Source: an uncultured bacterium (GTDB lineage Bacteria; Patescibacteriota; JACMRA01). From it: DNA of 64,000 bases. The position numbers and the translations under genes were made by a program. Location of the stretch: positions 1,124,491 through 1,188,490 of the forward strand of contig OY969926.1 of the NCBI GenBank assembly GCA_963704645.1, read 5' to 3'. Below, piece after piece: positions 1-64,000 of this stretch (within the stretch, counting starts at the first letter, position 1; each line of letters begins with the position of its first letter). The notes below the pieces were generated by a model. That model was not told the DNA's origin. It saw only the letters and a list, made by a program, of their open reading frames with translations, and did not search any database.

Positions 1-1
1 A

Positions 2-562
2 GACCAAATTAGACAAGAACTTGCAATTTCCAATCAGCAAAGAGAAAATTATAGGTTGCAACTAGCTAATTTAGTTTCTAATTACGATCAACTTCAAACA
101 GAATTGGCCAATTTAAAAAGAGGCTCCGTTACTCCATTAAACGCTTCATTAACCACCAGCGGTTTTTCAAGAACCAGCCTTGCCAGCTTTAACGGAAACT
201 CAACCAGCGGAGCAAATACTCCCCAACAAAATTTACAGGTACCAATTCAGAATATGAATCAGCCTGTGAATCAATCTGGCATTAATTCTAGTAATAAACC
301 GTTTTGGCAAAGTAAAAAATTTGGGGCAAACTTATTGAACACAGTTTCTTCAATAGCATTAATTACCTGGCAAACAGCCCAAATAAAACCAGAAGACGAT
401 TGGGCAATTATTGGCACAAAACTAGGAACAGCTTTAGCTGGGGTGTTGGGAATTTCCTTTGTATCAAATCAATACATTAGAGCCCAGGGCAAGGTGGACG
501 AAGCCTCTTTTGCCGGAGTAGCAACCAATATTTTACAACAATTTCTAAAAGGAGGAAAGTAG
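2..562 (+). CDS. hypothetical protein, 5' end outside window (coiled-coil-like N part, Asn/Gln/Ser-rich linker, two hydrophobic C-terminal segments)
   Basis: Frame is open from base 2 (DQIRQELAISNQQRENYRLQLANL...). There is no in-frame stop before the TTG at 56 used by the ORF track. TAG stop at 560-562. Confidence 0.5.
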   Translation, partial: DQIRQELAISNQQRENYRLQLANLVSNYDQLQTELANLKRGSVTPLNASLTTSGFSRTSLASFNGNSTSGANTPQQNLQVPIQNMNQPVNQSGINSSNKPFWQSKKFGANLLNTVSSIALITWQTAQIKPEDDWAIIGTKLGTALAGVLGISFVSNQYIRAQGKVDEASFAGVATNILQQFLKGGK

Positions 563-807
563 CAAATATATATAGCTACAAATCAAACTAAACAAAGGCT
601 TTAAAGTATAAGCCAGTTAATTCGTTAAAGAAAATAACTTGTTAAGCCTACCTCAAGTATTTTTACATAAAACAAACAATAAGATACACTAGGGGCAGGA
701 CTAAAGGTTGGATAGAAGGAAGGAAAGTTTAATAATAAGCTAAGGCTTAATACAAGACTAATACTTTATAGAAACAACCATAATCAAAAAAAAATCAAAA
801 CAAAAAC

Positions 808-3800
808 ATGTCTAGTATAAACACTAAACCTAATTCTGGTATTGAATCTAAACCATTTCAAAAAAATACAAGTAATAAAAATATATTTAACTTTCTTAAA
901 AAGAAACCATCTAAAATATTACAATTTAGTTTTATTGCTCTAGTGTTGGGTATAATTAGTTTAGCAGCCTATTCAAGTTTAAATAATGGAAGAAATGTAG
1001 CTTTTGCAGCAAACGACCCAGTAATAAGCTTAGCCTTATCTCAAAAGTCTGGAACAGCTCCTTTTGACTCGGGAACTTGTACAACCGGTGGAACAAGCTA
1101 CACACCAGGACAAGATGTTTGTGATGCAGATAATGTTGTTAGAACTTTAGATACTGTGGAGTATACTTGGACGGTGTCTGTTACTAGCGACCCTGCAAAT
1201 AATGTTACTGTGGTTCAGACATTGCCTTCACAGATGATTTGGAATTCAGCTACTCTTCCTGTATTTTGTAGAACAGGAGCAGGATTTAACCCCCAATCTA
1301 GCTACAGTGGCCAGACACTTACTTGTAATCTAGGGTCTTTTACAGCCGGAACTTCTACTACAACAAATTATGACCAGATATTTGCTAAGGTTAAAGGAGA
1401 TAATCTTAACTCTACAAATATATTGACAGCACCAATTACTGCCAATGCTGATTCTAATGTTACAGCCGGTACTAGGACAGCTAACTCAACTTCTAATACC
1501 TTAAGTCCATTGGCAATTAGTGCATCACCTAGATATGATTTAGTAGTTTTTACAACCAACCCTTCTGAATATTCAATAAGAAATAATCCTCAAGGAGATG
1601 TAGGCATAGTTGTGTCTGGAGTTGCCTCAATTAAATTACAAGGAAAAGGTGTTGAAATGCCCCAACAACCGTTTAGTTTTAACTTGGGACTTGAATATCT
1701 AACACCTGTATCATCTGGCCAAACTTATTCAGGCGCTAAACTATATGATTGGGACACAAATTTGCTTGGTTGCTCAGGGACAGTAAACACTGTAGGCGCA
1801 GCGGATTATCCATCAAAAAATTTAAACTGCACCCAAACCGCACCTGGCGACACTGTATCCCTAATAGTAAATAATCAAGACTTGTCTGGTACAAATGCAC
1901 CTGCTACAATTTTCGCCAATGTTGTAAACTTTCCTAACATAGACATATTTTCACAGAAAGTTCGTTTTTGGATACCCAAGACTGATTTTGATAAATTATC
2001 TGGAACAAATTTTCAGTTTAGAGCTGTAGGATCAAATTTTAATCCAGTGAGTATTTCTGGTGGTTCAAATAATGGCACTGGAATAGAATCAAATACCTTG
2101 AACAACGTAGGGAGTGTTACAACTTTTGGATATAATCCAGCAAACCCTCTCTCTGGTGTATATCAGCTATCAGATTTTGGAGGCCCTTCAGGAGATCTTA
2201 GAATATCTTCTGGCTTTCAGGTTTACACACTAAATGAATTAGGTAGAATAAGTGTAACACTTCTCAGTGCTGGATTGTTTAACACAGAAAATGCTTTAGA
2301 TTTATGTACAGCAATTGACCCAACAATAGGTAGAGTGGCCGGGGATGTAGCTCTTCCAGCAGACCCTCAAAACATATATGCAGATTTTTCTAATTCAATA
2401 ATTGAGTATGCGAATGTGAATGGATTTCCAGCCACCTCTTGTGACGACATAGGAACAACATGGGTTACTTCCCCAAACATTTCAAGCATAGGAGGTTTTG
2501 ATAATGTCACTCGAGTAAGAATTAAAAATATAAACAGACTTTCTCCTGGTATTCAGACTATTTTAAATATACCTTTTAGGTTTAACAATTCAGTACCGAA
2601 CTTAGATGTTTTAGTCAGTCCTTATCAAACAATAATTAAATCTGCTACTGCCACAGCTGGGAATTGGCAAATAGTCGGCCAAAGTAGAGAAAAAATAGTT
2701 GTTAAAATGATACCAAGGGTAAATTTTTCTATTTTAAATGATACTCCAAACAACAATACAACTACAGTACTTTTGAACAATCCAGCTGGTGGTAGTAACA
2801 CTGTAAAATACTCTTTAAAATATGGTAGTTTTTCCCAAACTTCAAATACAACTGACACCACTAGTATTTCATACAGACTTAGACTTCCAAAAGGCCAAAT
2901 TTATTTAGTAGGTTCAAGTAGGCAAGGAGTGCCTACAGTTATGGCAGCCGGGCAGCCCGCTGAGACAAGTAATTTATTTGAACCAAGTAGTATAATTACT
3001 AATCTAGATGGAACTCAAGATATTCAATGGGACATATCTAATCTGCCTCTAAATAATCCTCAAAGTACTTATCCGAACTTGACTTTTAAAACTGTTGTTT
3101 CAGCTTTTACACCAAATGGCTCCATATTAAGTAATTCTGTAACTACTTTGAGTCCAGATTATTTCAATTCCACTGTAAGCCCTGCTTGTGGATCAGGCTG
3201 TTCATTACCCCAATCCACAATAACCGTCCAAAACCTATCCTCCTTCGCGGTAGAACAAGTTCCAAATAATCCACTGATTGAAAAGAATAAAGATCTTGGT
3301 TTCACACTTCGTTATGGTAATTTGGATACACTTAACCCTGTAGCTTCCTCAACGCATATTAATGTATTTCCTTTTAGCGCTCAAACACCACCACGCTCTC
3401 CTGCCACCTCCTTTACAGGTAATCTTGTTTTCAAAGGTTTAGTTGTAGCTCCAAATAGTGCTAGTTCAGACCCTGCTGTGGTTAATACTAATGACAACAT
3501 AACAGGTGGTGCTGGTACTGTTCAATATACTAAAGCAGTAAGTAGTAGTAGTATAGCTTCTGATCCATGTGATGTTAGTAACAATCCTGCTGGCTCGCCC
3601 GTAAACACTAATCCAAGATGTGCTGGTGTAGATGGTTCTGTAATTGGCACAGGAAGCACTATCTGGTGTGATGCTTCTCTAGATCCTGCTACTCCTAGTA
3701 TTAAAAACTACTCAATCTTAAACAATGCTGGAGTTTATTCTGGAACCAATGGAGCAAACTCTTCAACTTGTCCTACTACTCTTTCTGAAGTAACGGCTTT

Positions 3801-6654
3801 TAGATTAGTTACAGGCTCTCTTCCTATTGCTTCTGGTTCTGGTGGAACTATCTATGAAGTTAAAGCTAACTTTGGTACTAATGGAAATACCAATAGTAAT
3901 ATCTACACTAACTTATCTCAAGCCAGAGCTGAAGGTATTGCTACAGTTGCTACATCTAATAGTGCAGTAACCAGAGTAAGTAGTGGAAGTGTAAGTGGAA
4001 ATATATTTAATGATAAAGACAGCAATGGAATAAAAGATATTCTAGCTACTATTCCTAATCCAAACTTTGATCCAGGCCTACCAACTGATCCTATCTCCAA
4101 CCCTGAAACTATCACCAACCCAGAAAGTGACTTTGATCTTAGTGGGGTAAGCGTAGAACTAAGATACGGTACTGGTAATTTAGATGAAAACAACCTTCCA
4201 ATTGCTGAGGGAAGTTTAATTACAACTGTAACTACTGATTCAACTGGAAACTACACTTTCCCTAATATCTCAAGCGGTAACTACACCGTAGTTGTACTTC
4301 AAAACGGTATTCCTCTTTCTATTCAAACTACAGACAAAGACTTTGCATTAGACTTAGCTGCTAATCCAGGCTCTCCAAACAATACTCTTTTAGATAACTC
4401 AACGCCAATTACTTTAACATATACCAACGGAGTGGGTGTAAACAATATTTCTAATGCAAACTTTGGATACAACCAATACAGCAGACTTACTGGTAAACTT
4501 TATGCTGATACAAATAACAATGGAATTCAAGATGATGGAAGTGTAAATGGTAACCCAGCTGAACCAGACTTTAACTCTACCACTAATCTAATTCCAACTG
4601 GTACCAGTGTAGTTATTACTTCTACAACAACACCAAGTATTACTTACACTTTAACTACAGCAACATCTTCTACAGTTGTAAGTGGCTTTACTACAGGCAG
4701 CATTAACAACAGCGGTGTTGGTTCAAGTTTTGGATCCTTTTCTCAAGACTTACCTGTAGGAGAATATACCGTAACTGTTCTTACCGCCAATCCTAAATAC
4801 ATTGTTTCAGTTTCAACTCAGCTTGGTGATGCTGTTGGAGCTAACCCAAGTACACTAACTGTTAGCTTTGGTCAAACAAGAAGTTCTGGAAATGATGGAT
4901 TACACCTTGTTCAAATTCAAAATACAGATATTGACTCTATTGCTTGTAACCCAACTACAACAAATGTTGATACAACCACAGATTGTACTGTTACTTTAGT
5001 AGCCGGTAGAAACTTTAATGCTTTAAGTGGAAGTATAGACTTTAGAATAGGCGATGGAATTGCAGGACAAGGTGGAACTGTTAAAACCTGCTCTATTCCT
5101 GTTACTGGTAATGGAGGAACTGGCAGTGATGGAACTATTACAGTTACAACTTTAACTTGTACGGGTATAACTGTAGGAAGTAATATTGGTATTTTCCCAG
5201 CAAGTTTTAAAACAAGCAACGATACAACTTTCATTACAGGATCAAGCCCAACTAATATTACAGTAATTAATACAATTCAACCTAGTGATATTGACAGCAT
5301 AGTTTGCCAAAGTCCTAAAGTAGTTAATGCAACTACAGACTGTGTTGTTACTCTAACTGCCAATGCCGTAAGTAGTAACAGAGCCTTTAACAATTTAACT
5401 GGTAGTATTGCTCTTAAAATATCTGATGGTATACTTTTAACTTGTCCTAACTTTGCATCGTCTACTTCACCTTTTAACACTCTAAATTGTAATGCAGTTT
5501 CTGTAGGAAGCTTAATAAGTTCTGGAAATGGATATACTGTGAACTATGCTCTTAATGCTAGCACAACTACAACTGACGCACCTAATACTCCAAGTAAAAG
5601 CAATTATGTAGTGGTTAACAATACAATTCAACCTTCTAACCTATCTAGTGTGGTTTGTGATAGTCCTAAACTAATTAACCAAACAACAGACTGTGTAGTT
5701 ACTTTGGTAAGTGGAAATAGTTTTGCTAACTTATCTGGTGACATTAAAATTAAGATTAATGATGGACTTGAAACCTCATGCCCTGCCTTCTCTTCCTCAA
5801 TTACTCCGTTTAACACCTTAACATGTACAGTAATTCCAGTAGGAACTTTAATTGGAACTTTCAAACCGGCCTATAGTTTAAGTAGTTCAGCAGCAATAGA
5901 CACATTAAGTACTGATGTGGTTGTTTCTAATCCAGTTGATGAAACTATCTTGTCTAATCCATCAACTACAATTAATTGCCAAACAAATCAAATAAACTCT
6001 ATTACAACTTGCACTTTCACTCTTCCTACAAATACTACTTTAGCCTCAGGATTAAAACTAGGTATTGGAGATTCTACACCAGCAGGAACTTGTATAGTAA
6101 CTAATGCAACTACAGAAGAAGTAACTTGTACAGGTGTACCAACAGGATCTTTAATAGGGCAACAAATTATTAAAGTGCAGATAGCCTCTGCAGCTGTGGT
6201 AGATACAACTAGTACTGCACTAGTAACAGACACTCCTTGTTCAACAACCAATCCTTGTGCTATTCTAGATTCTAGTCTAACCTACAACCCAACCCAAGCC
6301 CTAGCCAAAAGATATGGAGCTTCTGGTTCTACAAACTCAGATAACCTAATACTAACTCTAAAAGATACAAGATTAGAACAATCTGGATTTACTACAACAT
6401 GTTCCATAAAATATAAATTCAGAACAGATACAAGCTACAGAATATTAACAACAAACTCTACCTACAATAATACTACAGGATGTACAGGAAACCTTCTTAA
6501 AGCAAATCAACTATTATTCAATGTAGACTTTGAAATAACTGCAATAACTACAAATACAACTACAAACACTACAAAGAACTATCTAATCTATTCCAACTAC
6601 GATTTCAAAGCTGGTTCTATTGGAGTTACTTCTATTGGAGGAAGTGGGTTGTAG
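808..6654 (+). CDS. giant membrane-anchored surface protein (1948 aa) with SdrD/Cna-B-like segments and Cys-containing tandem Ig-like repeats
   Basis: Single long ORF. Lys-rich N-tail followed by a TM helix (ILQFSFIALVLGIISLAAY). Thr/Ser/Asn-rich beta-type composition. Motifs GNIFNDKDSNGIKD, GKLYADTNNNGIQDD and GNYTFPNISSGNYTVVV. Four ~105-120-aa repeats (IQxxDIDSIxC..TTDCxVTL..) at about 4905-6230. Confidence 0.85.
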   Translation: MSSINTKPNSGIESKPFQKNTSNKNIFNFLKKKPSKILQFSFIALVLGIISLAAYSSLNNGRNVAFAANDPVISLALSQKSGTAPFDSGTCTTGGTSYTPGQDVCDADNVVRTLDTVEYTWTVSVTSDPANNVTVVQTLPSQMIWNSATLPVFCRTGAGFNPQSSYSGQTLTCNLGSFTAGTSTTTNYDQIFAKVKGDNLNSTNILTAPITANADSNVTAGTRTANSTSNTLSPLAISASPRYDLVVFTTNPSEYSIRNNPQGDVGIVVSGVASIKLQGKGVEMPQQPFSFNLGLEYLTPVSSGQTYSGAKLYDWDTNLLGCSGTVNTVGAADYPSKNLNCTQTAPGDTVSLIVNNQDLSGTNAPATIFANVVNFPNIDIFSQKVRFWIPKTDFDKLSGTNFQFRAVGSNFNPVSISGGSNNGTGIESNTLNNVGSVTTFGYNPANPLSGVYQLSDFGGPSGDLRISSGFQVYTLNELGRISVTLLSAGLFNTENALDLCTAIDPTIGRVAGDVALPADPQNIYADFSNSIIEYANVNGFPATSCDDIGTTWVTSPNISSIGGFDNVTRVRIKNINRLSPGIQTILNIPFRFNNSVPNLDVLVSPYQTIIKSATATAGNWQIVGQSREKIVVKMIPRVNFSILNDTPNNNTTTVLLNNPAGGSNTVKYSLKYGSFSQTSNTTDTTSISYRLRLPKGQIYLVGSSRQGVPTVMAAGQPAETSNLFEPSSIITNLDGTQDIQWDISNLPLNNPQSTYPNLTFKTVVSAFTPNGSILSNSVTTLSPDYFNSTVSPACGSGCSLPQSTITVQNLSSFAVEQVPNNPLIEKNKDLGFTLRYGNLDTLNPVASSTHINVFPFSAQTPPRSPATSFTGNLVFKGLVVAPNSASSDPAVVNTNDNITGGAGTVQYTKAVSSSSIASDPCDVSNNPAGSPVNTNPRCAGVDGSVIGTGSTIWCDASLDPATPSIKNYSILNNAGVYSGTNGANSSTCPTTLSEVTAFRLVTGSLPIASGSGGTIYEVKANFGTNGNTNSNIYTNLSQARAEGIATVATSNSAVTRVSSGSVSGNIFNDKDSNGIKDILATIPNPNFDPGLPTDPISNPETITNPESDFDLSGVSVELRYGTGNLDENNLPIAEGSLITTVTTDSTGNYTFPNISSGNYTVVVLQNGIPLSIQTTDKDFALDLAANPGSPNNTLLDNSTPITLTYTNGVGVNNISNANFGYNQYSRLTGKLYADTNNNGIQDDGSVNGNPAEPDFNSTTNLIPTGTSVVITSTTTPSITYTLTTATSSTVVSGFTTGSINNSGVGSSFGSFSQDLPVGEYTVTVLTANPKYIVSVSTQLGDAVGANPSTLTVSFGQTRSSGNDGLHLVQIQNTDIDSIACNPTTTNVDTTTDCTVTLVAGRNFNALSGSIDFRIGDGIAGQGGTVKTCSIPVTGNGGTGSDGTITVTTLTCTGITVGSNIGIFPASFKTSNDTTFITGSSPTNITVINTIQPSDIDSIVCQSPKVVNATTDCVVTLTANAVSSNRAFNNLTGSIALKISDGILLTCPNFASSTSPFNTLNCNAVSVGSLISSGNGYTVNYALNASTTTTDAPNTPSKSNYVVVNNTIQPSNLSSVVCDSPKLINQTTDCVVTLVSGNSFANLSGDIKIKINDGLETSCPAFSSSITPFNTLTCTVIPVGTLIGTFKPAYSLSSSAAIDTLSTDVVVSNPVDETILSNPSTTINCQTNQINSITTCTFTLPTNTTLASGLKLGIGDSTPAGTCIVTNATTEEVTCTGVPTGSLIGQQIIKVQIASAAVVDTTSTALVTDTPCSTTNPCAILDSSLTYNPTQALAKRYGASGSTNSDNLILTLKDTRLEQSGFTTTCSIKYKFRTDTSYRILTTNSTYNNTTGCTGNLLKANQLLFNVDFEITAITTNTTTNTTKNYLIYSNYDFKAGSIGVTSIGGSGL

Positions 6655-6713
6655 GGGGTAATCCAAAAATGAAATTGAGGTATAAAGGTAATCCCTTAAC
6701 TCCACAACGCTGT

Positions 6714-6736
6714 GTAGGGGAGATACCTTATCTCCC
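6714..6736 (+). repeat. GTAG-hairpin (REP-like) unit GTAGGGGAGATA-CCT-TATCTCCC
   Basis: GTAG followed by a perfect 8-bp stem (6718-6725 / 6729-6736). Confidence 0.6.
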
Positions 6737-6865
6737 TGGGTAAATGAAGGGAAAGGAGGGGAGGTAAAGGACAAACCACCAATCGTAACTTCCTCGTTTC
6801 CTCACCCCCCCACACACCCAAACTACCCCCAAGCCTTTGGCTTGACCCCTTCGGGCAAACATGTC

Positions 6866-6884
6866 GGTTGAAACAAGTTCAACC
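6866..6884. repeat. hairpin GGTTGAA-ACAAG-TTCAACC (same loop and inner stem as hairpins at 9571 and 10584)
   Basis: Perfect 7-bp stem. The ACAAG loop and TGAA/TTCA inner stem are shared with the other two copies. The outer 3 bp are changed in a compensatory way. Confidence 0.55.
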
Positions 6885-7015
6885 TGCGCCAGTTTACTTA
6901 CCAGGGGTACTTTTTATGTAGTAGCTTTCCCAGCACCCCTATCTAGGCACGACTGTCCCGTTCTTGATAATTTTTACCAAAACCTAATTAAGAAGAAATG
7001 ATAGGTAGGCAACCC

Positions 7016-8392
7016 CTACTTCAACAACTTCAAAACTTCTTGTTCGCGAATTGTAGTAAACTTAATTGTTGGGTTTAGGTTCATTTTTAAAGCGTTGGCG
7101 GTTTTGGTTCTAGTTTCAATTTGGGTTGGTGTACGTAAGTTTCCGCTTAAAGTTAGTCTTCCCGAAAAAATTGGTAAAGTACTACTTTTAAACCAGTTTT
7201 TTACATCTAAATTAAATGTGGAAGAAAGAATAGCAACCATTATGGCCAAGTCTAAATTTTCGTCTGGGTTTGAATTTGGCCAGCCAGAAATTTGTAAGTA
7301 AACGTCTCTTCCAGTTAAGTCTAGGTTTAAATATTTTTCGCAAATAGCCAAAATTGTATTTAGCTTGGCCGTTTTTATTCCCAAAGCTTCTCTTCGTCCA
7401 AAAAAGTTTCCTGCGCCTGCCGTTTTAGCTGGAGTTACCAAAGCTTGAATTTCAACAACCAAAGGCAAATCTCCGTCTAAAGCCAAGCCGTAAGCAACGC
7501 CCATTCCACTTTCAGTGTTACCAAGCAAGGCCAAACTTGGGTTAGTAATAACTTCCAAACCAGACGCACCCATATTCATAAGCATGGTTGGTGTGGTTGG
7601 GCCGTACCTATGTTTATTAAAACGTAAACTTCTAAAATTGCCCACATTGGCGTTTTCTAAAATTAAAACAGAATCTACTAAGTGCTCTAGGGTTTTAGGG
7701 CCTGCAATTTGTCCTTCTTTAGTAACGTGCCCAATTATTATAATTGCCATGTTTTTATTCTTACTTAAAGCCAATAAATGACTGGCTAAAGTTGTTACCT
7801 GACTAACCGAACCAGGAGCAGTTTCAAGGTTGGCTGTAAAAATTGTTTGAATAGAATCTACCACCAAAACATCGAAATTAAAACTGGCCAATTTACCTTC
7901 CATTTCTTCATAGGAATTGGTTTGCAAAATGTTTAAAGTTTCTGGAATACCAAGTCGTTTAGCCCGTTTAGCAATTTCCAAGGCCGATTCTTCTGCAGTT
8001 AAGTAGCAAACTTGTAAATTAGAATTTAGCTTATTTTGTAGAAGCGAACGGACCAGCTGTAAAGCCAAAGTGCTTTTACCAAGACCAGGTTCACCCGCTA
8101 ACAAAGTTAAACTAGCTGGCACTAAACCACCACCCCAAAATTGGTTTAGCATTGCCGCTTCAAACTTAAACAAAGGTGATAAATTTACATCTTCTAACCT
8201 AGAATACAATTTTTCAAGTTTTGTAATTTGATTATTCTGAATAGACGGTTGCTTTTTGCTGGTAGCATTTATTGGCGAAACTGTTTCTTCCACAAAACTA
8301 TTCCAACTGTCACAACTGGGGCATTTACCAACCCACTTAGCAGTTTTAAAATTACAGTTAGAACAAACAAAAACACTTTTAGCTAAGGCCAT
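7016..8392 (-). CDS. radA: DNA repair protein RadA/Sms
   Basis: N-terminal Zn-finger CSNCNFKTAKWVGKCPSCDSWNSF. Walker A GEPGLGKST. KNRFG-like box RFNKHRYG. Lon-protease-like C-terminal domain. 458 aa. Confidence 0.95.
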   Translation of the reverse strand: MALAKSVFVCSNCNFKTAKWVGKCPSCDSWNSFVEETVSPINATSKKQPSIQNNQITKLEKLYSRLEDVNLSPLFKFEAAMLNQFWGGGLVPASLTLLAGEPGLGKSTLALQLVRSLLQNKLNSNLQVCYLTAEESALEIAKRAKRLGIPETLNILQTNSYEEMEGKLASFNFDVLVVDSIQTIFTANLETAPGSVSQVTTLASHLLALSKNKNMAIIIIGHVTKEGQIAGPKTLEHLVDSVLILENANVGNFRSLRFNKHRYGPTTPTMLMNMGASGLEVITNPSLALLGNTESGMGVAYGLALDGDLPLVVEIQALVTPAKTAGAGNFFGRREALGIKTAKLNTILAICEKYLNLDLTGRDVYLQISGWPNSNPDENLDLAIMVAILSSTFNLDVKNWFKSSTLPIFSGRLTLSGNLRTPTQIETRTKTANALKMNLNPTIKFTTIREQEVLKLLK

Positions 8393-8489
8393 ATTTTAAT
8401 GTGAGATGGTAAGTGGGAAATGTAAAGAGTTGCTTTGGAAGATTAATTTGAAAGTTTATTAAGCCTAGACAAATGAGTACTGTCACCCT

Positions 8490-9569
8490 TGTATATGTCA
8501 TAAATTTCAGTGACAGAATTTAAATCTTCTTTTAGATTATTTCTGTTAAATTTTTAACAACATACATTCTAACATAATATGCGTTTAAATGATAATACTT
8601 TAACCAAGAATTACCTTAGACATATGAAACAATTAGTTCAAGAATATGAATTAATTAAAACAAGGAAACATCCTAGATATGTATTTGTAAATGAATTCTA
8701 CAAAGCAAATAATATAACTAGACAAAACTTCATCAAATATTACAATAGGTATAAATTAGTCTCTATGGATAGTAGTTTAATTCCAAAGAAAAGAGGAAGA
8801 AAGTTTGGTAGTTTAAAAAGTATTCCCTTTATACAGAATAAGATTATTGAACTTAGAAACCAAGGATTTGGTAGATATGAGATACACGATTTCCTTTTAC
8901 CTAAGTATGGTAAATATACTCCTTCACCTACGACTATTTACAATATACTATTAAAGAAAGGATTGAATAGATTAGATCCAAGAGTAATTCAAACTAACAA
9001 AAGAAGAATCATTAAAGATAAAGCAGGAGAATTAGGCCATATGGATTGCCACAGACTAGCTAAAGGAATACTGGAGGGTGAAAAGAATGAATACTTTCTA
9101 CTAAGCTTAACAGATGACTTTACTAGAATAGTTATGACCATACTAATACCTAATCTACAAGCTCTAACAGTTATGCTTTATACTCAAAGATTATTAGCAG
9201 TATTCAATAGATGTTACAACATAGATTTTCAAAGTATATTAACAGACAATGGACCCGAATTTGGAAGGAAAGAAACAAAAGAAGAAAACAAACAAAACCA
9301 TCCATTTGAAAGATTACTGTTAGAATACAACATTAAGCATAAGTACACTAGAGCCTACAGGCCACAAACCAATGGTAAAGTAGAAAGATTCTGGAGAAGT
9401 TTAGAGGAAGAATTACTTAGAGAGCAAGTATACCCAGATAAAGAAAGTTTAGAAGAAGAATTATTTGAATATTGTTGCTACTTCAACCATATTAGAAGAC
9501 ATCAAGGTATTGGTAATATTACTCCCTATGAGAAACTTAATTCTGTCACTGAATAAGTTGACATATACA
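8490..9569 (+). mobile_element. IS481-family-like insertion sequence (about 1.08 kb, single transposase ORF)
   Basis: Imperfect terminal inverted repeats TGTATATGTCA...CAGTGACAGAATT (8490-8520) and AATTCTGTCACTG...TGACATATACA (9539-9569). TGT termini. One DDE ORF fills the element. Confidence 0.8.
8579..9556 (+). CDS. IS481/IS3-type DDE transposase (integrase core domain)
   Basis: HTH-like N-terminus. DDE triad context HMDCHRL, LTDNGPEFG and RPQTNGKVERFWRSL. 325 aa. Confidence 0.9.
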   Translation: MRLNDNTLTKNYLRHMKQLVQEYELIKTRKHPRYVFVNEFYKANNITRQNFIKYYNRYKLVSMDSSLIPKKRGRKFGSLKSIPFIQNKIIELRNQGFGRYEIHDFLLPKYGKYTPSPTTIYNILLKKGLNRLDPRVIQTNKRRIIKDKAGELGHMDCHRLAKGILEGEKNEYFLLSLTDDFTRIVMTILIPNLQALTVMLYTQRLLAVFNRCYNIDFQSILTDNGPEFGRKETKEENKQNHPFERLLLEYNIKHKYTRAYRPQTNGKVERFWRSLEEELLREQVYPDKESLEEELFEYCCYFNHIRRHQGIGNITPYEKLNSVTE

Positions 9570-9570
9570 G

Positions 9571-9589
9571 CCCTGAACTTGTTTCAGGG
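9571..9589. repeat. hairpin CCCTGAA-CTTGT-TTCAGGG abutting the IS right end
   Basis: Perfect 7-bp stem. With its flank (to 9595) it is the reverse complement of 10578-10602 apart from 1 mismatch. Confidence 0.7.
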
Positions 9590-9640
9590 TCTAAGCCTGG
9601 AGTGGTCGATATTCGAATTACAAACTGGAGTTTTTCGCCC

Positions 9641-9677
9641 AAAAAATTAAGAGCTCTAGCGTATTTACTAGAACTCT
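9641..9677 (-). terminator. rho-independent terminator of small-ORF cassette A
   Basis: 10-bp stem AGAGCTCTAG/CTAGAACTCT. Its one mismatch is a G-U wobble only on the minus-strand RNA. It is followed on the minus strand by a T6 run. Confidence 0.6.
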
Positions 9678-9686
9678 TTTGGCGAC

Positions 9687-9899
9687 CTAAATTTTAGTAT
9701 ATCCATTAGGGGGCATTGAGTCTTTAGCTATTGCAATTACTTCATAAAAGTGGCCATCAGTGGCACTTGGGTTGTACTTGTAATAATATTCGTGATAGGG
9801 TATAGATGCCACCCACTCAGAAACATCATAACCCAATCTACCAGTGTTACTGTCTCTTACAAAAACAACTTTTCCGGTTTTAGCACCTGTAGTGATCAT
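9687..9899 (-). CDS. small hypothetical protein, cassette A (70 aa, ends PPNGYTKI)
   Basis: ATG start with its own promoter-like and terminator elements duplicated at cassette B. The C-terminal octapeptide is shared with ORF 10022-10261. Confidence 0.5.
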   Translation of the reverse strand: MITTGAKTGKVVFVRDSNTGRLGYDVSEWVASIPYHEYYYKYNPSATDGHFYEVIAIAKDSMPPNGYTKI

Positions 9900-9975
9900 T
9901 GTTAATTTACCTAATTTTACGCTGCCTTATATTTAAAGCACACAAAAACACATTTAACAAGTGAGATTTCTTGGT

Positions 9976-10011
9976 CAAAAATTAAGAGTTCTAGCGTATT
10001 TACTAGAACTC
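9976..10011 (-). terminator. rho-independent terminator of small-ORF cassette B
   Basis: Perfect 9-bp stem GAGTTCTAG/CTAGAACTC plus a T-run on the minus strand. Near-identical to 9641-9677. Confidence 0.6.
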
Positions 10012-10021
10012 CTATTAGATA

Positions 10022-10261
10022 TTAAATTTGAGTATAACCCTCAGGTGGGTTCTCGTCTGGAATATGATCATGTCCAGCTAAACCTGAGTTTTTTACTGCA
10101 ACCAACCGAAAACAGTTTCCGATGTTTTTCGCCCAAAAAGTATGGACAGGAAAAAAGTACATCCAACTCTTCACTTCTTCAGTATAAGTTCCATCTTCAT
10201 TCGAGATGGCTTGCACTTGAATTTCTCGGTCGTTACTGCTAAAATTTCCATCAAATGACAT
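10022..10261 (-). CDS. small hypothetical protein, cassette B (79 aa, ends PPEGYTQI)
   Basis: Distant paralog of 9687-9899 with the same C-terminal motif. The upstream block TTGCCA-17 nt-TTTAAAT is shared with cassette A. Confidence 0.5.
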   Translation of the reverse strand: MSFDGNFSSNDREIQVQAISNEDGTYTEEVKSWMYFFPVHTFWAKNIGNCFRLVAVKNSGLAGHDHIPDENPPEGYTQI

Positions 10262-10583
10262 AAAATACTCTCCATCAAAATTTGATTTGGCTATTTATTT
10301 AAAGCACATAAAAACACATTTGGCAATAGTCTCATTATGACTTCCTAAAAATTAATAATAAAGATTTACATCGATTTTTTTCAATAATGTCATTAATAAT
10401 TAAATCAATATTGTTGTTCACTTTTTCAACATTTTCACTCTTTAGCCTCTGAACAAATCAGTAGTTATAAATCATTAGATCGAAGATATATATTAATTTC
10501 AACCATTGCGATTATTCTTGGTTTATCAGTCTCACAATTATTTACCATCAAAATCTCTAGTTTTTTTCCAGCTCTACCTTAAA

Positions 10584-10602
10584 CCCTGAAACAAGTTCAG
10601 GG
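10584..10602. repeat. hairpin CCCTGAA-ACAAG-TTCAGGG, inverted copy of 9571-9589
   Basis: Read directly. Together with 9571-9589 it brackets the 1-kb two-cassette segment. Confidence 0.7.
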
Positions 10603-10762
10603 GGCGCAGGCTTTGTAGTTCCCTGCTTAAAAAAGATAAAAATGTTCATAACTCCTAAAGTTATACTTAAAGCTAGACATTCCCCTGCCCTTTTGCCAAT
10701 AAATACCAATTAAGCTACAATTTTAACCGAACACAAACCAAAACAGATAGCAGTAAAATTTT

Positions 10763-12166
10763 ATGCGCCAAGCTAAACATACAAAAAAACATTTACACAA
10801 AAAACACAGACACCAGGCCAATTTAAATTCTAAAAAGTACGAACAAAATTTAAATTCCCAGACTAGTTTGTACAGCAAGTTGAAATCTATTATAGGCCGT
10901 TTTGGCCCAGGAATTATAACCGGTGCAAGCGATGATGACCCATCTGGAATTACCACATATTCTCAGGCTGGTGCCAGTTTTGGTTTTCAAACTTTGTGGA
11001 CTGTTGTTATTACCCTTCCATTAATGACTGCTGTTCAAGAAATGTGTGGCAGAATTGGACTGGTAACCAGCATGGGTTTAACCAAAGTTGTAAAAAAACA
11101 CTATCCAAAATGGGTAATTTACTTAATAGGGCTAGTAACCGTTCCTGCTATAATTTTAAACATAGCTGCAGATCTAGCTGGAATGGGAGCAGTTTCCAAC
11201 ATGCTTTTCCCGGCTATTCCAACTTGGGTTTTTACTATTTTGGCGGCTCTATCTATAATGTTTAGTCTAGTCTTATTTTCGTACAAAAAAATTGAAAATA
11301 TTTTGAAATGGTTAACTTTGGTTTTGCTGACATACTTAATTGTACCTTTCTTTATAACCCTAGATTGGGGCTATATTTTATACTCTATTGTTTCACCAAA
11401 AATACAATTTTCTAAGGAATATATTGCCATCATTGTAGGAATTTTAGGTACCACAATTTCACCATATTTATTTTTCTGGGAAGCCAGTATGGAAGTAGAA
11501 GAACACGAAGAAAAATATTCCAAAATTGGAGGTTTGGAGAAAAACACATTTGAAGCAAAGAGCGATGAAACTAATTTCGTAGAAGCTACAGTGGGCGAAG
11601 TTAAAACTATGCGTCAAGACAACGCTTTAGGAATGTTTCTTTCTAACTTTGTGATGTTCTTTATTATTTTAGTTACAGGTTCAGTACTATTTAACGGTGG
11701 AACTGGCGGTATTGACACAGTACAAGAAGCGGCAGCGGCACTAAAACCACTGGCAGGAGATTTTGCCTATTTACTATTTGCAGTTGGGGTAATTGGAACA
11801 GGTTTTTTGGCCATTCCAGTATTGGCTGGTGCTTGCGGCTATATTGTCTCAGAAATGTTTGATTGGCGTGAAGGCATGAACAACAAGTTTAAACAAGCCA
11901 GAGGTTTTTATGAAGTTATTTGTTTTTGTATTTTAATGGGATTAGGTTTAAACATTTCTGGTATTGACCCTATTCAAGGTATGATTTGGTCGGCTATAGT
12001 TTACGGAGTTACAGCGCCAATTTTAATTGGAATTATTATGCACATTGCTAACCGTGAAGACATTATGGGCAAATGGAAAAATGGTTGGCTGGTGAATATT
12101 TTAGGAGGTGCTGGGTTAGTTTTAATGACTGTGGCAGCTGTGGCTTTATTGGTGGTTGGGGTGTAA
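10763..12166 (+). CDS. NRAMP/SLC11-related transporter with a non-canonical metal site
   Basis: 467 aa with about 11 TM segments. GPGIITGASDDDPSGITTYSQAGASFGF aligns to the NRAMP TM1 block, but DPGN is replaced by DPSG. The TM6 MPH block is replaced by ISPY. Confidence 0.85.
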   Translation: MRQAKHTKKHLHKKHRHQANLNSKKYEQNLNSQTSLYSKLKSIIGRFGPGIITGASDDDPSGITTYSQAGASFGFQTLWTVVITLPLMTAVQEMCGRIGLVTSMGLTKVVKKHYPKWVIYLIGLVTVPAIILNIAADLAGMGAVSNMLFPAIPTWVFTILAALSIMFSLVLFSYKKIENILKWLTLVLLTYLIVPFFITLDWGYILYSIVSPKIQFSKEYIAIIVGILGTTISPYLFFWEASMEVEEHEEKYSKIGGLEKNTFEAKSDETNFVEATVGEVKTMRQDNALGMFLSNFVMFFIILVTGSVLFNGGTGGIDTVQEAAAALKPLAGDFAYLLFAVGVIGTGFLAIPVLAGACGYIVSEMFDWREGMNNKFKQARGFYEVICFCILMGLGLNISGIDPIQGMIWSAIVYGVTAPILIGIIMHIANREDIMGKWKNGWLVNILGGAGLVLMTVAAVALLVVGV

Positions 12167-12186
12167 AACAACCTAAATTTAAATAT

Positions 12187-13467
12187 ATGAGTTCAACTGT
12201 TGAAAGTTTTGCGACATCAAAAAATCAGATTAGCAATTACAAAAATGTTCCACCAAATGAAGAAAAGGTTGAACGGGTGGAAAAATTTATTGCAAGATTA
12301 CCTTTAAACGGAGAAGGGAATATTAATTTATATTTACTTGCTGTTGCAGTTTTGGATTATTCAATAAATGCTTCAGTTGAAGAAATTTACGAAGCATTGT
12401 TAAATGTTGGTGGAAATATTGTTTTTACAAAAGTTAAAGTTGAAAAAGGTATTTCATTAATAAAAGGGCAAGAGGAAAGAGTTAAATTGCAAAAAATTGA
12501 AAATCTTAGGAATTTTCTGAGCCAAATAATTTATCTAAATGGAAAAGGTGCAAAATTGGAATTAGTTAAAAGAAATACAGTTGAGGATATTAAATCAAAA
12601 GAACAGACTGAAGGGGAAATACTATTTAATGATTTTGTAGATTTTGCAATTAAAAACTCTGAGGAAATTATTGATACTTGTATAAGTAATGATGAAGAAG
12701 AGTTAGTTGTAAGCCGAGATTTAATTTCAGATTATTTTTATGATAATTTCTATTCTTCTAGTCCAGATCAAAACTTAGAAGTTTCAAAAGAAAAACAACT
12801 AGAATATAGACGTTTGGCCGATAAAGCCCAAGAAATTAATTCTCACATAGAGTATGATGAACGAGGCTGGTATAAAATTAAAGGTGGTAAATTGTATGAA
12901 TACAAAGAAGATGTTATTGGCAGAGTTTATTTTAACGTAGACCCCATGTTTGGGCCCAAGTTATTAAACCAATTGCAAGTTTTATTAAGCCAAAGAGTTT
13001 CTACTTTTCAAGCTAAAATTCCAGAAAGCTATGAAGATAGAAAAGATAACTGCGTATTATATTTTACCAAACAAGATCAAGCAGTAGTACTTGAAATAGT
13101 TAACCAGATTGCAACAAGTAATCAATTTATATTTAGAAATGAACTAGGGAAAGGTCAGAAAAAAATTTTAAAAGGAATTGGTTTTGCCCAAGATGCAACT
13201 GAAGGACCAAGTAAAGATTTTAGGTATTATGAAACGAACAATGATAATATTACTTCTTTTGGTGGAAAACTATCTTTCATTTTTGGCGTAGTATTTAAAG
13301 CAGTAATAGCAAGGCAGCTGGATTGGCAAAAAGATAAGGAAACTATAAAAGAACTGTATAACAAGATTTGTAAAATTCATAATGTTGACCCTAAAGACCC
13401 AGCTTTTCATATACAAGACAACAATTTTGAAACAATAAGAAATTTTGCAGAACAAAACACAGCTTAA
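12187..13467 (+). CDS. hypothetical protein (426 aa)
   Basis: The ORF track starts at 12073 inside the upstream transporter gene. The first ATG after that gene's stop is 12187 (MSSTVESF...). I could not place the family confidently. Confidence 0.7.
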   Translation: MSSTVESFATSKNQISNYKNVPPNEEKVERVEKFIARLPLNGEGNINLYLLAVAVLDYSINASVEEIYEALLNVGGNIVFTKVKVEKGISLIKGQEERVKLQKIENLRNFLSQIIYLNGKGAKLELVKRNTVEDIKSKEQTEGEILFNDFVDFAIKNSEEIIDTCISNDEEELVVSRDLISDYFYDNFYSSSPDQNLEVSKEKQLEYRRLADKAQEINSHIEYDERGWYKIKGGKLYEYKEDVIGRVYFNVDPMFGPKLLNQLQVLLSQRVSTFQAKIPESYEDRKDNCVLYFTKQDQAVVLEIVNQIATSNQFIFRNELGKGQKKILKGIGFAQDATEGPSKDFRYYETNNDNITSFGGKLSFIFGVVFKAVIARQLDWQKDKETIKELYNKICKIHNVDPKDPAFHIQDNNFETIRNFAEQNTA

Positions 13468-13483
13468 TTCCCCCAACAACAAA

Positions 13484-13507
13484 GGCGATGATTAACATCG
13501 CCCCTAC
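13484..13507 (-). repeat. GTAG-hairpin (REP-like) unit GTAGGGGCGATG-TTAAT-CATCGCC between convergent genes; probably also a terminator
   Basis: 7-bp stem at 13484-13490 / 13496-13502. The complement of GTAGG lies at 13503-13507. A T-run follows on the + strand. Confidence 0.6.
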
Positions 13508-13526
13508 CCTAATTTTTAGAAATAAA

Positions 13527-14081
13527 TTAGCTGTTAGACTTTAAGTATTCTAAAATTGTGTCTGCATCGGAAATTTCGAATGGATCTGTTGGACAGTCAT
13601 CAGAAAAACCTGGCTCTATGAACATTTTTGTAATTGTTCCATCTTCAACAACCATGGAGTATCTCCAAGATCTGTCACCAAAACCTAGATTGTTCTTTTT
13701 AACCAACATTCCCATTCCTCTTGTAAAATCTGCATTTCCATCTGGAAGTAAGAAAATGTTATTCACACCTTGTGCCTTTCCCCATTGGAACATTACGAAA
13801 GCATCGTTTACACTTAAACAAATTACTTCATCAACACCTAAGTCTTTGAAAGCTTGGTAATTGTTTTCATAACCTGGTAAATGTGTGCTGGAACATGTCG
13901 GTGTGAAGGCACCTGGTAAAGAGAATAAAACAATTTTCTTTCCTGCAAAAACATCGTTAGTAGATAAATCTTTCCAACTAAATTTGTTTGGACCTTCGGC
14001 ATTTTCATCGCGTACACGGGTTTTAAAAGTTACTTGTGGCACTTTCTGGCCTTCAATATTTTTGTGATCTGAACTGGACAT
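13527..14081 (-). CDS. peroxiredoxin, Prx5-like (AhpC/TSA family)
   Basis: Active-site context LPGAFTPTCS. 184 aa. Typical Prx5 length and layout. Confidence 0.9.
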   Translation of the reverse strand: MSSSDHKNIEGQKVPQVTFKTRVRDENAEGPNKFSWKDLSTNDVFAGKKIVLFSLPGAFTPTCSSTHLPGYENNYQAFKDLGVDEVICLSVNDAFVMFQWGKAQGVNNIFLLPDGNADFTRGMGMLVKKNNLGFGDRSWRYSMVVEDGTITKMFIEPGFSDDCPTDPFEISDADTILEYLKSNS

Positions 14082-14248
14082 ATATTTTAAATTTAATTTT
14101 TAATGGCAATTTCTTACCTAATTAATTAACATTTTAGAGGCACTTTTTGTCAAAGAATTTACCCTATCTATACAGAGCAGTCCAAACTTTGAATATTAAA
14201 AAATATAGACGTTTAGGCTTTTTACACTAATATTATTCTTGTACATTT

Positions 14249-14644
14249 ATGGAGAATTTTATAAAAAACTTTACAAACTGGTTTAGTTTAAAACCTGAGT
14301 TAGAATTCTTAAAAAGTTCTAAAAATTTTAATGAAAGAGAAATTTGGTGGACACATTTAGGCAGCAACTTAGGTTTTGAAATTGATGGTAAAACCTTACA
14401 ATACACCAGGCCAGCACTGATACTTAAAAAAATTTCTACCCAAACAGCATTAATACTTCCGCTTACCTCAAAAGACAAGAATGGAAGTTGGTACATTCCA
14501 ATAATTGTAGATGAAAAAGAAGGAAGAGTAATTCTTTCTCAAAGCCGAACTATAGATAGTAAAAGATTAAAATCCAGACTTGTGACTATTAATGAAAGAG
14601 AATTTAAAAATATAAAAGAAAAATTTATTCAATTTATTGGGTAA
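14249..14644 (+). CDS. PemK/MazF-family toxin-like protein with N-terminal extension, no adjacent antitoxin ORF
   Basis: REIWWTHLGSNLGFEIDGK...RPALIL...LPLTS...ILSQSRTIDSKRL matches the MazF/PemK fold pattern. Paralog of 19210-19605. Confidence 0.75.
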   Translation: MENFIKNFTNWFSLKPELEFLKSSKNFNEREIWWTHLGSNLGFEIDGKTLQYTRPALILKKISTQTALILPLTSKDKNGSWYIPIIVDEKEGRVILSQSRTIDSKRLKSRLVTINEREFKNIKEKFIQFIG

Positions 14645-14690
14645 AAATTGTCCTCCCATTTCTGGGAGGTTAGCGACTGACGTCGAAATT
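14643..14690 (-). ncRNA. candidate ~45-nt convergent small RNA ending in a GAAA-loop hairpin and T5 run overlapping the MazF stop codon
   Basis: Predicted only. It lies downstream of the promoter at 14725-14697. The stem is 14663-14669 / 14652-14658. The arrangement is duplicated at 19170-19218 with a compensatory stem change. Confidence 0.3.
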
Positions 14691-14696
14691 ACTATG

Positions 14697-14725
14697 ATAA
14701 TAATACTTACCATGACTTTTGTCAA
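14697..14725 (-). promoter_or_regulatory. sigma70-like promoter pointing toward the 3' end of the MazF-like gene
   Basis: On the minus strand: TTGACA (14725-14720), 17-nt spacer, TATTAT (14702-14697). Confidence 0.45.
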
Positions 14726-14959
14726 TTATGTATCCTTACTTTCCAATTTTATTTTCCCAATAAAATAACACAAAGGTAAACATTATCATGTTTCAGAATT
14801 ACAGTAACACCCTGATAAAGAAATATCAAGAAGAATTTTTACAACAAGTTAGTAGGTTTAAATCTTTTTGATTAATTTTCAACTGAAATAATTGCTAGAT
14901 AATAACTAAAATGTACAACCAGAGCAAACAAAGCCTTCAAATTATTTTGCTGAAAATAA

Positions 14960-16048
14960 CTACCCCGCCAAATTCTTAAGGTGGAACTTATTATAAGCCC
15001 AAGAGCCAAGCAATATTAGAAATACTGACGAGCCCATCAAAACTAATAGCTCTGGAATAATATCGCCCAAACCTTTGTTGAATTGCAAAACTTTTCTAAA
15101 AGCTTCTGTTGCATAAGCACTTGGAACTAGGCTGGTTAAACTTGGACCGCCAAAAATTTTAATCTCTGGAAAAGCCACGAAAGCTCCAGACAAAAAACCC
15201 AGAATTACCGAGGCCAGGGTTCCTATATTAGCTGCCAAATTGTCGTTTTTAAAGCTAGAAACTATAACCATGCCAAGACCAACTGTGAACAAATTAGTAG
15301 GAATTGAAACCAATAAAGCCAAGCTTAATGCCGACCAACTAGCTGAATAACCAAAAACTAGAACAGCCCCAAAAAGCAAAATGGTTTGAAACAAAGCTAT
15401 AACAGATTGACTTAATAAATGCCCAACAATTATCTGCCAACTTTGAACTTTGGCTGTAAAATACCTAAATGTATAATTTCGCCTAATTTCGTTGCTCATT
15501 TGGAAAATTATTTGAGGTAGTAAATTTAAAATTCCGTAAACAATTAAACCAGGAACAAGATAAGTAAAGGCCGTGGTTTTTTCAGAATTACTTACAGTAG
15601 AAACAACTTCTAATTTAGATTCATTTTGATAGAAAAACTGATTAGAATAACTGGAAATAATGCCAATAACAGCATTACTTTTAACACTGTAGGTATTGGC
15701 GTAAACTTTAACTTTAGGCTGTGTAGAAAATTCTAGGAAGGCGTCCAACTTACCATCTTGCACCTTACTTTTACCTTCTTCCAAATTAGCAATTTCAGAG
15801 ATTTCAAACTGGGAAACATTTTTAGGAGTTTTAATATTTTGCAATTCTTTAATAAAACTAGTCTGATACAAAGCCGAAGAATTTGATGAATAAGCTATTT
15901 TAAAAACCTGCTCACTGCTATTGGTGTTGAAAACCAAGGCAAATATTCCAATAAATACCACTGGTAAAATGAACACAATGGACCAGCTTTTAATGTCACG
16001 TAAAATATATAGCAGGTTTTTTTTAGCAATTGATAATGTTTTATTCAT
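14960..16048 (-). CDS. ABC-2 type transporter permease
   Basis: N-terminal TM, large extracytoplasmic loop, then a cluster of 5 TM segments. It lies immediately downstream of the ABC ATPase gene. Confidence 0.8.
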   Translation of the reverse strand: MNKTLSIAKKNLLYILRDIKSWSIVFILPVVFIGIFALVFNTNSSEQVFKIAYSSNSSALYQTSFIKELQNIKTPKNVSQFEISEIANLEEGKSKVQDGKLDAFLEFSTQPKVKVYANTYSVKSNAVIGIISSYSNQFFYQNESKLEVVSTVSNSEKTTAFTYLVPGLIVYGILNLLPQIIFQMSNEIRRNYTFRYFTAKVQSWQIIVGHLLSQSVIALFQTILLFGAVLVFGYSASWSALSLALLVSIPTNLFTVGLGMVIVSSFKNDNLAANIGTLASVILGFLSGAFVAFPEIKIFGGPSLTSLVPSAYATEAFRKVLQFNKGLGDIIPELLVLMGSSVFLILLGSWAYNKFHLKNLAG

Positions 16049-16069
16049 AAGTATTTTATGTAAAAAGTT

Positions 16070-17008
16070 TTATTCACGAATTTCTTTACCGGTAAGAATT
16101 AAGAAAATATCTTCCAAGGAAGGTTCTCTCATTTCCAAGTTATTAGTTTGAACATTTAAATTCGCTAGGGCAGGAAGTAATTCTTGCAACACAAAATTCG
16201 AATTTTTAGCCAGTAAACTAAAGCCTTTCTCTGAAAAAATAGCGGTTGGGAAAAGTAATTCTAAACCTAATATTTGTTCAGAATTTAAGCTATCTACTTT
16301 TACTTCAAGCAAAGTTCCGTTGCCATATTTTTCTTTTAATTCATCAACTGTGCCTTCAGCAATAATTAAACCATCATCTATAATAACTACATAATCACAT
16401 AGTTTTTCTGCCTCTTCCAAATAGTGATCGGTTAAAATTACAGCCTTGTTTTGGTTTTTTAAGTTTTTAATGAAGTCCCATAAAAATATTCTAGATTGAG
16501 GGTCAATTCCCGGTGAAGGCTCGTCTAAAAATACCATACTTGGATTATGAATAATAGAAATGGCTAAGTTTAACCTTCTTTTATATCCCCCAGAAAGATT
16601 TATTGCCAAAGTATTCAATTCCGATTGTAGGTTTAGGCCAGCAATTAAAATATCTGTATTTTCTTTAATTTGTTGTTTGCTCATACCCTGTAAAGACCCT
16701 GTAAATAAAAGGTTTTCGTGCAAAGTTAATTTATCCCAAATTACAATTTCTTGAGGCATAACACCTATTTTGCTTCTAAAATTACTTGGAACAAATTTAA
16801 AGGTTTCTCCTTCAATTTCAATCTCTCCAGAAGTTGGCGTAATTTGCCCTGAAAGCATTTTAATTATTGTAGATTTACCAGATCCGTTTGGACCAAGCAA
16901 TCCCAGAATTTGTCCTTGTCTAATTTGTAAACTAACATTTTTCACTGCTAGCTTAGAATTTTTGCCATCATTAAAACTTCTACTTAAATTGCGGGCATTT
17001 ATTTGCAT
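16070..17008 (-). CDS. ABC transporter ATP-binding protein
   Basis: Walker A GPNGSGKST, signature LSGGYKRRL, Walker B VFLDEP. Confidence 0.92.
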   Translation of the reverse strand: MQINARNLSRSFNDGKNSKLAVKNVSLQIRQGQILGLLGPNGSGKSTIIKMLSGQITPTSGEIEIEGETFKFVPSNFRSKIGVMPQEIVIWDKLTLHENLLFTGSLQGMSKQQIKENTDILIAGLNLQSELNTLAINLSGGYKRRLNLAISIIHNPSMVFLDEPSPGIDPQSRIFLWDFIKNLKNQNKAVILTDHYLEEAEKLCDYVVIIDDGLIIAEGTVDELKEKYGNGTLLEVKVDSLNSEQILGLELLFPTAIFSEKGFSLLAKNSNFVLQELLPALANLNVQTNNLEMREPSLEDIFLILTGKEIRE

Positions 17009-17058
17009 AAAGCCACTAACAATAGTTTTGAATTATTTGTAAACCCAACTTTAAAAGA

Positions 17059-17622
17059 TTATTCTGGTTTTGGTGCAGGTGCTTTGATGGTTTCATTAAC
17101 CGGCTTATAATTTTGTAAACCTGCAGGAACTGGAGCATCAATAGTTGAACCAGGAGGGTTAACTTTTATTGAAATATTATTATTTAGATTCACTTGCTCA
17201 TCTTTACTAAGTTCAACATTAAGATTGCCTTGTATTGGAAGCGGCACAACTTGTTGAGTACAGGTTTGAGCTTCAGAACTAGGAAGTTTGGAATCTAAAT
17301 TTAAAGTTAAAATAATTTTATCACCTAGCTTAGCTAAATTGTAAGATTTCAAAGATACACAGCCATTTTGGCCATAAACTTTACCGTTATAACTGATTGA
17401 TTTACTTTGGGTTGAATATTTAAAAAATATATCTTCCTTCTTAACATCTATCTGTACGTTTTCAGTTTTGCTAGCTGCTGTTTTGGGTTGGGTAAAAGTA
17501 TAGTATGCAAACAAACCACATACCAACAATATTACACCAAGAATTACTAAAATAATTGTTGTTCTATTACGCCCTGTAATTAAACTAGCCTGATTGTTAA
17601 AATTTGGGGTTAAAATATTCAT
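17059..17622 (-). CDS. membrane-anchored hypothetical protein
   Basis: Single N-terminal TM (TIILVILGVILLVCGLFAYYTF). Same strand as the ABC pair, just upstream of it. Confidence 0.65.
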   Translation of the reverse strand: MNILTPNFNNQASLITGRNRTTIILVILGVILLVCGLFAYYTFTQPKTAASKTENVQIDVKKEDIFFKYSTQSKSISYNGKVYGQNGCVSLKSYNLAKLGDKIILTLNLDSKLPSSEAQTCTQQVVPLPIQGNLNVELSKDEQVNLNNNISIKVNPPGSTIDAPVPAGLQNYKPVNETIKAPAPKPE

Positions 17623-17805
17623 ATTAAAGTTTTCTGCAATTGTTATTAGAGATTAATTTATGTTAGTTTAATATAGTTTCTTTAAATAAGCAAACAATTC
17701 AGGAGCAAGGATAATATTTCGTAATTCTCTAAATGTGTGTTCCATAAATGCTTATCATAAAGATGAAAAAATAACTACTAAAAAATATTCGCTGGAAGCT
17801 GTTAT

Positions 17806-19074
17806 TTATAATATATTTTCACGAACCTCATTTACCATTTGCATTTCTTCATTTGTAGGAATAATCCAAACTTGTATTGTAGAATTTTCGGAAGAAATTT
17901 TGACTGAACTTTTACATTCATCAGAATTTGCATTAACTTGAAGGTCTAAATTAAGCCCAAGAAAAGCAAATCTTTCACAAATTTTTTGACGAATTAAATG
18001 CGAACCTTCCCCAACTGCTCCACTAAATATTATAGCTTCAGCACCATCTAAAACCGATATATAAGCTCCTAACTTCTCTATAATTCTTTCCACAAAAAAG
18101 TCTAAAGCAAATTTAGCCTGCGGTTTAATATTATAGTCTTGAATGATAGTAACTAAATTGCTAGTATAACCCGATATTCCTAAAATACCAGATTTTTTAT
18201 TTAAAATTGTAGCTGTTTCCTGCCAGCTTAGGTTTTCAGCTTGATTATAAAAACTTAAAGCTTCCAAATTTACTTCCCCAGAACGTGTTCCCATTGGCAA
18301 ACCTTCGTTCGGGCTAAAACCCATGCTAGTTTGATAACTTTCACCATCTTTTATAGCGCAAAGGCTAGAACCACTTCCAAGATGTAAAGTAACAATTTTG
18401 CCCTTAGACAATCCATTATTTTTACTTAATGTTTTCTCGCTCGAGACATCGCTAACACCCTTGGCGGATACTAGCTGATCTACCAAGTTACCACTAAACT
18501 TGTTCTTGTAATATGTCTGCGATAGATATTTGTGGGAAAGTCCGTGAAACCCGAAGCGTTTTATTCCGCACTCTTTATAAGCTTTAATGGGAAGAGCGTA
18601 AATCTGATTAATTTCTGGTAAACTAGTGTGAAAAGCAGTATCAAAAACTGCTATTTGTTTAAGTTTGGTGAAGTTTTTTTGTAATAGTTTAATTTCAGCT
18701 ATAGCTGGCGGATTATGTAACGGAGCAATTTGATTTAACTTTTCCAATTCAACAATTACATTTTCATCAATTTGGGTTGAATTAGTAAATTTATTTCCCC
18801 CGTGAACAATTCTATGAATAACCGTTAATTCTAAAAAATTATCTACAATTTTTAATTCTTGAATTAAATTTAGAACTAAAATAGAACCTTCTAAATATTG
18901 CGATGAAGAAAGAGGGCGAGTTTCAACTTTATTATTAAAAGTAAACACAAACTGATACTCATTGGCCATGTAATTAGTTAATTTGCCAAACAGAATTGGA
19001 GAGTTGGAATTAGTAGGATAAAGGCTAAATTTTAAAGAAGAAGATCCTTTGTTTAAAGCTAAATAGTTGGGCAT
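17806..19074 (-). CDS. ackA: acetate kinase
   Basis: N-terminal ALNKGSSSLKFSLY, HRIVHGG and HLGSGSS motifs. It carries a ~30-aa insertion before HLGSGSS. Confidence 0.9.
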   Translation of the reverse strand: MPNYLALNKGSSSLKFSLYPTNSNSPILFGKLTNYMANEYQFVFTFNNKVETRPLSSSQYLEGSILVLNLIQELKIVDNFLELTVIHRIVHGGNKFTNSTQIDENVIVELEKLNQIAPLHNPPAIAEIKLLQKNFTKLKQIAVFDTAFHTSLPEINQIYALPIKAYKECGIKRFGFHGLSHKYLSQTYYKNKFSGNLVDQLVSAKGVSDVSSEKTLSKNNGLSKGKIVTLHLGSGSSLCAIKDGESYQTSMGFSPNEGLPMGTRSGEVNLEALSFYNQAENLSWQETATILNKKSGILGISGYTSNLVTIIQDYNIKPQAKFALDFFVERIIEKLGAYISVLDGAEAIIFSGAVGEGSHLIRQKICERFAFLGLNLDLQVNANSDECKSSVKISSENSTIQVWIIPTNEEMQMVNEVRENIL

Positions 19075-19134
19075 AGGTTGATTTTAATGAAGTGTATAAG
19101 TCTGAGCTTGAATTTGTAACTAAATTAAATAGTG

Positions 19135-19163
19135 TTGACATAAATTATAACAAATGTTCTAAT
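19135..19163 (+). promoter_or_regulatory. sigma70-like promoter pointing toward the 3' end of the second MazF-like gene
   Basis: TTGACA (19135-19140), 17-nt spacer, TCTAAT (19158-19163). Confidence 0.4.
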
Positions 19164-19169
19164 TAGCTT

Positions 19170-19218
19170 ACAAATTGCCGTTAGGTACGACCTCTCAGAA
19201 ATGAGAGGGTTAATTTTT
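19170..19218 (+). ncRNA. candidate ~50-nt convergent small RNA (second copy)
   Basis: Predicted only. Hairpin CCTCTCA-GAAA-TGAGAGG (19191-19208) followed by a T5 run (19214-19218) that overlaps the last codons of 19210-19605. Confidence 0.3.
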
Positions 19219-19605
19219 GCCCAAAATAATCTGAGACATTTTTCTTTTAAGAATCAATAATTCGTTATCACTAATTTTTCCAAGTTTGTAGCTTAATCTT
19301 TGTACATCTATAGCTTTCATCTGAGAAAGTAAAACTGATATATTTTTCTGACGCATTTTTAAATTGAAATAATATTTATTATCTTTAATTTTAGAACTTG
19401 TTGGCAAACCATAGAATAGTTTATGGTTGAACTTTCGTATTATCACAACTGGACGTAAAAACTGGTCACCTTTTCCGTTTTCCTCATGACCTATATTTTC
19501 TCCTAAATGACACCACCATATCTCCGCTTCTCTAAAAACCGGGTATTTTTCATTTTCATGTAATTTTGGTTTTAACTTAAACCAGTCCAAAAAGTTTTTA
19601 ATCAT
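19210..19605 (-). CDS. PemK/MazF-family toxin-like protein with N-terminal extension, no adjacent antitoxin ORF
   Basis: AEIWWCHLGENIGHEENGK...RPVVII...LPTSS...LLSQMKAIDVQRL. Roughly one-third identical by eye to 14249-14644. Confidence 0.75.
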   Translation of the reverse strand: MIKNFLDWFKLKPKLHENEKYPVFREAEIWWCHLGENIGHEENGKGDQFLRPVVIIRKFNHKLFYGLPTSSKIKDNKYYFNLKMRQKNISVLLSQMKAIDVQRLSYKLGKISDNELLILKRKMSQIILGKN

Positions 19606-19719
19606 ACTTTTGTTTATATTTTATGCTTAATAAGCTACAATTTTTAGGCAAGAAAAAAGACCAATGTATTTTTGTACAAAGGCCTATTTAAAATATTACT
19701 CAATCGAGAATGGGCATGT

Positions 19720-20403
19720 TTAGAAACCAGCTGTAGGGCTTCCAAAAATTTCCACTTCCACTTTTTTATCTCTCAAATATACCAGACTGTCTGGATACTT
19801 GAAATCGATGGTTAGCGGGAAATTTCCCAAACCTTGGTAATCACCAATAACTATTTTCCGCTCCCCCTTCTTCTCACCTAAACTTAGGCCGTAAGCTTCG
19901 TCAGTTTTAGGACCTTTGGTGGTTACTTGAAACTGGAGTTTTAGACCAGTTGCAGTTTTCGCAATTGAATGACACTCAATTGCAGACTGCAATTTAGGCT
20001 CACCATTTTCATCAAGCCAAAAGCTTAGAAGAGTAGGATAGCCATTTGGCATTATCATTTTCACATGAATAAGCTTTGTTCCAGGCCAGCTGACTGACAC
20101 TTCATAAGCTCTTCTGTCTGAAGAAACAAATGTCTCTTTTTTTACTGTTTGCTGGCCATATTTTGACTGTTGGTTCGCAAGCCAATTTTTAGTTGCACTA
20201 GCCATATCTTTCTCAAAGTCATCAAAACTTAGCTGATAAACTAGCTTTGGTGAGGTTAGCTCGATCTGCTGTACAGGATTTTCTGTGTTGGTGGGTTGTG
20301 TTAAAGTTTGCGTAACTCCACAAGCATTTAAACTAACAACACAAAAAACGCTGACAAGTAGAAAAGTCACAAACTGCAAAACTTTTTTTAATGAGCGAGT
20401 CAT
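19720..20403 (-). CDS. putative lipoprotein
   Basis: Signal peptide with lipobox VVSLNAC-G. 227 aa. Confidence 0.7.
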   Translation of the reverse strand: MTRSLKKVLQFVTFLLVSVFCVVSLNACGVTQTLTQPTNTENPVQQIELTSPKLVYQLSFDDFEKDMASATKNWLANQQSKYGQQTVKKETFVSSDRRAYEVSVSWPGTKLIHVKMIMPNGYPTLLSFWLDENGEPKLQSAIECHSIAKTATGLKLQFQVTTKGPKTDEAYGLSLGEKKGERKIVIGDYQGLGNFPLTIDFKYPDSLVYLRDKKVEVEIFGSPTAGF

Positions 20404-20507
20404 CTTGAAATCTCCATCAATTATAAGTGAATTATAGTTTTAAACTATACTTATATAAAAGCACATATTTTGGGTTAAAGCAAGCTTGTTTTTCTTTTAT
20501 TTTCCCA

Positions 20508-21854
20508 CTATATTCCCATGTTGTTATAATGTGTGCCGAAAGATAATATATTAATTTGCCCGTCATAGCCTTGGTTCATACAAAGTCTATTTTTATCGTT
20601 AAGTCTGGCTGACATAAAACAATTTGCCCCATTTTTGATAAATTCTAAGTTTAGGCCTTTGTAATTAGAGTAATGGCTAACAAAAGCCTCCAGATTTCCA
20701 CCACATTGTGCTATAAGTTTAAAAATATCTGTTATTTTCTGTACATTTTTGTAGTTGTTTAGAACCGACATTGAGTTATTTTTATAAGCCTTGTTTTCAA
20801 TTTTATAATTAATACCTAGAGATGTTAAATTGTGTTTTAGTAGTTCTATACCAGTGTAATTAGCGTAGTCTTGCTGTGTTTCATAAGTAGTGCTTTCCGC
20901 TTCTTGATAAGGCTGATATTGATATTCGTACTCATAATTTTGCTCTGGCTCAGAGCTTTCATATCCTCGTTCAAAACTCTCAGGCTCTTCTATTAAACTT
21001 TCCTCTTGATCATCTAAATTATCATCTGCAGAGGTTTCACGATCAAGCAACCAATAGGTATTATTTATAATTTGATGTAATACAGACTCATTGCTTTTAA
21101 AACCATCAAACATCACAGCAGGATTATTTTGTATTGGAACTAAAATATCGCTTTGGAAATTATACCCAAAAGCTGTTTGCAATGTTGCTCTAGTGTCATT
21201 TAATGTAGTACTGATAAAGCCTGTAGTAAGATTTACATTTTTTGCTCTGCTAGATTTGGCAAAACCAGTTTGTTTAACTCTATCCATAGTGTTATTTTCC
21301 AGCTTAATCACGCCCATTTTATCTAAATTTATTAGCGAAAGCCCTAGTGATGAATGTAAACGTACCAGCTCTATTAATAAATTTTCAGTGTCCCAATATC
21401 CTTCACCGGAATCAGGGTTAACCATAAACAATGAACCAAGTCTTGAATTTCTTAAATTTTTAACGTCATTCAAAACGTACAAGCTTACTATCATTAAATA
21501 AATACATTTATAGTTTATACTTAGAATGTTTTCAGTGTCACCTTGGTCTATTGAATTAGCAATTTCATCCATAACCTCTTTAGTAAGATTTATGCAATCT
21601 TCAAGAAAGTCACCTGGCCCGCCTTGGCTACTCCATTTACCAGATAAAATACCTGATAATAATAAGTTTTCAATTTCATCTAATATATAATATGTCTGAT
21701 ATCTTGTGTCAAAATTTTCAAAGTAATTAATTAAGTCTAAGCCTTCTTTTCTCAATGCCCATCTTTCTGTTGAATTAAGATTTTTCTCTAAGAAAAATAA
21801 TATCCCTTTATATACATCTGATCTTGTATCTTCAAAATAACTGTCTCTTTCCAT
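20508..21854 (-). CDS. hypothetical protein with an acidic/Tyr-rich linker and a C-terminal RelE/ParE/YoeB-like domain
   Basis: The last ~95 aa (INYKIENKAYKN...QKITDIFKLIAQ...FMSARLNDKNRLCMNQGYDGQINILSFGTHY) follow the RelE/YoeB pattern (YKIEFS.., ..SRRI..HRLVY......I.I...G.H.Y). The N-terminal ~330 aa are unassigned. Confidence 0.7.
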   Translation of the reverse strand: MERDSYFEDTRSDVYKGILFFLEKNLNSTERWALRKEGLDLINYFENFDTRYQTYYILDEIENLLLSGILSGKWSSQGGPGDFLEDCINLTKEVMDEIANSIDQGDTENILSINYKCIYLMIVSLYVLNDVKNLRNSRLGSLFMVNPDSGEGYWDTENLLIELVRLHSSLGLSLINLDKMGVIKLENNTMDRVKQTGFAKSSRAKNVNLTTGFISTTLNDTRATLQTAFGYNFQSDILVPIQNNPAVMFDGFKSNESVLHQIINNTYWLLDRETSADDNLDDQEESLIEEPESFERGYESSEPEQNYEYEYQYQPYQEAESTTYETQQDYANYTGIELLKHNLTSLGINYKIENKAYKNNSMSVLNNYKNVQKITDIFKLIAQCGGNLEAFVSHYSNYKGLNLEFIKNGANCFMSARLNDKNRLCMNQGYDGQINILSFGTHYNNMGI

Positions 21855-21903
21855 AATAAAATTAACTCAAGCACAAAAATTTAAGTTTAGCAAAATATTT
21901 TGC

Positions 21904-24387
21904 CTACCCCTGCTCTTCCCATTTCCAACTCAAAACCTCTGGTAAATCATTTCCGTTTTCAACAATGTATTTTTTGTGTTCTACTAGTTTTGATTTTAAG
22001 ATTTGGATTAATTCTACAGACTTTTCTGCTATAATTGAATTATTTTTTGAGGCTATTTCCAAAGCTTTAATTGCCATGTCAAACCTTGATGTTCCATTTA
22101 AAACTTGCATGTCAAAAGGTGTTGTTGTACTGCCTTGTTCCATATAACCCAAAATTGTGGTTTTACTAGCTAAACTTGTACCATACAAAATTTGTTTTAA
22201 AGCACTTGGGTAACCGTGGAAGTTTATTAAAACTTCAGTATTTTCTGGGAAAATTCGCTTATAAATTTGTTCAGCATTTTCAGTCGAGGAGACAGCACCC
22301 AAACCAAAACTAGTTAGCTGGCTTATATTTACATATTTAAATGAAAGTTCTGGAGCGTTTTGTTTCAGCCAGCTAATTGCAGCCATAGTTTCCAAAGTTT
22401 GATAGTCGCCAGCTGAAGCTAAAATAATATCTGGAGATGAATTTTGAGAGTTGTTTACACCAGAATTACCAGCAAATTCCCATTCCATAATACCTGCTTC
22501 AACTTGAGCTTTAGCCTTATTTACATCAAGCCATTGTGGAAGATCAGTTTTACCTGCTACAATTAAATTTACAGTGTTATTTTCGGTTAAAACTTTTTTT
22601 GCAACTTCTAAACCAATATTAACATCTACTGGGAAATATACATTGGCGAAATCTACATTTTTAGATAGCAAAGTATTAATTAGAACAGGGTTTTGATGCG
22701 TAAAACCGTTATGATCTTGCCTCCAAGTTGTGCTGGTTGCAATGTAATTCATGCTTGGTCTACTGCCCCTCCAATTAAATTTGTTCGCCTGACTGGAATA
22801 CTTAATAAATTGGTCAATTTGACTTATAATAATGGCTAGAAAAGCTTCGTAAGAAATTAAAATACCGTAACCCCCAAAGGCATTATAACCTTGCATCCAG
22901 CTTTGCAAAGTTTGCTCGCTAAGTATCTCCATAATTTGTCCACTTTCACCTAAATTGTCGTCCCATTCTTTTAGTGGAAGATTAAAAACTCTGTCTGTGT
23001 TTTCGTATAAAGTTTCTAATCGGTTAGACTCGGCTTCGTCTGGGGAAAAAATTCTGAATTTATTTGGGTTCTGGCTAATAATTTGGCTTAAATATTTTGA
23101 AACATGAACCATTAAATTACCATTTTGACCTTTAACTAAAGTTTGGATTTGGAAGTTTAAAATATCAGGCAAAGCAAGCGGTTGATTAGCTAATGATAAA
23201 GTTGATTGAATATTACCAAGTCTATTTTCTGGGGATGGTAAAAACTTTGTTACTTCTGGACGCACCGTGTTTTGCAATGTGTCTACCAGCTCTTCAATTT
23301 TGTAAGATTCAAGCCAGCTTTTTAGCACTTCAAATTCAGCTTTATTTTGTTTAGGATTTTTTAAAGGAAGCCCGTGAGCCAAATTATTTCCTTCAATTTT
23401 CCCCCCATTAGCAAATTTCGGCCCAGTCCAACCCTTCAAAGTTCGCAGTAAAATAACAGGTAATTTAGTGGTTTTACCAGCTTTATAATTTACAATTTGT
23501 TGATAAGCTAAGGTTAAAGTTTCCAAATACGTTGTAAGCCATTCTTCACTTTCATTTAAATCAGCAAAGTTCTGAGTAACCAAAAATGGTTTATAATTTA
23601 AGCCTTCAAAGTACTTAAATAAATCTTCATCACTCATTCTGCTGTATACAGTTGGGCCAGAAATTTTGTAATCATTTAAGTGTAAAATTGGTAGAACAGC
23701 TCCGTCAGATTCACGGTTAATAAATTTATTACTTTGCCAAGAAGCAGCCAAAGCACCAGTTTCAGCCTCACCGTCACCAACCACGCAAACCGTAATTAAA
23801 TGGGGGTTAGATAATATAGAGCCATAAGCTAAACCAAGAGAATAACCTAACTCTCCCCCTTCATTTATACTACCAGGGAGACCAGGATAAGTGTGACTTG
23901 GAAAGCCTTCAGGCCAGCTAAAATTTTTAATTAGGTTTTCTGCACCAGTTAAAGTTTCAGGGTATTGTGGGTAATATTTGCCTAAACTTCCCTCAAGCCA
24001 CAAATTGCTTAAAATAGCAGGAGCTCCATGCCCTGGCCCAACAATTAACAACATTTTTGCAGGGGAATACTGGTCATTTAACGTCTCACCTACTTTCTTA
24101 ACATCTTCAGTAGCGGAGAATCTTGATTCTCCATTTCCAATGTGCAAGTTAAAATTCAACCAATTCAAACCAGCATAAATTAAATTAAGCCCTGGAACAG
24201 TTCCCCAATGCCCAACTACTCTTTCTTTCAAATGATGTTCAACTAATGGTTCTTCCAACCAAAAATTATCTTTTAAATATAAAGTAGAAACAGAAATATA
24301 GTTAGTTAAACGAATATTTTTTATTAGCCAGTCTAAATCTGCACTGTATTTATTTTTATTTAAAGGATTTTTTGAAGTTTCCGGCAT
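21904..24387 (-). CDS. xfp: xylulose-5-phosphate/fructose-6-phosphate phosphoketolase
   Basis: 827 aa. VVGHWGTVPGLNLIYAGLN, GPGHGAPA and the TPP-binding GDGEAETG blocks are typical of phosphoketolases. Confidence 0.95.
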   Translation of the reverse strand: MPETSKNPLNKNKYSADLDWLIKNIRLTNYISVSTLYLKDNFWLEEPLVEHHLKERVVGHWGTVPGLNLIYAGLNWLNFNLHIGNGESRFSATEDVKKVGETLNDQYSPAKMLLIVGPGHGAPAILSNLWLEGSLGKYYPQYPETLTGAENLIKNFSWPEGFPSHTYPGLPGSINEGGELGYSLGLAYGSILSNPHLITVCVVGDGEAETGALAASWQSNKFINRESDGAVLPILHLNDYKISGPTVYSRMSDEDLFKYFEGLNYKPFLVTQNFADLNESEEWLTTYLETLTLAYQQIVNYKAGKTTKLPVILLRTLKGWTGPKFANGGKIEGNNLAHGLPLKNPKQNKAEFEVLKSWLESYKIEELVDTLQNTVRPEVTKFLPSPENRLGNIQSTLSLANQPLALPDILNFQIQTLVKGQNGNLMVHVSKYLSQIISQNPNKFRIFSPDEAESNRLETLYENTDRVFNLPLKEWDDNLGESGQIMEILSEQTLQSWMQGYNAFGGYGILISYEAFLAIIISQIDQFIKYSSQANKFNWRGSRPSMNYIATSTTWRQDHNGFTHQNPVLINTLLSKNVDFANVYFPVDVNIGLEVAKKVLTENNTVNLIVAGKTDLPQWLDVNKAKAQVEAGIMEWEFAGNSGVNNSQNSSPDIILASAGDYQTLETMAAISWLKQNAPELSFKYVNISQLTSFGLGAVSSTENAEQIYKRIFPENTEVLINFHGYPSALKQILYGTSLASKTTILGYMEQGSTTTPFDMQVLNGTSRFDMAIKALEIASKNNSIIAEKSVELIQILKSKLVEHKKYIVENGNDLPEVLSWKWEEQG

Positions 24388-24633
24388 AGTTGAACTAAGT
24401 ATAAATTAAAAGTTGATTATGGCCAAATTGACCTTTTAGCAAGACTATGCTTAAACATAAAATATGTTCGTCTTAAATGATAATTGTTCAGTGGTTTCAA
24501 AACCAATGAAACTTACTTGTAGATTTCCAACCAATGCATAGAACCCCTATATTTTCTATATATTCGCTGGGAATTTCCTAGCGTTTTTGTTTTACGAAAA
24601 AAACATTTATTTAGAGTTGGAGAAATTAACATC

Positions 24634-25188
24634 GTGATTGGATCAAATTTGTTTAATGCTGGCGAGTGTGAAGTTTTAGATTCTGAAAGGTTAATTTTGA
24701 GACCTTTAGAAGTTGATGATTTACAGGCAATTATGGCTTATGCTACAGACCCCGAGACTGTAAAGTGGTTAAGCATTGGCGTTCAAACTGAAGAGCAGGT
24801 TTTGTTTTGGCTTACCAAACAAATTTTATCTTACAGCCAACCCAGTTCAAGTCTAACTTGGGCAATCTGCTTGCAAGAAACTGGTGAATGCATTGGTTGT
24901 ATTGAGTTAGTTTCTGACGGCACTATTGGCTATGCATCCGCCCAAAAATATTGGGGTAATGGATACATGACCGAAGCTGTTAGAATTGTAACATCTTTCG
25001 CTTTTAAATTTGAATTTATAGATTGCCTAAAAATTCCTGTCTACCAACCCAACATTGCATCGCAGAAAGTTGCTCTAAACAATGGGTTTACACAAGGCTC
25101 ACTCATTCCTAACCACACACTAAAAAATGGCGAGTCTTTATCTGCCTATGTTTTCAGATTAACCAAAGAGGAATATTTCTCAAAATAA
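24634..25188 (+). CDS. GNAT family N-acetyltransferase (RimJ/RimL-like)
   Basis: ERLILRPLEVDDLQAIMAYATDPE N-terminal block and WGNGYMTEA acetyl-CoA loop. GTG start as in the ORF track. Confidence 0.85.
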   Translation: MIGSNLFNAGECEVLDSERLILRPLEVDDLQAIMAYATDPETVKWLSIGVQTEEQVLFWLTKQILSYSQPSSSLTWAICLQETGECIGCIELVSDGTIGYASAQKYWGNGYMTEAVRIVTSFAFKFEFIDCLKIPVYQPNIASQKVALNNGFTQGSLIPNHTLKNGESLSAYVFRLTKEEYFSK

Positions 25189-25264
25189 AAACAACCCCTA
25201 GAATATTATTTTCTGGGGGAATATTTTTTGGTAAATAATTCTTTATTAAAAGCAATAATTTCAA

Positions 25265-26899
25265 CTAGCCTAAAAACCTTTTATTTGGTAATGAGTTTTG
25301 AGTAAGATTGTTCGGATTCAAAGTTGAATTATCAACATTTTGAGAAGAGTTTGGAATATTTGGAGTTGCAATAGTTTCATTTTGATTAGAAACATCTACT
25401 ACATTTTCGCCACTTATTACAGCGTCCGCTTCTACATGTTCTATATTTTCGTAAGGCCAAACAGGTTGAGACGAATTATTTTGAACAGGGTTTGAAAATG
25501 TAATATCTGGCAAAACTTCATCTGAAGAGCTAGGTTGTAAATTAGAGGAATTGAATTGAGAAGTTTGATCAAATGAAGTTGGAGAAGTATTAAAACTGCT
25601 AGTATTTGATGACAGTATTTCATCATTTAACCCCGTCTCTCTTGGGTAATTATCTAAGCTAAATTCATCTTCAGGTTTTTCCAAATTAGAAACAGGAATA
25701 GAATTCTGTATCAGTTTAGGTTGCTCAGTTTGGCTTAGCATACTTTTAAACTGTCCATCTAGGGTTGGGTTTGCAATATTCGTATTAATAGTTGGCGCGG
25801 GCTGTTTATTGCTTAATAACTTCTGGTTTTTTTGTTTGGCAAAGTTAACAATATTAAGCTTTTCTAAAATCAACATAACAATGTTTATTAATAACAAAAC
25901 ACCAGAAAAAATAAGAGCCGGTAAAATTAAATTGAAAGACAAACGAAGCAAATTCCAAGCTAATAAATTAACAATTTCGCTGGTTGCAAAACCTGGTAAA
26001 AGTAGCAGGTTAAGACTGGAACTTAAATAGGCAAAACCACCCGTAACCAATAGCCAAAAAACACATAAACTTAAAGTGCTAGTAGAAATAAACCAAGAAA
26101 GTCTACGTAAATAAGCCAACATTTTGCGGTTGGAAAACGCCACCAAAGCTAAATTTGCAGCAATTAGAAGAGCAAATACTGCAAAGTAGACTAAGGCTTT
26201 GCTTCTAAAATCTAGCAACTGATCACGTGCCCAATTCAACCTGCTTAATGTAACTTGATTGGCTCCAGAAATTATAGATTCTGCCCTTACTTGATTACTT
26301 AGCGGGGAAATTGGGTTATTTTTTAATACATCATCTAAGCTATTAAAACCATTTTGCTGTGCAACACCTAATACTTCAGAAAGCTTTTTTGAACCATCTT
26401 TAACCTCAGCTGGTAAACAAAAAGTTTTGCTGGAATCGTATCCCTCAGTTTTTAATTTAGCTAAATCTTCGGTTGAGCAAGTTTCAATATTTGTGTTACT
26501 TTCTTTGGCAATTTTACTAGCCTGTTCGTCTATACCCTCCCTTACAACTTTTTCTATATCTGAGGTTGGTAAATAAAAATTTAAAATATTTGAGTCTCCT
26601 TGTAGCCACCTTGTAACGTAATCTATATTAGTTTCTGATACATTTTTAAGCCAATCTGGAGTTACTAGTTTATTTACAATCGGCCCAATTACTAAGTATC
26701 CAATGGCCTGACTAGAGCCAGGAGTATTTTCATAATTCTTCTTAAGTTGGTCGTTAAGTTTAGAATAAAAGTTTTCTTGGTTTAAAGAATCTTTATGAAT
26801 ACTGGCGTTTGGCAATGTAAAAGCAATACTAAAAGCCACAATTAATAGTGGTAAAATTGCCACAATAAAACCCTGAAGAAATGTTTGTAATAAACGCAT
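25265..26899 (-). CDS. multi-pass membrane protein with a low-complexity Asn/Ser/Pro-rich C-terminal tail
   Basis: N-terminal TM, a central cluster of TM helices (aa ~235-345), then a disordered tail. Confidence 0.7.
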   Translation of the reverse strand: MRLLQTFLQGFIVAILPLLIVAFSIAFTLPNASIHKDSLNQENFYSKLNDQLKKNYENTPGSSQAIGYLVIGPIVNKLVTPDWLKNVSETNIDYVTRWLQGDSNILNFYLPTSDIEKVVREGIDEQASKIAKESNTNIETCSTEDLAKLKTEGYDSSKTFCLPAEVKDGSKKLSEVLGVAQQNGFNSLDDVLKNNPISPLSNQVRAESIISGANQVTLSRLNWARDQLLDFRSKALVYFAVFALLIAANLALVAFSNRKMLAYLRRLSWFISTSTLSLCVFWLLVTGGFAYLSSSLNLLLLPGFATSEIVNLLAWNLLRLSFNLILPALIFSGVLLLINIVMLILEKLNIVNFAKQKNQKLLSNKQPAPTINTNIANPTLDGQFKSMLSQTEQPKLIQNSIPVSNLEKPEDEFSLDNYPRETGLNDEILSSNTSSFNTSPTSFDQTSQFNSSNLQPSSSDEVLPDITFSNPVQNNSSQPVWPYENIEHVEADAVISGENVVDVSNQNETIATPNIPNSSQNVDNSTLNPNNLTQNSLPNKRFLG

Positions 26900-26954
26900 G
26901 ATGTTCTATACCTAGTTACACCACTTTGCTTTGTCAAACCAAGGCACTAAAAAT

Positions 26955-27698
26955 CTATAATTTAAAACTATCAAACCCTTCGTATTTGTCAAAAGATAGC
27001 AGATATAAACTTTTGAGGGTGTTTTTTGAATATTCTTTTAATTCCATTAGCACAGTATTTATACTAGCTCTATCTGAGTTTTCCAATACAGCATCGTCTA
27101 TTATTATAGGTAATTTCTCACATAATTTTTTAAAAGCAAATTTATCCCCAGTTACAATTTCATAAAATTTATCAATGGAAACTCTTCTAATTCTATCGTT
27201 TCTCATTTGCCCACTATCAACGCTTATTACCCAAGGCGAGTTTTGGCTTTTTTTGGCTATCACTTCAACTAACATGCAAGTTGCATTAGAATTTTGCAAT
27301 AGTTTATTTTGCATAGAAATATAAATTTTTTGCGCAGACCCAGAGTTCATTGTGTTATGCTTATTTTTTATTTCTACAAAGATATTGTCCTTTTCATTCA
27401 CAATATCAAAACCTTTTTTTGGAACAGTCCAGTCTTTTGAAATATACTTGAATATATTTTGATGAAAATAACCAATTAAGTTACTGTTAGTTTTATCTAC
27501 TTGTCTTATTACTTCGTTTTGAATACCTTCTTCTATTGTAATACCATATATTTTTGAATCGAAAGTCATTTTTATTGGATCAACTAAGTTTTTGTTGAAC
27601 GCCTTTAAATTGCTTTCAAATCTATAGCTTTCAACAGTTTCTTTGACGTGCTTGAATATATTTTCATCGGAAATAAAGCCTAAATTATATTTATTCAT
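26955..27698 (-). CDS. putative type II restriction endonuclease (partner of the adjacent C5-methyltransferase)
   Basis: Its start overlaps the methyltransferase stop by 8 nt on the same strand. The call rests on context only; I do not recognise the family with certainty. Confidence 0.55.
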   Translation of the reverse strand: MNKYNLGFISDENIFKHVKETVESYRFESNLKAFNKNLVDPIKMTFDSKIYGITIEEGIQNEVIRQVDKTNSNLIGYFHQNIFKYISKDWTVPKKGFDIVNEKDNIFVEIKNKHNTMNSGSAQKIYISMQNKLLQNSNATCMLVEVIAKKSQNSPWVISVDSGQMRNDRIRRVSIDKFYEIVTGDKFAFKKLCEKLPIIIDDAVLENSDRASINTVLMELKEYSKNTLKSLYLLSFDKYEGFDSFKL

Positions 27699-29100
27699 AA
27701 TTGTGTGTAATTAACGGTACTAAAATTTTAACCAACTCTCTAACTATATTTACCCCAAGGGCATTTCCTAGTAATCCCATGCTTTTTATGTAGTTACTGG
27801 GTAAAATAAATGTGTCTGGGAAACCTTGTATTCTAGCCCCTTCTCTAATTTTTATTTTTCTAAATTTTTTCTTATTATATATTTCTTTAATAAAATAATT
27901 TTTTTTATCCTTAATCTCAGATGGAATGTCAATTTCAGAAATATAGTCTCTAACGCCTGTTTTAGTTAAAGTTGAAAACACATGAGAAGAAGGCAAATAA
28001 ACTCTATAAATACTGTTTATACCTGATGAATTTTTAGAATTTACAAAGTCATATTTTTCACCTCTTTTAATTAAAATATTTTTGGAAACAAGACTATTTA
28101 AATTATCAATCAAACTTTCTAAGGCGCTTCCTTCTATTTTTAAAATATCTTGTATATTTTGAACACTTAGCGGATTACCGTCTTTATCTCCATATATTTT
28201 CCTTCTTCTATTTTTTAGGACAGCAAAACAAATTTGTATTTCCTCCTCACTTGTATCAATTAAATCCCAGGAGTGAATGCTATGCTTCCCATTTCTGGTG
28301 TCGCAAAATGTGAAGAAATTTTCATTGTTAACTAAGAAGGATATATTAAACGAATTTTTAAGGTTATTATTGTTTATTACATTTTGGCTGTTAATACTAA
28401 CAGTATTTTCGATAACAGAGCTTAAGTTGGGTAATTGTTTATAACTTTCTGGATAGTGGAACTCTTTTTTTATATCTTTAGAAATTCCAACAATAAATAT
28501 CCTTTCTCTACTTTGCGGCAAACCATAATCAAAAGTGTTTAGTACTTTATATTTAACATTGTAACCAATATCTTCAAAAGACTTAATTATTAATTTTAAA
28601 CTTTCTTTATTTCTTGGATCGGCCAAACCTTTTACATTCTCAAATATAAAGGCCTTGGGTTGAGAATGCTCAACAAATTTTATAGTATCAAACCATAAAG
28701 CCCCTCTTGGGTCATCAAACCCTTGTCTTTTTCCAGCAACAGACCAAGACTGACACGGAACCCCGCCCGTTATTATATCAGCTTTTGGTATATCTGAGAT
28801 TTTAGTTATATCGCCTAAAAATATTTCTGAGTCTGTTTTAAAATTTTTTCTATAAACATCAATTGCAGTAGAATCAATTTCAGAAAAAGCAACACATCGC
28901 CCACCCATCTCTTCCAAAGGAATTCTAAAACCTCCAATTCCTGCATAAAGATCAATGAATGTAAAAAGTTTTTGGCTTTCTTTTTTTTCATCTTCTAGAT
29001 TTCTATCAAGTTCATAAGTGAAACCCAAAGTATCTTGCTTATAACTCTTTGATTGAATTTTCAGTTTTTCATCTATTTTAGTTTTTACAACACTAGGCAT
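27691..29100 (-). CDS. DNA (cytosine-5)-methyltransferase
   Basis: Motif I LYAGIGGF, IV GGVPCQSWS, VI ENVKGL, VIII QSRERIFIVG, IX RIQGFPDTF, X GNALGVNIV. A long target-recognition insert lies between VIII and IX. Confidence 0.95.
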   Translation of the reverse strand: MPSVVKTKIDEKLKIQSKSYKQDTLGFTYELDRNLEDEKKESQKLFTFIDLYAGIGGFRIPLEEMGGRCVAFSEIDSTAIDVYRKNFKTDSEIFLGDITKISDIPKADIITGGVPCQSWSVAGKRQGFDDPRGALWFDTIKFVEHSQPKAFIFENVKGLADPRNKESLKLIIKSFEDIGYNVKYKVLNTFDYGLPQSRERIFIVGISKDIKKEFHYPESYKQLPNLSSVIENTVSINSQNVINNNNLKNSFNISFLVNNENFFTFCDTRNGKHSIHSWDLIDTSEEEIQICFAVLKNRRRKIYGDKDGNPLSVQNIQDILKIEGSALESLIDNLNSLVSKNILIKRGEKYDFVNSKNSSGINSIYRVYLPSSHVFSTLTKTGVRDYISEIDIPSEIKDKKNYFIKEIYNKKKFRKIKIREGARIQGFPDTFILPSNYIKSMGLLGNALGVNIVRELVKILVPLITHNYE

Positions 29101-29223
29101 AGTTTGTGTTTATAATTTTAATTTATATGTAGCGATTGAATTTATGTCCAAAAAAAGTATATTCAGAAATTTGGACTTCTTCTTCAATTTGCCATTTACC
29201 CTATTATATACCACCAATGAAAT

Positions 29224-31335
29224 ATGTTTCAAAAAATGCTGGCTAAAATTTTTAATGTTTCCCCAGAAGTTATAGAATTTATTTCCGACTCAAGACAGAA
29301 TTTTAAACAAAGACTTATTGTACTTGCTCCTCTTACAGCTTGGGCAAGTTTTTTCGCCGCTATAAGCCCACTTATTTTGAAGTTAATAATTGATAGTTTA
29401 ACCAATAATTGGACTAGCTTTGCAGGAATTCCGCTTGGCTCTGTAGTTTTAGTTTTTACTGTTATAATTATTGGGCTTGGGGTTATTAATTTATTAGATA
29501 ACATTTTTAATTATTTTAAACAGGTTCTACTTTTAAAAATAAATCAGCAAACAGAAACTTTTATTGAAGATAAATTCATGCAGTTTTTAACCAAATTTGA
29601 TGGAGCATTTTTGGGCAGCGAAAACAACCTAAGGTTAATTAGAAATTTGCAGTGGAACATTCAACCTACCCAAACAAAAATGTTACAAATTGGGCAAGAT
29701 ACTGTTCAAACTATTGTGGGTGTTGCAACCTTAATTTTCATTATTCCTTTAATTCACCCTTTGCTAATAATTTTAATTGTTATTTCTGTTCTTGCTGATT
29801 CAGTTTTAGACTATTTTCAGAACCAAAGCTGGCGAAGTTACGAGCTTTTAGAAAGCAGGCAAAGCAGCCAAAAAAGTGAATTAAATTGGCGAATTATTTG
29901 GCATTTTAACAAACTTTTAGAAAACGGTTGGATAGGCCAAATTTTAGATTCATACAGACAAAGAAGAGGTAAGTGGATGAAAACCGCTTTCGCCCAAAAA
30001 TATAATGACCAAGTATTTAGTTTATTTATAAATTTTTCTACCAGCTTACTTAGGGTTGGAACTTTATTTATAGCTGGATGGCTATTTTTGAACGGGCAAA
30101 TTGAAATTGGAACACTAGTTGTATTCGAGCTTTACATTACCCAGATTAAAAACCAAATGCAAAGTTTTGGGAACATTTTTAGAAATTTAATAGAACTAAG
30201 ATTCGAACTTTTTAGATACGATTTTTTAATTCATATTCAGCCAAAACTAGATTACACAATTTCAGAAAAGCCCGTTTTTAAAGAAATTGATAACTTGGTA
30301 ATTTCCAATCTTAACTTCACCTACCCTAAATTTTATGAAGAAGAACAGGCATATCTTCAGCAAATGAAACAAAGAATTACAGGCATTAATGACAGTGAAA
30401 ATCAGAGCAAAATTTTAGTACATTTAAAAGCTGTAAAGGAAAGTATTAAACTAAATAAAGGTAATAAAAACAACTTTGTTTCTAGGCAAATATTACTTTT
30501 CAAAAACTGGATAAAGCTGGTAATTTCCAATCATTCTTTGAATATAAGTTTGCGTAAAAACTTGGTTGAAGAGTTAGAAGAATTAGATAAAATGTTTAAC
30601 GGAACTCAGTTTCAAAAAACTGTTTTGAATAGCATAAATTTAAACTTGGAAAAAGGTAAGATATACGGAATTGTTGGCGAAAATGGAGCTGGAAAAACTA
30701 CATTAATGAAACTAATAAAACGCTCTATAGATACTACTTCTGGAGATATTTTAATTAGCAGCCAGAATTTGAATGAGAAGTACAAACTAAAAAACATTGA
30801 TCCACTTTTCTGGAAAAAATATATTGGAAATATAGATCAAAACAACTTTTTGTGGGAAGCCCTAACCGTGAAAGAAAATTTGTTTTTAGGACTGGAAAAA
30901 GATGAGATAGAAAAAATAACAGATGAAAATATTTATGCAATTTTGAAAGAACTGGAGCTGGATAAAAAAATTGAGAATTTAGATTTAATTATTGGCGAAA
31001 ATTTGGAGCTTAGTGGAGGCCAAAAACAACTACTTGAAATAGCCAGAATTGCTTTGCAAAAAAAGCCAATTATTATTTTAGACGAGGCTACAAATCAGCT
31101 AGATGCTAACAAAGAAGAGCTTGTAGTTAATTTACTGCAAAAACTAAAACAAAACTCTATAATAATTTTTATTACTCACCGTATGACCACAACCAATAAA
31201 TGCGATGAGATTATAATTTTGGAAAATGGAGTTGTTTCGGAGGTTAGTACACCAGCACTACTTCTAAAATCTAAGCAAGCTAACTTATTCAAAACTTTTT
31301 GGAACAAGCAAATTAGTCCAAACTTGAACTTATAA
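29224..31335 (+). CDS. ABC exporter, fused permease/ATPase (MsbA-like type I exporter)
   Basis: Six N-terminal TM segments. Walker A GENGAGKTT, signature LSGGQKQLL, Walker B IILDEAT. Confidence 0.9.
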   Translation: MFQKMLAKIFNVSPEVIEFISDSRQNFKQRLIVLAPLTAWASFFAAISPLILKLIIDSLTNNWTSFAGIPLGSVVLVFTVIIIGLGVINLLDNIFNYFKQVLLLKINQQTETFIEDKFMQFLTKFDGAFLGSENNLRLIRNLQWNIQPTQTKMLQIGQDTVQTIVGVATLIFIIPLIHPLLIILIVISVLADSVLDYFQNQSWRSYELLESRQSSQKSELNWRIIWHFNKLLENGWIGQILDSYRQRRGKWMKTAFAQKYNDQVFSLFINFSTSLLRVGTLFIAGWLFLNGQIEIGTLVVFELYITQIKNQMQSFGNIFRNLIELRFELFRYDFLIHIQPKLDYTISEKPVFKEIDNLVISNLNFTYPKFYEEEQAYLQQMKQRITGINDSENQSKILVHLKAVKESIKLNKGNKNNFVSRQILLFKNWIKLVISNHSLNISLRKNLVEELEELDKMFNGTQFQKTVLNSINLNLEKGKIYGIVGENGAGKTTLMKLIKRSIDTTSGDILISSQNLNEKYKLKNIDPLFWKKYIGNIDQNNFLWEALTVKENLFLGLEKDEIEKITDENIYAILKELELDKKIENLDLIIGENLELSGGQKQLLEIARIALQKKPIIILDEATNQLDANKEELVVNLLQKLKQNSIIIFITHRMTTTNKCDEIIILENGVVSEVSTPALLLKSKQANLFKTFWNKQISPNLNL

Positions 31336-31377
31336 AATCTTGACAATGGAATTATTTTACTAAACCCTAAAACAAGC

Positions 31378-31455
31378 GGGTATGTAGCTCAGCCTGGTTA
31401 GAGCACAGATCTTATAAGTCTGCGGTCGGTGGTTCAAATCCACCCATACCCACCA
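31378..31455 (+). tRNA. tRNA-Ile with anticodon UAU, CCA encoded
   Basis: Cloverleaf folded by hand. Acceptor GGGTATG/CATACCC. D arm GCTC..GAGC. Anticodon stem CAGAT/GTCTG with loop CTTATAA. T arm GGTGG-TTCAAAT-CCACC. Discriminator A followed by CCA. Confidence 0.9.
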
Positions 31456-31550
31456 AACAAATTATTAAATACAAAGCCTTCAGTAAATACACTTAGACAA
31501 CACTTCCTGATTTCTAAATATTTTTTACAATCAAATTAAGCACACACATT

Positions 31551-31865
31551 ATGCCAATCAAACACTTTTTAGATGGTCTTGAAGAAACAATAGCCCGAAT
31601 TGTAAGCCTTCTTCTAAGTTTAACCTTCTTCGCACTATACTTCGGAGGCAAAGCTCCAGTTTTTACAGACTGGTACGGTTTAATTGGTGTTTTAGCCTTA
31701 TTTTGGTTAGTATACGAATCTGTTTCTTATTTACTGTACATAGTATTTAACTTTTTTTCTGCCAAGAGTGGAAAGGATGATAATTCTAACAGTAAGGTAG
31801 ATACTAACAACTTTGATATGAACCATACAGAAAACGATGGTAATAATTTAGATCAAAACAACTAA
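31551..31865 (+). CDS. small membrane protein (two TM segments, Asn/Asp-rich tail)
   Basis: ATG start. Hydrophobic segments IVSLLLSLTFFALYF and LIGVLALFWLVY. Confidence 0.6.
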   Translation: MPIKHFLDGLEETIARIVSLLLSLTFFALYFGGKAPVFTDWYGLIGVLALFWLVYESVSYLLYIVFNFFSAKSGKDDNSNSKVDTNNFDMNHTENDGNNLDQNN

Positions 31866-31957
31866 TTTATAAATTCACTTTTTATTTAGGAATTTAAATC
31901 AACCAAATAACAATCAAACTACAAATCAAATCATAATCAGAAATTATAATCACTTAT

Positions 31958-32425
31958 ATGAACAAAATATTTTTAATCGGCCGCTTAACTAAAGACGCTG
32001 AAATTAGAACAACCACAACAGGCAAAAAAATTGCAAGTTTTAGCATTGCTGTAAACGAAGGAAAAGACCAAACCGGACAAGAAATTGTTCAATTCTTCAA
32101 CCTAAGTGCATGGGAAAGACTAGCCGAAATTGTTGAACAATACGTAAAAAAAGGTAGTAAAGTTGCCATTGTAGGAAGTTTAAAAAACCGCTCATGGGAT
32201 AAACCAGACGGCACAAAAGGCTATGCCACCGACGTTCTAGTTAAAGAATTAGAAATTCTATCTTCAGCTGGTGACAGACAAGAAGGAGCAGTGCCATCTG
32301 ACAATTCTTCATCTTCAACTAGCTCTAACAATGCAGGAGGAACTGCTGCTGCAGAAAAGATAGCCCCAGAAGCAGAATTACCAGACATCAACATTGATGA
32401 CATAAACATCCAAATGCCATTTTAA
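31958..32425 (+). CDS. ssb: single-stranded DNA-binding protein
   Basis: OB-fold N-terminus MNKIFLIGRLTKDAEIRTT. Disordered Ser/Ala-rich tail ending in an acidic tip, DDINIQMPF. Confidence 0.95.
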   Translation: MNKIFLIGRLTKDAEIRTTTTGKKIASFSIAVNEGKDQTGQEIVQFFNLSAWERLAEIVEQYVKKGSKVAIVGSLKNRSWDKPDGTKGYATDVLVKELEILSSAGDRQEGAVPSDNSSSSTSSNNAGGTAAAEKIAPEAELPDINIDDINIQMPF

Positions 32426-32461
32426 GGTAGTGGAGACCTCCTGGTTTCCATAAATTTTAAT

Positions 32462-32484
32462 GCAGAGGCGACCACCGCGTCGCC
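32462..32484 (+). repeat. REP-like unit GCAGAGGCGAC-CACCGC-GTCGCC
   Basis: 6-bp GC stem at 32467-32472 / 32479-32484. A degenerate copy lies at about 32911-32935. Confidence 0.55.
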
Positions 32485-32581
32485 ATTTGTTGAATTACAA
32501 ACCCTTCGGAGTTTATTTTTATGACAATAATTAAGACCCTCCGTTTAATGTTGAGGGTCTCAGCGAGAGATTAAAACACTA

Positions 32582-32794
32582 TCAGTTTAAAACTTTATCA
32601 GTTCTCACAAAATTCACACCCTGCCCTTCAAGAGCACTACGAATTTCATAGAATTCGCTAATCTGATCTGTTTCAAACTTTTGACCCTGAGAAAGACTGT
32701 CAATGAGATCGCCCTCTATAGAATCAATCAAGATGTGAGATGGAGCATAGCCAGGTGCAGGATTTTTGTAAGCAGTGTAGTTTACTGTGGTCAT
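32582..32794 (-). CDS. small hypothetical protein (70 aa)
   Basis: I prefer the ATG at 32794, preceded by AGGAG 8 nt upstream, over the longer ORF-track start at 32890. Confidence 0.5.
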   Translation of the reverse strand: MTTVNYTAYKNPAPGYAPSHILIDSIEGDLIDSLSQGQKFETDQISEFYEIRSALEGQGVNFVRTDKVLN

Positions 32795-33030
32795 GAGAAG
32801 TACTCCTATAATATAAAGAATAATGTACTTAATTACATTATATACACAAAATTTTGCTTCTAGCAAGTATTTCTTTATATAGTGAAACACACCATATGTT
32901 TTAATGTATATACGACCACCGCGTCATCATTTGTTTGTTTTAATCAAAATTATAGCGGCAAAGTTCACAAGCCACCCACCCCAAGTCTCCAACAAACCTA
33001 ATAAACGGCACAGAAACCCTTAAGGTTTAT

Positions 33031-33066
33031 TTTTGAGCAAGAAAAAAGCCTTTCAAATTGAAAGAC
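33031..33066 (-). terminator. rho-independent terminator, paralogous to 34270-34316
   Basis: Minus strand reads CTTTCAATTTGAAAG followed by GCTTTTTTCTTGCTC. It shares about 40 nt with the second copy. Confidence 0.55.
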
Positions 33067-33102
33067 TTGGTATAAAAAAATAATTCTAAGAAATAGCGAT
33101 TC

Positions 33103-33501
33103 CTAAACTTTGGCACTCTCAGGGATAATTTTTCCGTCAGGGTCTAGTTTAAATACTTGGAAGCCAGATTCTAGTTCAGAACTTAAAAAAGTCAGAGTCC
33201 AAATTTTTGAAAATGAGGGCAATTGCACCACGTAGTCAATAACAATTTGGGAATCTGCAAAAGCGAAACTAATAGATTGTGCTAGATTAGGAAGAAGGTT
33301 TACCAACTCCTGAAAACTTGTGAGTTTGTGCGTGCCAATCTCATTAGGCTCTGGCAAAGCTCTATAAACAACTTCCATTACTGTATTTGTCTCACCAGAT
33401 ATTGGAATATCAGAATGAAGACATAGACGCAGATTTGGATTAGATCGAGCAATTTCTCTAGCTTGTTCGTCAGTCAATGCACTTGCAGTAGCACGGGGCA
33501 T
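33103..33501 (-). CDS. hypothetical protein (132 aa)
   Basis: ATG preceded by AAAGGTGA. No recognisable family. Confidence 0.6.
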   Translation of the reverse strand: MPRATASALTDEQAREIARSNPNLRLCLHSDIPISGETNTVMEVVYRALPEPNEIGTHKLTSFQELVNLLPNLAQSISFAFADSQIVIDYVVQLPSFSKIWTLTFLSSELESGFQVFKLDPDGKIIPESAKV

Positions 33502-33589
33502 AGTTCACCTTTGTAAAATATACAACATCTCCTTATTAGAAAAGCATTAAATTATATTAATGTCTAATTAAAAACCACACAAATTTCCC

Positions 33590-34234
33590 CTACTCTATAG
33601 TCTTAGGGCTAGGAATTCTTTCCACAATAGCTTGTAATAAACGTTCTACTCCCATTCCTGTTTTTCCGCTAACGTGTAAAATTTGTGACCTATTATAGCC
33701 TAAAATTCTTTCAATTTCTTCACTTCTAGCTGGAATATCGGCGTTGGGTAAATCTATTTTGTTTAAAACTGGAATAATTTTTAAGTCTAATTCCATAGCA
33801 GAATACAAATTAGCCAAAGTTTGTGCCTGAATCCCCTGAGTTGCATCTACCACCAAAATTGCCCCTTCACAAGCAGCTAAAGACCGAGAAACTTCATAGG
33901 CAAAATCTACATGGCCAGGGGTATCAATTAAATTTAAAATAAATTTCTGGTTAACAAAATTTGTAACATCTAACCCAGTTTCCAAATTTCTTAGTTCAAT
34001 TTCTTCTTTAGAAAAAGGAGTAGAGCCAGGGTAAATATAATCCATTCTTACGGGTTGCAGCTTAATAGTAATTCCACGCTCTCGTTCTAAATCCATTTTA
34101 TCTAGGGTTTGTTCCTTCATATCACGCTTGGTAACGGTTCCTGTAATTTCCATAAGTCTATCGGCTAAAGTGCTTTTACCATGGTCAATATGGGCAATGA
34201 TGCAAAAGTTACGAATATTTTTAAGCTCGGTCAT
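33590..34234 (-). CDS. lepA: LepA/EF4 translational GTPase reduced to the G domain (214 aa; may be a gene remnant)
   Basis: [40 protein letters not shown] and SGKTG are all intact. The ORF stops right after the IPSPK junction, where full-length EF4 (~600 aa) continues into domain II. Confidence 0.85.
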
Positions 34235-34269
34235 GGTGTTTTTATGATTAATATTTTGATGTTATTTGG

Positions 34270-34316
34270 GAATATTTTTTTGGGCAAGAAAAAAGCCTTC
34301 CAAGTTTGGAAGGACT
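34270..34316 (-). terminator. rho-independent terminator, paralogous to 33031-33066
   Basis: Minus strand reads CCTTCCAAACTTGGAAGG followed by CTTTTTTCTTGCCC. Confidence 0.55.
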
Positions 34317-34343
34317 GCGATGCGCACATCAATAAAATGCTAC

Positions 34344-34712
34344 TTATCCTAATTTTAGAGCAACTTCCATCAACATCTCAGGTCTAATTTCCATTGTATC
34401 TTCACCAGAATTACTACCCTCCTCCGCTACAAGGTAGGTGATTTCTCCCTGGACGACAATTGACTTTGCAATTGCATGAATTAACTCATCGCTATCCATT
34501 CTGCACAATAAAATTGGTTGCGAATCAATGACCACGACAACATTGTTTAGTGTAGGCAAGACCTGCCTAACTTTCAAAGCGATTGTGTTGATTGTGTAAG
34601 TTTCATCTAGAAAGGAATCTAACATCAAATCACTAAACAAACGACCACTTAAATCAACTACACATTCCTGGCTCACCAGAGATTGCCAATACCTTAGACT
34701 GGAATCACTCAT
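34344..34712 (-). CDS. hypothetical protein (122 aa)
   Basis: Complete ORF with its own terminator. No recognisable family. Confidence 0.6.
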   Translation of the reverse strand: MSDSSLRYWQSLVSQECVVDLSGRLFSDLMLDSFLDETYTINTIALKVRQVLPTLNNVVVVIDSQPILLCRMDSDELIHAIAKSIVVQGEITYLVAEEGSNSGEDTMEIRPEMLMEVALKLG

Positions 34713-34764
34713 TGAATACTCACTATAGAAATTGCTTGGACTTTTTATTCAAATCACAATTTTA

Positions 34765-35076
34765 TCAAATAATCAAGCTAGTCACGTTCAACTTTCTAAT
34801 AACCACCTCATCCTCCACCAACCTAAACCTTGGGCCAAAATAATTTAACTCTGGTTTTTCCACATTTTCAGTAAACATTTCCAGCGGCCTTAGGTAAAAA
34901 TTGACATTTTCATTTGGCATTTCTTTGGTGTACAAAGCTTGATAAGCTAACATTAATTGGCCTGTTTCTGTATGAAAACCAACCCCAATAATTTTGTAGC
35001 AATAATCTAAAACCCCCTTTTCAGGATTATGCTTAAAATGGTAATAAAACTGACCAGCTTTGGGGTAATTGCTCAT
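34765..35076 (-). CDS. DUF1653-like protein
   Basis: GQFYYHFKHNPEKG...YKIIGVGFHTETGQLMLAYQALY...YLRPLEMF matches my recollection of the DUF1653 pattern. Confidence 0.7.
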   Translation of the reverse strand: MSNYPKAGQFYYHFKHNPEKGVLDYCYKIIGVGFHTETGQLMLAYQALYTKEMPNENVNFYLRPLEMFTENVEKPELNYFGPRFRLVEDEVVIRKLNVTSLII

Positions 35077-35119
35077 AAATTAGTTTTAAACCAAAGTTAA
35101 GTTTTATACCCAACATGTC

Positions 35120-35247
35120 AATTCACAATGTAGGGGCGAACCCCGCGTCGCCCTTCGCACATTATAATCCAAAATATTCTCTCATAATTACCATTCGGAG
35201 GGATTTATCCTCCTGTGCTGTGGGAATTTACCTACACGTCGTGAATT
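35120..35247. repeat. REPIN-like doublet (128 bp) with inverted termini AATTCAC-N3-GTAGG / CCTAC-N5-GTGAATT
   Basis: The left unit GTAGGGGCGA-ACCCCGCG-TCGCCC (35130-35153) faces an inverted GTAGG unit (35231-35235). An internal hairpin GGAGG(G)AT-TT-ATCCTCC lies at about 35198-35214. Confidence 0.55.
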
Positions 35248-35426
35248 ATAATTTAAGGAAACTCAACCACAAAGAATAAACTTTATACCTCAAAATCACA
35301 AGTGTAAACCACTTAAAAAACCTTGACCGAAGGCAATTTTAGTGCTTTATTTAAAGTATACATAAGGTTGTAATGGCCTAGTATAAGTTCAAATTTGTTG
35401 TTTGGAAATTTTAAGGAGATTAAGTC

Positions 35427-36017
35427 ATGCTGTTAAATCGTAAATTTGCTGGTTTGGCTATTGCTACTGGAATCGCTGTTGCTCAATTTTTTGGCGCAAT
35501 TTGTTCTGCTCAAGCTCAAAATTTTGATGAGAGCGAGCTAATCATTCCAAATATTGTTGACTGCGACAAGTTGTGGAAAGAAGGCGATCCAAGCCCACCA
35601 AAACTGTGTGCAGATTTAAAAAAAGACAATGGCAGTGACAAAAAAATTGTCATCGATCGCGGCCTTACTGAGTTCCAACGTAAAAGATTAGCAATTCAGC
35701 TAAGGGCTAAACTAGAGCTGGAAAAACTTGAAGCTAATGAACGCAAACGACAAGGAGCAGAAATCGTCACAGTTGTTTCTTTAAGCTCAAGCTTAAAAAT
35801 TGAAAGGGTTTGGAAAACGACAAGAAATAGTGTTTCTTTGGCTATCCCAGCCGAATTTTCATCAACACAGCTCTTGTGGACTGGAGCAGATAGTGTTCCG
35901 CGAGGTTTAAGTGCAACCCATCTTCGTGAAATAAAAAGTTTTATTGTTAGTGGGGAAGATACCTATATCTCCCTTGCTGACGGTATTATTTTAAAAATAT
36001 CATCAAAAGGAAACTAA
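35427..36017 (+). CDS. secreted hypothetical protein
   Basis: Strong RBS (TAAGGAGA). Signal peptide ending AQAQ. 196 aa. Confidence 0.7.
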   Translation: MLLNRKFAGLAIATGIAVAQFFGAICSAQAQNFDESELIIPNIVDCDKLWKEGDPSPPKLCADLKKDNGSDKKIVIDRGLTEFQRKRLAIQLRAKLELEKLEANERKRQGAEIVTVVSLSSSLKIERVWKTTRNSVSLAIPAEFSSTQLLWTGADSVPRGLSATHLREIKSFIVSGEDTYISLADGIILKISSKGN

Positions 36018-36030
36018 AATATAGTTTCGA

Positions 36031-36083
36031 CCCTAACCTCACCAACCGGCGTGGAGTTAGGGATTATTTTTTTGGGCGAAAAT
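36031..36083 (+). terminator. terminator-like element, paralogous to 38309-38361
   Basis: CCCTAAC...GTTAGGG stem followed by a T7 run and GGGCGAAAAT. About 80% identical to the second copy. Confidence 0.55.
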
Positions 36084-36360
36084 TGTTTGAATTATTTAAA
36101 ATATTTTTGCTGATCAGCTATTAGGGCAATTGTTTATACAAGTTTATTAAATAAATTTTAAAGCAAACCCCGAACCATATCAACTACCACCGTAGGGAAA
36201 TACTTGCCATTCTCAATTCCCCAATTCCCCATTGTAATAACCATTCCCAATCACCATCTCATTGTAAGATAAAGTTTCATTTTTACATTTTGAGAAAATT
36301 TGTTTGACGACGCCTCCATTATATTCTGTAATGAAGTGTTTTTGTAGAAAGGAGCAGTTT

Positions 36361-36825
36361 ATGGCAAAAGGTTGGCATTTGGAGGATGAAACACTATTTA
36401 TATATAAATTATGTAGAGGTAACCCAACTCAAGATGAGACTTATTATGTATCGCAAAGCCTGTCTAAAGTTAGTCAAGCATTGGCAGGTTCTGCAGATGG
36501 GGAAATCTACGCTCTAATTACAAGTCAAAATTGTAATGGTGATTTACAACTAGCGCACTTGTGCTATTGCTACATTTGCAACAAAAGTGTACATCACGGC
36601 GAAACATGGGAAAGATTTGCCCAAGATTTTTACGAAAGCTACAGAAACCACAGCTTGTTTTCATTGGTATGGGAAAACTATACTATTTATGACAATGAAG
36701 AAGTTGATGAAATCTTAGCTAGTATCTGCGAGGAAGTCCTCTTCAGCATGATACTTCTCTATGGAACAGCAGATCAATTTCCAATGTATTGGAAAGAAAG
36801 AGAATGGAGAATGCTGTTTGTTTAA
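36361..36825 (+). CDS. hypothetical Cys-rich protein (154 aa)
   Basis: The ATG at 36361 is preceded by AGGAG. The ORF-track TTG start at 36304 is less likely. Confidence 0.6.
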   Translation: MAKGWHLEDETLFIYKLCRGNPTQDETYYVSQSLSKVSQALAGSADGEIYALITSQNCNGDLQLAHLCYCYICNKSVHHGETWERFAQDFYESYRNHSLFSLVWENYTIYDNEEVDEILASICEEVLFSMILLYGTADQFPMYWKEREWRMLFV

Positions 36826-36969
36826 ATTGAATAAAATATAATACCGCTTTTAGAAATCTTTAAGCGGTACTTTTTTATGCAGTCTTTTATAAAACAAAAA
36901 TTATTAAATAGCATGTTTTATTCATCAAAAGAAAATAGCACCTAAGAATAACACTTAGGCACTATGGTT

Positions 36970-37125
36970 TTAAGCACGTCTCGATCGACGCATTAAAACT
37001 TTTTGATCCCTGGTAAAATGGAGATTTATTCCACTTCCATTTCGCAAGTCTTCTCGGACTTTGCTATGAGCGTCCGCAACAACTTCCTCAGTTGTTTCTT
37101 GCGATGCTAATAATATAGCACTCAT
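36970..37125 (-). CDS. possible small protein (51 aa)
   Basis: The internal ATG at 37125 is preceded by AGGAG. The longer 95-aa version is hydrophobic and looks spurious. Confidence 0.35.
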   Translation of the reverse strand: MSAILLASQETTEEVVADAHSKVREDLRNGSGINLHFTRDQKVLMRRSRRA

Positions 37126-37268
37126 AATTCTTCTCCTGTTGTATTTCAATATAGATAGAATACTAGATAATCTAAAGTTACATAAAAAGCTAATTGTCAA
37201 TAGTAAAAGTGTAAATATATTGTCTGTTATTATTACTGTTCCAACTTTAATTAACACCCAAGGCTAGT

Positions 37269-37676
37269 CTAAATTTCCAAATAATTTTTATAGGTTTTAA
37301 CTAATAATTTATCAAAACTAACTAATTCCAAACTATTTTGTAGGCAAACTTGTAAATACAAACTGTCTTCAAAAGATAAATTTTCTTTATTAAAAGTATT
37401 TAAAACTTTTTTAAAATCTAGCTGTTTAGGCTGTAAAATTTCAACAATTCCCAGATCTAAAAATTCCTGGAATGCTTCTACAATTTCCTGTTTAGAAAAT
37501 TCATAATGTGTAGTAAGAACATATTTTAATTCAATTAAAGTTTCCGGTAGAATAAATAACTTATATTCTTGCCTTACAGCTTTTTCAAACAATAAATTTA
37601 CTTCAGCTTGCTGACTTTCAACGTCCCCAATTAAAAATCTGGCGATTATATTTGTATCTAACAAAACTTTAATCAT
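37269..37676 (-). CDS. vapC: PIN-domain toxin (VapC-like)
   Basis: MIKVLLDTNIIARFL with a conserved Asp. The ATG at 37676 overlaps the antitoxin stop by 8 nt. An acidic residue (SFEDSL) is present. Confidence 0.85.
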   Translation of the reverse strand: MIKVLLDTNIIARFLIGDVESQQAEVNLLFEKAVRQEYKLFILPETLIELKYVLTTHYEFSKQEIVEAFQEFLDLGIVEILQPKQLDFKKVLNTFNKENLSFEDSLYLQVCLQNSLELVSFDKLLVKTYKNYLEI

Positions 37677-37953
37677 ATTTTTGGTTTTTAAAACTATCAG
37701 TTTTTGACCTCTCCAAAGCAGCTTCAAACTCTTCACCAGTTTCAAACATTTTGTTTTTGTTTTTAAGCTTTCTACCTAAACTTCCCTGTATTTTAGACAT
37801 TTTATTTTCTATATTTTGAATATTGTAAGTATCCTGTTTTTGACCATCTTCAAAAATATGCAAATACATTCCTGGTTTTAAATCTAATTTATTCAATAAA
37901 TCTACTGGCAAAGTAACTTGATTCTGTGATGAAACTTTTAGTTTAAAGGTCAT
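37669..37953 (-). CDS. AbrB/MazE/SpoVT-type antitoxin (VapB-like)
   Basis: SSQNQVTLPVDLLNKLDLKPG is a swapped-hairpin beta-barrel motif. It lies upstream of the PIN gene and overlaps it. Confidence 0.8.
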   Translation of the reverse strand: MTFKLKVSSQNQVTLPVDLLNKLDLKPGMYLHIFEDGQKQDTYNIQNIENKMSKIQGSLGRKLKNKNKMFETGEEFEAALERSKTDSFKNQKYD

Positions 37954-38092
37954 AGTAAAGTTATTTTAAATAACTAAAATTATAATGTCAAAGTAAAAAA
38001 TAGTTACTTAGACATGTATGAAATTAGTTTTGACTTTTCTTATATTTTGTGTATTAGTAAGTGTAAGTGCTAGCTGTGTTTAGGAGACAGTT

Positions 38093-38290
38093 ATGTCGTT
38101 TTTTTATGTTGCAACTGGTAGGACAATTACAGTCATCACAGTTAGTAGATTTCTTTGGCCCATCGGATGCGAGGAGAAGCCTAGTTATGGCATAAGTCAT
38201 ACTCACTCAAAACTTCTTCAAGAACAACGAAAGGAGAGGTGGCGTAGGAAACAAAGGACACTTGCAATACGTCTTTCTTGGAAATACTAA
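38093..38290 (+). CDS. small basic hypothetical protein (65 aa)
   Basis: AGGAGA lies 5 nt before the ATG. It is followed by the conserved terminator-like element. Confidence 0.4.
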   Translation: MSFFYVATGRTITVITVSRFLWPIGCEEKPSYGISHTHSKLLQEQRKERWRRKQRTLAIRLSWKY

Positions 38291-38308
38291 GTTTAACTAT
38301 TTGTCCAT

Positions 38309-38361
38309 CCCTAACTTCACCAATCAACGTTGGATTTAGGGATAATTTTTTTGGCCAAAAT
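38309..38361 (+). terminator. terminator-like element, paralogous to 36031-36083
   Basis: CCCTAAC...TTTAGGGA stem plus a T7 run and GGCCAAAAT. Confidence 0.55.
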
Positions 38362-38370
38362 CACCACCTA

Positions 38371-39699
38371 CTACAACAACTCATTCCCAACTTTATCTTC
38401 TAAAGTAACCTGGTTCCACAAAGTTCCTCTATCAAAAGTAAAAACATTTGGGTCCGCTTTAATATCTGTTAATTTTAGGGGAACGGTTAAATGCACACCA
38501 GCCATTGTTCTGCAACGGCTAAAAGCTACATAGGTTTGGCCAAAAATAAAAGCTCCCCTACCCATGTTAATAATACAATTATCAAAGGTTTGCCCCTGCG
38601 ATTTATGAATGGTTACGGCCCAAGCCAATTTTAAGGGATATTGCACAAAACTGCCTACTGTTTTCTTTACTGTTTCCAACTTCTCTTCATCATATTCATA
38701 CTTATAGGCTTCCCAAGTAGAAAGTTCTACTTCTACCAATTTTGAGTTTTTAGAATTTAAACGAATTAAGACTGTGTCTTTTTGAAGCTCTTCCACCACT
38801 CCAATTGTACCATTTACCCAACGTCTTTCTGGGTCATTTTTAATAAACATTACTTGAGCCCCAATTTTTAGGTTTAAATATTTTTCAGTGGGATAAAGCT
38901 CTTCCCCGAAGCTTCCTGTAATTACGGCTTTGTAGCTAAATTCTTCAGCACTTAGTTTTTCCAATTCATCAAAATTTATATTGGCAGCATCTTTGTTTAT
39001 AGTTGTAATAGTAATTGGTAAAGTTTCTTGCGGAACATTTTTGCCAACAAATTTAGTATTCACCCAAGAAATTAAGCTTGCATTGGCCACGCCGTAACGT
39101 AAATAATTTAATAATTTTATGAACTCGGCTTCACTTTGGCGGTAATTGTGTTCAAGTTTTATATATTTCAAATGCAAATCTGCAAAACATTTAGCCCCAA
39201 AAAAATATTCACTATTATAGCGACTTGAAAACTGCTCTTTTTCCTCCCGACGTAAAACTGGGGGAAGTTGAAAATGATCACCAAACAAAATTAATTGAAC
39301 ACCGCCAAAAGGTAATCTTGGCTTTTCTTTGTTCAACCTGAAAAACTTATCTAGCAAATCTAGCATGTCACTTCTAACCATGGAAATTTCATCAATAACC
39401 AAAATATCTATAGCTTTCACCCTGCGGTTATCACGAAGTTTATGAACTTTCCCCTCTTCCAAAAGTTGCCAAGCCGGATCAGTGCTTAATCTACAAAAAC
39501 TGTGAATTGTTTCCCCACCAACATTAATTGCAGCCATGCCAGTAGGTGCCAAAATTGCAACTTTTTGTTTTACTTCGTCTAAAAAATGTTTTAAAAGCGT
39601 GCTTTTACCTGTTCCAGCATCTCCTGTAATGTACAAATTATGCCGTGTTTTAAGCATTAATTCTAAAGCAAGCGTTGCAATTTTATTATCTTTAAACAT
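38371..39699 (-). CDS. Pif1-family (SF1B, RecD-like) DNA helicase
   Basis: Motif I GDAGTGKST, Ia LAPTGMAA, II VIDEISM, III GGVQLILFGDHFQLPPV, IV NYRQ, V TIHKSQGQT, VI YVAFSR. Confidence 0.9.
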   Translation of the reverse strand: MFKDNKIATLALELMLKTRHNLYITGDAGTGKSTLLKHFLDEVKQKVAILAPTGMAAINVGGETIHSFCRLSTDPAWQLLEEGKVHKLRDNRRVKAIDILVIDEISMVRSDMLDLLDKFFRLNKEKPRLPFGGVQLILFGDHFQLPPVLRREEKEQFSSRYNSEYFFGAKCFADLHLKYIKLEHNYRQSEAEFIKLLNYLRYGVANASLISWVNTKFVGKNVPQETLPITITTINKDAANINFDELEKLSAEEFSYKAVITGSFGEELYPTEKYLNLKIGAQVMFIKNDPERRWVNGTIGVVEELQKDTVLIRLNSKNSKLVEVELSTWEAYKYEYDEEKLETVKKTVGSFVQYPLKLAWAVTIHKSQGQTFDNCIINMGRGAFIFGQTYVAFSRCRTMAGVHLTVPLKLTDIKADPNVFTFDRGTLWNQVTLEDKVGNELL

Positions 39700-39703
39700 T
39701 GGT

Positions 39704-40414
39704 TCAAGTATTTATAAAACCAAGTTTGTTGGCAATGGGAGCTCTTGGATTTAAAATATCTAGTTTCCAACTTCCAGGATTATTAAATATATACTCCCGA
39801 ATTCTGGAAAGGTCTGCGTCATTCCGAATAACTCGTTCATAAAAAGATTTCTGCCAAAATGAAGGAAAACTCGTAGGGGAACGCTTGCCGTTCCCGTGAT
39901 ACTTAATATTTCGATAGACTTTATTCTCATCAACCATGCTAATTTCGTTGCTTGTTAAAATTCTATACTCTTTATGGAACCGCAAGGGTTCCCCTACAAA
40001 TTGCTTATTTATATGATACCATGATATTGATTTAAATTTGGATATTATATCCGATAAATTTGTTTCCTGTGTTGTTATTTTAGAAATTGGTTTATCTAAA
40101 AATGTCATGATTCCATGAATATGATTGGGCATAATTACAAAATCCTCCATTATTATGTTTTCAAATATGTCAGATAAACTTAGCCAAATATCAATAACAA
40201 TAGAACCAATTTCCGTAGGGACGAATTTTAATTCGCGTTGGGGCACTCCCAAGACAGGAGAAACAAGTTTCTCCCCTACGCCGTGATTTATAAAATTAAC
40301 TACCTCCCCAAAAATACATCTTTTGTCTTGCACACATATTGTTATGAAGAAAGAATTATTGTTTGAATAAATGTTTTTATCTGGGAATCTTATTTTCTTA
40401 CGGTTGTTGCTCAT
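39704..40414 (-). CDS. HUH/Y1 transposase of the IS200-like / REP-associated tyrosine transposase (RAYT) type
   Basis: HUH motif in VIMPNHIHGIM. C-terminal block FWQKSFYERVIRNDADLSRIREYIFNNP. Two extra segments are encoded by GTAG-hairpin doublets. Confidence 0.8.
   Translation of the reverse strand: MSNNRKKIRFPDKNIYSNNNSFFITICVQDKRCIFGEVVNFINHGVGEKLVSPVLGVPQRELKFVPTEIGSIVIDIWLSLSDIFENIIMEDFVIMPNHIHGIMTFLDKPISKITTQETNLSDIISKFKSISWYHINKQFVGEPLRFHKEYRILTSNEISMVDENKVYRNIKYHGNGKRSPTSFPSFWQKSFYERVIRNDADLSRIREYIFNNPGSWKLDILNPRAPIANKLGFINT
39873..39997. repeat. REPIN-like inverted doublet inside the RAYT ORF
   Basis: GTAGGGGAACG-CTTGC-CGTTCCC (39873-39895, + orientation) faces GTAGGGGAACC-CTTGC-GGTTCC (39997-39976, - orientation). 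Confidence 0.65.
40215..40279. repeat. second GTAG-hairpin inverted doublet inside the RAYT ORF
   Basis: GTAGGGACGAATT-TT-AATTCG (40215-40235, +) faces GTAGGGGAGAAAC-TT-GTTTCTCC (40279-40257, -). Confidence 0.55.
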
Positions 40415-40583
40415 CCCTTAAACCCAACATAATTTTTCTAGCTAAACAATATAAAGTTTGGGTTATTGGTTGGACTAACTCATAAAATAGCAAAATTCTT
40501 AATTTTCTTGGGAATTATTGCCTTGCCAGAAGGCTTTTTTTATGCTAATTTTAAATTAGATTTAGTAGTATTTGCGAGGAAAA

Positions 40584-40835
40584 ATGAGCTATAGAATTAA
40601 TTTGGAAATGGAAGGTAAGTTTCTGATAGTTACCGAAAGTGGTGACAGATTTACTGACATTGCGAAAACTCAAAGTCTTGAAGTTAATAGTACACTTTTA
40701 AAATGGCGTTTTAAATTTGACAGATATGGGAATCCAGTGAATGGAGACGCTGTATCATTATACTGCCTGCCAGATTGTATTTCTCTAGAAATACTTAAAG
40801 ATTTCATCCAACAATGGAATAGAAATCAGCAGTAA
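40584..40835 (+). CDS. small hypothetical protein (83 aa)
   Basis: The ATG at 40584 is preceded by GAGGA. The ORF track uses the TTG at 40572. Confidence 0.5.
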   Translation: MSYRINLEMEGKFLIVTESGDRFTDIAKTQSLEVNSTLLKWRFKFDRYGNPVNGDAVSLYCLPDCISLEILKDFIQQWNRNQQ

Positions 40836-40898
40836 ATAACAAGTGGTAAGTTTTTAAAAGCACTTTTTTAAGGGCTTTTTTATTTCTACAATTTTACC

Positions 40899-42098
40899 TT
40901 ACTCCGCAAACCCAACCTTAACAATTTCCACACAACCCTTCTTTTTTAAACTTTCGTAGCGTTTGTTTTCACTTCGTATAAAACTGTAGTCTATTTCAAA
41001 AGTTTTTCCTTCTTGCTTTAATTTAGGGATAATCTGGTTATAAACTTCCAGCAAATTTTCTTGACTAGCTGGCATAATTCCAACTTTTTCCAGTTCATTA
41101 AACTTTTCTGGCCACAAATTCCAACTATCTAAAAACTCTGAGAAGGGCACATCACCAGGAGCAAAACCAACTGCTGCAGATTTTTTTCCGTATAAATCTA
41201 GTAAGTCATCAAAGCGCCCTCCGCCGAATAAAGACCTGTTGTTTTCTTCGTTAGTATCAAAGGCTTCAAAAATTAAACCTGTATAGTAGGCCTGGCCACG
41301 AATAATTGTGCAAGTAAATTCAAAATCTACATCTGGCTGAATTTTTGGTAAAGTTTCTAAAATTAACTTCATTTCTGGCTGATTCAAGGCAATATTCAAA
41401 TATTCCTGCCAATTTTCACCTTGTTTTTTGGCTGTTTGCAAAATTTTCTGGGCATCGGCTTCTGGTAAAATTTCTTTAAGTGCATTTAAACTTTGCTCTT
41501 CAGTTTGTTTATACCAACCATCTAATATTTTATAAATTTCAGGCCTAAAGTTAACCCAACCATTTTTTTCCGTCCATTCGTCTAGAACCAATCTGCTGTT
41601 ATACAAAATTTTATACTGTTCTTTCTTGGCTGCAAAAGCTTTAAAAAGTTCGGCTGATAAGTTTAAAACTTCCAAATCTACAGGGCCACGCTCTGCACCT
41701 GCAATGTTAACTTCCAACTGATAAAATTCACGCGATCTACCTTTTTGTGGTCGTTCGTATCTAAAACAATTAGCAATACTAAACCAACGAACAGGGAATT
41801 TTAACTGCTCAAATTTGTCAGCAATTAAACGGGCAAAACTAAGTGTTAATTCTGGCCGAAGTGCAATTTTTCTGTCTCCTTTGTCGGTAAAAGAATAAAG
41901 CTGTTGACCCCCAAGTTCTTCCCCACTTTTGGCTATAAAAGCCTCGGCATTTTCTATAACGCTGCTGTCATATTCTACAAAACCGTTGGCCACCATGGTT
42001 TTTCGCCAAGTATTAAAAACAAAATTGCGTTTAACCAAATCTTCTGGGTACATATCTCTAGTTCCCTTATAAGGCCCAGTAGTAAAAATTTTAGACAT
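40899..42098 (-). CDS. hisS: histidine--tRNA ligase
   Basis: GTRDMYPED N-terminal block. Class II motif 2 FRYERPQKGRSREFYQ. Motif 3 region GGGRFDDL. C-terminal anticodon-binding-like domain. Confidence 0.88.
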   Translation of the reverse strand: MSKIFTTGPYKGTRDMYPEDLVKRNFVFNTWRKTMVANGFVEYDSSVIENAEAFIAKSGEELGGQQLYSFTDKGDRKIALRPELTLSFARLIADKFEQLKFPVRWFSIANCFRYERPQKGRSREFYQLEVNIAGAERGPVDLEVLNLSAELFKAFAAKKEQYKILYNSRLVLDEWTEKNGWVNFRPEIYKILDGWYKQTEEQSLNALKEILPEADAQKILQTAKKQGENWQEYLNIALNQPEMKLILETLPKIQPDVDFEFTCTIIRGQAYYTGLIFEAFDTNEENNRSLFGGGRFDDLLDLYGKKSAAVGFAPGDVPFSEFLDSWNLWPEKFNELEKVGIMPASQENLLEVYNQIIPKLKQEGKTFEIDYSFIRSENKRYESLKKKGCVEIVKVGFAE

Positions 42099-42148
42099 AT
42101 TAATTTAAAATTAAAACCCTTCCAAAAAATTGGCAAATCCAAAACAAC

Positions 42149-42170
42149 GTAGAGGCGAGCCCGTCTCGCC
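42149..42170 (+). repeat. GTAG-hairpin (REP-like) unit GTAGAGGCGAG-CCCGT-CTCGCC
   Basis: 6-bp GC stem at 42154-42159 / 42165-42170. Confidence 0.6.
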
Positions 42171-42211
42171 ACCGCCACCGCCCCAAAACAAGCAAGCAAT
42201 AAAACCACCCT

Positions 42212-42233
42212 GTAGCGGCGAAGCTTGCGAGCC
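42212..42233 (+). repeat. degenerate GTAG unit GTAGCGGCGAAGCTTGCGAGCC in tandem with 42149-42170
   Basis: Same GTAG-GGCGA head, but the stem is only weakly self-complementary. Confidence 0.35.
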
Positions 42234-42395
42234 ACACATTTTAAAAATCCAAATTGTTTTTTAAGAGAGAGTTTATGTTTTAAACTGAACATTCATTTTA
42301 ACTCAACGAGCCACTACCCACCCTTTGCCCAACCACCAAAAATATGCATAAATTAAAAGGAATTAAGAGTTTTTTCTTGGTTCAATTGTAAATAA

Positions 42396-42671
42396 TTTTT
42401 TGGAAACATCATACCACTAGAATCATCAATTTCAGAGCATAAAGCAGGTGAAGGTTTAGAACTTACACTTGCAAATTGGCCATACTTGGAGGTAATTCTC
42501 AAAAGCTATTTGGATAATTTGCCTGTTTACAATGAACAACTAGGATAGATCAAAATCACTTGGATAAAGCACACTGGCGAAGGTAGTTGTGCTCACATTT
42601 TTGAAGGATATGTAAATGAAGTAATTACTTTTTTAGGGTGGCAGATTATTGTGTTCAGTATAAAACCTTAG
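42396..42671 (+). pseudogene. possible relic ORF (91 codons, no start codon, one internal TAG)
   Basis: Coding-like translation FFGNIIPLESSISEHKAGEGLELTLANWPYLEVILKSYLDNLPVYNEQLG*IKITWIKHTGEGSCAHIFEGYVNEVITFLGWQIIVFSIKP. TAA lies immediately upstream in frame, and the internal TAG is at 42546-42548. Confidence 0.3.
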
Positions 42672-42893
42672 CCAAATTGGCAGTCACAACTTCATAAAAT
42701 TTAAAATATACACGCCTCCTTAAACTATATTTTTAACAATTAAAACTTTAATTAGTTAAATTTAATTTTTTTATTCTGCCATACCTAAAGCATAAGCAGG
42801 TTAACATGCAACATTTAACGATGGAAAATGCCCAATAAGGCTTGACAAAATTCAAGTTCTAAAGCTTCTTTTGGTGAACATATCTTTCCTTTC

Positions 42894-44399
42894 ATGAACC
42901 CAAAGCACTTACAAACTTTTGATGAAATATGTCAGAATTTGTGGCTAGATCTAGAGAATTATATTAAATACCTAGAGCCGCAGGAAAAGATGATGGTTTG
43001 TAATGCTTTTCAGGCTGCCATGGAAATATATGGGAATAAAAAAAGGGATGATGGAAGTTACTATTTAGAACACAAAGTAGAAGTGGCAAAAATTTTGGCA
43101 AAAATTCATTTAGATCAAGATACCTTAGCCGCCGCACTGCTTTACGGAAGCACAGATGATAAGCCGTTTTTAGAGCTTCATAGACTAAATTTCCCATCTA
43201 AGGTTTTTGAAATTATTGAAGATTTAAATAAAATTCTGGCTTTACTGCAGAACACTAGTCAGAATTCATCTGAAAAATATGCTGAAAACTTAAGAAGGAT
43301 GTTTGTGGCCACTGGAAGAGATTTTAGAGTATTTTTCATTAAGCTTGCCGATAGAATTAACAATTTGAAAAATATGCAGCATCTAGCACCAGAGAAAGCT
43401 AGAGAAATTGCAGAGCAAGCTATAAAAATTGATTCTGAAATTGCTTCAAGAATGGGCATTAGCATTTTAAAAAATGGTATTGAAGATTCGGCTTTTCAGT
43501 ATTTACACCCAAAGATATGGAACTTCATGGTGAACAACAGTGTTTTAAATTTTGAAAATAGAACAACTCATTCAAAAAAACTGCAAATTAAAACCGAAAA
43601 GTTTTTAACCGAAAGAAAATTTCCCTATTTAGAAATAATGGGAAGAGCTAAGGGTTATTATGCAGTTTACAACAAACTATATGACAAAGGTAAAACCATA
43701 GATGAAGTTCACGATTTAATTGCACTTAGAATAATTGTAGACGATGTTCCAAAATGTTTCCAAGCATTAGACGAAATCCATACAATTTTTCCTGAATACG
43801 TGGAAAGAACCAAAAATTACATTCAAAATCCTAAAGAAAACGGGTATCAAAGTATTCATACAACTGTTATAGACAAGGAAACAAATACTTCTTTTGAATT
43901 CCAAATTAGAACCAAAGAAATGCACGAATTGGCTGAATATGGTGCTGCCGCACACTGGGCTTACAAAAAGAAGGTTATAGCAGCTGATAGTAAGTTAAAT
44001 TTCTTAGATCCAAATACTTTAATGAATTTTGGTGAAACTTTGCGCAGAGGGGCTTGGAACTTATTGCTTAAACAAAAAGAGGCAAAAAAGAATTTAGAAA
44101 TGAATTTATTTCAAGATAAAGTATTTGTACTTACCCCAAAAGGTGACGTAATAAGCTTGCCAGACAATTCTACAGCACTTGATTTTGCTTATAAAATTCA
44201 CCAGGAGGTTGGAAATAAAGCAGCCTATGCAAAAATTAATAGCAAAGCAAACAACTTGTACACTGTTTTAAAAACTGGCGATATGGTTGAAATAGTTACA
44301 GACACATACCAGTCTCCGAAAAAATACTGGTTAAATTGGTCAAAAACAAATACTGCTCACAAAATGATTAAGTCTTATTTAAAAAACGGTGTAAGCTAG
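42894..44399 (+). CDS. rel: RelA/SpoT-homolog (p)ppGpp synthetase/hydrolase with TGS domain
   Basis: HD-domain blocks (HKVEVAKILA, ADRINNLKNM). Synthetase blocks GYQSIHTTV and EFQIRTKEMHELAEYGAAAHWAYK. TGS block VFVLTPKGDVISLPDNSTALDFAYKIH. Confidence 0.9.
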   Translation: MNPKHLQTFDEICQNLWLDLENYIKYLEPQEKMMVCNAFQAAMEIYGNKKRDDGSYYLEHKVEVAKILAKIHLDQDTLAAALLYGSTDDKPFLELHRLNFPSKVFEIIEDLNKILALLQNTSQNSSEKYAENLRRMFVATGRDFRVFFIKLADRINNLKNMQHLAPEKAREIAEQAIKIDSEIASRMGISILKNGIEDSAFQYLHPKIWNFMVNNSVLNFENRTTHSKKLQIKTEKFLTERKFPYLEIMGRAKGYYAVYNKLYDKGKTIDEVHDLIALRIIVDDVPKCFQALDEIHTIFPEYVERTKNYIQNPKENGYQSIHTTVIDKETNTSFEFQIRTKEMHELAEYGAAAHWAYKKKVIAADSKLNFLDPNTLMNFGETLRRGAWNLLLKQKEAKKNLEMNLFQDKVFVLTPKGDVISLPDNSTALDFAYKIHQEVGNKAAYAKINSKANNLYTVLKTGDMVEIVTDTYQSPKKYWLNWSKTNTAHKMIKSYLKNGVS

Positions 44400-44442
44400 A
44401 TTTTTGTAATGTAATTTAAGTTATAAACTTGAATCTTCCTTA

Positions 44443-45732
44443 CTATATAAAGAATCCGTTTCCTGAGCCTCTCTTTAAGCTTGGATTAACCAACATTAAA
44501 TATATAGATTTACTACCGGAAGGATCTATTACAATTTCTCCAATATTACCTATTGTAGTTGAAACACCAATTTTATCGTTAGTAGTCCAACTTTGCCCCC
44601 TGTTGGTTGTTGTAAACAACTTGTTATCTACACTTACTAAAATGCTATCTAAACCTTTTACTGGGTCTACAGCGGCATCTAAAACATTATATTGTTCGCT
44701 TTGAAGTGGTAATAAAATTTTAGAAAATTTACCATCTACATCTGAACTAAACCACATCTGCCTATCGGAAAGTAGAATCCAACCTTTATTACTACCCGAA
44801 GTTACAGGTATTATTTTTTCATATATTCCAAAAGTATTTGTGTCTTTAGGAATTATGCTTAAGCTATCTTTAGGTTGATTTTCGCCTATTTTACTGGTTT
44901 CTTTATTCAAAGCTTTAGTTGTCCAAGTTTCACCATCGTTTGCTGAAACAGCCAAGCCATTTTTATTGAAAAGAATGTAGAACAGGTTATTGAACTCTGG
45001 AACAAAACCAATTTGAACTGGCTGATCGTTGAAAGATTGAAGCTTCTGCCAAGTTTTTCCTCCGTCCAAACTTCTAATTAAAACACCTTTTTGCAAAACA
45101 CCATAAATACGCAATGGGTTTTTTGGATCTACAGCCAATAACTTAACTTCCACATTAGCTTGAACCTCAGTGTAAACCTCTTTAAAAGTGTCACCTCCAT
45201 CGTTACTAGCAAAAATTTTACCAACCTTATTTTGACTTGCTGCAAAGTAAATATTTTCTTGATTTGTTGCGTCTACAGCAAAATCTGCGGATACAAGAGC
45301 GTCATTTTTAGCCACAATATTAGCAATTTCAGTGTCTTTAGCTTTTGCGTCAGAGTTTGTTGAAACAGGGTTAAAGATATATTTTCTCTGCCAAGTTCTA
45401 CCTCCATCTTTTGTTCTAAATAGACCTTTCTGACTGGTTAACAAATATAGATTGTCTGTTGATGTTAGCACCATTTTTAAACCAGACAAATTATTTAAGC
45501 CAGTTGCTTCTGTTTGCCCGTTTAAAGTTTTAACAGCATTAATTCTACCAAATTTTTCTGTAGAAATTGTTGGATCTTGCTTTAAAACACCTAAACTTAG
45601 ACTAGAAGAACTACCACCTAGGTTTAAACCTGGAATTGTACATGCAGCTGCTGATGTGAAAATAGCTAGACCAGTAAAAGCTATCATACCTAATCTTTGT
45701 AAACTTTCAGATAAGGAAAAATTTAAATTCAT
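44443..45732 (-). CDS. secreted BNR/Asp-box repeat beta-propeller protein (Ycf48/sialidase-like fold)
   Basis: Signal peptide. Asp-boxes TKDGGRTWQ, SNDGGDTFK, SLDGGKTWQ, ANDGETWT and TNRGQSWT. Confidence 0.8.
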   Translation of the reverse strand: MNLNFSLSESLQRLGMIAFTGLAIFTSAAACTIPGLNLGGSSSSLSLGVLKQDPTISTEKFGRINAVKTLNGQTEATGLNNLSGLKMVLTSTDNLYLLTSQKGLFRTKDGGRTWQRKYIFNPVSTNSDAKAKDTEIANIVAKNDALVSADFAVDATNQENIYFAASQNKVGKIFASNDGGDTFKEVYTEVQANVEVKLLAVDPKNPLRIYGVLQKGVLIRSLDGGKTWQKLQSFNDQPVQIGFVPEFNNLFYILFNKNGLAVSANDGETWTTKALNKETSKIGENQPKDSLSIIPKDTNTFGIYEKIIPVTSGSNKGWILLSDRQMWFSSDVDGKFSKILLPLQSEQYNVLDAAVDPVKGLDSILVSVDNKLFTTTNRGQSWTTNDKIGVSTTIGNIGEIVIDPSGSKSIYLMLVNPSLKRGSGNGFFI

Positions 45733-45769
45733 AGGCTAATTTTCTCCTAGATTAGGTGTTTTGTCAATT

Positions 45770-47308
45770 TTATGTTGTCACTGGCAGGGGTTTGTAATAA
45801 TTAGCGAAATAATTTTCATCTTTCCCTTGATTAACAGCTTTACTACTTACAAAACTGAATAAAATTATTAAAGCCATTGGCCACAAATGCATGTCATTTT
45901 TTTCTAAATTTATCACTGTTAAAGGTTTTTTAACTTCATTTGTCTGGATATTCGCTTGTGGAAAATTTTGATAATCAAGAGTTGAATTGATAATCGCATC
46001 AGTTTTAAAGTATTGTGATTTTACGACATCTACCGATTGCCTTGGTTGCAAATTACTTGATAAATTTGGTGGTAGTTTTATCAGCTCCTTTGAGGACTTA
46101 ATATACACATCTATGTTAGATAGTTTTGTTTCTAAGCTTGGCGAAACTAAACTAGGCTGATTAATTTTAACTTTTTCATGGAAACTTTGTTGAACAACTG
46201 GAAGTGAGTTTTTTGGAACTGAAATAGCTTGACTAATTTCTTTATTTTGGTAGTTTTGACTCGGAGCAACACTCGGAGCAACACTCGGAGCAACACTCGG
46301 AGCAACACTCGGAGCAACACTCGGAGCAACACTCGGAGCAACACTCGGAGCAACACTCGGAGCAACACTCGGAGCAACACTCGGAGCAACACTCGGAGCA
46401 ACACTCGGAGCAACACTCGGAGCAACACTCGGAGCAACACTCGGAGCAACACTCGGAGCAACACTCGGAGCAACACTCGGAGCAACACTCGGAGCAACAC
46501 TCGGAGCAACACTCGGAGCAACACTCGGAGCAACACTCGGAGCAACACTCGGAGCAACACTCGGAGCAACACTCGGAGCAACACTCGGAGCAACACTCGG
46601 AGCAACACTCGGAGCAACACTCGGAGCAACACTCGGAGCAACTTGAGTTTGTAAATCAGAATTATCTAAATTAACAGCTAAAGCACTTCCAAATTTGGGT
46701 GTGCCATAATTACCTGAAAAATATTCTTCATTGGAAATTTCGTATTTTAAAGTTGACGGGTTGTATTGAACACTAAACTTACTTCCATAAGCTAAATCGA
46801 CATCTTTTTCTAAATTTTTTATTTTATCTTCATTTAAACTAAACTCAGAAACTTTTTGCCCTGCAGAGTTAATTAAACTAGCTTGTATATTTCTCTGGCC
46901 TACAGTATTAGAACTTACTCTTAAAACTTTACCACTAACGCCGTCTGCTTCTATGTTAGCACTAGCAAGAGTTGAAATTAAACCATTATAACGATTTCGA
47001 ACCAGGTAGTTGCTCTTAGCCTGAATGAAAGTATTGGGTGGAAATTTAAGGTTGTTAGTTGCTTCCTGAGACTGGTGAAACCGAAGTTGCCACAAGCCCA
47101 CATCTATTGCCTTGTTATTAGGGTTTGTAATTTCAATCCACTTGTCATAGCTGCATAGTTTACAATTAGACCTAGTGCTTCCAGCGAAATTAACTTCACT
47201 AATATAAACATTTTCTTCGGCTAAACTTATTACAGAAAAAACTGGCAAAAACCAAACTGACATTAAGCTTAAGCTGAAAAAAACAATGTAAATATATCTG
47301 CAGGGCAT
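45770..47308 (-). CDS. secreted lamin-tail-domain (LTD) protein with a (VAPS)x32 linker and a C-terminal TM segment
   Basis: LTD block VYISEVNFAGS...YDKWIEITNPNNKAIDVGLWQLRF. Tandem tetrapeptide array. C-terminal hydrophobic segment LWPMALIILFSFVSS. Confidence 0.8.
   Translation of the reverse strand: MPCRYIYIVFFSLSLMSVWFLPVFSVISLAEENVYISEVNFAGSTRSNCKLCSYDKWIEITNPNNKAIDVGLWQLRFHQSQEATNNLKFPPNTFIQAKSNYLVRNRYNGLISTLASANIEADGVSGKVLRVSSNTVGQRNIQASLINSAGQKVSEFSLNEDKIKNLEKDVDLAYGSKFSVQYNPSTLKYEISNEEYFSGNYGTPKFGSALAVNLDNSDLQTQVAPSVAPSVAPSVAPSVAPSVAPSVAPSVAPSVAPSVAPSVAPSVAPSVAPSVAPSVAPSVAPSVAPSVAPSVAPSVAPSVAPSVAPSVAPSVAPSVAPSVAPSVAPSVAPSVAPSVAPSVAPSVAPSQNYQNKEISQAISVPKNSLPVVQQSFHEKVKINQPSLVSPSLETKLSNIDVYIKSSKELIKLPPNLSSNLQPRQSVDVVKSQYFKTDAIINSTLDYQNFPQANIQTNEVKKPLTVINLEKNDMHLWPMALIILFSFVSSKAVNQGKDENYFANYYKPLPVTT
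46259..46642. repeat. perfect tandem repeat, 32 x 12 bp (ACTCGGAGCAAC)
   Basis: Counted directly. 384 bp with no variant unit. It stays in frame within CDS 45770-47308. Confidence 0.95.
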
Positions 47309-47642
47309 GTTCTATAAAACGGCTTTATTATAAATTTTGCCAATATAAAAACAGATTCATTTTTTGGACAGATACCATTAGAATAATGCGAAATGGTTAT
47401 TGAGTTTGGAGAGATCTATTTATTAAAATGTTTTTTGCTTAATCATATTAGTTAGATCTGAGGATGAAAGTAAAAATGAGACAAGCTCAGCTCGGAGCCA
47501 CTTTTCAAAAAAGGTTTATGGTGACAGCTTATTTTTTTTCACTATTTCTCCTCTTAATATTTATGCATCATAAAGTATCCTGCCCTTCAACTCAATTTAT
47601 AACTTTGACATATCTTCAATTTTGAAACTTGTTGTAAATATT

Positions 47643-48287
47643 ATGGAGCAACCTAACCAAGCTAAATCTAATTTACCAAACCCAGCGATGGCAGTGTTGG
47701 CTACTTGGTTTCCAGTTAAAAAAACTTTTCAAATACTAGTTATTTTATTCGTAACAGTTATATTTTCCAGCATGGCTTATGTGTTGGTTTTAAACCTTGC
47801 AGCTTTCCAATACAGCCCTGAAAACGTTGTAAATAAATTTACGCAATTAATTGAAAACCCTACCCAAACCGTAACTGAAGAAGAAAAGAAAGTGTTGGCA
47901 GACATTACACAATCTGGTTTTTTGAATAGCTGGGGCAATGAGAATAACATTAAGCTTTTAAGAATATCTGCCGCTTCTAAACCGGTGGAAATTGGCGCAA
48001 TTGAATATTCTGGGTCGGGCAAGAATTACGCTACTGTTGTTTTAAAGTTCCAAAATAATTTACCAAACCCAGAAGGAAAACAGGCTAAATTGTACTTAGA
48101 AAAGTATCCTTCAAGCAATTTTTATGGAATTTTTAACACAGCATACCGTTGGAGAATTTACCAAATAGATATGCCCCGAAGTTTAAATATTCTAGATAAT
48201 ATTAACAAAACTGTAACCGAAACCACAGAACAAGTAGATAAATCTAGTAAGAGTTTTTGGGACAACGTTACTGGCCTTTTTAAGTAG
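47643..48287 (+). CDS. membrane-anchored hypothetical protein
   Basis: ATG at 47643 (the ORF track uses TTG at 47622). Single TM (ILVILFVTVIFSSMAYVLVL). Confidence 0.65.
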   Translation: MEQPNQAKSNLPNPAMAVLATWFPVKKTFQILVILFVTVIFSSMAYVLVLNLAAFQYSPENVVNKFTQLIENPTQTVTEEEKKVLADITQSGFLNSWGNENNIKLLRISAASKPVEIGAIEYSGSGKNYATVVLKFQNNLPNPEGKQAKLYLEKYPSSNFYGIFNTAYRWRIYQIDMPRSLNILDNINKTVTETTEQVDKSSKSFWDNVTGLFK

Positions 48288-48639
48288 GAAGTATTTAGGA
48301 CAACTTTTTAAAATATTTTCACTAATACATTTTAGCAGAACTAGCATTTATCCTTTTTAAGTAGGCATTTACTGTTGAGCTAATTGCATATACTTAATTT
48401 GTTTAGTATAGTTTAAGTTATAGTTATTTGCTTACAAAAATAACAAATTCACCAGATATAGTTTTCTGATGGGTTGAAAATTTTGTTGCTAAAATTACTA
48501 GTATTTTTCCCCAGCCTAAGTAATTTCTTAAGAAAACCTTCTAAATATTCATAAATATTAAACAAGCATTTCTTTTGAAATAAGGCTAAAGTGGAAAATA
48601 TTCAAACAAAAAAACTTCATCAACAAAAATAAAAAACTT

Positions 48640-51297
48640 ATGAATTTATCTTCAACAAAAATAAAAATTAGCAATTTCCAAGCTAGAGTAATTGCCCTAA
48701 CAGCTGCTTTATTCTGCATATTCTGTTTGGCTTTACTTAATATGCAATCTGCAAATATAAACAACGGAGACGTACTTGGAGTTGTTACTGGTAAAGAAGG
48801 TTATGCCTTAAGATACAGTAAAACAACTAATGGTGGAATTGTATTTGCAGGAAATAGCTTATGCTTAGCTGAAAATGTAGATTATGGAAGTTGCGGCACT
48901 TACACAAGTCTAGACAGCCAAAGTGTAGACCAAGATTTTTCTCCTAAAACCAATGGCACAGTAGCCAACTGGGAAAAGAACGGAGGATTTACAAATGTAA
49001 ACATTCCAGATAAAAGCCAAGTTTTATACGCTGAATTAATTTGGGGTGGAAATTATAAATATTTAGATAAAAGCATTCAAAACAATTTAGACAATGCAGT
49101 TAAATTAGAGCTTCCAAATGGGAAAGTTGAAAGTATTAAACCTGTTAAAGAAACTGCTGCTGAAGTTCAGGAAAGCCATAGTTACGTTAGAACTTCTGGC
49201 GATATTTCTGGCTTAATTGGTTCTTCCGGAAAAGGTAAATACAGCCTATCTGGTGTGCCAAGTGTTATGATAAAAGGCAACCCTTACAACAATTATGTTG
49301 GTTTTACTTTGGCTATTGTATATTATAACCAAGATGAACCAGCTAGAAACTTATCTTTGTTTACAGCTGCAGAACAAGTAGGACCAGACCAATTTACAAA
49401 CACCGCCGAAATCAAAGGTTTTGCCACACCAACAAGCGGTGCAGTTAATGGAAAATTGCTAGTTAGCGCCCAAGAAGGAGATTCAATGTATAACGGAGAT
49501 AGGCTAAAATTTGGTTCAAATACCAACAACTTGCAAGATTTACAAGGCCCAAATAACAAAGTAGATAACTTTTTTGCCTCACAAATTAATAATAATGATG
49601 GCTATTTAGATTCTACAGGTAGTTTTGGCAGCAAAAACCAAGCTTTAAATTCTAATAAGGTTGGAGCGCGACAAGGTTGGGATGTAACCGCTGTAAATAT
49701 TAGCAATCGTTTAACCAACAAGCAAACTTCCGCTTATGCTAAAGCTACAAGCACAGGAGACACCTACTTAATTAATGCACTTGGTATTCAAATTGAGGTA
49801 AATTCTGCTCAACCCAAGCTAAGTTTAGAGCTAGTATCTCAAACTGGCCAATGCAAAGAAGACATGGTAAATTTAAAAATTACAGCTGTAAATAATGGAA
49901 GGTCCGATAGTCAAAACAACTTTTTGTTAGATATTGCGCCTGATGGATTTGAAGTTGTAGATAAAAAAATTAGCATTAATGGCCAATCTTCAATATTTGA
50001 AGGAAACAGTGCCAAATTACCAAATCTAAGCTATCAACAGACTGCCTCAATTACTTATACTTTAAAAAATGTAGGTAACAAAACTAGTTTAAACAATGGA
50101 CCAACCTTTAGTTATGACTATGTAATGATGGATGGTGCTGCTCCAATTTCTGGAAAAATAGTTATTCCTACAGACAAAATTGATTTAAGCCAGAACTGCA
50201 AAGCGAATTTGCCACCACGCACAGAAGATGACAGTAGCATGGGCAAAATGAATAGTAACCAAAATATTGAAATTTTGAAAAATGATTCAGACGCAGAAGA
50301 AACACTAAGCTACAAAAATGTACAAATTAGTTTGCAGCCAAAAAATGGAACAGTAGAAATTAAAGATGGAAGTGTTATTTACACTCCAGCTAAAGACTAT
50401 ACTGGACTTGATACATTTAACTACAAAATATGTGATGTTGTAAAAAGTTGCGATGAGGCAACAGTAAACTTAACCGTTATAGACATTCAAGCTATAACAG
50501 ATTCAGAAAGTATGAATGTTGGGGAAATGAAGACAATTCAAGTTTTGGAAAACGATATTTTTAAAGCCGATGTCTACAATCCTAAATCTTTAGAAGTTGT
50601 TAAACAAGGTGTTGCTGGTCAGGCTGTGGTTGATATTGAAAAAAGCACAATAAACTATAAAGCAACTGCAACAGCTGCAGCTAGCGATGTTTTTGAATAC
50701 AAAATATGTTTGTTAAACAGCGGTTTTTGTTCCATTGCTGAAGTTAAAATTGGAATAGAAACAATTCCACCATTACCACCTGTAGCAAATTCTGACGATG
50801 TAACAACTCAGGAATCTAAGCCGGTTATTGTTGAAATTTTGAAGAATGACGTTGCTGGAGAAGGGGAATTAGTTGCTTCCACAATACAAGTAACCAAACC
50901 TAGTGAAAACGGAAGTGTTGAAGTTAATTTGCAATCTGGGGAAATTCAGTATAGTCCTAAAAGTGGATTTAGCGGGGTTGATACATTAGCCTACAAAGTT
51001 TGTAATCAAGCAGAATTATGCAGCACTACTGACGTAAAAATTACTGTTCAAGCCTTACCAATTGTTAAATCTGACACACAATCTTTACCAACAGCCAATA
51101 TTTTAACTCAACCTATTAAGGCCATTAACCAAGCACTAAAACCAATTCCATCTGTATTAGGTGTTTCAGAGTTAGTAAGAAGTGGTGGTAAAAATGTTTG
51201 GGTATCTGTAGCTTTTGGAGTTATTGGTGTAGTCGCAGCGGCAACTTTTGTCTGGCTAAGCTTACAACCAGAAAAGAAGTCTAAAAAAGCTGAGTAA
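48640..51297 (+). CDS. large surface protein with a DUF11/CARDB-like domain, three cadherin-like Ig repeats and a C-terminal TM anchor
   Basis: N-terminal signal/anchor. The pattern ILKNDxD...NGxVEI..G.IxYxPxxxFxGxDTFxYKxCD is repeated three times. The C-terminus is VWVSVAFGVIGVVAAATFVWL plus KKSKKAE. Confidence 0.85.
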   Translation: MNLSSTKIKISNFQARVIALTAALFCIFCLALLNMQSANINNGDVLGVVTGKEGYALRYSKTTNGGIVFAGNSLCLAENVDYGSCGTYTSLDSQSVDQDFSPKTNGTVANWEKNGGFTNVNIPDKSQVLYAELIWGGNYKYLDKSIQNNLDNAVKLELPNGKVESIKPVKETAAEVQESHSYVRTSGDISGLIGSSGKGKYSLSGVPSVMIKGNPYNNYVGFTLAIVYYNQDEPARNLSLFTAAEQVGPDQFTNTAEIKGFATPTSGAVNGKLLVSAQEGDSMYNGDRLKFGSNTNNLQDLQGPNNKVDNFFASQINNNDGYLDSTGSFGSKNQALNSNKVGARQGWDVTAVNISNRLTNKQTSAYAKATSTGDTYLINALGIQIEVNSAQPKLSLELVSQTGQCKEDMVNLKITAVNNGRSDSQNNFLLDIAPDGFEVVDKKISINGQSSIFEGNSAKLPNLSYQQTASITYTLKNVGNKTSLNNGPTFSYDYVMMDGAAPISGKIVIPTDKIDLSQNCKANLPPRTEDDSSMGKMNSNQNIEILKNDSDAEETLSYKNVQISLQPKNGTVEIKDGSVIYTPAKDYTGLDTFNYKICDVVKSCDEATVNLTVIDIQAITDSESMNVGEMKTIQVLENDIFKADVYNPKSLEVVKQGVAGQAVVDIEKSTINYKATATAAASDVFEYKICLLNSGFCSIAEVKIGIETIPPLPPVANSDDVTTQESKPVIVEILKNDVAGEGELVASTIQVTKPSENGSVEVNLQSGEIQYSPKSGFSGVDTLAYKVCNQAELCSTTDVKITVQALPIVKSDTQSLPTANILTQPIKAINQALKPIPSVLGVSELVRSGGKNVWVSVAFGVIGVVAAATFVWLSLQPEKKSKKAE

Positions 51298-51397
51298 TTA
51301 TAACTAGAAATATAGCTTATCACAATATATACAACCACCTTCGGGTGGTAATTGTGTTTTAAATTTTACCAAGGTAGCTGGTGATTTGCTGTGCATC

Positions 51398-51817
51398 CTA
51401 AATAATTTCCTCTACGGAATATACAACTTTTATTCCCAGCTCTTCTGCCTTAGCTAATTTACTTCCTGGTTTATCACCTACCAACAAAATGGTGGTTGCA
51501 GAAGTAACGGCACTAGTAATTTTAGCCCCCAGGTTAGATAATTTTAAAGCAATTGCATCTCTACTTTCAGCGAAAGAACCTGTAATGCAAATAGTTTGTC
51601 CAGATAAAACACCCTGTATATTTAGTTTGTCAGATTTCAAAGTCAGTGATTTGTTATTAGCTTCCAAAAAAGTAAATCCAGCTTGTAATTCACTAAACCT
51701 TTCAGAATTAGTAAACTCTTTTAGATTGGCTAAAAGCACTGCGCCTAAACCTTTCACTTCCTCTAGTTTAGAATAATCCAAACTTTTTAGTTTGCTTAAA
51801 AATTGGCTGGCTTGCAT
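51398..51817 (-). CDS. stand-alone HhH + BRCT domain protein resembling the C-terminus of NAD-dependent DNA ligase LigA
   Basis: LEEVKGLGAVLLANLKEF (HhH). LSGQTICITGSF..SRDAIALKLSNLGAKITSAVTSATTILLVGDKPGSKLAKAEELGIKV (BRCT). No adenylation or OB domain is present. Confidence 0.75.
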   Translation of the reverse strand: MQASQFLSKLKSLDYSKLEEVKGLGAVLLANLKEFTNSERFSELQAGFTFLEANNKSLTLKSDKLNIQGVLSGQTICITGSFAESRDAIALKLSNLGAKITSAVTSATTILLVGDKPGSKLAKAEELGIKVVYSVEEII

Positions 51818-51855
51818 ATTGACAAATTGGCTATGTGGAATAACTTTAGGTAGGT

Positions 51856-54225
51856 ATGTCCCCTAGCCTAAAAAAAACTAGGCAGAATGTCAAAAATAAA
51901 AAAATTGATTATTCTAATTTAGCCAATTCAAACAAGCCTAGCTCACTTATAGATAGAATTAAGTTCAATCTTAACTCTTGGCAGGCCTCTAAAAAAATTA
52001 AGGAAAACCAGGCCAAATTTAGCCAGAAACGTAATTCTAATTTTAGTAAAGAAAAATCTGATAGCAATAATAATTTCAGAAATAGTGCTGGTAGCACAGG
52101 CAAAGAAAGTGTAAATTTATCATCAAAAATTCAAGAAAATATAAAAAATCTATTAAAGGGCTTAGTGTTAAATATTATAGATAGAACAAATAATTTCAGT
52201 GCAAATCTTAACCGATCTTTAGTTATTAGATTAGTTTTTGTAGTTTTTTTCCTTGTAATTGGAGTGCGTTTGGCCCAGCTTCAGTTAATTAGCAACGCAC
52301 TATCTAGCAACGGCGGCAGTTCCAATTCGCTTAGTAGTTTACAAGTTATTCCAGCTAGGAGAGGGCAGATTTTTATTCAAGATTTAAGCCAATCTAAAAA
52401 TGAAATTCCTGTAACTTCTAGTCAAAGTTTGGCTAATGTATATTTTGACCCATTAATTTTAAAAAACCAACTTGATAATAAAGTTCTAAGCATAGAATCT
52501 GCTAGCCAAATGGTGGCTGGAGCTTTAAATATAGACTGGAAAAGTGTTGAAAATCAATTCAAAACTGAAGTTGCAAAACCGGTTTTACTTAGACATGTAG
52601 TGATTCAAAAGTTTATTGATTCATCCCAAAAACAAGCAATAGATTATTTAAGAAGTTCTGAATTATATGTACAGTCAGGAGTAGCCTCTTTCAACCCTTG
52701 GCTTGGTGTAGAAAATATTGAAAGTCGAGTTTATCCAGAAAACCAAATGTTAAGTAGCACCATTGGCTTTGCTCCACGCAACCCAGTAACTGCAGACGAA
52801 GCTTTAAAGGTAAACGGTTGCCAAAGCATGGTAACAGATAATGTAGCTAGAGGCACCAGTTATTTAGGTCAATACAATATTGGCTACTATGGCTTAGAAC
52901 AAAAATATTGTAGTGTTCTAGCTGGTTTAAATGGTCGTCAAATTTTTTCAAAGGAGATTGGTTCCAATAAAGAAGAGCAAGCCCGAGTGGTTAACGGAGC
53001 TAACATTTACACCACCATTGATAGGAATTTACAAAGAAATGCCGAAGATACGTTGCAACAATTGGTGAAAGATAACACCAACAGTAAAGGTGGGCCTAAG
53101 GATGGTTCTATTTTAGTAATGGAAGTTAAAACTGGCAAAATTTTAGCCATGGCCAGCTACCCAAGTTTTGACCCAAACAGGTATGAAGAAGCTAATTCCA
53201 CCGCCTTTAGAAATAGTATAACCAGTATAGATTACGAGGTTGGCTCGGTTATGAAGCCTTTAACTGTGGCTGCAATTAGAAATGAATGGGAAAATGGAGC
53301 TAAGGATTCTAACGGTAAAAACATTGGAATTCCAAATAATTGGGAATTTGAAGATTACGATTCAAAAGGCAAACCGTATCAAGAAAGAAACGGTACAATT
53401 TACTATATTCGTAATTCCCAAAACTTTTCCTACAGAGGTAGAGGTAAACAAAACATTTCCAACGTTTTACGAGATTCTATAAACACTGGAATTGCCCAAA
53501 TGTTATCTGAAGGAATGCCGAATTCCAAATTACAACAATATATTACAGAGCAGTACAGAATTGGTCAGCCCACCCAAGTTAGCCTTCCAGGAGATGGTGG
53601 TGGAGATGTAAGACAGCTAGACACAAACTTAAATTCTGGATTTACATATGCCACTTTTGGTTTCGGTCAAGGCTTTACTCAGTCCCCTATTCAACTTGCC
53701 AGAGCATACACTGCTTTAGCTAACAACGGTAAAATTGTAGAACCATATTTAGTAGAAAAAATTGCTTACGGTGACAACACTGTAGACGATGGAACCAGTG
53801 AAAACAGTATTATTAAAAGGAAGCAGCCTCAGACAGTAATTTCTGAAAAGGTAGCCAAGGAAGTTACAGGGTATTTAGTAAATGTTTTAGATCAGGGTTA
53901 TTTAGGCCAAAAATCAAGCAGAGGGCAAGTTCCCGGATATTCTGTTGCTGGTAAAACAGGAACCAGCCAAGTTGGTAGAATTGATAACGCCAAACTTTGT
54001 GCCTTAAGCGAAAACATTTATGATTGTAACACAAGGTTAGGAGTTTATGATCACACTTTTGTAGGTTACGGCCCTGCTCCAGACCCACAAATTTTAGTAA
54101 TCATTAAATTGTCAGAACCAAGCCCTGGAAACGTTGATAACTTTGCTGAAAACACAGTTGGCCCAAGTTTTTCTAAAACAATGAAAAATGCATTGGAATA
54201 TTTGGGTATACCTAAAAATAGATAG
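51856..54225 (+). CDS. class B penicillin-binding protein (FtsI/PBP2-type transpeptidase) with a long basic N-terminal tail
   Basis: TM anchor, then the transpeptidase motifs SVMK (SxxK), an SxN-like RNSQN and KTGT (AGKTGTSQ). Confidence 0.88.
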   Translation: MSPSLKKTRQNVKNKKIDYSNLANSNKPSSLIDRIKFNLNSWQASKKIKENQAKFSQKRNSNFSKEKSDSNNNFRNSAGSTGKESVNLSSKIQENIKNLLKGLVLNIIDRTNNFSANLNRSLVIRLVFVVFFLVIGVRLAQLQLISNALSSNGGSSNSLSSLQVIPARRGQIFIQDLSQSKNEIPVTSSQSLANVYFDPLILKNQLDNKVLSIESASQMVAGALNIDWKSVENQFKTEVAKPVLLRHVVIQKFIDSSQKQAIDYLRSSELYVQSGVASFNPWLGVENIESRVYPENQMLSSTIGFAPRNPVTADEALKVNGCQSMVTDNVARGTSYLGQYNIGYYGLEQKYCSVLAGLNGRQIFSKEIGSNKEEQARVVNGANIYTTIDRNLQRNAEDTLQQLVKDNTNSKGGPKDGSILVMEVKTGKILAMASYPSFDPNRYEEANSTAFRNSITSIDYEVGSVMKPLTVAAIRNEWENGAKDSNGKNIGIPNNWEFEDYDSKGKPYQERNGTIYYIRNSQNFSYRGRGKQNISNVLRDSINTGIAQMLSEGMPNSKLQQYITEQYRIGQPTQVSLPGDGGGDVRQLDTNLNSGFTYATFGFGQGFTQSPIQLARAYTALANNGKIVEPYLVEKIAYGDNTVDDGTSENSIIKRKQPQTVISEKVAKEVTGYLVNVLDQGYLGQKSSRGQVPGYSVAGKTGTSQVGRIDNAKLCALSENIYDCNTRLGVYDHTFVGYGPAPDPQILVIIKLSEPSPGNVDNFAENTVGPSFSKTMKNALEYLGIPKNR

Positions 54226-54320
54226 CTTATTAAGATACTTTTATTATTAAGTTTTTTGAAAAGGTTGTATTTAAAAAATTAATAGTAAATTTGATAATTA
54301 TACCGTAATGTCATAGTAAA

Positions 54321-54357
54321 CTGTCACTGAAATTTATGACATATACAAAGGTGACAG
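54321..54357 (-). repeat. solo copy of the IS481-like element left end
   Basis: 37 nt that are the reverse complement of 8480-8516 with one mismatch. Similarity stops on both sides. Confidence 0.8.
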
Positions 54358-54660
54358 CCTCCAAGTTTGGGGTGACAAGTAGCGGTTCGAGCCATTCACG
54401 TGTAAATACAGTATTGCGTTTAAACTTTAGGGATATGTTGTGAGGGTATGCTTACCGTAAATATAATCTTAAAACTTAGTTATCCACAGTCTTTCGTTGT
54501 TTTGTAGGATTTAAAAAATAAGCTTGGTTATACAGGCTTTTCATTTGGTAAAACCAAGTTACTTTGACTTTTGCTGTTTAATGCATTAGAATAAGCTACA
54601 TTAAAGTAATGGTAGCGTAAATTACTACCTACTTCTAAAACAAAAACAAATATTGCTGTA

Positions 54661-57600
54661 ATGTTTTTTAAAAAAATTAAAAGCTTTGATTGGAAAAAAA
54701 CTTTTAATAGAATATTTAAATCCAAGAATAAACCTTCTTCTAAGGATGTTTATTTTGTTTCTAAAAAACAATCCACTAACCCTAATTTGAAAAATAGATT
54801 AAAATTTTTTATAGTAAAATATAGGTGGATAATTATTTTTGTTGCTGCAGTAATTGTTATAGGAACAATAGCTAACGCTGTTTTGCAATATCAAAGAATA
54901 GCTAAAGCAAACGCACCTACTATTACCTCTATCACACCCAATTCTAGTTCTATACTTGGTGGAGCAGAGGTTACTATTAATGGAACTAACTTTTCCCAGG
55001 GTGGACCCCAAAGAATTATTACAATTACAAATCCAGGAAGTACAATTACTAACTATGAGGGTAACTTTAATTTAGATACAGCAAGTTTGATAAGTGCGAA
55101 TAAATTAAGATCTGATTGTGGTGATATAAGAATTAAAGATTCTGATGGAAATACCGATTTAAACTATTGGATTGATGGACAATGTAATTCTAGTTCAACT
55201 GTTGTTTGGTTTAAGAAACCCAGCCTTCCAACTGGAAATAGCACTGTGGTTTTAAAGTACAACAACCCAAGTTTAACCAGCCTTAGTAATATTGCTAATT
55301 TTAGTTTTGGAAGTGTTTTAGCTGGAACCAATAACAAACTTTGGTTAAGTGCTAATAATATTACAACATCTACGGCTTTTACGCCTAGTTTTGAAAATGT
55401 GGATGGGGTAACAGTTAACGGAGGAGATTTAAGCAATACTGGAACTGCCAATAGCTGGATTAATGGAGCAACCTCTGTTCAAAGCATTAGCAGCGGCAAT
55501 GGCTATGTATCAAGCACTATTCTAGAAAATAACACTTACAGAATGTTTGGTTTGTCTAAGGGAAATAGTAATTCAAGTTATACAGATATTGATTTTGCCA
55601 TGTACCCAGCTAACGACGGAAATATATACGTCTACGAAGGTGGTAGTGGTATTACAAGTTTAGGGACTTATTCAAACGGCGATGTATTAAGTGTGGAGGC
55701 TAGTGGAGATAAAATTTTATATAAGAAAAATGGAATTACTCTTTATGTAAGCGGGGCTACTTTGACATCAAATAGTTACCCATTACTTTTTGACAGTTCT
55801 TTATATTCAGCTGGTGCCACTTTGAAAGATGTGAAAATTTGTATTGGTATTTGTGATGGATCTAGCATACAAACTTGGAATGACAGAAGTGGAAATGGAA
55901 ATAATGCTACTCAAACTACAGTCGCAAATAGGCCGCAAATAAAAACCAATATTCAGAATGGAAAGCCTGCGATTCAGTTTGACGGAAATAATGACAGGAT
56001 GCAATTTACTCCGCTGACACTTTCTAGTGATAACGCCTTTTACACTGCATTTACCCCTAGGCCAAGCTCTGACACGTATGGAGCTGTTTTTTCTGAAAAT
56101 AATATTAGAGGTTTTTACTATCGTGGATCAACCAGATTAATGAGTTATTATTATAGTTCTTCTGATCACCATAATACAACACCAATAATAGAAAATTTGG
56201 CCAATGTTTATGGTTCAAATAGTGTTTTTGGAAATGTAGCATATTACCTTAACGGATCAAGCAATGGTACAAGCTCTGCATCTACTGGTTTTAGTGCTGA
56301 TACTATTGGTGATGATGATTCTAGCGAAACATTTAAGGGTGATATACTGGAATTATTTTCATTTAACGCTTCTTTACCTGAGCAAGATCGTCAAAGTGTA
56401 GAAACTTATCTAAACTCAAAATATAATCTTTATGGCACAAACCCAACGCTAAGTATTGCCAGTGAAAGCATTACAACAGCATCTATTAGTTTTGGTGGAA
56501 ATGTTGGAACTAATCTGCAATATATTTCCCCTACACAGGTTAAAATTACAGTCCCAGCTTCTACATTACCTGGTAATAAAAATGGCTCTGTAGACGTTGT
56601 TCTTGTTAACCCCGACGGTAGTAGTGTTACTTTAACTAATGGATTTAGTTATGGCGATCCAATTATCACTTCTATCACTCCAAACAGTGGAAATACACTT
56701 GGAGGGTATGAAGTAACAATAAATGGAACAAATTTTGCGAAAAGTGGAATAGAAAGAGCAGTTGCAATAAATAATCCTGGATTAAGCATTAATAACTATG
56801 AAGGAAAATTAACCTTAGACACCGCAAGCCTTATAACTGCAGGGAAATTAAGATCTGATTGCGGGGATATTAGAATTAAAGATAACAATGGAACTACAGA
56901 CCTAGGTTATTGGTTAGAAAGTGGATGTAATACTTCTAGCACTATAATTTGGTTTAAAAAAACTAGCCTACCAAACGGTAGTAGTAATATTTACTTGAAG
57001 TATGGCCTGCCTGAATTAACCAGTCAAAGTAATATTTCTAATGTATCTTTTGCTTCTGTATTGGCGGGTAGCAATGTAAAGTTTAGAATGAGTGCTGAAA
57101 ATGCCTTAACTGCCACTGAATTTACACCATCTTTTACCGATATTGTTGGTACTTCTGTTAACAATGGTACAATTGCAAGCACGGCTAGTACTGGCTGGGG
57201 TAATAGTGGACTTATTTCTAGTCAAACTATAGACTCTGGAAATGGTTATGTTTCAGCAAAATTGATCGACACCAATTCTGAAAGAATGTTTGGACTAGCA
57301 AAAAATAATACATCTGCACATTACAATGATATTGACTTTGCCATATACCCTTCTTCAGATGGTAATTTAAGGGTGTATGAGTCAGGAAACTTTATAACTA
57401 GCATAGGAACTTACACAGCTAACGATATTTTAAGTGTTGAGGCTACTGGCGATAAAATTGTTTACAAGAAAAATGGCCTTGTTTTATATACAAGTTCAAT
57501 TACTTTAACCTCAGCTAATTATCCATTAACCCTAGATACTTCACTTTATAATACAGGTTCAACATTAAGCGACATTAAAATGTGTGTTGGAATTTGTAAT

Positions 57601-60600
57601 TTATCTAGCATTCAGACACTTACTGACATTTCATCGAACGCTAATAATGCCACTCAAAATACTGCGGGCAGCAGACCTACAATATACTCAAGTGCGTTTA
57701 GTGGAAAACCAGCAATTCGTTTTGATGGTGTAAATGATACTTTATACCTATCAAATAACGCGGCAGTTGCTCAATATATAACAGTTTTTAAATCAAATGT
57801 AGCTAATTTCAACAATTATGGATCGGTTTTAGAAAATGTTTCAGGCGGTAGAATGGGTCTTTTTGAACCTGGAACAAACCAATTTCACGGCGGCCCATAT
57901 CCTTTAGCTGTAAGAAAAAATGGTACAAGTTTAACCTCACCATTTAATCTTGGAGGTATTACATTACCAATGGTTATGACACTAAACACTGCCAACCCTA
58001 TTAGTGTGAGACCAATGCAACTTGGAGCAATGGAAAACAGCTATTTTGCCAACATAGACATTGCCGAAATAATTGCCTTTGGAACTGCAAATAGTAATTC
58101 TGAAGTTCAGTCTTTAGAGAATTATTTAAATTTAAAATATAATATCTCAAGTACAAACCCTACACTTACCATTGGCTCTGAATCTGGCAATGCTGGAAAT
58201 GGAGGCCTAACTTTTGGAGGAAACTCTGCAACAAATATTCAATACATTTCTTCTGCCGAAATTAAAGCAAAAGTTCCAGCATCATCATTGCCAGGCAGTA
58301 AAAGTGGTTCTGTAGATGTAGTATTTACCAATCCTAATGGAATTAGTACCACTTTAATCAATGGTTTTAGTTATTTATCGCCAAGTATTTCTTCTATTAC
58401 ACCAAATTCCAGTGCCACACTTGGAGGAATAGAGGTAACTATAAACGGAGCAAATTTTGCCAATAGTGGCTATAAAAAACTTTTAACCATTACAAATTCT
58501 GGTGGCAGTGCTAGTAATGTTAAAACTTCTGTTTTGGTAGATACAGCAAGTTTAATTTCTGCAGGAAAAATGCGTAATGATTGCGGCGATCTTCGTATAA
58601 AAAATAATGATGAAAGCATAAATTTGAATTATTGGATAGAACAAGGTTGCAACACTAGCTCTACTTTAATTCACATTTCCATACCAAGTTTATCTGTGGG
58701 AGAAAATATCTTTTACTTGAAATATGGCGACTCTGTGCTTGTTTCTGAAAGTAGCAGAGACGCTGTATATCCTGTTTTTGCAACAAATTCTAGTTCTTTA
58801 AAACAATGGATAAAGTCTACAGACGGTACCAGTACCACAACAAACGGAGCTACTGTAACCAGTATTGAAGATAAATCTGGAAATAATAATAATTGGAGTG
58901 TTCAAAGTGGTTATTCTGGTGCAACTTATAATCCAACCGGGTTGAACGGTAAACCAAGCTTGTCTTTCAATGGTTCAAACAGTTACCAGTTTACAAATAG
59001 GTTAACTGATATTCGTACTGTGATAATGTTTTGGAACGAGACAGCTGCAGGAAGCGGATCTGGTTCGTTTATACTTGGAGATACCAGTAGTTACGACTTC
59101 CATAGAAGTGGAAATAATTATCTTGCAAACTGTTACAATTCTTATGTTTGCAATGGAACTTTTAGAATAAACGGCACAGGTGTAGCGCCAACTTCAGCTC
59201 AAGCAGTTTATAATTCTCCTGTAATTTTATCTATAATTACAAATGGTGGCACTGCGGCGGCCAATACATTTGATAAAGATAGAACATATCATGGTCCGTT
59301 TATTGGTCAATTTGGTGAGAGTATGATATTTAACCAGTCACTTTCAGTTGATGATGTTGCAAGTTTGGAACAATATATTAGTGCAAAATATAGCTTAAAC
59401 AGCACTTACAATTTGGTCTTAGGAGGTGAATCTGGAAGCGGAAACGGAAGTATTAGCTTTGGAGGAAACCCTGCAACTAATATTCAATTTATTTCATCAA
59501 ATCAGCTTAAAGCTACTGTGCCAGCTTCTACACTAAGTGGAAATAAAACTGGCTCTGTTGATGTAACAGTTACCAACCCTGATGGAAGCAATGGAACTTT
59601 CAGCAATGGTTTTACTTATGTAGCCCCAGTTGTAACAAGTATTTCTCCAAATAGTGGGCCAAATATAGGTGGAACTTTTGTAACTATTTCTGGTAGTAAT
59701 TTTAGCAACCTTAGAAGTGCAGGTGCATTAATTTCAAGACAAATTACAATTACAAACCCTGGTAGTACAATTACAAATTATGAAGGAAACGTTACTTTAG
59801 ATACAGCTTCATTAATATCAGCAAATAAATTAAGAAGTGATTGTGGAGATATTAGAGTAAAAGATTCTGATGGAAATACAGATTTAAACTATTGGATAGA
59901 TGGAGATTGCAATAGCGCCAACACTGTTATTTGGTTTAAGAAGCCTAGCCTTTTAGCAGATAATAATACTGTAATTTTAAAGTATGGAGATTCAAATTTA
60001 ACTACTCAAAGTAATATAAATAATTTTAGTTTTGGTTCAGTTTTAACTTCAACAAATAATAAGCTTTGGGTAAGTGCAAACTCTGGCGTAGGAACTTCAA
60101 TTGATGGAGGAGCTATTTCAAGTTGGATGGATAGAAGTGGAAATGGAAATAATGCAACCCAAATTACAACAACTAACCAACCGACACTTAGAAATAAAGT
60201 TCAAAATGGAAAACCTGCAGTTAGATTTGATGGTGTAAATGACTCAATTACTTTTGGAGATCTGGAAATTTCAAACACAAAAAACATCAGTTTCATTACA
60301 GTTTTCAAAACACCAAGAATTCGACAGTATGATGGTATTTTTACTAAAAGTTATTCGGCTTATGGGGCTTATTTAGGTGGAGATTACGCTGGAAATAGTG
60401 GAAAAGTTGAATTCTTTGTTGATTCTAGTAGGCCTGGAGGGGCTTTTGCGCTTTCAAATTCTGCTTTAAACAATAATTTAGGGAATTTAGTAATTGGAAC
60501 GTACGATGGTAATTTGGCAAATGAAAATTTAAAAATGTTTGTAAACGGAAGTCAACAGACAAAAACTGGTAACAGTACTGTAAATATTCCAGATTCATCA

Positions 60601-63600
60601 GACAAATTGACTTTAGGTGCTGAAGAAGGCTCCTCATCTTCTGGGTATAATTTAGAAGGTGATATTATCGAAAGCTTGGCTTTTAATAGCACCCTGTCTG
60701 ATACTGATCGTCAGAATCTTGAAACTTATTTAAATACTAAATATAATCTTTATAACACAACAACTCTTCCCACTGCAGCTTTAGACAGTGCCGAGACAAA
60801 TTTCTCAATTAGCATAAATGGTAATAATTTAGATAACGCCAAGTTTATTTCATCAACTAGTTTGACAGGCTATGTTCCAGCTGGAACAGGAACGCAAAGT
60901 GTAACAGTAACAAACTCAGATGGCACAAACGGAACTCTTTCAAATGGTTTTACCTATGGTGTAAACGGTGTACCAAATCCAATTTTTGATCTTGCCATTA
61001 ACAATACGCAAAACGAAAGTGTGCCACTGGCTTGGACAGCACCTTCTAATAATGGGTCGGCAATTACCGATTATATAATAAAATATAGTACAGACAACTT
61101 CGCTACTGAAACAATAGTAAATGATGGGGTAAACGCGAATACAAACTATACAATAACTGGTTTAACACCTGGGACTAGTTATAAATTTAAAGTAATTTCA
61201 GTGAATGGAATTGGAAATAGTATTGATTCAAATGTGGTTACCCTATCAAGTTTTGACTGCGATACCAACCTAAATGGAGCTGATTTTACACCTGCAAATG
61301 GTGCAACTTTAACTGGGCGTTATTGTAACATTGGCACTTTTACAATTTCTAGTGGGTTTACTGTAAGTACTGCAGTAGAGTCAAAAGTTAAAATCTATGC
61401 TCAAAATGCAAATATATTGGGAACACTAAGCGCCAACTCCAAAGGTTTCCTAGGGGGATTGCAAACAGGTAATGCTTCAGGCAACGGTTTAGGTGCTGGA
61501 GGTGGAGTTTATGCTGGAAATGGAGGTGCTGGAGGTGGCTATGGTGGAAATGGTGGAAGATATAGTAATGCTTCTGGCGGTATTGCTTATGGTTCTATAA
61601 CAGAACCTACAGATCTTGGAAGTGGTGGTTCAACTTATGGAAATTCTATAAGCTATCCTGGTGGAAATGGTGGAGGATCTATTAAATTAAATATTACAAA
61701 TACTTTAACTAATAATGGAAGTATTGCTGTAAATGGAGATAATTCTGCAAGTTATGGTGGTGGTGGAAGTGGAGGTAGTATCTGGATTACTAGTAATACT
61801 TTAGCTGGTACTGGTACTTTAACTGCCAATGGAGGAAATAATCCAAGTGGTTCCAACGGTGGTGGAAGCGGTGGTAGAATTGCTTTATACTATAACACTA
61901 AGACTTTATCTGGAAGTGTAAGTGCTATTGGCGGAACTGGAGGACAAAATGGTGGAGCTGGAACTGTCTATGAGAAAGTAAGCTCTCAAACATACGGAAG
62001 CCTAAAGATAGATAATGGTAACATAAGTGGATCCGATAGCGCAGCAACAATAATTAATTCAAGTTACCTAGTTTTAAACTCACTAGATAATCTTATTGTT
62101 ACTAATAAAGCCAATGCTGCTTTAAATAAAGATTTAACGATTATAAATACAAGTTTAGATATTAATGTTGGAACAACTTTTACAGTTAACAACACCCTAA
62201 CTTCAAATAACCTTTCAACGCTAACCAACTCTGGAACTTTCAATTTTTCAACCACGGGTAATTGGATAAGCAATAGTCTTTCAAGCGTTACAATTTCAGG
62301 GCTTTTAACCCTAAATACTTACATGCTTCCAACTATAAACACTGTCACTATTGAAAGTGGTGGCAACTTAACATCAAGCCAAAATACTACATTAGCCAAC
62401 ACCCCATATAAAAAAATTGATCTAAATATCAATAACCTAACTGTTAATAGTGGTGGGCAAATTCAAACCAACTCCAAAGGTTTCCTAGGGGGATTGCAAA
62501 CAGGTAATGCTTCAGGCAACGGTTTAGGTGCTGGAGGTGGAGTTTATGCTGGAAATGGAGGTGCTGGAGGTGGCTATGGTGGAAATGGTGGAAGATATAG
62601 TAATGCTTCTGGCGGTATTGCTTATGGTTCTATAACAGAACCTACAGATCTTGGAAGTGGTGGTTCAACTTATGGAAATTCTATAAGCTATCCTGGTGGA
62701 AATGGTGGAGGATCTATTAAATTAAATATTACAAATACTTTAACTAATAATGGAAGTATTGCTGTAAATGGAGATAATTCTGCAAGTTATGGTGGTGGTG
62801 GAAGTGGAGGTAGTATCTGGATTACTAGTAATACTTTAGCTGGTACTGGTACTTTAACTGCCAATGGAGGAAATAATCCAAGTGGTTCCAACGGTGGTGG
62901 AAGCGGTGGTAGAATTGCTTTATACTATAACACTAAGACTTTATCTGGAAGTGTAAGTGCTATTGGCGGAACTGGAGGACAAAATGGTGGAGCTGGAACT
63001 GTCTATGAGAAAGTTGGAAATGATGAATTTGGAAGTCTTACAATTAGCAGTAGTGGAACATTGGGTGCAGCCACTGAGATTAATAATACTTTTTATCCGG
63101 TCAACACTTTTAAAAATCTAACTGTTACTACAGGGTCAGTTTTAATTCAAAATAAAGCTTTAACTTTACAAAATATTGTATTTACTATTCCTACAAATTC
63201 ATATTTTTACCAAGACCAGCCCCTAACCTATACAAATATCCTTTCTGATATTAACATTTCAGGTTATTGGGAATCTAAATCTAGCCCTACAAATACCTCT
63301 CAAGCCAATCTAAATGTAAATAGTGGTGGAAACTTAACTACAAGCCAAAACACCACAGATGCAGCAAATTTAAATTACAAAATAGATTTAACTTTCAATA
63401 ACATTACTGTTAGCAGCGGGGGTCAAATTCAAACTAATGAGAAAGGTTTTCAAGGAGGATATAATGGAAACACTTCATTTTCAGGATATGGACCAGGTGG
63501 AGGTGTTACTGCTTCAAGCAACGGTGGAGGAGGAGGTGGCTATGGTGGAACAGGAGGCAAGTTCAATGTTACAACTGGTGGAAGCACATATGGTTCCATT

Positions 63601-64000
63601 AGCGAGCCATCTGACCTGGGAAGCGGCGGAGCTACATATTCATTTACTTCTTCGTATCCAGGTGGGAATGGTGGAGGGGCAATTAAATTAAGCGCTAATG
63701 CAACTTTTACAAACAATGGTACAATTTCTGCAAATGGGGGAAATTCTCCAAACTATGGTGGTGGTGGAAGTGGTGGAAGTATCTGGATTACTAGTAACAC
63801 TTTAGCTGGAACAGGAAATACAACTGCCAATGGAGGAAATAATACAAGCGGTTCCAATGGCGGAGGAGGAGGTGGTAGAATTGCTTTATACTATAACAAC
63901 AAGACTTTATCTGGGATTGTAACTGCAAATGGAGGGACTGGACAGCAAAATGGTGGAGCTGGGACTATTTACGAACCAAATACACCTCAAACTGGTTTGA
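54661..64000 (+). CDS. giant surface protein, 3' end outside window (>3,110 aa): [IPT/TIG - DUF2341-like - jelly-roll - LamG - IPT] x4, FN3, then Gly-rich beta-solenoid repeats
   Basis: Absent from the ORF track but open in frame 1 from ATG 54661 (TAG at 54613-54615 upstream) to the last base. I checked the frame at 56641, 59620 and 61432. N-terminal TM WIIIFVAAVIVIGTIANAVL. Modules start at about 54913, 56656, 58378 and 59620. DUF2341-like CGDIRIKDSDGNTDLNYWI. LamG-like W.DRSGNGNNATQ...GKPAI.FDG. FN3 at about 60975-61250. Confidence 0.9.
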   Translation, partial: MFFKKIKSFDWKKTFNRIFKSKNKPSSKDVYFVSKKQSTNPNLKNRLKFFIVKYRWIIIFVAAVIVIGTIANAVLQYQRIAKANAPTITSITPNSSSILGGAEVTINGTNFSQGGPQRIITITNPGSTITNYEGNFNLDTASLISANKLRSDCGDIRIKDSDGNTDLNYWIDGQCNSSSTVVWFKKPSLPTGNSTVVLKYNNPSLTSLSNIANFSFGSVLAGTNNKLWLSANNITTSTAFTPSFENVDGVTVNGGDLSNTGTANSWINGATSVQSISSGNGYVSSTILENNTYRMFGLSKGNSNSSYTDIDFAMYPANDGNIYVYEGGSGITSLGTYSNGDVLSVEASGDKILYKKNGITLYVSGATLTSNSYPLLFDSSLYSAGATLKDVKICIGICDGSSIQTWNDRSGNGNNATQTTVANRPQIKTNIQNGKPAIQFDGNNDRMQFTPLTLSSDNAFYTAFTPRPSSDTYGAVFSENNIRGFYYRGSTRLMSYYYSSSDHHNTTPIIENLANVYGSNSVFGNVAYYLNGSSNGTSSASTGFSADTIGDDDSSETFKGDILELFSFNASLPEQDRQSVETYLNSKYNLYGTNPTLSIASESITTASISFGGNVGTNLQYISPTQVKITVPASTLPGNKNGSVDVVLVNPDGSSVTLTNGFSYGDPIITSITPNSGNTLGGYEVTINGTNFAKSGIERAVAINNPGLSINNYEGKLTLDTASLITAGKLRSDCGDIRIKDNNGTTDLGYWLESGCNTSSTIIWFKKTSLPNGSSNIYLKYGLPELTSQSNISNVSFASVLAGSNVKFRMSAENALTATEFTPSFTDIVGTSVNNGTIASTASTGWGNSGLISSQTIDSGNGYVSAKLIDTNSERMFGLAKNNTSAHYNDIDFAIYPSSDGNLRVYESGNFITSIGTYTANDILSVEATGDKIVYKKNGLVLYTSSITLTSANYPLTLDTSLYNTGSTLSDIKMCVGICNLSSIQTLTDISSNANNATQNTAGSRPTIYSSAFSGKPAIRFDGVNDTLYLSNNAAVAQYITVFKSNVANFNNYGSVLENVSGGRMGLFEPGTNQFHGGPYPLAVRKNGTSLTSPFNLGGITLPMVMTLNTANPISVRPMQLGAMENSYFANIDIAEIIAFGTANSNSEVQSLENYLNLKYNISSTNPTLTIGSESGNAGNGGLTFGGNSATNIQYISSAEIKAKVPASSLPGSKSGSVDVVFTNPNGISTTLINGFSYLSPSISSITPNSSATLGGIEVTINGANFANSGYKKLLTITNSGGSASNVKTSVLVDTASLISAGKMRNDCGDLRIKNNDESINLNYWIEQGCNTSSTLIHISIPSLSVGENIFYLKYGDSVLVSESSRDAVYPVFATNSSSLKQWIKSTDGTSTTTNGATVTSIEDKSGNNNNWSVQSGYSGATYNPTGLNGKPSLSFNGSNSYQFTNRLTDIRTVIMFWNETAAGSGSGSFILGDTSSYDFHRSGNNYLANCYNSYVCNGTFRINGTGVAPTSAQAVYNSPVILSIITNGGTAAANTFDKDRTYHGPFIGQFGESMIFNQSLSVDDVASLEQYISAKYSLNSTYNLVLGGESGSGNGSISFGGNPATNIQFISSNQLKATVPASTLSGNKTGSVDVTVTNPDGSNGTFSNGFTYVAPVVTSISPNSGPNIGGTFVTISGSNFSNLRSAGALISRQITITNPGSTITNYEGNVTLDTASLISANKLRSDCGDIRVKDSDGNTDLNYWIDGDCNSANTVIWFKKPSLLADNNTVILKYGDSNLTTQSNINNFSFGSVLTSTNNKLWVSANSGVGTSIDGGAISSWMDRSGNGNNATQITTTNQPTLRNKVQNGKPAVRFDGVNDSITFGDLEISNTKNISFITVFKTPRIRQYDGIFTKSYSAYGAYLGGDYAGNSGKVEFFVDSSRPGGAFALSNSALNNNLGNLVIGTYDGNLANENLKMFVNGSQQTKTGNSTVNIPDSSDKLTLGAEEGSSSSGYNLEGDIIESLAFNSTLSDTDRQNLETYLNTKYNLYNTTTLPTAALDSAETNFSISINGNNLDNAKFISSTSLTGYVPAGTGTQSVTVTNSDGTNGTLSNGFTYGVNGVPNPIFDLAINNTQNESVPLAWTAPSNNGSAITDYIIKYSTDNFATETIVNDGVNANTNYTITGLTPGTSYKFKVISVNGIGNSIDSNVVTLSSFDCDTNLNGADFTPANGATLTGRYCNIGTFTISSGFTVSTAVESKVKIYAQNANILGTLSANSKGFLGGLQTGNASGNGLGAGGGVYAGNGGAGGGYGGNGGRYSNASGGIAYGSITEPTDLGSGGSTYGNSISYPGGNGGGSIKLNITNTLTNNGSIAVNGDNSASYGGGGSGGSIWITSNTLAGTGTLTANGGNNPSGSNGGGSGGRIALYYNTKTLSGSVSAIGGTGGQNGGAGTVYEKVSSQTYGSLKIDNGNISGSDSAATIINSSYLVLNSLDNLIVTNKANAALNKDLTIINTSLDINVGTTFTVNNTLTSNNLSTLTNSGTFNFSTTGNWISNSLSSVTISGLLTLNTYMLPTINTVTIESGGNLTSSQNTTLANTPYKKIDLNINNLTVNSGGQIQTNSKGFLGGLQTGNASGNGLGAGGGVYAGNGGAGGGYGGNGGRYSNASGGIAYGSITEPTDLGSGGSTYGNSISYPGGNGGGSIKLNITNTLTNNGSIAVNGDNSASYGGGGSGGSIWITSNTLAGTGTLTANGGNNPSGSNGGGSGGRIALYYNTKTLSGSVSAIGGTGGQNGGAGTVYEKVGNDEFGSLTISSSGTLGAATEINNTFYPVNTFKNLTVTTGSVLIQNKALTLQNIVFTIPTNSYFYQDQPLTYTNILSDINISGYWESKSSPTNTSQANLNVNSGGNLTTSQNTTDAANLNYKIDLTFNNITVSSGGQIQTNEKGFQGGYNGNTSFSGYGPGGGVTASSNGGGGGGYGGTGGKFNVTTGGSTYGSISEPSDLGSGGATYSFTSSYPGGNGGGAIKLSANATFTNNGTISANGGNSPNYGGGGSGGSIWITSNTLAGTGNTTANGGNNTSGSNGGGGGGRIALYYNNKTLSGIVTANGGTGQQNGGAGTIYEPNTPQTGL
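61433..61979 (+). repeat. 547-bp direct repeat, copy 1 (Gly-rich solenoid unit)
   Basis: Base-for-base identical to 62468-63014 by direct comparison. Confidence 0.95.
62468..63014 (+). repeat. 547-bp direct repeat, copy 2
   Basis: The offset of 1,035 bp (345 codons) keeps the frame. A diverged third unit starts near 63437. Confidence 0.95.

Follow-up and report, generated by a model that had tools for sequence, protein, structure and literature searches.

A GC-rich island between two convergent genes of an uncultured low-GC bacterium is probably a mosaic of REP-type palindromic units

The locus analyzed here raises the question of what kind of element fills the spacer between two convergent genes with GC-rich, hairpin-dense DNA in a genome of 34% GC. 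The island (6651-7019) lies in a stretch of 64,000 nt, referred to below as the window, between the gene of a giant surface protein of 1948 aa (808..6654) and radA (7016..8392). Both open reading frames end in TAG inside inverted GTAGGGG motifs, as an earlier note on this DNA had stated, and the note had proposed either a large REPIN- or MITE-like insertion that re-terminated both genes or a structured non-coding RNA downstream of radA. The GC content does rise to about 50% as claimed (0.52 at 6700-6899 and 0.475 at 6800-6999, with flanks of 0.29-0.36). The strand asymmetry described in the note as C-rich on the plus strand applies to the right two thirds only (skew -0.19 to -0.35), whereas the left third is G-rich on that strand (skew +0.24 at 6600-6799); the parts of opposite skew are the two arms of one long hairpin. 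The ends of the island are formed by two features:

6651..6657, plus strand: GTAGGGG head with a REP-type GTAG tag, in which the 1948-aa gene stops (TAG, 6652-6654)
7005..7019, minus strand: GTAGG-GGTTG-CCTAC hairpin followed by a T-rich tail, a terminator-like scan match, whose GTAGGGG head (7013-7019) holds the radA TAG stop (7016-7018)

The window contains 11 copies of the heptamer GTAGGGG, where 3.2 would be expected; 0 of 100 shuffles reached this count. Of its 17 TAG stops, 3 read G-TAG-GGG, for which our own estimate from base composition gives fewer than about 0.2. No canonical stem follows the head at 6651-6657, which is interpreted as a REP remnant or tag, and the hairpin at 7005-7019 may be a REP with an internal deletion (GTAGGGGAACGCTTGCCGTTCCC at 39873 offers a comparison). 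Read from 7019 to 7005 on the minus strand, its 5-bp stem with CTATCATTTC gave one terminator-scan match, against 0.9 expected; on the plus strand TTTTTAT follows a composite stem closing at 6910, and this T-run is missing from the copy of the segment found at a related locus (L013).

Whether the island gave the two genes their stop codons was decided by comparing the C-termini and the spacer in relatives, as the note had advised. In five relatives the radA product has its last residue at the same position, give or take one. The relative with a 92%-identical radA has the same AAG-TAG end and no large island, and the spacers at orthologous radA loci (80-92% identical) are 128, 70 and 5 nt long, likewise with no large island. 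In all relatives, members of the paralogue family of the 1948-aa gene share the terminus ...GG(S/T)GL-stop. Since both genes stop at the ancestral position, neither has been re-terminated.

This result weighs against one 369-bp REPIN or MITE inserted whole and giving both genes new stops, a reading that we consider unlikely. It has in its favor that the GTAGGGG/CCCCTAC termini are identical to those of an inverted REP doublet of 125 bp elsewhere in the window (39873-39997), and that a terminal 7-bp helix closes the whole island in the folds of both strands. In a REPIN, however, matching stems would accompany the tags, while the island ends are inverted tags 369 bp apart without such stems and its internal units differ; as for a MITE, the terminal inverted repeat measures just 7 nt, no target-site duplication was seen around the island and no second copy was found in the window or in relatives. 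A Logan unitig of the same strain (L001) spans exactly 6884-8508, running 132 nt into the island instead of the approximately 30 nt expected if the whole island were repeated. Since its other end overlaps the IS inverted repeat at 8480 by 29 nt, a repeat boundary is placed near 6913, and from the 132 nt we infer that the right-hand ~100 nt of the island are unique in the strain; only the left and central parts appear to be repeated in the genome. Relatives, moreover, gain and lose the island module by module and not as a whole unit. The element class suggested in the note is thus retained, with its GTAG-tagged REP family, a cognate transposase and doublet-like ends, and the single large unit is abandoned on the grounds of the unitig, the missing target-site duplication and the shuffled mosaics of relatives. 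The search for further copies that the note advised yields the segment 6821-6913, probably repeated as judged by the unitig end.

GTAG-tagged REPs and REPINs mobilised by RAYTs are known (Di Nocera et al. 2013, PMC3733652; Bertels & Rainey, PMC3337134; TnpA-REP structure 4ER8). In the window GTAGNGGNGA was observed 8 times against 0.62 expected, and 6 of the 18 perfect GC-rich hairpins carry a GTAG/CTAC tag. Further REP copies were found in relatives' contigs, and the copies are dispersed and mostly extragenic as counted on the 64 kb and the related contigs. Copy numbers for the 1.27-Mb genome are extrapolated from these 64 kb and one unitig break. The window also encodes a transposase of the appropriate type:

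39704..40414, minus strand: RAYT (REP-associated tyrosine transposase) gene, recognized by NCBIfam NF047646, Pfam Y1_Tnp, named homologues and motifs

The product matched NF047646 with E=4.6e-13, under the curated cut-off, and Pfam Y1_Tnp with E=0.0018; the low NF047646 score plausibly results from in-frame REP inserts in the gene. Its HxH and Y-I-x-x-N-P motifs are conserved, and its homologues carry the name 'REP element-mobilizing transposase RayT'. With the further copy P0131 encoded on the same 1.27-Mb contig, the genome has at least two RAYT (Y1/HUH) genes. The protein encoded at 39704-40414 is the likely enzyme behind the REP family. REPs also lie in frame within the RNase HII gene of a relative, as they do within the RAYT gene itself.

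The interior of the island contains the following units:

6714..6736, plus strand: canonical GTAG-tagged REP, GTAG and an 8-bp stem, GGGAGATA-CCT-TATCTCCC, found by the hairpin scan
6738..6830, unstranded: long imperfect hairpin with a G-rich arm (6738-6764) and a C-rich arm (6792-6819)
6805..6830, minus strand: G-quadruplex-type motif GGGGGTAGTTTGGGTGTGTGGGGGGG
6821..6913, plus strand: probable repeat segment, with 83.5% identity over 91 nt to L013:4052-4142 and the unitig end
6836..6909, minus strand: H module of 74 nt, an extended imperfect hairpin (alignment A4, RNAalifold, model R1)
6849..6896, minus strand: H core of 48 nt, consisting of a GCAG tag, 7-bp stem, CTTGT loop, stem and CGACATG

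Only the first of these is a textbook REP, with the unpaired GTAG (6714-6717) directly 5′ of the 8-bp stem and a 3-nt loop; it is a member of the GTAGNGGNGA family, and its close variant GTAGGGGAGAC..GTCTCCC occurs at L008:3637-3659, outside any island. The perfect hairpins listed in the note at 6718-6736, 6830-6844 and 6866-6884 are all present, the first two by the hairpin scan and the third (GGTTGAA-ACAAG-TTCAACC, 7-bp stem) by direct reading, and the helix it placed at 6903-6910 / 6933-6940 was found as 6903-6911 / 6932-6940, with 89% complementarity. The long hairpin at 6738-6830 has a predicted fold energy of -24.6 kcal/mol on the plus strand and -36.3 kcal/mol on the minus strand. Its arms look like the GGGTTAGAAGCG...GGGAAG units flanking relatives' islands by eye only, local alignment with the terminal units of L008/L009 being not significant. 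The motif GGGGGTAGTTTGGGTGTGTGGGGGGG is the sole G3+N1-7 x4 motif in the window and the related loci examined among L001-L016; relaxed G4 motifs (loops up to 12) are confined to the homologous GC-rich module tracts of L007, L008, L012 and L013.

The H module is known in six copies, all beside paralogues of the 1948-aa gene, and occurs in three other genomes besides the window. RNAalifold gave 21 pairs, 7 of them with double-sided changes, and by this comparison of sequences the hairpin is maintained by compensatory changes; model R1 scored 81 bits at 6836-6909 and found nothing else in 137 kb. Its H core occupies the loop of a second, host hairpin (ACCCCT..AGGGGT), as supported by an empty site at L015:4085-4130, where the host hairpin stands without the core, and by the reciprocal filled/empty pair of L008 and L012. 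The tag of the core is GCAG or ACAG, not GTAG, and the CTTG loop that it contains is common to 5 of 13 REPs. In the decayed L013 copy of the module two plus-strand A-C mismatches are G-U on the minus strand, as read from the alignment. The plus-strand UUCG tetraloop is replaced by TCAG in that copy and so was ruled out as a plus-strand RNA signal. An integron attC site was rejected as well by reading: the window hairpin has GTTGAAC (GTTRRRY), but the L008/L012 variants misfit and there is no R/L box pair. The H-core pattern gave 0 matches in viral contigs.

The seven doubly changed pairs and the minus-strand G-U pairs of L013 would also suit a novel structured RNA outside Rfam, transcribed off the minus strand downstream of radA or lying in the 3′ UTR of either gene, and the minus strand does fold better than its shuffles, by a modest margin (z=-2.67; z=-2.06 on the plus strand). 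We regard such an RNA as distinctly improbable. The covariance search recommended in the note covered the whole window with all 4227 Rfam models and returned tRNA-Ile only at gathering score. On 6500-7200, at E≤10 with lax filters, it produced only chance miRNA- or lncRNA-like matches to the long hairpin, of which the miRNA-like ones are spurious and due to the 6738-6830 hairpin, and eight related loci gave no match. For RNase P RNA (P4 helix with CR-I GGAAAGUCC, CR-V), to which the note had seen a faint likeness, neither the gathering-score search nor that of 6500-7200 at E≤10 gave an Rfam match; tmRNA, 6S and SRP RNA had none in the window or on 6500-7200, and ARAGORN found no tmRNA in the window (tRNA-Ile only). 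The island is missing downstream of the 92%-identical radA, with nothing conserved at that orthologous locus, and equivalent loci span 0 to 370 nt. Relative to the neighbor gene the modules are found in either orientation, their order varies, and the covariation is limited to simple hairpins, as would be expected of REP-like units. We infer that the island holds no dedicated RNA gene.

Downstream of paralogues of the 1948-aa gene, relatives carry GC-rich islands of 0 to 370 nt in either orientation, with modules shuffled and sites filled or empty. The L009 island is the reverse complement of that of L008, a different locus, and both are flanked by inverted repeats. At the locus common to L012 and L008 the H core sits at a different internal site, and the 350 nt of L009 correspond to 70 nt in its orthologue L014. 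No island is present in L011 or L015, and L014 and L016 keep a stub only.

The neighborhood of one gene family suggests another reading, in which the island would be a cis-acting recombination element of a surface-protein family, its G4-prone and hairpin-forming DNA beside a shared 3′ cassette promoting exchange or inversion (antigenic or phase variation). The Neisseria pilE G4 element is a G4 motif beside a multi-copy surface-protein gene system with shared cassettes; the analogy with the candidate G4 motif of the island is positional only. Two aligned paralogues on the same contig, P0121 and P0125, share the C-terminal ~120 aa of the 1948-aa protein with 100% identity, and three more, P0122-P0124, match at similar scores. 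The six H modules and every one of the relaxed G4 motifs lie in GC-rich module tracts next to members of this family, and the opposite orientations and flanking inverted repeats of L008 and L009 fit as well. As these are different loci, however, their orientation need not reflect an inversion switch; several paralogues lack the island or keep only its stub, no site-specific recombinase is encoded nearby among the Pfam-scanned ORFs, and a strong duplex hairpin competes with the predicted G4 motif. We judge a recombination element very unlikely, and we give as little credence to the version in which the islands are such modules with the RAYT co-opted as nuclease and nested hairpins and G4-prone tracts 3′ of the shared cassette leading to exchange or inversion. 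If true, it would mean antigenic variation in a tiny-genome bacterium. Two related candidates were set aside: an invertible promoter is disfavored, as the genes on either side of the window island converge and the L008 rplS promoter is outside the island, and no reverse transcriptase of a diversity-generating retroelement, considered for the A-rich 3′ end of the big gene, appeared in the Pfam scan of ORFs ≥110 aa.

About half of the island (6655-6713, 6738-6820 and 6911-7004) had no homologue detectable by local alignment in the DNA reached. BLAST of the island gave no match in phage genomes and a 31-nt chance match only in plasmids, an exact 22-mer of it had 0 matches in JGI metagenomes, and its small ORFs (44 and 63 aa), looked up for further copies, had no record. 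An idiosyncratic spacer without repeat or functional identity would account for the half without homologue; it is nevertheless extremely improbable in view of the motif enrichment, the homologous module with compensatory changes in three other genomes and the cognate transposase.

The island is probably a BIME-like mosaic of REP-type palindromic units that have accumulated in a convergent-gene spacer. REPs are a familiar class of bacterial DNA, selfish or domesticated, in which the GTAG head frequently serves as a TAG stop as well. The RAYT would make or move the units as single-stranded DNA hairpins, with insertion preferentially next to GTAG and into hairpin loops, and may be the enzyme that moved the units now present in the island. 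Each of the two convergent transcripts would end in stable stem-loops, favoring termination and protection from 3′-exonucleases, and the island would probably act as a bidirectional 3′-end hairpin barrier or terminator. Several points stand against a REP mosaic. The six H-module copies are all beside one gene family, unlike a freely dispersing REP; the terminal heads lack a proper stem, the H core is tagged GCAG/ACAG, and about half of the island is without homologue.

In E. coli, BIMEs (bacterial interspersed mosaic elements) are clusters that lie outside genes, often where two genes converge, and combine REPs of alternating orientation with other short motifs; their composition varies between loci and strains, and their types are defined by regular Y/Z REP alternation, IHF or gyrase sites. 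The island is likewise an extragenic cluster of REP-type units between convergent genes whose composition varies between loci, but it has no sequence relationship to BIMEs, and Y/Z alternation and IHF or gyrase sites are not evident in it. With GTAG-tagged REPs and REPIN-RAYT systems the units share the form of a short GC-rich stem-loop whose 5′ GTAG is unpaired, the numerous and mostly extragenic copies, the use of the TAG of the tag as a stop codon, occasional in-frame copies in genes, a RAYT gene in the same genome and the inverted doublet at 39873-39997. They differ in that the host belongs to an uncultured low-GC lineage with a 1.27-Mb contig and is not a proteobacterium, that REPs lie in frame within the RAYT gene itself, and that the best-conserved island unit has GCAG or ACAG and stands beside one gene family only; a REPIN, furthermore, is a 70-120-bp doublet of two like REPs, in contrast to a heterogeneous island of 369 bp. 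Rickettsia palindromic elements are CGTC-tagged (PMC3733652). Like the present family they are palindromic repeats of a small genome that can occupy essential genes in frame (in our case the RAYT gene and the relative's RNase HII); the differences lie in the tag, here GTAG/GCAG, and in the intergenic position of the island.

For annotation, a false lead is removed, as the island hides no RNase P-like or other large non-coding RNA, and GC-rich, strongly folding islands in AT-rich genomes need not be RNA genes. For the biology of the organism, the data point to a GTAG-REP/RAYT system in an uncultured low-GC genome of ~1.3 Mb, a size class from which repeats are generally assumed to be purged. 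The system is of interest for the REP/RAYT field in that its units are nested in the loops of other hairpins, with both filled and empty sites visible, that REPs stand in frame in coding genes of the host and a relative, and that REP heads recur as stop codons.

The GC-rich island at 6651-7019 lies between two convergent genes:

808-6654, + strand, open reading frame of the 1948-amino-acid surface protein, TAG stop at the left island edge
7016-8392, - strand, radA, TAG stop at the right island edge

Scans for GC, motifs and hairpins confirmed the island much as the earlier note had described it: GC rises to 0.52 against 0.29-0.36 in the flanks, the listed hairpins are real, and GTAGGGG stands at 6651 (+) and at 7013-7019 (-), each copy enclosing the TAG stop of one gene. 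The reported strand asymmetry, C-rich on the + strand, holds for the right part, but the left third is G-rich on that strand; the skew is uneven, its two zones being the two arms of one long hairpin. A weak terminator-like site was found at 7019-7005, and a composite stem followed by TTTTT at 6904-6917. In the window GTAGGGG occurs 11 times (3.2 expected), and the stop form G-TAG-GGG in 3 of 17 TAG stops (1948-amino-acid gene, radA and a truncated lepA-like ORF), far above the prediction from base composition. The LepA/EF4-like GTPase ORF at 33590-34234 (-) ends at 214 amino acids with its TAG inside another GTAGGGG, the remainder of the gene being absent. The 38 window ORFs of at least 110 amino acids use TAA 20 times, TAG 17 times and TGA once; TGA is thus nearly unused and the TAG share is unusually high for a 34% GC genome.

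No RNA family fits the island. The Rfam models, run as the earlier note had proposed, matched at gathering score only tRNA-Ile in all 64 kb (31378-31455, +; UAU anticodon, uncommon among bacteria), and under lax filters (E≤10, 6500-7200) gave only miRNA-like hits, due to chance, on the long hairpin at 6736-6821. ARAGORN found no tmRNA, BLAST of the island against phages and plasmids gave no meaningful match, and Rfam was silent on the loci of the paralogue family's relatives. Folding z-scores are modest (-2.67 on the minus strand, -2.06 on the plus strand). An RNA gene under selection, as the suggested structured ncRNA downstream of radA would be, is hardly probable since the island is missing downstream of a 92%-identical radA in the related locus L002.

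Homologues of radA were assigned to contigs at 92, 82, 83 and 80% identity; more distant matches carry Patescibacteria labels. L002 retains Nramp upstream of radA and has a 128-nt downstream spacer followed by an unrelated gene; this spacer measures 70 nt in L004 and 5 nt in L005. The C-terminal ends of all five radA proteins agree to within one residue, and the L002 gene ends in AAG-TAG as in the window but with CTGCC next, so the radA stop is at its ancestral position. The same follows for the 1948-amino-acid gene, as all members of its family end in ...GG(S/T)GL and then TAA or TAG. The comparison of C-termini thus contradicts the proposal that an insertion re-terminated both genes. A mobile element is present nearby:

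8480-9569, IS between radA and Nramp that carries an rve-type integrase (8579-9556) and has inverted repeats of 31-37 nt

The IS is not in L002, and a solo copy of its inverted repeat lies at 54321-54357. Beside the IS, about 1 kb of tandem 335-bp repeats is bounded by two inverted copies of the hairpin CCCTGAA-CTTGT-TTCAGGG (9571-9589 and 10584-10602), which has the 13-mer TGAACTTGTTTCA in common with the island core. The hairpin recurs at L005:1-27, L008:3664-3692 and the IMG/VR loci L017-L045; its canonical unit, GTCA-TCCTGAACTTGTTTCAGGA-TC, was matched by 29 IMG/VR viral contig stretches (GC 28-71%) and is therefore a very widespread palindromic unit. Another tandem array, about 34 copies of a 12-nt unit (46151-46690), lies within the gene (45770-47308) for a PT-repeat / lamin-tail-domain protein.

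The source genome holds a system of short GTAG-tagged hairpin repeats (REPs) and their associated tyrosine transposase (RAYT):

39704-40414, - strand, RAYT gene (NCBIfam NF047646, E=4.6e-13; Pfam Y1_Tnp, E=0.0018)
39873-39997, inverted REP doublet of 125 bp within the RAYT gene, GTAGGGG start and CCCCTAC end

The ORF is identified as a RAYT also by its conserved HxH and YIxxNP motifs, its RayT-named homologues (with a second copy, P0131, on the same contig) and a weak match to 4ER8 in the catalytic-tyrosine region. The doublet, whose ends carry the same GTAGGGG...CCCCTAC signature as the island, encodes FVGEP...GKRSPT in frame, common to P0131 and P0134; compact RAYTs of 150-170 amino acids are without it. 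An in-frame REP at 40255-40279 (GTAGGGGAGAAACTTGTTTCTCC) adds about 15 amino acids relative to the 81%-identical paralogue P0131. The window contains 8 occurrences of GTAGNGGNGA (0.62 expected), and GTAG/CTAC tags 6 of its 18 perfect GC-rich hairpins, including that of the island at 6714-6736. Relatives have the same kind of unit. A CTTG loop is found in 5 of 13 aligned REPs and in the core of the island's H module, whose GCAG tag is one base off GTAG. REP-type units are part of the island, which has at each end a REP head that coincides with a TAG stop at its ancestral position. In the literature on GTAG-tagged REPs, ORFs alongside are described as often taking their TAG stop from a REP terminus, and REPs as also lying within ORFs (PMC3733652). 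In the related locus L015 an RNase HII ORF of 299 amino acids (L015:3940-4839) carries GC-rich palindromic units in frame (...VPLVRGQAEGLGVVKVLGV..., site 4085-4130), resembling in-frame Rickettsia palindromic elements and REP-tagged repair genes (PMC3733652). Two MazF/PemK toxin genes (14249-14644 and 19210-19605) are each directly followed by a CCTCCCA/CCTCTCA hairpin; an Eco47II-type restriction-modification pair lies at 26955-29100.

The H module, the only one that the island has in common with those of relatives, is a 74-nt extended hairpin in the consensus of aligned copies. Window 6821-6910 and L013:4052-4142 share 83.5% identity, and L008, L009, L012 and a second L013 copy can be aligned to the module core. 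Changes on both sides affect 7 of 21 consensus pairs, the inner stem reading GGTTGAA/TTCAACC, GTTCGAA/TTCGAAC or GTTCGGG/CCCGAAC by copy. A covariance model of the module recovered only the six known copies in 137 kb, all in islands adjoining the surface-protein family. Three comparisons of a filled with an empty site show that the core, 44-50 nt long, occupies a host hairpin's loop, with no consistent target-site duplication:

Pair 1: window ACCCCTGGTAAG[core]GGGGT, L015 ACCCCTGGTAAGGGGT
Pair 2: L008 CTCCCTTTG[core]AAGGGAG, L012 CTCCCTTTACAAGGGAG
Pair 3: L012 CCCCATTG[core]TAAAGGG, L008 CCCCATTGTAAAGGGG

The DNA downstream of paralogues in relatives varies:

L008/L007, GC-rich island right after the paralogue stop, about 370 nt long
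L009 and L012, islands of about 350 and about 265 nt
L013, island interrupted by an IS, about 170 nt
L014 and L016, stubs of about 70 and about 110 nt
L006, 164-nt spacer in which no similarity to the island was detected
L011 and L015, no island

Homologous islands are shuffled mosaics. The L009 island corresponds to the L008 island in reverse complement (82% identity over 258 nt); L012 and L008 represent one locus (rplS downstream) in equal orientation with one module at a different internal position; L014 and L009, also one locus, differ by 70 against 350 nt. Such differences in length, orientation and module position indicate that the islands after paralogues are plastic, with no single conserved architecture.

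A same-strain Logan unitig from another sample matches window 6884-8508 exactly. One end lies 29 nt into the IS inverted repeat starting at 8480, which has its second copy at 54321; the other end therefore implies a repeat boundary near 6913, coinciding with the end of the L013 homology (6910). The left and central parts of the island are thus probably present elsewhere in the genome. The roughly 100 nt adjoining radA are unique by this boundary, which speaks against one mobile unit of 369 bp. Of the suggested REPIN/MITE-like insertion, the REP-type units stand; the one 369-bp unit is unlikely.

The 1948-amino-acid protein has at least five further family members on the same 1.27-Mb contig (P0121-P0125). 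In the two paralogues aligned, P0121 and P0125, the C-terminus is 100% identical to its last ~120 amino acids, which suggests ongoing gene conversion; P0122-P0124 match the region at similar scores. This C-terminal domain has no Pfam match and recurs at 60-72% identity in L006, L007-L010 (JGI metagenomes) and L011-L016, which are six copies from a single Lake Mendota MAG that carries the label 'Bdellovibrionales bacterium'. The H module was found only next to one gene family, and across all the related DNA covered the sole G-quadruplex-type motif is the one in the island; these two features leave a small, speculative probability that the island acts in recombination of the surface-protein genes.

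Returning to the REP reading, the units probably arose by RAYT-type transposition of hairpins as single strands, or are decayed forms of such units; GTAG contexts and hairpin loops would be the preferred sites. Roles hypothesised for REPs include transcription termination and mRNA stabilisation (PMC3733652). The effect of the units here would be to give the two convergent genes stem-loops at their 3' ends.

Follow-up and report, generated by a model that had tools for sequence, protein, structure and literature searches.

Type I toxins are nearly all hydrophobic peptides of fewer than 60 amino acids, and in Bacillus subtilis, type I pairs that overlap at the 3' end (txpA/RatA, bsrG/SR4) act through a small RNA that pairs with the 3' region of the toxin mRNA. 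In type III systems, the RNA ToxI inhibits ToxN by direct RNA binding, and ToxN shares the Kid/MazF fold. SymE of Escherichia coli has the AbrB/MazE rather than the MazF fold, and its repressor RNA SymR overlaps the 5' end and the ribosome-binding site instead of the 3' end. The Rfam pemK motif (RF02913), classed as Cis-reg, is described as a sense-strand element in the 5' UTRs of Firmicutes. A large share of type II toxin genes has no adjacent antitoxin gene, and an RNA antitoxin has only been guessed at (Makarova et al. 2009, PMC2701414). Furthermore, an antisense RNA (aMEF) reportedly tunes a type II mazEF locus (PMC8749433).

Here we describe a large PemK/MazF toxin subfamily in which a convergent RNA gene replaces the usual protein antidote. 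Two such loci are present in the window, i.e. the whole stretch of DNA analysed (64,000 nucleotides from an uncultured member of the Patescibacteriota). Their layout is that of the type I pairs with 3' overlap (txpA/RatA, bsrG/SR4, E. faecalis par RNA I/RNA II), which are likewise convergent, with a small abundant antisense RNA whose terminator abuts or overlaps the 3' end of the toxin gene, and which likewise have no protein antitoxin. Unlike in type I, the toxin is a 131-aa soluble protein of the MazF RNase fold and not a small hydrophobic membrane-active peptide, and the antisense overlap covers only 2-9 nt of the coding region (~30 nt, by eye, in three-hairpin variants of related loci). 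Neither MazF nor PemK is mentioned in the text of the T1TAdb paper (24 families). Type III systems (ToxIN, CptIN, TenpIN) share the Kid/MazF-class endoribonuclease, the structured RNA and the own cognate RNA for each paralog, but their antitoxin is a same-strand upstream tandem repeat array that is processed by the toxin, whereas the RNA described here is single-copy, independently transcribed and convergent; furthermore, their toxins belong to the ToxN family, those described here to PF02452. With the type II systems MazEF, PemIK and Kis-Kid the loci have the toxin family and the probable catalytic residues in common. In contrast to MazEF, an upstream MazE/PemI-type gene is lacking and the toxin has an added N-terminal segment. 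An RNA partner was considered unusual for MazF in the earlier note on this DNA; this is true of textbook MazEF, whereas throughout the N-terminally extended subfamily it is the rule. SymE/SymR is a further reported case of a non-membrane RNA-cleaving protein, related to the MazEF systems, with a cis-encoded antisense RNA repressor (PMC1891008). RF02913, also an RNA element, owes its name to its association with pemK. It gave no match in the window at 14100-14900 (E <= 10), none in 20 related loci at the gathering threshold, and none on either strand of the related loci L001, L007, L044, L088 and L089 (E <= 5). No Rfam family, RF02913 included, covers the unit, a small RNA class absent from Rfam.

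Toxin genes and RNA units of the window

The features of the two loci are as follows (sRNA, predicted small RNA).

14249-14644, + strand: toxin 1, 131-aa ORF, PemK/MazF-family endoribonuclease with a family-specific N-terminal extension of ~30 aa
14643-14690, - strand: predicted sRNA 1, ~48 nt (AAUUU leader, hairpin 2, CUAA linker, terminator hairpin, ACAAUUUUU tail)
14643-14647, - strand: U5 run of the sRNA 1 terminator, after ACAA, overlapping the toxin 1 TAA stop (14642-14644)
14652-14669, - strand: hairpin 1 of sRNA 1, CCTCCCA-GAAA-TGGGAGG, 7-bp stem, intrinsic terminator with the U-run
14674-14685, - strand: hairpin 2 of sRNA 1, CGAC-GUCA-GUCG, class A 5' domain
14697-14725, - strand: sRNA 1 promoter, TTGACA (14725-14720), 17-nt spacer, TATTAT (14702-14697)
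17806-19074, co-directional with toxin 2: acetate kinase gene
19135-19163, + strand: sRNA 2 promoter, TTGACA (19135-19140), 17-nt spacer ending in TG (19155-19156), weak -10 TCTAAT (19158-19163)
19144-19173, - strand: sense-strand promoter, TTGTAA-18-TATAAT with TG, facing and overlapping the sRNA 2 promoter
19170-19218, + strand: predicted sRNA 2, ~49 nt (ACAAAU leader, hairpin 2, CGA linker, terminator hairpin, GUUAAUUUUU tail)
19176-19187, + strand: hairpin 2 of sRNA 2, UGCC-GUUA-GGUA with a G·U pair, class B 5' domain
19191-19208, + strand: hairpin 1 of sRNA 2, CCUCUCA-GAAA-UGAGAGG, followed by a U5 run (19214-19218)
19210-19605, - strand: toxin 2, 131-aa ORF, paralog of toxin 1

Both toxins belong to the PemK_toxin family PF02452 (45.7 and 47.4 bits, cut-off 23.1; E 8e-12 for toxin 1 with the Pfam profile). 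Toxin 2 shares 40% identity with toxin 1 and 74% with the product of the fourth gene of the related array L001. The closest solved structures are B. subtilis EndoA and Staphylococcus aureus MazF, with which the toxin profile aligns only from its position 30 onward; the preceding N-terminal segment is conserved in the family and has no counterpart in solved MazF structures. The invariant R54-P55 aligns with the RP of EndoA, whose arginine we take to be the catalytic Arg25, and the PL(T/S)(S/T)K motif lies opposite the EndoA stretch ITAQ, which presumably holds Thr48. In this alignment the Arg and Thr/Ser of the MazF active site are kept as probable catalytic residues. An AlphaFold model built on an alignment of only 7 sequences has a mean pLDDT of 62, with values below 50 at the N-terminus.

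The subfamily comprises 1640 clusters at 50% identity (E <= 1e-10), and nearly all of the best 150 of these 1640 cluster matches align at almost full length. A word-indexed protein search had returned only 6 relatives; the wider set comes from alignment-based scans. Among species-representative genomes, 332 toxin loci were confirmed. In the plasmid collection, relatives were found only in Campylobacter, Helicobacter and Nitratiruptor, and there is no clear phage link, as the viral collection holds only 2 relatives. The neighbours of the toxin loci in the window are genes for a peroxiredoxin, an ABC transporter and acetate kinase.

Searches for a protein antitoxin were negative at several levels. 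Neither window toxin has an adjacent ORF of the MazE/PemI/AbrB or ribbon-helix-helix type, as the earlier note had observed, and no flanking ORF family recurs in 80 related loci; an upstream MazE/PemI-type gene is absent from the window and from these 80 loci. When the small same-strand ORFs lying up to 250 nt upstream or downstream of the toxin in the 80 loci were clustered, only two trivial pairs resulted, and PADLOC gave no hit. In the arrays L001 and L007 the toxin copies lie too close together for a protein gene to fit in between. In a Nitratiruptor plasmid relative (L089), an ORF that resembles a ribbon-helix-helix protein (by eye only) lies 74 nt downstream of the toxin.

At locus 1, the gene downstream of toxin 1 is convergent with it. 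The convergent promoter noticed earlier (TTGACA-17-TATTAT) matches the consensus at 11/12 positions and tops a promoter scan over window positions 10000-24000. For sRNA 1, we infer a start 7 nt after the -10 hexamer. The 7-bp hairpin with the GAAA loop and the T5 run overlapping the toxin stop were also reported correctly, as was the orientation of the hairpin as terminator of the convergent transcript, the U-run being on the antisense side only. The stretch of about 20 nt between promoter and terminator, which had been taken for unique sequence, is present; however, it holds a second small hairpin that is conserved and covarying in relatives. The lengths of ~48 and ~49 nt read from the sequence agree with the 45-50 nt predicted in the note. 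sRNA 1 folds into two hairpins (MFE -17.4 kcal/mol, z -3.95) and overlaps the toxin 1 coding sequence by 2 nt. A covariance model of the unit (R1, see below) scores 50.9 bits at 14643-14697.

At locus 2, the sRNA tail GUUAAUUUUU overlaps the toxin 2 gene by 9 nt, covering its stop and the two codons before it. The RNA had been proposed to be partly antisense to the toxin 3' end; the overlap of the predicted RNA with coding sequence is small at both loci. The hairpin, the -35 and the U-run of the architecture claimed for the paralog are in place, whereas the -10 is poor: the -35 is perfect, but in TCTAAT the crucial second base is C; an extended -10 TG lies ahead of this hexamer. Because its -10 has no A at position 2, this promoter was missed by the strict promoter scan; it passes a relaxed composite test, and the -10 of its ortholog in L001 is TAAAAT. 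The opposing sense promoter (19173 to 19144) probably serves the downstream acetate kinase gene. sRNA 2, folded as 19168-19218, has an MFE of -15.3 kcal/mol (z -3.45), and R1 gives 17.6 bits at 19171-19218 (E 0.13). Its leader, hairpin 2 and CGA linker (UACAAAUUGCCGUUAGGUACGA) are, by reading, identical to those of the copy-4 unit of L001. The compensatory stem change between the two loci (CCTCCCA/TGGGAGG versus CCTCTCA/TGAGAGG) is a single C:G to T:A exchange, as claimed. The 18-nt hairpin pattern occurs in the window at these two sites only, with 0 expected by chance.

Conservation of the unit in related loci

The relatives analysed were 89 toxin 3' flanks, mostly from Patescibacteria MAGs. 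The combination of promoter and hairpin is present on the antisense strand in 72 of them and on the sense strand in 6; absence of the unit from orthologs, which would have spoken against the RNA, was therefore not what we found. The median spacing between the -10 and the terminator stem is 27 nt (IQR 27-29). In the 17 flanks that fail this strict composite test, the hairpins are visibly kept in most cases. With the toxin set defined by HMM, the unit accompanies 77 of 96 ORFs in antisense and 10 in sense orientation. Promoters matching at least 10/12 positions were found in 70% of the flanks in antisense, 11% in sense and, as background, 5% of 220-nt windows drawn at random from the related loci; for at least 11/12 positions, the respective values are 34%, 2% and 0.7%. 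Among the 80 flanks scoring at least 9/12, the -35 is TTGACA in 38 and TTGACT in 20, and the spacer is 17 nt long in 45.

The RNA itself is under structural constraint. Double changes occur at 12 of the 13 modelled base pairs, and 88% of cells are paired versus 70% in shuffles (0/500 shuffles were as high) and 38-60% in slid controls. Terminator loops are of the GNRA type in 36 of 57 relatives, only on the antisense reading, and hairpin 2 is often capped by UUCG. A strand-symmetric count of G·U pairs gave 24 for the antisense and 3 for the sense strand (p = 5e-5). Both the loop types and the G·U counts place the RNA on the antisense strand; the antisense folds of the units are also more stable than the sense folds.

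The sequence of hairpin 2 (4-5 bp) sorts the units into four classes, within which the unpaired leader and linker nucleotides are conserved as well. As MAFFT misaligned the variable stems across all classes, R1 was built for classes A and D only, and the class B and C counts rest on our own descriptor scripts. The test proposed in the note, whether a covariance model would find the unit with this MazF subfamily in other genomes, gave a positive answer: R1 matches the window at the two toxin loci only and 84 other sources almost only at toxin stops, and the class-specific motifs have 59 matches at toxin ends against 4 elsewhere (0.48 Mb, both strands). For class A, all 8 matches are antisense at toxin 3' ends, with 0 elsewhere; for class B, 10 are at toxin ends and 1 elsewhere. 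In the tandem arrays L001 (4 copies) and L007 (3 copies), every toxin copy has its own unit. Indeed, the unit accompanies the toxin whatever lies downstream (a convergent gene, a co-directional gene or another toxin). In a three-hairpin variant (L014, L022, L045, L054, L074, L076), the terminator lies inside the toxin coding sequence.

The class B hairpin 2 contains GTTAGGC/GCCTAAC, resembling the core sites of integron attC elements, and toxin cassettes occur in arrays. An attC nature of the unit was rejected because hairpin 2 of the other three classes is unrelated and the two 'cores' overlap within a 12-nt hairpin.

The homologous locus of the Campylobacter jejuni plasmid pVir

The protein CJJ81176_pVir0047 of C. 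jejuni shares 40% identity with toxin 2 across residues 5-103, the N-terminal extension included. From the sequence, an antisense start was predicted near position 31119, which equals the mapped transcription start site (TSS). The corresponding transcript is the sRNA CJpv3 (minus strand, 31119-31043, 77 nt), mapped by dRNA-seq and positive in Northern blots, to which no function was assigned (Dugar et al. 2013, PMC3656092, Tables S5, S12). Its TSS height is 16164 versus 28 for the TSS of the toxin itself, i.e. ~580-fold (PMC3656092). A transcript from the convergent promoter, as anticipated in the note, has thus been mapped in kind at a homologous plasmid locus. CJpv3 ends 5 nt past the toxin stop. 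The layout is the same as in the window (convergent, with a promoter ~80 bp past the stop and a GC hairpin whose end is 5 nt from the stop codon), but CJpv3 differs from the window RNAs in having three hairpins, a length of 77 nt and an extended -10 promoter in the style of Epsilonproteobacteria. R1 found no match in the CJpv3 locus (L088) at E <= 1, which is a weak test as R1 models only classes A and D. A 'type I' pair of C. jejuni, CjrA/CjpT, was reportedly described by Shen et al. in 2016; CJpv3/pVir0047 is possibly the same pair.

Possible modes of action of the RNA

The association with the toxin suggests that the small RNA probably acts as an antitoxin. With about even confidence, we favour a model in which each locus is a two-gene module of toxin and RNA antitoxin that works by antisense pairing. 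The RNA partner is encoded as a gene of its own, 75-85 bp past the toxin on the opposite strand, with a sigma-70-type promoter (TTGACA-17-TAtAAT) firing towards the toxin to give a predicted RNA of 48-50 nt. This RNA consists of a 5-6-nt leader, a class hairpin of 4-5 bp, a short linker (YGA), a GC-rich hairpin, in most cases with a GNRA cap, and a U-run that would stop sRNA transcription on the toxin stop codon. As the hairpin has no U-run on the toxin strand, toxin transcripts should read through it and carry the full sRNA complement in their 3' UTR. The abundant sRNA would then pair with the toxin 3' region and open a protective 3' hairpin, and the duplex would be a substrate for RNase III and 3' exonucleases, so that toxin synthesis would be kept low; if the short RNA were lost, the toxin would be set free. 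The model depends on the presumed read-through of the toxin mRNA; the overlap with coding sequence in the window is only 2-9 nt, and 'antisense' therefore means mainly complementary to the presumed read-through 3' UTR. The defective -10 and the overlap with the sense promoter at locus 2 are points against it. Pairing of the sRNA to the cognate translation-initiation region was not preferred over non-cognate ones (-18.0 versus -17.3 kcal/mol, p = 0.17).

While antisense pairing of the type I kind may well be the way in which the RNA works, direct protein binding of the type III kind appears rather doubtful. In the latter case, the structured RNA would bind the MazF-fold protein as a pseudo-substrate or scaffold and block its RNA-binding groove, and convergence would serve co-inheritance only. 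The conservation of leader, linker and hairpin 2 within the four classes suits a protein-binding RNA better, as unpaired nucleotides are conserved although cis-antisense pairing needs none; the same holds for the closed and stable GNRA or UUCG loops, which are poor initiators of kissing interactions. The RNA classes also appear to track toxin subclades (W1 with L001 copy 1 and L008, W2 with L001 copy 4), the coding overlap is minimal, the start signal of the C. jejuni RNA greatly exceeds that of its toxin mRNA, and the extra conserved N-terminal segment could be an RNA-binding addition. On the other hand, neither arrays of tandem or direct repeats in the type III style nor any hint of processing sites were found around either locus, the toxin belongs to PF02452 and not to the ToxN family, and hairpin 2 is nearly identical in copies 1-3 of L001, which would allow only poor discrimination at the protein level. 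The prediction that follows, of a MazF-family RNase neutralised at the protein level by a single-copy 48-nt RNA docked by the N-terminal extension, is accordingly one we hold to be rather improbable. If true, it would combine a type I gene layout with a type III mechanism in a distinct toxin-antitoxin architecture; this would be the rule across a Patescibacteria-centred subfamily of well over 1000 clusters at 50% identity and would account for some of the long-noted surplus of 'solo' type II toxins.

It is unlikely that the transcript is a modulator rather than an antitoxin, with the toxin held in check by a trans-acting protein, low expression or its N-terminal extension, and the transcript tuning 3'-end formation or insulating neighbouring genes. 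aMEF is a precedent for this at mazEF (PMC8749433), and the locus-2 unit is indeed flanked by the toxin and by an acetate kinase gene that runs in the same direction from a promoter of its own. Toxin-less orphan units (L071, 2999-3056; L021, 223-277) would also fit, but orphan antitoxins are to be expected in toxin-antitoxin biology. No candidate protein partner recurs, the unit accompanies the toxin regardless of the downstream gene, and the strong sequence and structure constraint on the 5' domain of the RNA would be needless for an interference device. Very improbable is a reading from the sense strand, in which the hairpin terminates or stabilises the toxin mRNA, the AT-rich stretch belongs to the next gene as its promoter, and the match on the antisense strand is due to chance. 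Promoter-like matches in the region are indeed not above those in shuffles (46 versus 54.7), locus 2 has a good sense promoter, and the nearly palindromic TTGTCAA creates a -35 on the sense strand too in arrays. However, the U-run of the hairpin, the GNRA loops and the G·U excess are all specific to the antisense strand, where the promoter is conserved at a fixed spacing, whereas sense-strand matches are at background level. Furthermore, the convergent gene downstream of toxin 1 needs no sense promoter, and an antisense transcript has been seen in C. jejuni.

Under the favoured antisense-pairing model, and for an RNA antitoxin in general, RNA-based toxin control would extend to the best-studied RNase toxin fold. 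A whole MazF subfamily with a defined conserved RNA partner provides a specific and testable solution to the puzzle of one large group of 'solo' toxins, and the units supply candidate regulatory sRNAs for the Candidate Phyla Radiation. A cultivable test bed is available in C. jejuni pVir with CJpv3. The same plasmid also has a classic candidate pair, in which CJpv2 faces a 41-aa hydrophobic peptide (pVir0034).

Toxin genes and RNA units of the window

The two PemK/MazF-like genes of the window lie among genes for a peroxiredoxin, an ABC transporter, acetate kinase and unannotated larger proteins.

Toxin genes and second small hairpins (window coordinates)
14249-14644, + strand: toxin 1, 131-aa ORF, Pfam PemK_toxin match (E 8e-12)
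19210-19605, - strand: toxin 2, paralog, 40% identical to toxin 1
14685-14674, - strand: hairpin 2 of sRNA 1, between promoter and terminator
19176-19187, + strand: hairpin 2 of sRNA 2, between promoter and terminator

The earlier note had claimed that each of these lone genes is faced by a convergent unit of promoter, hairpin and T-run. This observation was confirmed, as the promoter, the terminator-like site and the paralog hairpin were found as stated. At locus 1, where the RNA unit is placed between toxin 1 and a convergent ABC-2 permease gene, TTGACA-17-TATTAT (14725->14697, opposite strand to the toxin) matches the consensus at 11/12 positions and ranked first in a promoter scan of 10000-24000; a terminator scan of the same region listed CCTCCCA-GAAA-TGGGAGG followed by ACAATTTTT opposite toxin 1. 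The hairpin after toxin 2 (19191-19208) differs by a compensating C:G to T:A change, and the 18-nt hairpin pattern has no third occurrence in the 64 kb (0 expected). At locus 2, the -10 hexamer of the RNA promoter is poor (TCTAAT, preceded by TG), and this promoter overlaps a good one on the sense strand that serves the acetate kinase gene downstream. The stretch of about 20 nt between promoter and terminator, regarded as unique in the earlier note, holds hairpin 2 at both loci. Both predicted sRNAs fold as two hairpins (z-scores -3.95 for sRNA 1 and -3.45 for sRNA 2) and more stably than their complements.

Against B. subtilis EndoA/YdcE and S. aureus MazF, the toxin profile matched at ~1e-6 from profile position 30 onwards, so that the initial ~30 residues (FIKNFTDWFxLKPxL...) form an addition specific to the family. 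The invariant RP of the toxins aligns with the RP of EndoA, site of the catalytic Arg25, and the PL(T/S)(S/T)K motif with the EndoA stretch bearing Thr48. An AlphaFold model (7-sequence alignment) was of low confidence and left the N-terminus unmodelled.

Elsewhere in the window, a HopA1 effector-like domain (PF17914, E 2e-13) is present in a 464-aa protein (12073-13467) whose ORF overlaps the end of the Nramp gene by about 90 nt; a 1948-aa ORF lies at 808-6654, and the sole tRNA gene in 64 kb is tRNA-Ile with TAT anticodon (31378-31455).

Conservation and strand of the RNA unit

A word-indexed protein search revealed six relatives only. When species-representative genomes were scanned for the pattern of the family alignment, 332 relatives were confirmed and 80 loci obtained, almost all of them from Patescibacteria/CPR MAGs (including Saccharibacteria, Peribacteria, Peregrinibacteria, Gracilibacteria, Paceibacterota, Woesebacteria). 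An exhaustive profile search resulted in 1640 clusters at 50% identity (E <= 1e-10), with a near-full-length match in nearly all of the best 150. The 130 nt past each stop show a constant order on the toxin strand, i.e., A-run, GC hairpin, second hairpin, AT-rich stretch and TTGTCAA.

The RNA unit is a conserved gene rather than a product of chance. Among 89 toxin 3' flanks, a best match to the sigma-70 promoter of at least 10/12 was seen antisense in 70% and sense in 11%, against 5% of random windows of the same loci (at least 11/12: 34%, 2% and 0.7%). A promoter with a GC hairpin at the right distance was present in 72/89 flanks antisense and 6/89 sense, the median distance from -10 to terminator stem being 27 nt (IQR 27-29); for HMM-defined toxin ORFs, the composite was found antisense in 77/96 vs 10 sense. 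In most flanks that failed the composite test, both hairpins were visible by eye. The unit also accompanies the toxin in relatives, where the earlier note had suggested looking for it: a covariance model (R1) built from 17 units yielded 42 matches (E <= 1) over 470 kb. Those in the window are confined to the two toxin loci (50.9 and 17.6 bits), and those outside it lie almost exclusively at toxin stops, on the opposite strand. In the R1 alignment, 12/13 pairs change on both sides; paired cells amount to 88% vs 70% in shuffles (0/500 as high) and 38-60% with slid partners, in an alignment that was fitted to the model and somewhat favours structure. Class-specific motifs comprising leader and hairpin 2 matched 59 times at toxin ends and 4 times elsewhere.

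That the RNA is encoded opposite the toxin is indicated by three independent features: the side of the U-run, the loop types and the G·U counts. A U-run is present after the hairpin solely on the antisense strand. Terminator loops are GNRA in 36/57 cases (GCAA 16, GAAA 16), which read as unremarkable UUGC or UUUC on the toxin strand, and the hairpin 2 loop is often UUCG or GUAA. In a strand-symmetric count, helices contained 24 G·U pairs antisense vs 3 sense (p = 5e-5).

Variant and orphan RNA units
L014, L022, L045, L051, L054, L074, L076, L080 (related toxin loci), about 60 nt either side of the toxin stop: three-hairpin sRNA variant
L071, 2999-3056: orphan sRNA unit (R1 41.7 bits), no adjacent toxin ORF, directly after a toxin-linked unit
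L021, 223-277: orphan sRNA unit (R1 53.8 bits), no adjacent toxin ORF

In the three-hairpin variant, an A-rich spacer takes the place of the U-run after hairpin 1, and the actual terminator hairpin with its U-run falls within the toxin coding sequence, in its final ~30 nt.

Plasmid homologs and the role of the RNA

A tblastn search of plasmids revealed toxin homologs with the N-terminal extension in Campylobacter, Helicobacter and Nitratiruptor.

Homolog and sRNA on pVir of C. jejuni 81-176
30634-31038: toxin homolog CJJ81176_pVir0047 (tblastn)
31119-31043, minus strand: CJpv3 sRNA, 77 nt, "Detected on Northern blot" (Dugar et al. 2013, PMC3656092 Table S12)

The layout downstream of pVir0047 is that of the window units, and its TGaTATAAT box predicts an antisense start near 31119. 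In Table S5 of the same study, the step height is 16164 for the CJpv3 start site, the largest value among those pVir entries that were compared, and 28 for the toxin's own start site; Dugar et al. 2013 gave CJpv3 no function.

The small RNA is probably the antitoxin of its toxin, as indicated by the one-to-one pairing of RNA and toxin genes, the high ratio of RNA to mRNA start signals in C. jejuni, the orphan units and the lack of a protein partner. The earlier note reported no antitoxin ORF next to either toxin gene; across 80 loci, small same-strand ORFs up to 250 nt either side of the toxin formed no recurrent family. On the Nitratiruptor plasmid (L089), a 62-aa ORF (1955-2143) starts 74 nt past the toxin stop and overlaps the sRNA promoter region; its sequence, judged by eye, is ribbon-helix-helix-like, and it may encode the protein antitoxin of this lineage or be a plasmid copy-control gene upstream of rep.

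As to the mechanism, antisense action on the toxin 3' end is the likeliest single possibility, which we put forward tentatively. The toxin-strand hairpin lacks a U-run, so the toxin transcript would read through it and its 3' UTR would bear the full sRNA complement. The convergent layout favours this mechanism, as do the three-hairpin variants with their terminator inside the toxin coding region; pairing of the sRNA to the toxin ribosome-binding region was looked for and gave no signal. Direct binding of the RNA to the toxin protein, as in type III systems, ranks second and is rather unlikely; in its favour are the conservation of unpaired nucleotides, the distinct classes of the 5' domain, the closed tetraloops in place of kissing loops, and the minimal overlap of the RNA with the toxin coding sequence. 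The module resembles type III in toxin fold class but has no repeat arrays; its layout is like that of 3'-overlapping type I systems, from which it differs in the type of toxin; and its toxin belongs to PF02452, as in type II, but the adjacent protein antitoxin that defines type II is missing. No Rfam family matches the RNA unit, and a text search of the T1TAdb paper found no mention of MazF or PemK.

Shen et al. 2016 are cited for a pVir pair made up of the toxin CjpT and an antisense RNA, CjrA, as its antitoxin. If CjpT is pVir0047, the module belongs to a known but little-noticed kind; even then, its breadth across Patescibacteria would be new as far as we found. The published pair could also be CJpv2/pVir0034 (pVir 25268-25609), a textbook-looking type I candidate in which the sRNA CJpv2 (TSS 25268, +) converges on a 41-aa hydrophobic peptide (MLFILFLYVFLNSFC...). 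Many Campylobacter plasmids, including tetO plasmids, match toxin residues 28-80 in part, in unannotated sequence. The C. jejuni 81-176 plasmid pTet has a Northern-positive 81-nt sRNA, CJpt4 (40999-40919; PMC3656092 Table S12), in convergent orientation between pTet0047 and tetO; together with the partial match it may represent a second, decayed copy of the module.

Tandem cassettes

Tandem toxin and sRNA cassettes
L001 (ENA contig), 1745-3850: four paralogous PemK-like copies
L007 (JGI contig), 464-1960: three paralogous copies

Each copy is followed by an RNA unit, which occupies the gaps of 80-135 nt between the toxin genes. DNA conservation in the cassettes is far higher in the first ~55 nt of the toxin genes and after TTGTCAA than in the remainder of the genes, a pattern suggestive of gene conversion. 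As a near-palindrome, TTGTCAA/TTGACAA may double as the -35 of a cassette's sRNA promoter and of the toxin promoter in the cassette that follows. TTGTCAA, with which the array units end, also occurs upstream of toxin 1 (TTTTTGTCAAAG, window 14140-14175); there it could be the -35 of the toxin 1 promoter (TTGTCA-16-TATACA) and, read from the opposite strand, also that of the divergently oriented peroxiredoxin gene (13527-14081). The array of three cassettes seems to lie within a gene for a type IIG/Eco57I-like methyltransferase (L007 1-452 and 1959-2789), with motif I (DPACGSGAF) upstream and motif IV (NPPY) downstream of the array; the downstream ORF begins with MPTLT codons, as do the toxins.

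What the first reader, a model, noticed from the sequence alone, without database searches (positions are those of the whole stretch)
19135..19218. Second copy of the convergent promoter-hairpin-T-run unit at the other MazF paralog (locus 2)
The unit is TTGACA (19135-19140), 17 nt, TCTAAT (19158-19163), then CCTCTCA-GAAA-TGAGAGG (19191-19208), then a T5 run (19214-19218) overlapping the last codons of 19210-19605. The toxin proteins are only about one-third identical and the 5' parts of the predicted RNAs differ. Even so, promoter spacing, loop sequence, stem length and position relative to the stop codon are all preserved. That pattern is hard to explain as a chance terminator.
Basis: seen in the sequence. 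Interest (0 to 1): 0.6.

Follow-up and report, generated by a model that had tools for sequence, protein, structure and literature searches.

The report
Small-RNA partner gene of MazF toxin
The promoter-hairpin-T-run unit is a real, strongly conserved gene for a ~49-base two-hairpin RNA facing a lone MazF-type RNA-cutting toxin gene; it most likely makes the toxin's antidote, a pairing kept in over a hundred loci examined, so an RNA replaces the usual protein antidote.

Summary
Window 19135-19218 (+) holds TTGACA, 17 nt, TCTAAT, a predicted start at A19170, and a 49-nt RNA. The RNA has a 6-nt tail ACAAAU, hairpin 1 (4 bp, GUUA loop), hairpin 2 (7 bp, GAAA loop) and a U5 run that overlaps the last codons of a 131-aa PemK/MazF protein gene (19210-19605, minus strand). 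That gene has no protein antitoxin gene beside it.

The same convergent unit follows the toxin gene in about 75 of 80 genome loci and 72 of 80 metagenome loci, mostly Patescibacteria. The promoter sits at a fixed distance from the RNA start, and 9 of 10 base pairs show compensatory changes. UNCG and GNRA loops appear only when the sRNA strand is read.

A homologous toxin on Campylobacter jejuni 81-176 plasmid pVir (pVir0047) faces the 77-nt sRNA CJpv3, which has been mapped experimentally. This pair is very probably the published cjrA/cjpT RNA-antitoxin/toxin system.

The unit is therefore an RNA-antitoxin gene of that kind, in a short form whose second hairpin doubles as the terminator. The mechanism is unresolved. 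I favour direct binding of the conserved 5' module to the RNase over pure antisense action. No transcript data exist for this organism.

The parts
19135..19140 (+). -35 box TTGACA of the sRNA promoter
   Evidence: Read. TTGACA is invariant in the 8 closest relatives aligned. TTG is enriched at -35 to -33 in 55 distinct loci.
19158..19163 (+). -10 box TCTAAT, 17 nt after the -35 box
   Evidence: Read. Across 55 loci the -10 box lies at -12 to -7 from the first RNA base, with T 0.89, A 0.89 and T 0.96. On pVir the equivalent promoter drives a mapped transcription start 7 nt after TATAAT.
19170..19218 (+). Predicted 49-nt sRNA: tail ACAAAU, hairpin 1, linker CGA, hairpin 2, GUUAA, U5. Both ends are inferred, not mapped.
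   Evidence: Model R1 scores it 53.9 bits (E = 1.8e-6). Model R2 scores it 48.4 bits (E = 8e-9) and it is the only full-length match in the window. The fold gives -15.3 kcal/mol, z = -3.6.
19176..19187 (+). Hairpin 1: UGCC-GUUA-GGUA
   Evidence: Seen in the fold. Two of the three modelled pairs covary across loci (GC/UA/GU and GC/CG/AU). The family loop is mostly UUCG.
19191..19208 (+). Hairpin 2: CCUCUCA-GAAA-UGAGAGG. In this clade it also serves as the terminator stem.
   Evidence: All 7 pairs show changes on both sides across loci. It is listed as terminator-like. The close relatives covary in it.
19214..19218 (+). U5 run, the predicted 3' end; overlaps the Lys-Asn codons of the toxin
   Evidence: Read. 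GUUAAUUUUU is invariant in relatives with 51-75% protein identity. It is the complement of the conserved C-terminal ...GKN-stop.
19210..19605 (-). Lone PemK/MazF-family toxin gene, 131 aa, with an N-terminal helix extension
   Evidence: Matches PF02452 at E = 2.4e-12. The AlphaFold2 model has pLDDT 85. The best Foldseek matches are S. aureus, B. subtilis, M. tuberculosis and E. coli MazF, TM 0.60-0.79. The profile aligns with EndoA (4mdx) at 2.5e-8, and the catalytic Arg is kept in an invariant RP motif. No conserved neighbouring ORF was found.
14249..14644 (+). Locus 1 toxin paralog, 131 aa, 40% identical to the locus 2 toxin
   Evidence: Matches PF02452 at E = 8.3e-12.
14643..14725 (-). Locus 1 sRNA unit: -35 TTGACA at 14725-14720, -10 TATTAT at 14702-14697, predicted 48-nt RNA from 14690 to 14643
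   Evidence: Only its hairpin 2 matches model R2 (14.8 bits), so it belongs to a different sequence class.

Best explanation
**What it is.** Window 19135-19218 is an independent gene for a small structured RNA. It is the antitoxin partner of the adjacent lone MazF-type endoribonuclease gene, forming a self-contained two-gene cassette of the cjrA/cjpT kind.

**How it is made.** A consensus sigma-70 promoter starts the RNA at about A19170. The RNA folds into a short single-stranded tail (ACAAAU) and two tetraloop hairpins. It ends at the U-run that overlaps the toxin's stop codon.

**How it most likely works.** My favoured mechanism is that the abundant RNA binds the toxin protein directly through the conserved tail plus hairpin 1 plus hairpin 2 module. 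This would block the RNA-binding groove, as a type III-like pseudo-substrate, and keep the RNase inactive. When the cassette is lost or RNA synthesis stops, the toxin is freed. The 3' overlap with the toxin mRNA adds a second, antisense or terminator-sharing layer.

**Shown here.** The RNA gene is conserved, it covaries, its promoter is conserved, its position is fixed, the toxin has a MazF fold and catalytic residues, and no protein antitoxin is present.

**Inferred.** Transcription in this organism, both RNA ends, antitoxin activity, and direct binding.

**My odds.**
- Real sRNA gene linked to the toxin: about 0.9.
- It is the antitoxin: about 0.8.
- Direct protein binding is the main mode: about 0.45.
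For: **Conservation with the toxin.**
- R1 and R2 match directly 3' of the toxin, convergent, in 72 of 80 metagenome loci at E <= 1. By eye the unit is present in about 75 of 80 genome loci; R1 gave 60 matches in that set.
- Extra matches mostly lie beside extra toxin paralogs.

**Structure.**
- 99.8% and 99.1% of cells are paired, 9 of 10 pairs have compensatory changes, and the covariation score is 0.45-0.49 against 0.14 in shuffles and at most 0.11 when partners are slid.
- Single-sequence folds give the same two hairpins in nearly all loci.
- The loops are UUCG and GNRA only on the sRNA strand.

**Promoter.** It is fixed relative to the first base.

**Experimental precedent.**
- pVir0047 shares the subfamily's invariant residues (W8, K12, G-N-G-E-G, RP).
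- Facing it is a transcription start at 31119 (-) with read height 16164, against 28 for the toxin's own start. This gives the 77-nt sRNA CJpv3, seen on Northern blot and ending 5 nt past the stop codon (PMC3656092 supplementary Tables S5 and S12).
- A cjrA RNA-antitoxin/cjpT protein-toxin system is reported on the 81-176 pVir plasmid (cited in PMC10470494 and PMC7826846).
- In the IA3902 pVir plasmid the same slot holds a YafQ-type pair instead.

**For direct binding.**
- The tail plus hairpin 1 are 87% identical across loci and the five tail bases ACAAA are 92-98% conserved, while hairpin 2 stems are 63% identical. The toxins in these loci are 36-62% identical to the query.
- In the majority long form, a 26-nt third hairpin overlaps the ORF by a fixed 28 nt. 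It is preceded by a 61%-A linker, so it can terminate both strands, which leaves the conserved 5' module outside the toxin mRNA.
- The 5' module shows no cognate pairing to the toxin's translation start region: -13.75 against -13.98 kcal/mol, median rank 20 of 40.
- The short form keeps the 5' module but loses almost all ORF overlap.
- The module is duplicated in tandem in L136 and L045.
Against: - No RNA data exist for this organism. Transcription and both RNA ends are predictions.
- Neither toxicity nor neutralisation was tested.
- The strictly convergent, abutting position would not be needed by an RNA that only binds protein. It points to some role for overlap, antisense pairing or a shared terminator.
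- The only studied member is described by those who cite it as a type I (antisense) system. I could not read that paper.
- In the window's short form no terminator is predicted on the toxin strand. The toxin mRNA probably reads through the whole sRNA gene, which would allow a full 49-bp duplex.
- The alignments used for covariation were fitted to the model.
- The U-run starts 5 nt after the stem, so termination may be weak.
- CJpv3 is not detected by the RNA model. The RNA-level relation to the Campylobacter example therefore rests on position and architecture only.
Confidence: 0.45

Rival explanations
1. The RNA gene and its antitoxin role are as above, but the RNA acts only as a cis-antisense RNA (type I-like). 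It would pair with the 3' end or 3' UTR of the toxin mRNA and trigger its degradation, for example by RNase III, or block its expression. In this view the hairpins only give stability and serve as the terminator.
For: - The orientation is always convergent and the 3' end always meets or overlaps the stop codon.
- The long form has a fixed 28-nt overlap with the ORF.
- In the window no terminator is predicted on the toxin strand, so the toxin mRNA would be complementary to all 49 nt.
- CjrA is described as an antisense type I antitoxin (PMC10470494).
- From general knowledge, Bacillus subtilis txpA/RatA and bsrG/SR4 are precedents for convergent antitoxins that overlap at the 3' end.
Against: - Cis-antisense pairing needs no conserved primary sequence. 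Yet ACAAAU plus hairpin 1 are 87% identical across loci whose toxins are 36-62% identical to the query.
- UUCG and GNRA tetraloops are poor partners for loop-loop initiation.
- In the long form the conserved module lies beyond a bidirectional terminator, so it would have no complementary partner.
- All known type I toxins are small membrane peptides, not RNases.
Confidence: 0.33
2. The small RNA is real and tied to the toxin but is not an antitoxin. It could be a cofactor, guide or preferred substrate that directs or activates the RNase. Or it could be a regulator of other genes that merely travels with the cassette.
For: - Linkage and conservation alone do not give the sign of the effect.
- The 5' ACA resembles a MazF recognition core (general knowledge about E. 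coli MazF).
- One orphan RNA copy has no recognisable toxin on its own side (L016/L113).
Against: - No other antitoxin candidate exists in the cassette. A lone active MazF would be lethal.
- The RNA-to-toxin start-site ratio on pVir (16164 to 28) fits an antidote kept in excess.
- On pVir the cassette occupies the slot that holds a type II toxin-antitoxin pair in a sister plasmid.
- A functional RNA antitoxin is reported for the 81-176 pVir plasmid.
Confidence: 0.1
3. There is no RNA gene. The hairpin plus T-run is an ordinary or chance terminator, and the promoter-like hexamers are chance matches in AT-rich DNA.
For: - Promoter-like sites are as frequent as in shuffled sequence in this region (35 against 34.1). 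Terminator-like sites are only slightly enriched (8 against 5.1).
- No transcript data are available.
Against: - No + strand gene lies upstream to be terminated.
- The T-run is on the wrong side for the toxin gene.
- The whole unit, including TTGACA and the -10 box at fixed spacing, recurs in well over 100 loci with covariation.
- The homologous unit on pVir is a very strong mapped transcription start and a band on Northern blot.
Confidence: 0.03

Closest known systems
cjrA (RNA antitoxin) / cjpT (protein toxin) of Campylobacter jejuni 81-176 plasmid pVir (Shen et al. 2016, Mol Microbiol 101:909, PMID 27291507). I take this to be sRNA CJpv3 plus CJJ81176_pVir0047 (Dugar et al. 2013, PMC3656092).
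   Same: - The toxin belongs to the same PemK/MazF subfamily: 33% identity to the window protein, and it shares the N-terminal W/K helix, the G-N-G-E-G loop with its insertion, and the RP motif.
- There is no protein antitoxin.
- The sRNA is convergent, has its own strong promoter, carries a short 5' tail followed by hairpins, and ends at the stop codon.
- It functions as a plasmid-stabilising toxin-antitoxin system, according to the papers that cite it.
   Different: - CJpv3 is 77 nt with three hairpins, against 49 nt with two here. It has no sequence match to the Patescibacteria RNA model.
- It is plasmid-borne in a Campylobacterota pathogen. The window's cassette is chromosomal in an uncultured low-GC bacterium.
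- The equation cjpT = pVir0047 and cjrA = CJpv3 is my inference from the slot swap with the IA3902 plasmid. The paper itself is not held.
- The wide distribution and the conserved RNA structure found here were not found in the literature searched or in Rfam.
Type III toxin-antitoxin systems (ToxIN, CptIN, TenpIN)
   Same: A protein endoribonuclease toxin with a Kid/MazF-like fold (general knowledge) would be held inactive by a structured RNA made in excess. The tail-plus-hairpin module could act as a pseudo-substrate. Occasional tandem duplication of the module occurs (L136, L045).
   Different: - The toxin here is a true PF02452 MazF, whose best structural matches are MazF proteins, not ToxN, CptN or TenpN.
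- The RNA is single-copy, not an array of 2-5.5 repeats.
- It is convergent and downstream with its own promoter, not upstream in the same operon behind a leaky terminator.
- Processing by the toxin and direct binding are untested.
Type I systems with convergent antitoxin RNAs that overlap at the 3' end (Bacillus subtilis txpA/RatA, bsrG/SR4, bsrE/SR5)
   Same: The sRNA is convergent and its 3' end overlaps the 3' end of the toxin mRNA. It has an independent strong promoter. The long form shares a terminator with the toxin gene.
   Different: - Those toxins are small hydrophobic peptides; this one is a 131-aa soluble RNase.
- Those antitoxins are 100-220 nt with long overlaps and little sequence conservation outside close relatives.
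- Here the overlap with the ORF is 9 nt (28 nt in the long form), and the part that does not overlap is the conserved part.
MazEF / PemIK (Kis-Kid) type II systems
   Same: The toxin has the same fold and family, with the catalytic Arg and Thr/Ser positions kept.
   Different: - No mazE/pemI-like gene lies upstream or anywhere in the cassette.
- The toxin carries an N-terminal helix (residues 3-18) and a 5-residue insertion before the RP motif that classical MazF proteins lack.

Membership tests
PemK/MazF endoribonuclease toxins (PF02452) | Sequence match to the family profile above the curated threshold | tested here: met
   W2 scores 47.4 bits and W1 45.7 bits against a cut-off of 23.1.
PemK/MazF endoribonuclease toxins (PF02452) | MazF/Kid SH3-like barrel fold with a C-terminal helix | tested here: met
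   The AlphaFold2 model has pLDDT 85. The top 50 Foldseek matches are all MazF structures, TM 0.60-0.79, probability 1.00.
PemK/MazF endoribonuclease toxins (PF02452) | Catalytic Arg (Arg25 in B. subtilis MazF) and Thr/Ser (Thr48) conserved | tested here: met
   The invariant R51-P52 aligns with the RP motif of EndoA. The P68-T-S-S stretch aligns with the Thr48 region. The residue roles come from general knowledge of 4MDX.
PemK/MazF endoribonuclease toxins (PF02452) | Sequence-specific RNase activity and growth inhibition | not testable with these tools
   Needs expression and cleavage assays.
cjrA/cjpT-type modules (MazF-like toxin with a convergent sRNA antitoxin) | Toxin of the N-terminally extended MazF subfamily | tested here: met
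   W8, K12, G35, N37, G39, E41, G44, R51, P52, P68, Q95 and R103 are invariant across the window proteins, pVir0047, and the Nitratiruptor, Helicobacter suis and CPR members.
cjrA/cjpT-type modules (MazF-like toxin with a convergent sRNA antitoxin) | No adjacent protein antitoxin gene | tested here: met
   The upstream neighbours are a lipoprotein-like ORF (W2) and a divergent peroxiredoxin-like ORF, named by eye from its sequence (W1). No conserved neighbouring ORF was found across 80 loci.
cjrA/cjpT-type modules (MazF-like toxin with a convergent sRNA antitoxin) | Convergent sRNA gene with its own promoter, ending at or over the toxin stop codon | tested here: met
   The pVir counterpart is mapped by dRNA-seq and Northern blot. 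Expression in this organism was not tested.
cjrA/cjpT-type modules (MazF-like toxin with a convergent sRNA antitoxin) | The RNA neutralises the toxin | not testable with these tools
   Known only from citations of Shen et al. 2016 for the Campylobacter member.
cjrA/cjpT-type modules (MazF-like toxin with a convergent sRNA antitoxin) | RNA homologous in sequence or structure to CjrA/CJpv3 | tested here: inconclusive
   R2 does not match L081. The architecture is similar: a 6-nt tail followed by hairpins that abut the stop codon.
Type III toxin-antitoxin systems | Antitoxin is a tandem array of RNA repeats upstream of the toxin in one operon | tested here: not met
   The module is single-copy, convergent, downstream and has its own promoter. 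Tandem modules are seen only in rare relatives.
Type III toxin-antitoxin systems | Toxin of the ToxN, CptN or TenpN families | tested here: not met
   Pfam and Foldseek assign it to MazF. PADLOC gives no match.
Type III toxin-antitoxin systems | The RNA binds the toxin protein directly and is processed by it | not testable with these tools
   Needs pull-down, EMSA or a structure.
Type I toxin-antitoxin systems | Antitoxin RNA base-pairs with the toxin mRNA | tested here: inconclusive
   Cis overlap is possible: 9 nt of the ORF, plus the 3' UTR if the toxin mRNA reads through. There is no cognate pairing to the translation start region.
Type I toxin-antitoxin systems | Toxin is a small hydrophobic, membrane-active peptide | tested here: not met
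   The toxin is a 131-aa soluble protein with a MazF fold.

The most novel reading that the evidence does not exclude
A large clade of true MazF-family RNases has replaced the MazE protein with a dedicated, single-copy, independently transcribed structured sRNA. The clade has at least 555 clusters at 50% identity at E <= 1e-30 and about 2000 at E <= 1e-10, mostly in Patescibacteria. The RNA's conserved 5' tail and two tetraloop hairpins would bind the enzyme directly as a pseudo-substrate or product mimic. The family-specific N-terminal Trp/Lys helix and the loop insertion would form the docking site. That would be a new class of toxin-antitoxin system bridging types II and III, with co-resident paralogs such as the window's two loci kept apart by different tail plus hairpin 1 sequences.
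Probability: 0.4. Interest if true: 0.85.

Novelty: new variant of a known kind. Interest (0 to 1): 0.62.

Why it matters
MazF toxins are the textbook type II toxins, defined by a protein antidote. Genome annotation calls thousands of antitoxin-less copies 'orphan' or 'type II'.

This finding shows that such orphans, including both copies in this window, carry a conserved RNA gene that annotation misses. That explains how a lone RNase gene can be tolerated. It also adds an RNA family absent from Rfam and gives a simple rule for re-annotating a whole toxin subfamily, which is especially common in the small genomes of Patescibacteria.

If the RNA binds the enzyme directly, it would be a natural, compact (about 40 nt) RNA inhibitor of a MazF nuclease and a new class of toxin-antitoxin system. 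The two diverged pairs in one genome offer a ready-made test of RNA-protein specificity.

Tried and rejected
- **Rfam.** A scan of 12000-22000 at E <= 5 found no family at either locus.
- **NCBIfam and PADLOC.** No subfamily-specific or defence-system model matched.
- **Protein antitoxin.** ORFs of 35 aa or more upstream on the same strand are unrelated housekeeping genes or spurious. All-against-all BLAST of ORFs within 400 nt of the toxin gave only antisense frames of the toxin or sRNA, plus second toxin copies. Rejected.
- **Trans pairing to the toxin's ribosome-binding region.** Cognate pairs pair no better than non-cognate pairs. Rejected.
- **Terminator of a neighbouring gene.** No + strand gene lies upstream. 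Rejected.
- **Transcript evidence.** No RNA runs hold this sequence and only one sediment-metagenome DNA run does.
- **Literature.** Shen et al. 2016 is not held. Searches for cjpT, pVir0047 and CJpv3 found no text that links the names.
- **First alignments.** The first MAFFT alignments misplaced hairpin 2. I replaced them with an alignment made by the covariance model.
- **Alignment A2 for the locus search.** It was too diverse for the search for related loci, so I used A3 instead.
Full report
**1. The observation**

- TTGACA lies at 19135-19140, followed by a 17-nt spacer and TCTAAT at 19158-19163.
- The hairpin CCTCTCA-GAAA-TGAGAGG lies at 19191-19208 and the T5 run at 19214-19218.
- The ORF 19210-19605 on the minus strand ends with TAA, the complement of 19210-19212. 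The T-run therefore covers its last two sense codons.

The hairpin, allowing up to 3 mismatches, occurs twice in 64 kb. One copy is here and the other is at 14652-14669 (-), beside the other toxin gene. The expectation is 0.02, and no shuffle out of 100 reached two matches. The two units align as -35, 17 nt, -10, 27 nt, hairpin, 4-5 nt, T5, with one compensatory C:G to U:A change in the stem.

Two details need correcting.
- The toxins are 40% identical, not about one third.
- The '5' parts that differ' both fold into a 4-bp hairpin with a 4-nt loop after a 5-6-nt tail. The two predicted RNAs (49 and 48 nt) therefore have the same two-hairpin architecture (z = -3.6 and -3.9).

**2. The gene it faces**

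- The 131-aa product matches PemK/MazF (PF02452, E = 2.4e-12). The locus 1 paralog does too.
- A profile of the family aligns with B. subtilis EndoA/MazF (4mdx, 2.5e-8). The catalytic Arg falls in an invariant Arg-Pro motif.
- An AlphaFold2 model (pLDDT 85) shows a MazF barrel preceded by an extra N-terminal helix at residues 3-18.
- The top 50 Foldseek matches listed are MazF/PemK-family toxins (TM 0.60-0.79).
- No antitoxin gene is present. Upstream of locus 2 lies a 227-aa lipoprotein-like ORF. Upstream of locus 1 lies a divergent peroxiredoxin-like gene, named by eye from its sequence.
- Across 80 related loci the neighbours are unrelated housekeeping genes. No ORF within 400 nt is conserved, apart from second toxin copies.
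- The toxin subfamily is large: 555 clusters at 50% identity at E <= 1e-30 and 2022 at E <= 1e-10.

**3. Comparative evidence for an RNA gene**

I fetched 80 genome loci, mostly Patescibacteria with a few Rickettsiales, Omnitrophota and Campylobacterota, and 80 metagenome loci.

*Presence.*
- Reading the strand opposite the toxin just past its stop codon shows, in nearly every locus, a TTGACA-17-TATAAT promoter. It is followed by (U)ACAAAUGGCUUCGGCC and then a second hairpin.
- Single-sequence folds give the same two hairpins almost everywhere.
- A covariance model seeded on 11 units (R1) gave 60 matches in the genome set, almost all directly 3' of the toxin and convergent.
- A second model (R2) found the unit in 72 of the 80 metagenome loci.

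*Covariation.*
- 99.8% and 99.1% of cells are paired.
- 9 of 10 pairs carry changes on both sides, in 99 and 103 cells.
- The covariation score is 0.45-0.49, against 0.14 in shuffles and at most 0.11 when partners are slid.
- These alignments are fitted to the model and so lean towards it. The raw sequences nevertheless show the same swaps: GGC/GCC, GCC/GGC, UCC/GGA, CCC/GGG, ACC/GGU.

*Strand and promoter.*
- The loops are UUCG and GNRA on the sRNA strand. On the toxin strand they would be CGAA and UUGC, so the folded RNA is the antisense transcript.
- The promoter is fixed relative to the first RNA base: T 0.89, A 0.89 and T 0.96 at -12, -11 and -7, an extended-10 TG, and TTG near -35.
- In the closest relatives of the locus 2 toxin (75-51% protein identity), TTGACA is invariant, the spacer is free, hairpin 2 covaries, and GUUAAUUUUU is invariant.

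**4. Two forms**

*Long form.* In 45 of 52 scored loci the RNA continues through a 14-nt linker that is 61% A into a third hairpin of 26 nt. That hairpin starts 3 nt before the stop codon and always overlaps the ORF by 28 nt. The median predicted length is 77 nt.
- The last eight codons of the toxin therefore encode the RNA's terminator.
- Because the A-rich linker reads as a U-tract on the toxin strand, the hairpin can terminate both transcripts.

*Short form.* The window's clade (7 of 52 loci) lacks hairpin 3. Hairpin 2 plus the U-run is the terminator, the RNA is 45-49 nt, and it overlaps the ORF by only a few bases.

What all forms keep is the tail, hairpin 1 and hairpin 2.

**5. Experimental anchor**

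*The pVir homolog.*
- A tblastn search of plasmids finds the subfamily on Campylobacter, Helicobacter and Nitratiruptor plasmids.
- On C. jejuni 81-176 pVir the homolog is CJJ81176_pVir0047 (134 aa). It shares the subfamily's invariant residues, including Trp and Lys in the N-terminal helix.
- Facing it is the promoter TTGATT-17-TATAAT.

*Mapped transcripts.* The supplementary tables of Dugar et al. 2013 (PMC3656092) list:
- a transcription start at 31119 (-) with height 16164, against 28 for the toxin's own start at 30608 (+);
- sRNA CJpv3 at 31119-31043, 77 nt, detected by Northern blot.

The toxin CDS ends at 31038, so the RNA ends 5 nt past the stop codon. It folds as a 6-nt tail plus three hairpins.

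*Link to the published system.*
- Two papers cite Shen et al. 2016 for a cjrA (RNA antitoxin) / cjpT (protein toxin) type I system on the 81-176 pVir plasmid.
- I could not read that paper.
- From my memory of its abstract, it describes two systems, on the pVir plasmids of 81-176 and of IA3902 'respectively'.
- In the IA3902 pVir plasmid, the slot between the same flanking genes holds a small ORF plus a YafQ-family toxin instead of pVir0047 and CJpv3.
- The simplest reading is that cjpT is pVir0047 and cjrA is CJpv3. This is an inference, not a verified statement.

**6. Mechanism**

*What is shown.* A conserved, structured RNA gene with its own promoter is locked to the 3' end of an apparently active MazF-type RNase gene that lacks a protein antidote.

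*What is inferred.* That the RNA is the antidote, and how it acts.

*Points for direct protein binding.*
- The part that cannot pair in cis in the long form is the conserved part. Tail plus hairpin 1 are 87% identical and the five tail bases ACAAA are 92-98% conserved, against 63% for the hairpin 2 stems. The toxins in these loci are 36-62% identical to the query.
- The tetraloops are of kinds suited to stable display rather than kissing.
- The 5' module shows no cognate complementarity to the toxin's translation start region.
- The short form drops the ORF overlap but keeps the module.
- The toxin is an RNA-binding enzyme with family-specific additions: an N-terminal Trp/Lys helix and a 5-residue loop insertion.
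- Rare relatives duplicate the module in tandem.

*Points for antisense action.*
- The convergent, abutting position is invariable.
- The long form has a fixed 28-nt overlap.
- No terminator is predicted on the toxin strand in the window, so the toxin mRNA should cover the whole RNA gene.
- The published label for the Campylobacter member is type I.

*My odds.*
- Direct binding, possibly combined with antisense: 0.45.
- Antisense only: 0.33.
- A linked RNA with some other role: 0.10.
- No RNA gene: 0.03.

**7. Comparison and novelty**

- The module is not a type II system, because it has no protein antitoxin.
- It fails two defining features of type III: the repeat array upstream in one operon, and a ToxN-type toxin.
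- It fails one defining feature of type I: a small membrane peptide toxin.
- It fits the single described cjrA/cjpT case.

I found nothing in the searchable literature or in Rfam that describes this RNA family, its structure or its spread in Patescibacteria. Earlier agents of this scan reached the same reading for locus 1 and for other genomes. Those notes are not independent evidence, but I re-derived the key points here.

I classify the finding as a new variant of a known kind: a short two-hairpin form of an RNA family not yet described, attached to a kind of toxin-antitoxin system known from one plasmid.

**8. Limits**

- No transcript data exist for this organism.
- Within the window, R2 with filters off finds only locus 2 at full length (48.4 bits). 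It finds locus 1 through hairpin 2 alone (14.8 bits), so the two RNAs belong to different sequence classes.

Noticed in passing
L136 1595-1676 (-); L045 about 2440-2533 (-): In L136 two complete hairpin 1 plus hairpin 2 modules follow each other within one convergent sRNA. In L045 hairpin 2 is duplicated. This repeat-like expansion recalls type III antitoxin arrays.
   Followed up: partly
L016 2936-2976 (-), identical to L113 1136-1176 (-): A second sRNA copy lies just upstream of the toxin start, pointing away from it. No recognisable toxin lies on its own 3' side. It may be an orphan copy or the remnant of a decayed neighbouring cassette.
   Followed up: partly
L026, L123, L131/L134, L053: These contigs carry two toxin-plus-sRNA cassettes, adjacent in L026, L123 and L131 (L053 holds two identical copies about 2 kb apart in opposite orientation). 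Each toxin paralog has its own convergent sRNA, as in the window.
   Followed up: partly
long-form loci such as L056 3340-3372: The last eight codons of the toxin (for example ...KLKALLP-stop) encode a 26-nt hairpin that is the sRNA's terminator. With the A-rich linker it probably acts as a bidirectional terminator. The hairpin covaries while remaining coding sequence, so it is under a dual constraint.
   Followed up: partly
window 19144-19173 (-): A promoter-like site TTGTAA-18-(TG)TATAAT on the minus strand could serve ackA (17806-19074). It lies back to back with the sRNA promoter and overlaps it. This is a scan-level match only, and such sites are as common as chance in this region.
   Followed up: no
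window 14652-14669 and 19191-19208: Hairpin 2 of the two loci is 16 of 18 identical, although the toxins are 40% identical and hairpin 2 is the most variable part across the family (63% mean identity). This could reflect homogenisation within the genome or a shared host constraint.
   Followed up: no
L081 (81-176 pVir, 30634-31119) compared with L085 (IA3902 pVir, 30375-30924): Between the same flanking genes, one pVir plasmid carries the MazF-like gene plus CJpv3 and the other carries a small ORF plus a YafQ-family toxin. The toxin-antitoxin cassette has been exchanged at one plasmid slot.
   Followed up: partly
L082 1875-1932 (-); L083 1890-1960 (-): Nitratiruptor and Helicobacter suis plasmids carry the same toxin subfamily. 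Each has a convergent promoter and a two- or three-hairpin RNA abutting the stop codon (z = -3.5 and -3.2). Neither is detectable with the Patescibacteria RNA model.
   Followed up: partly
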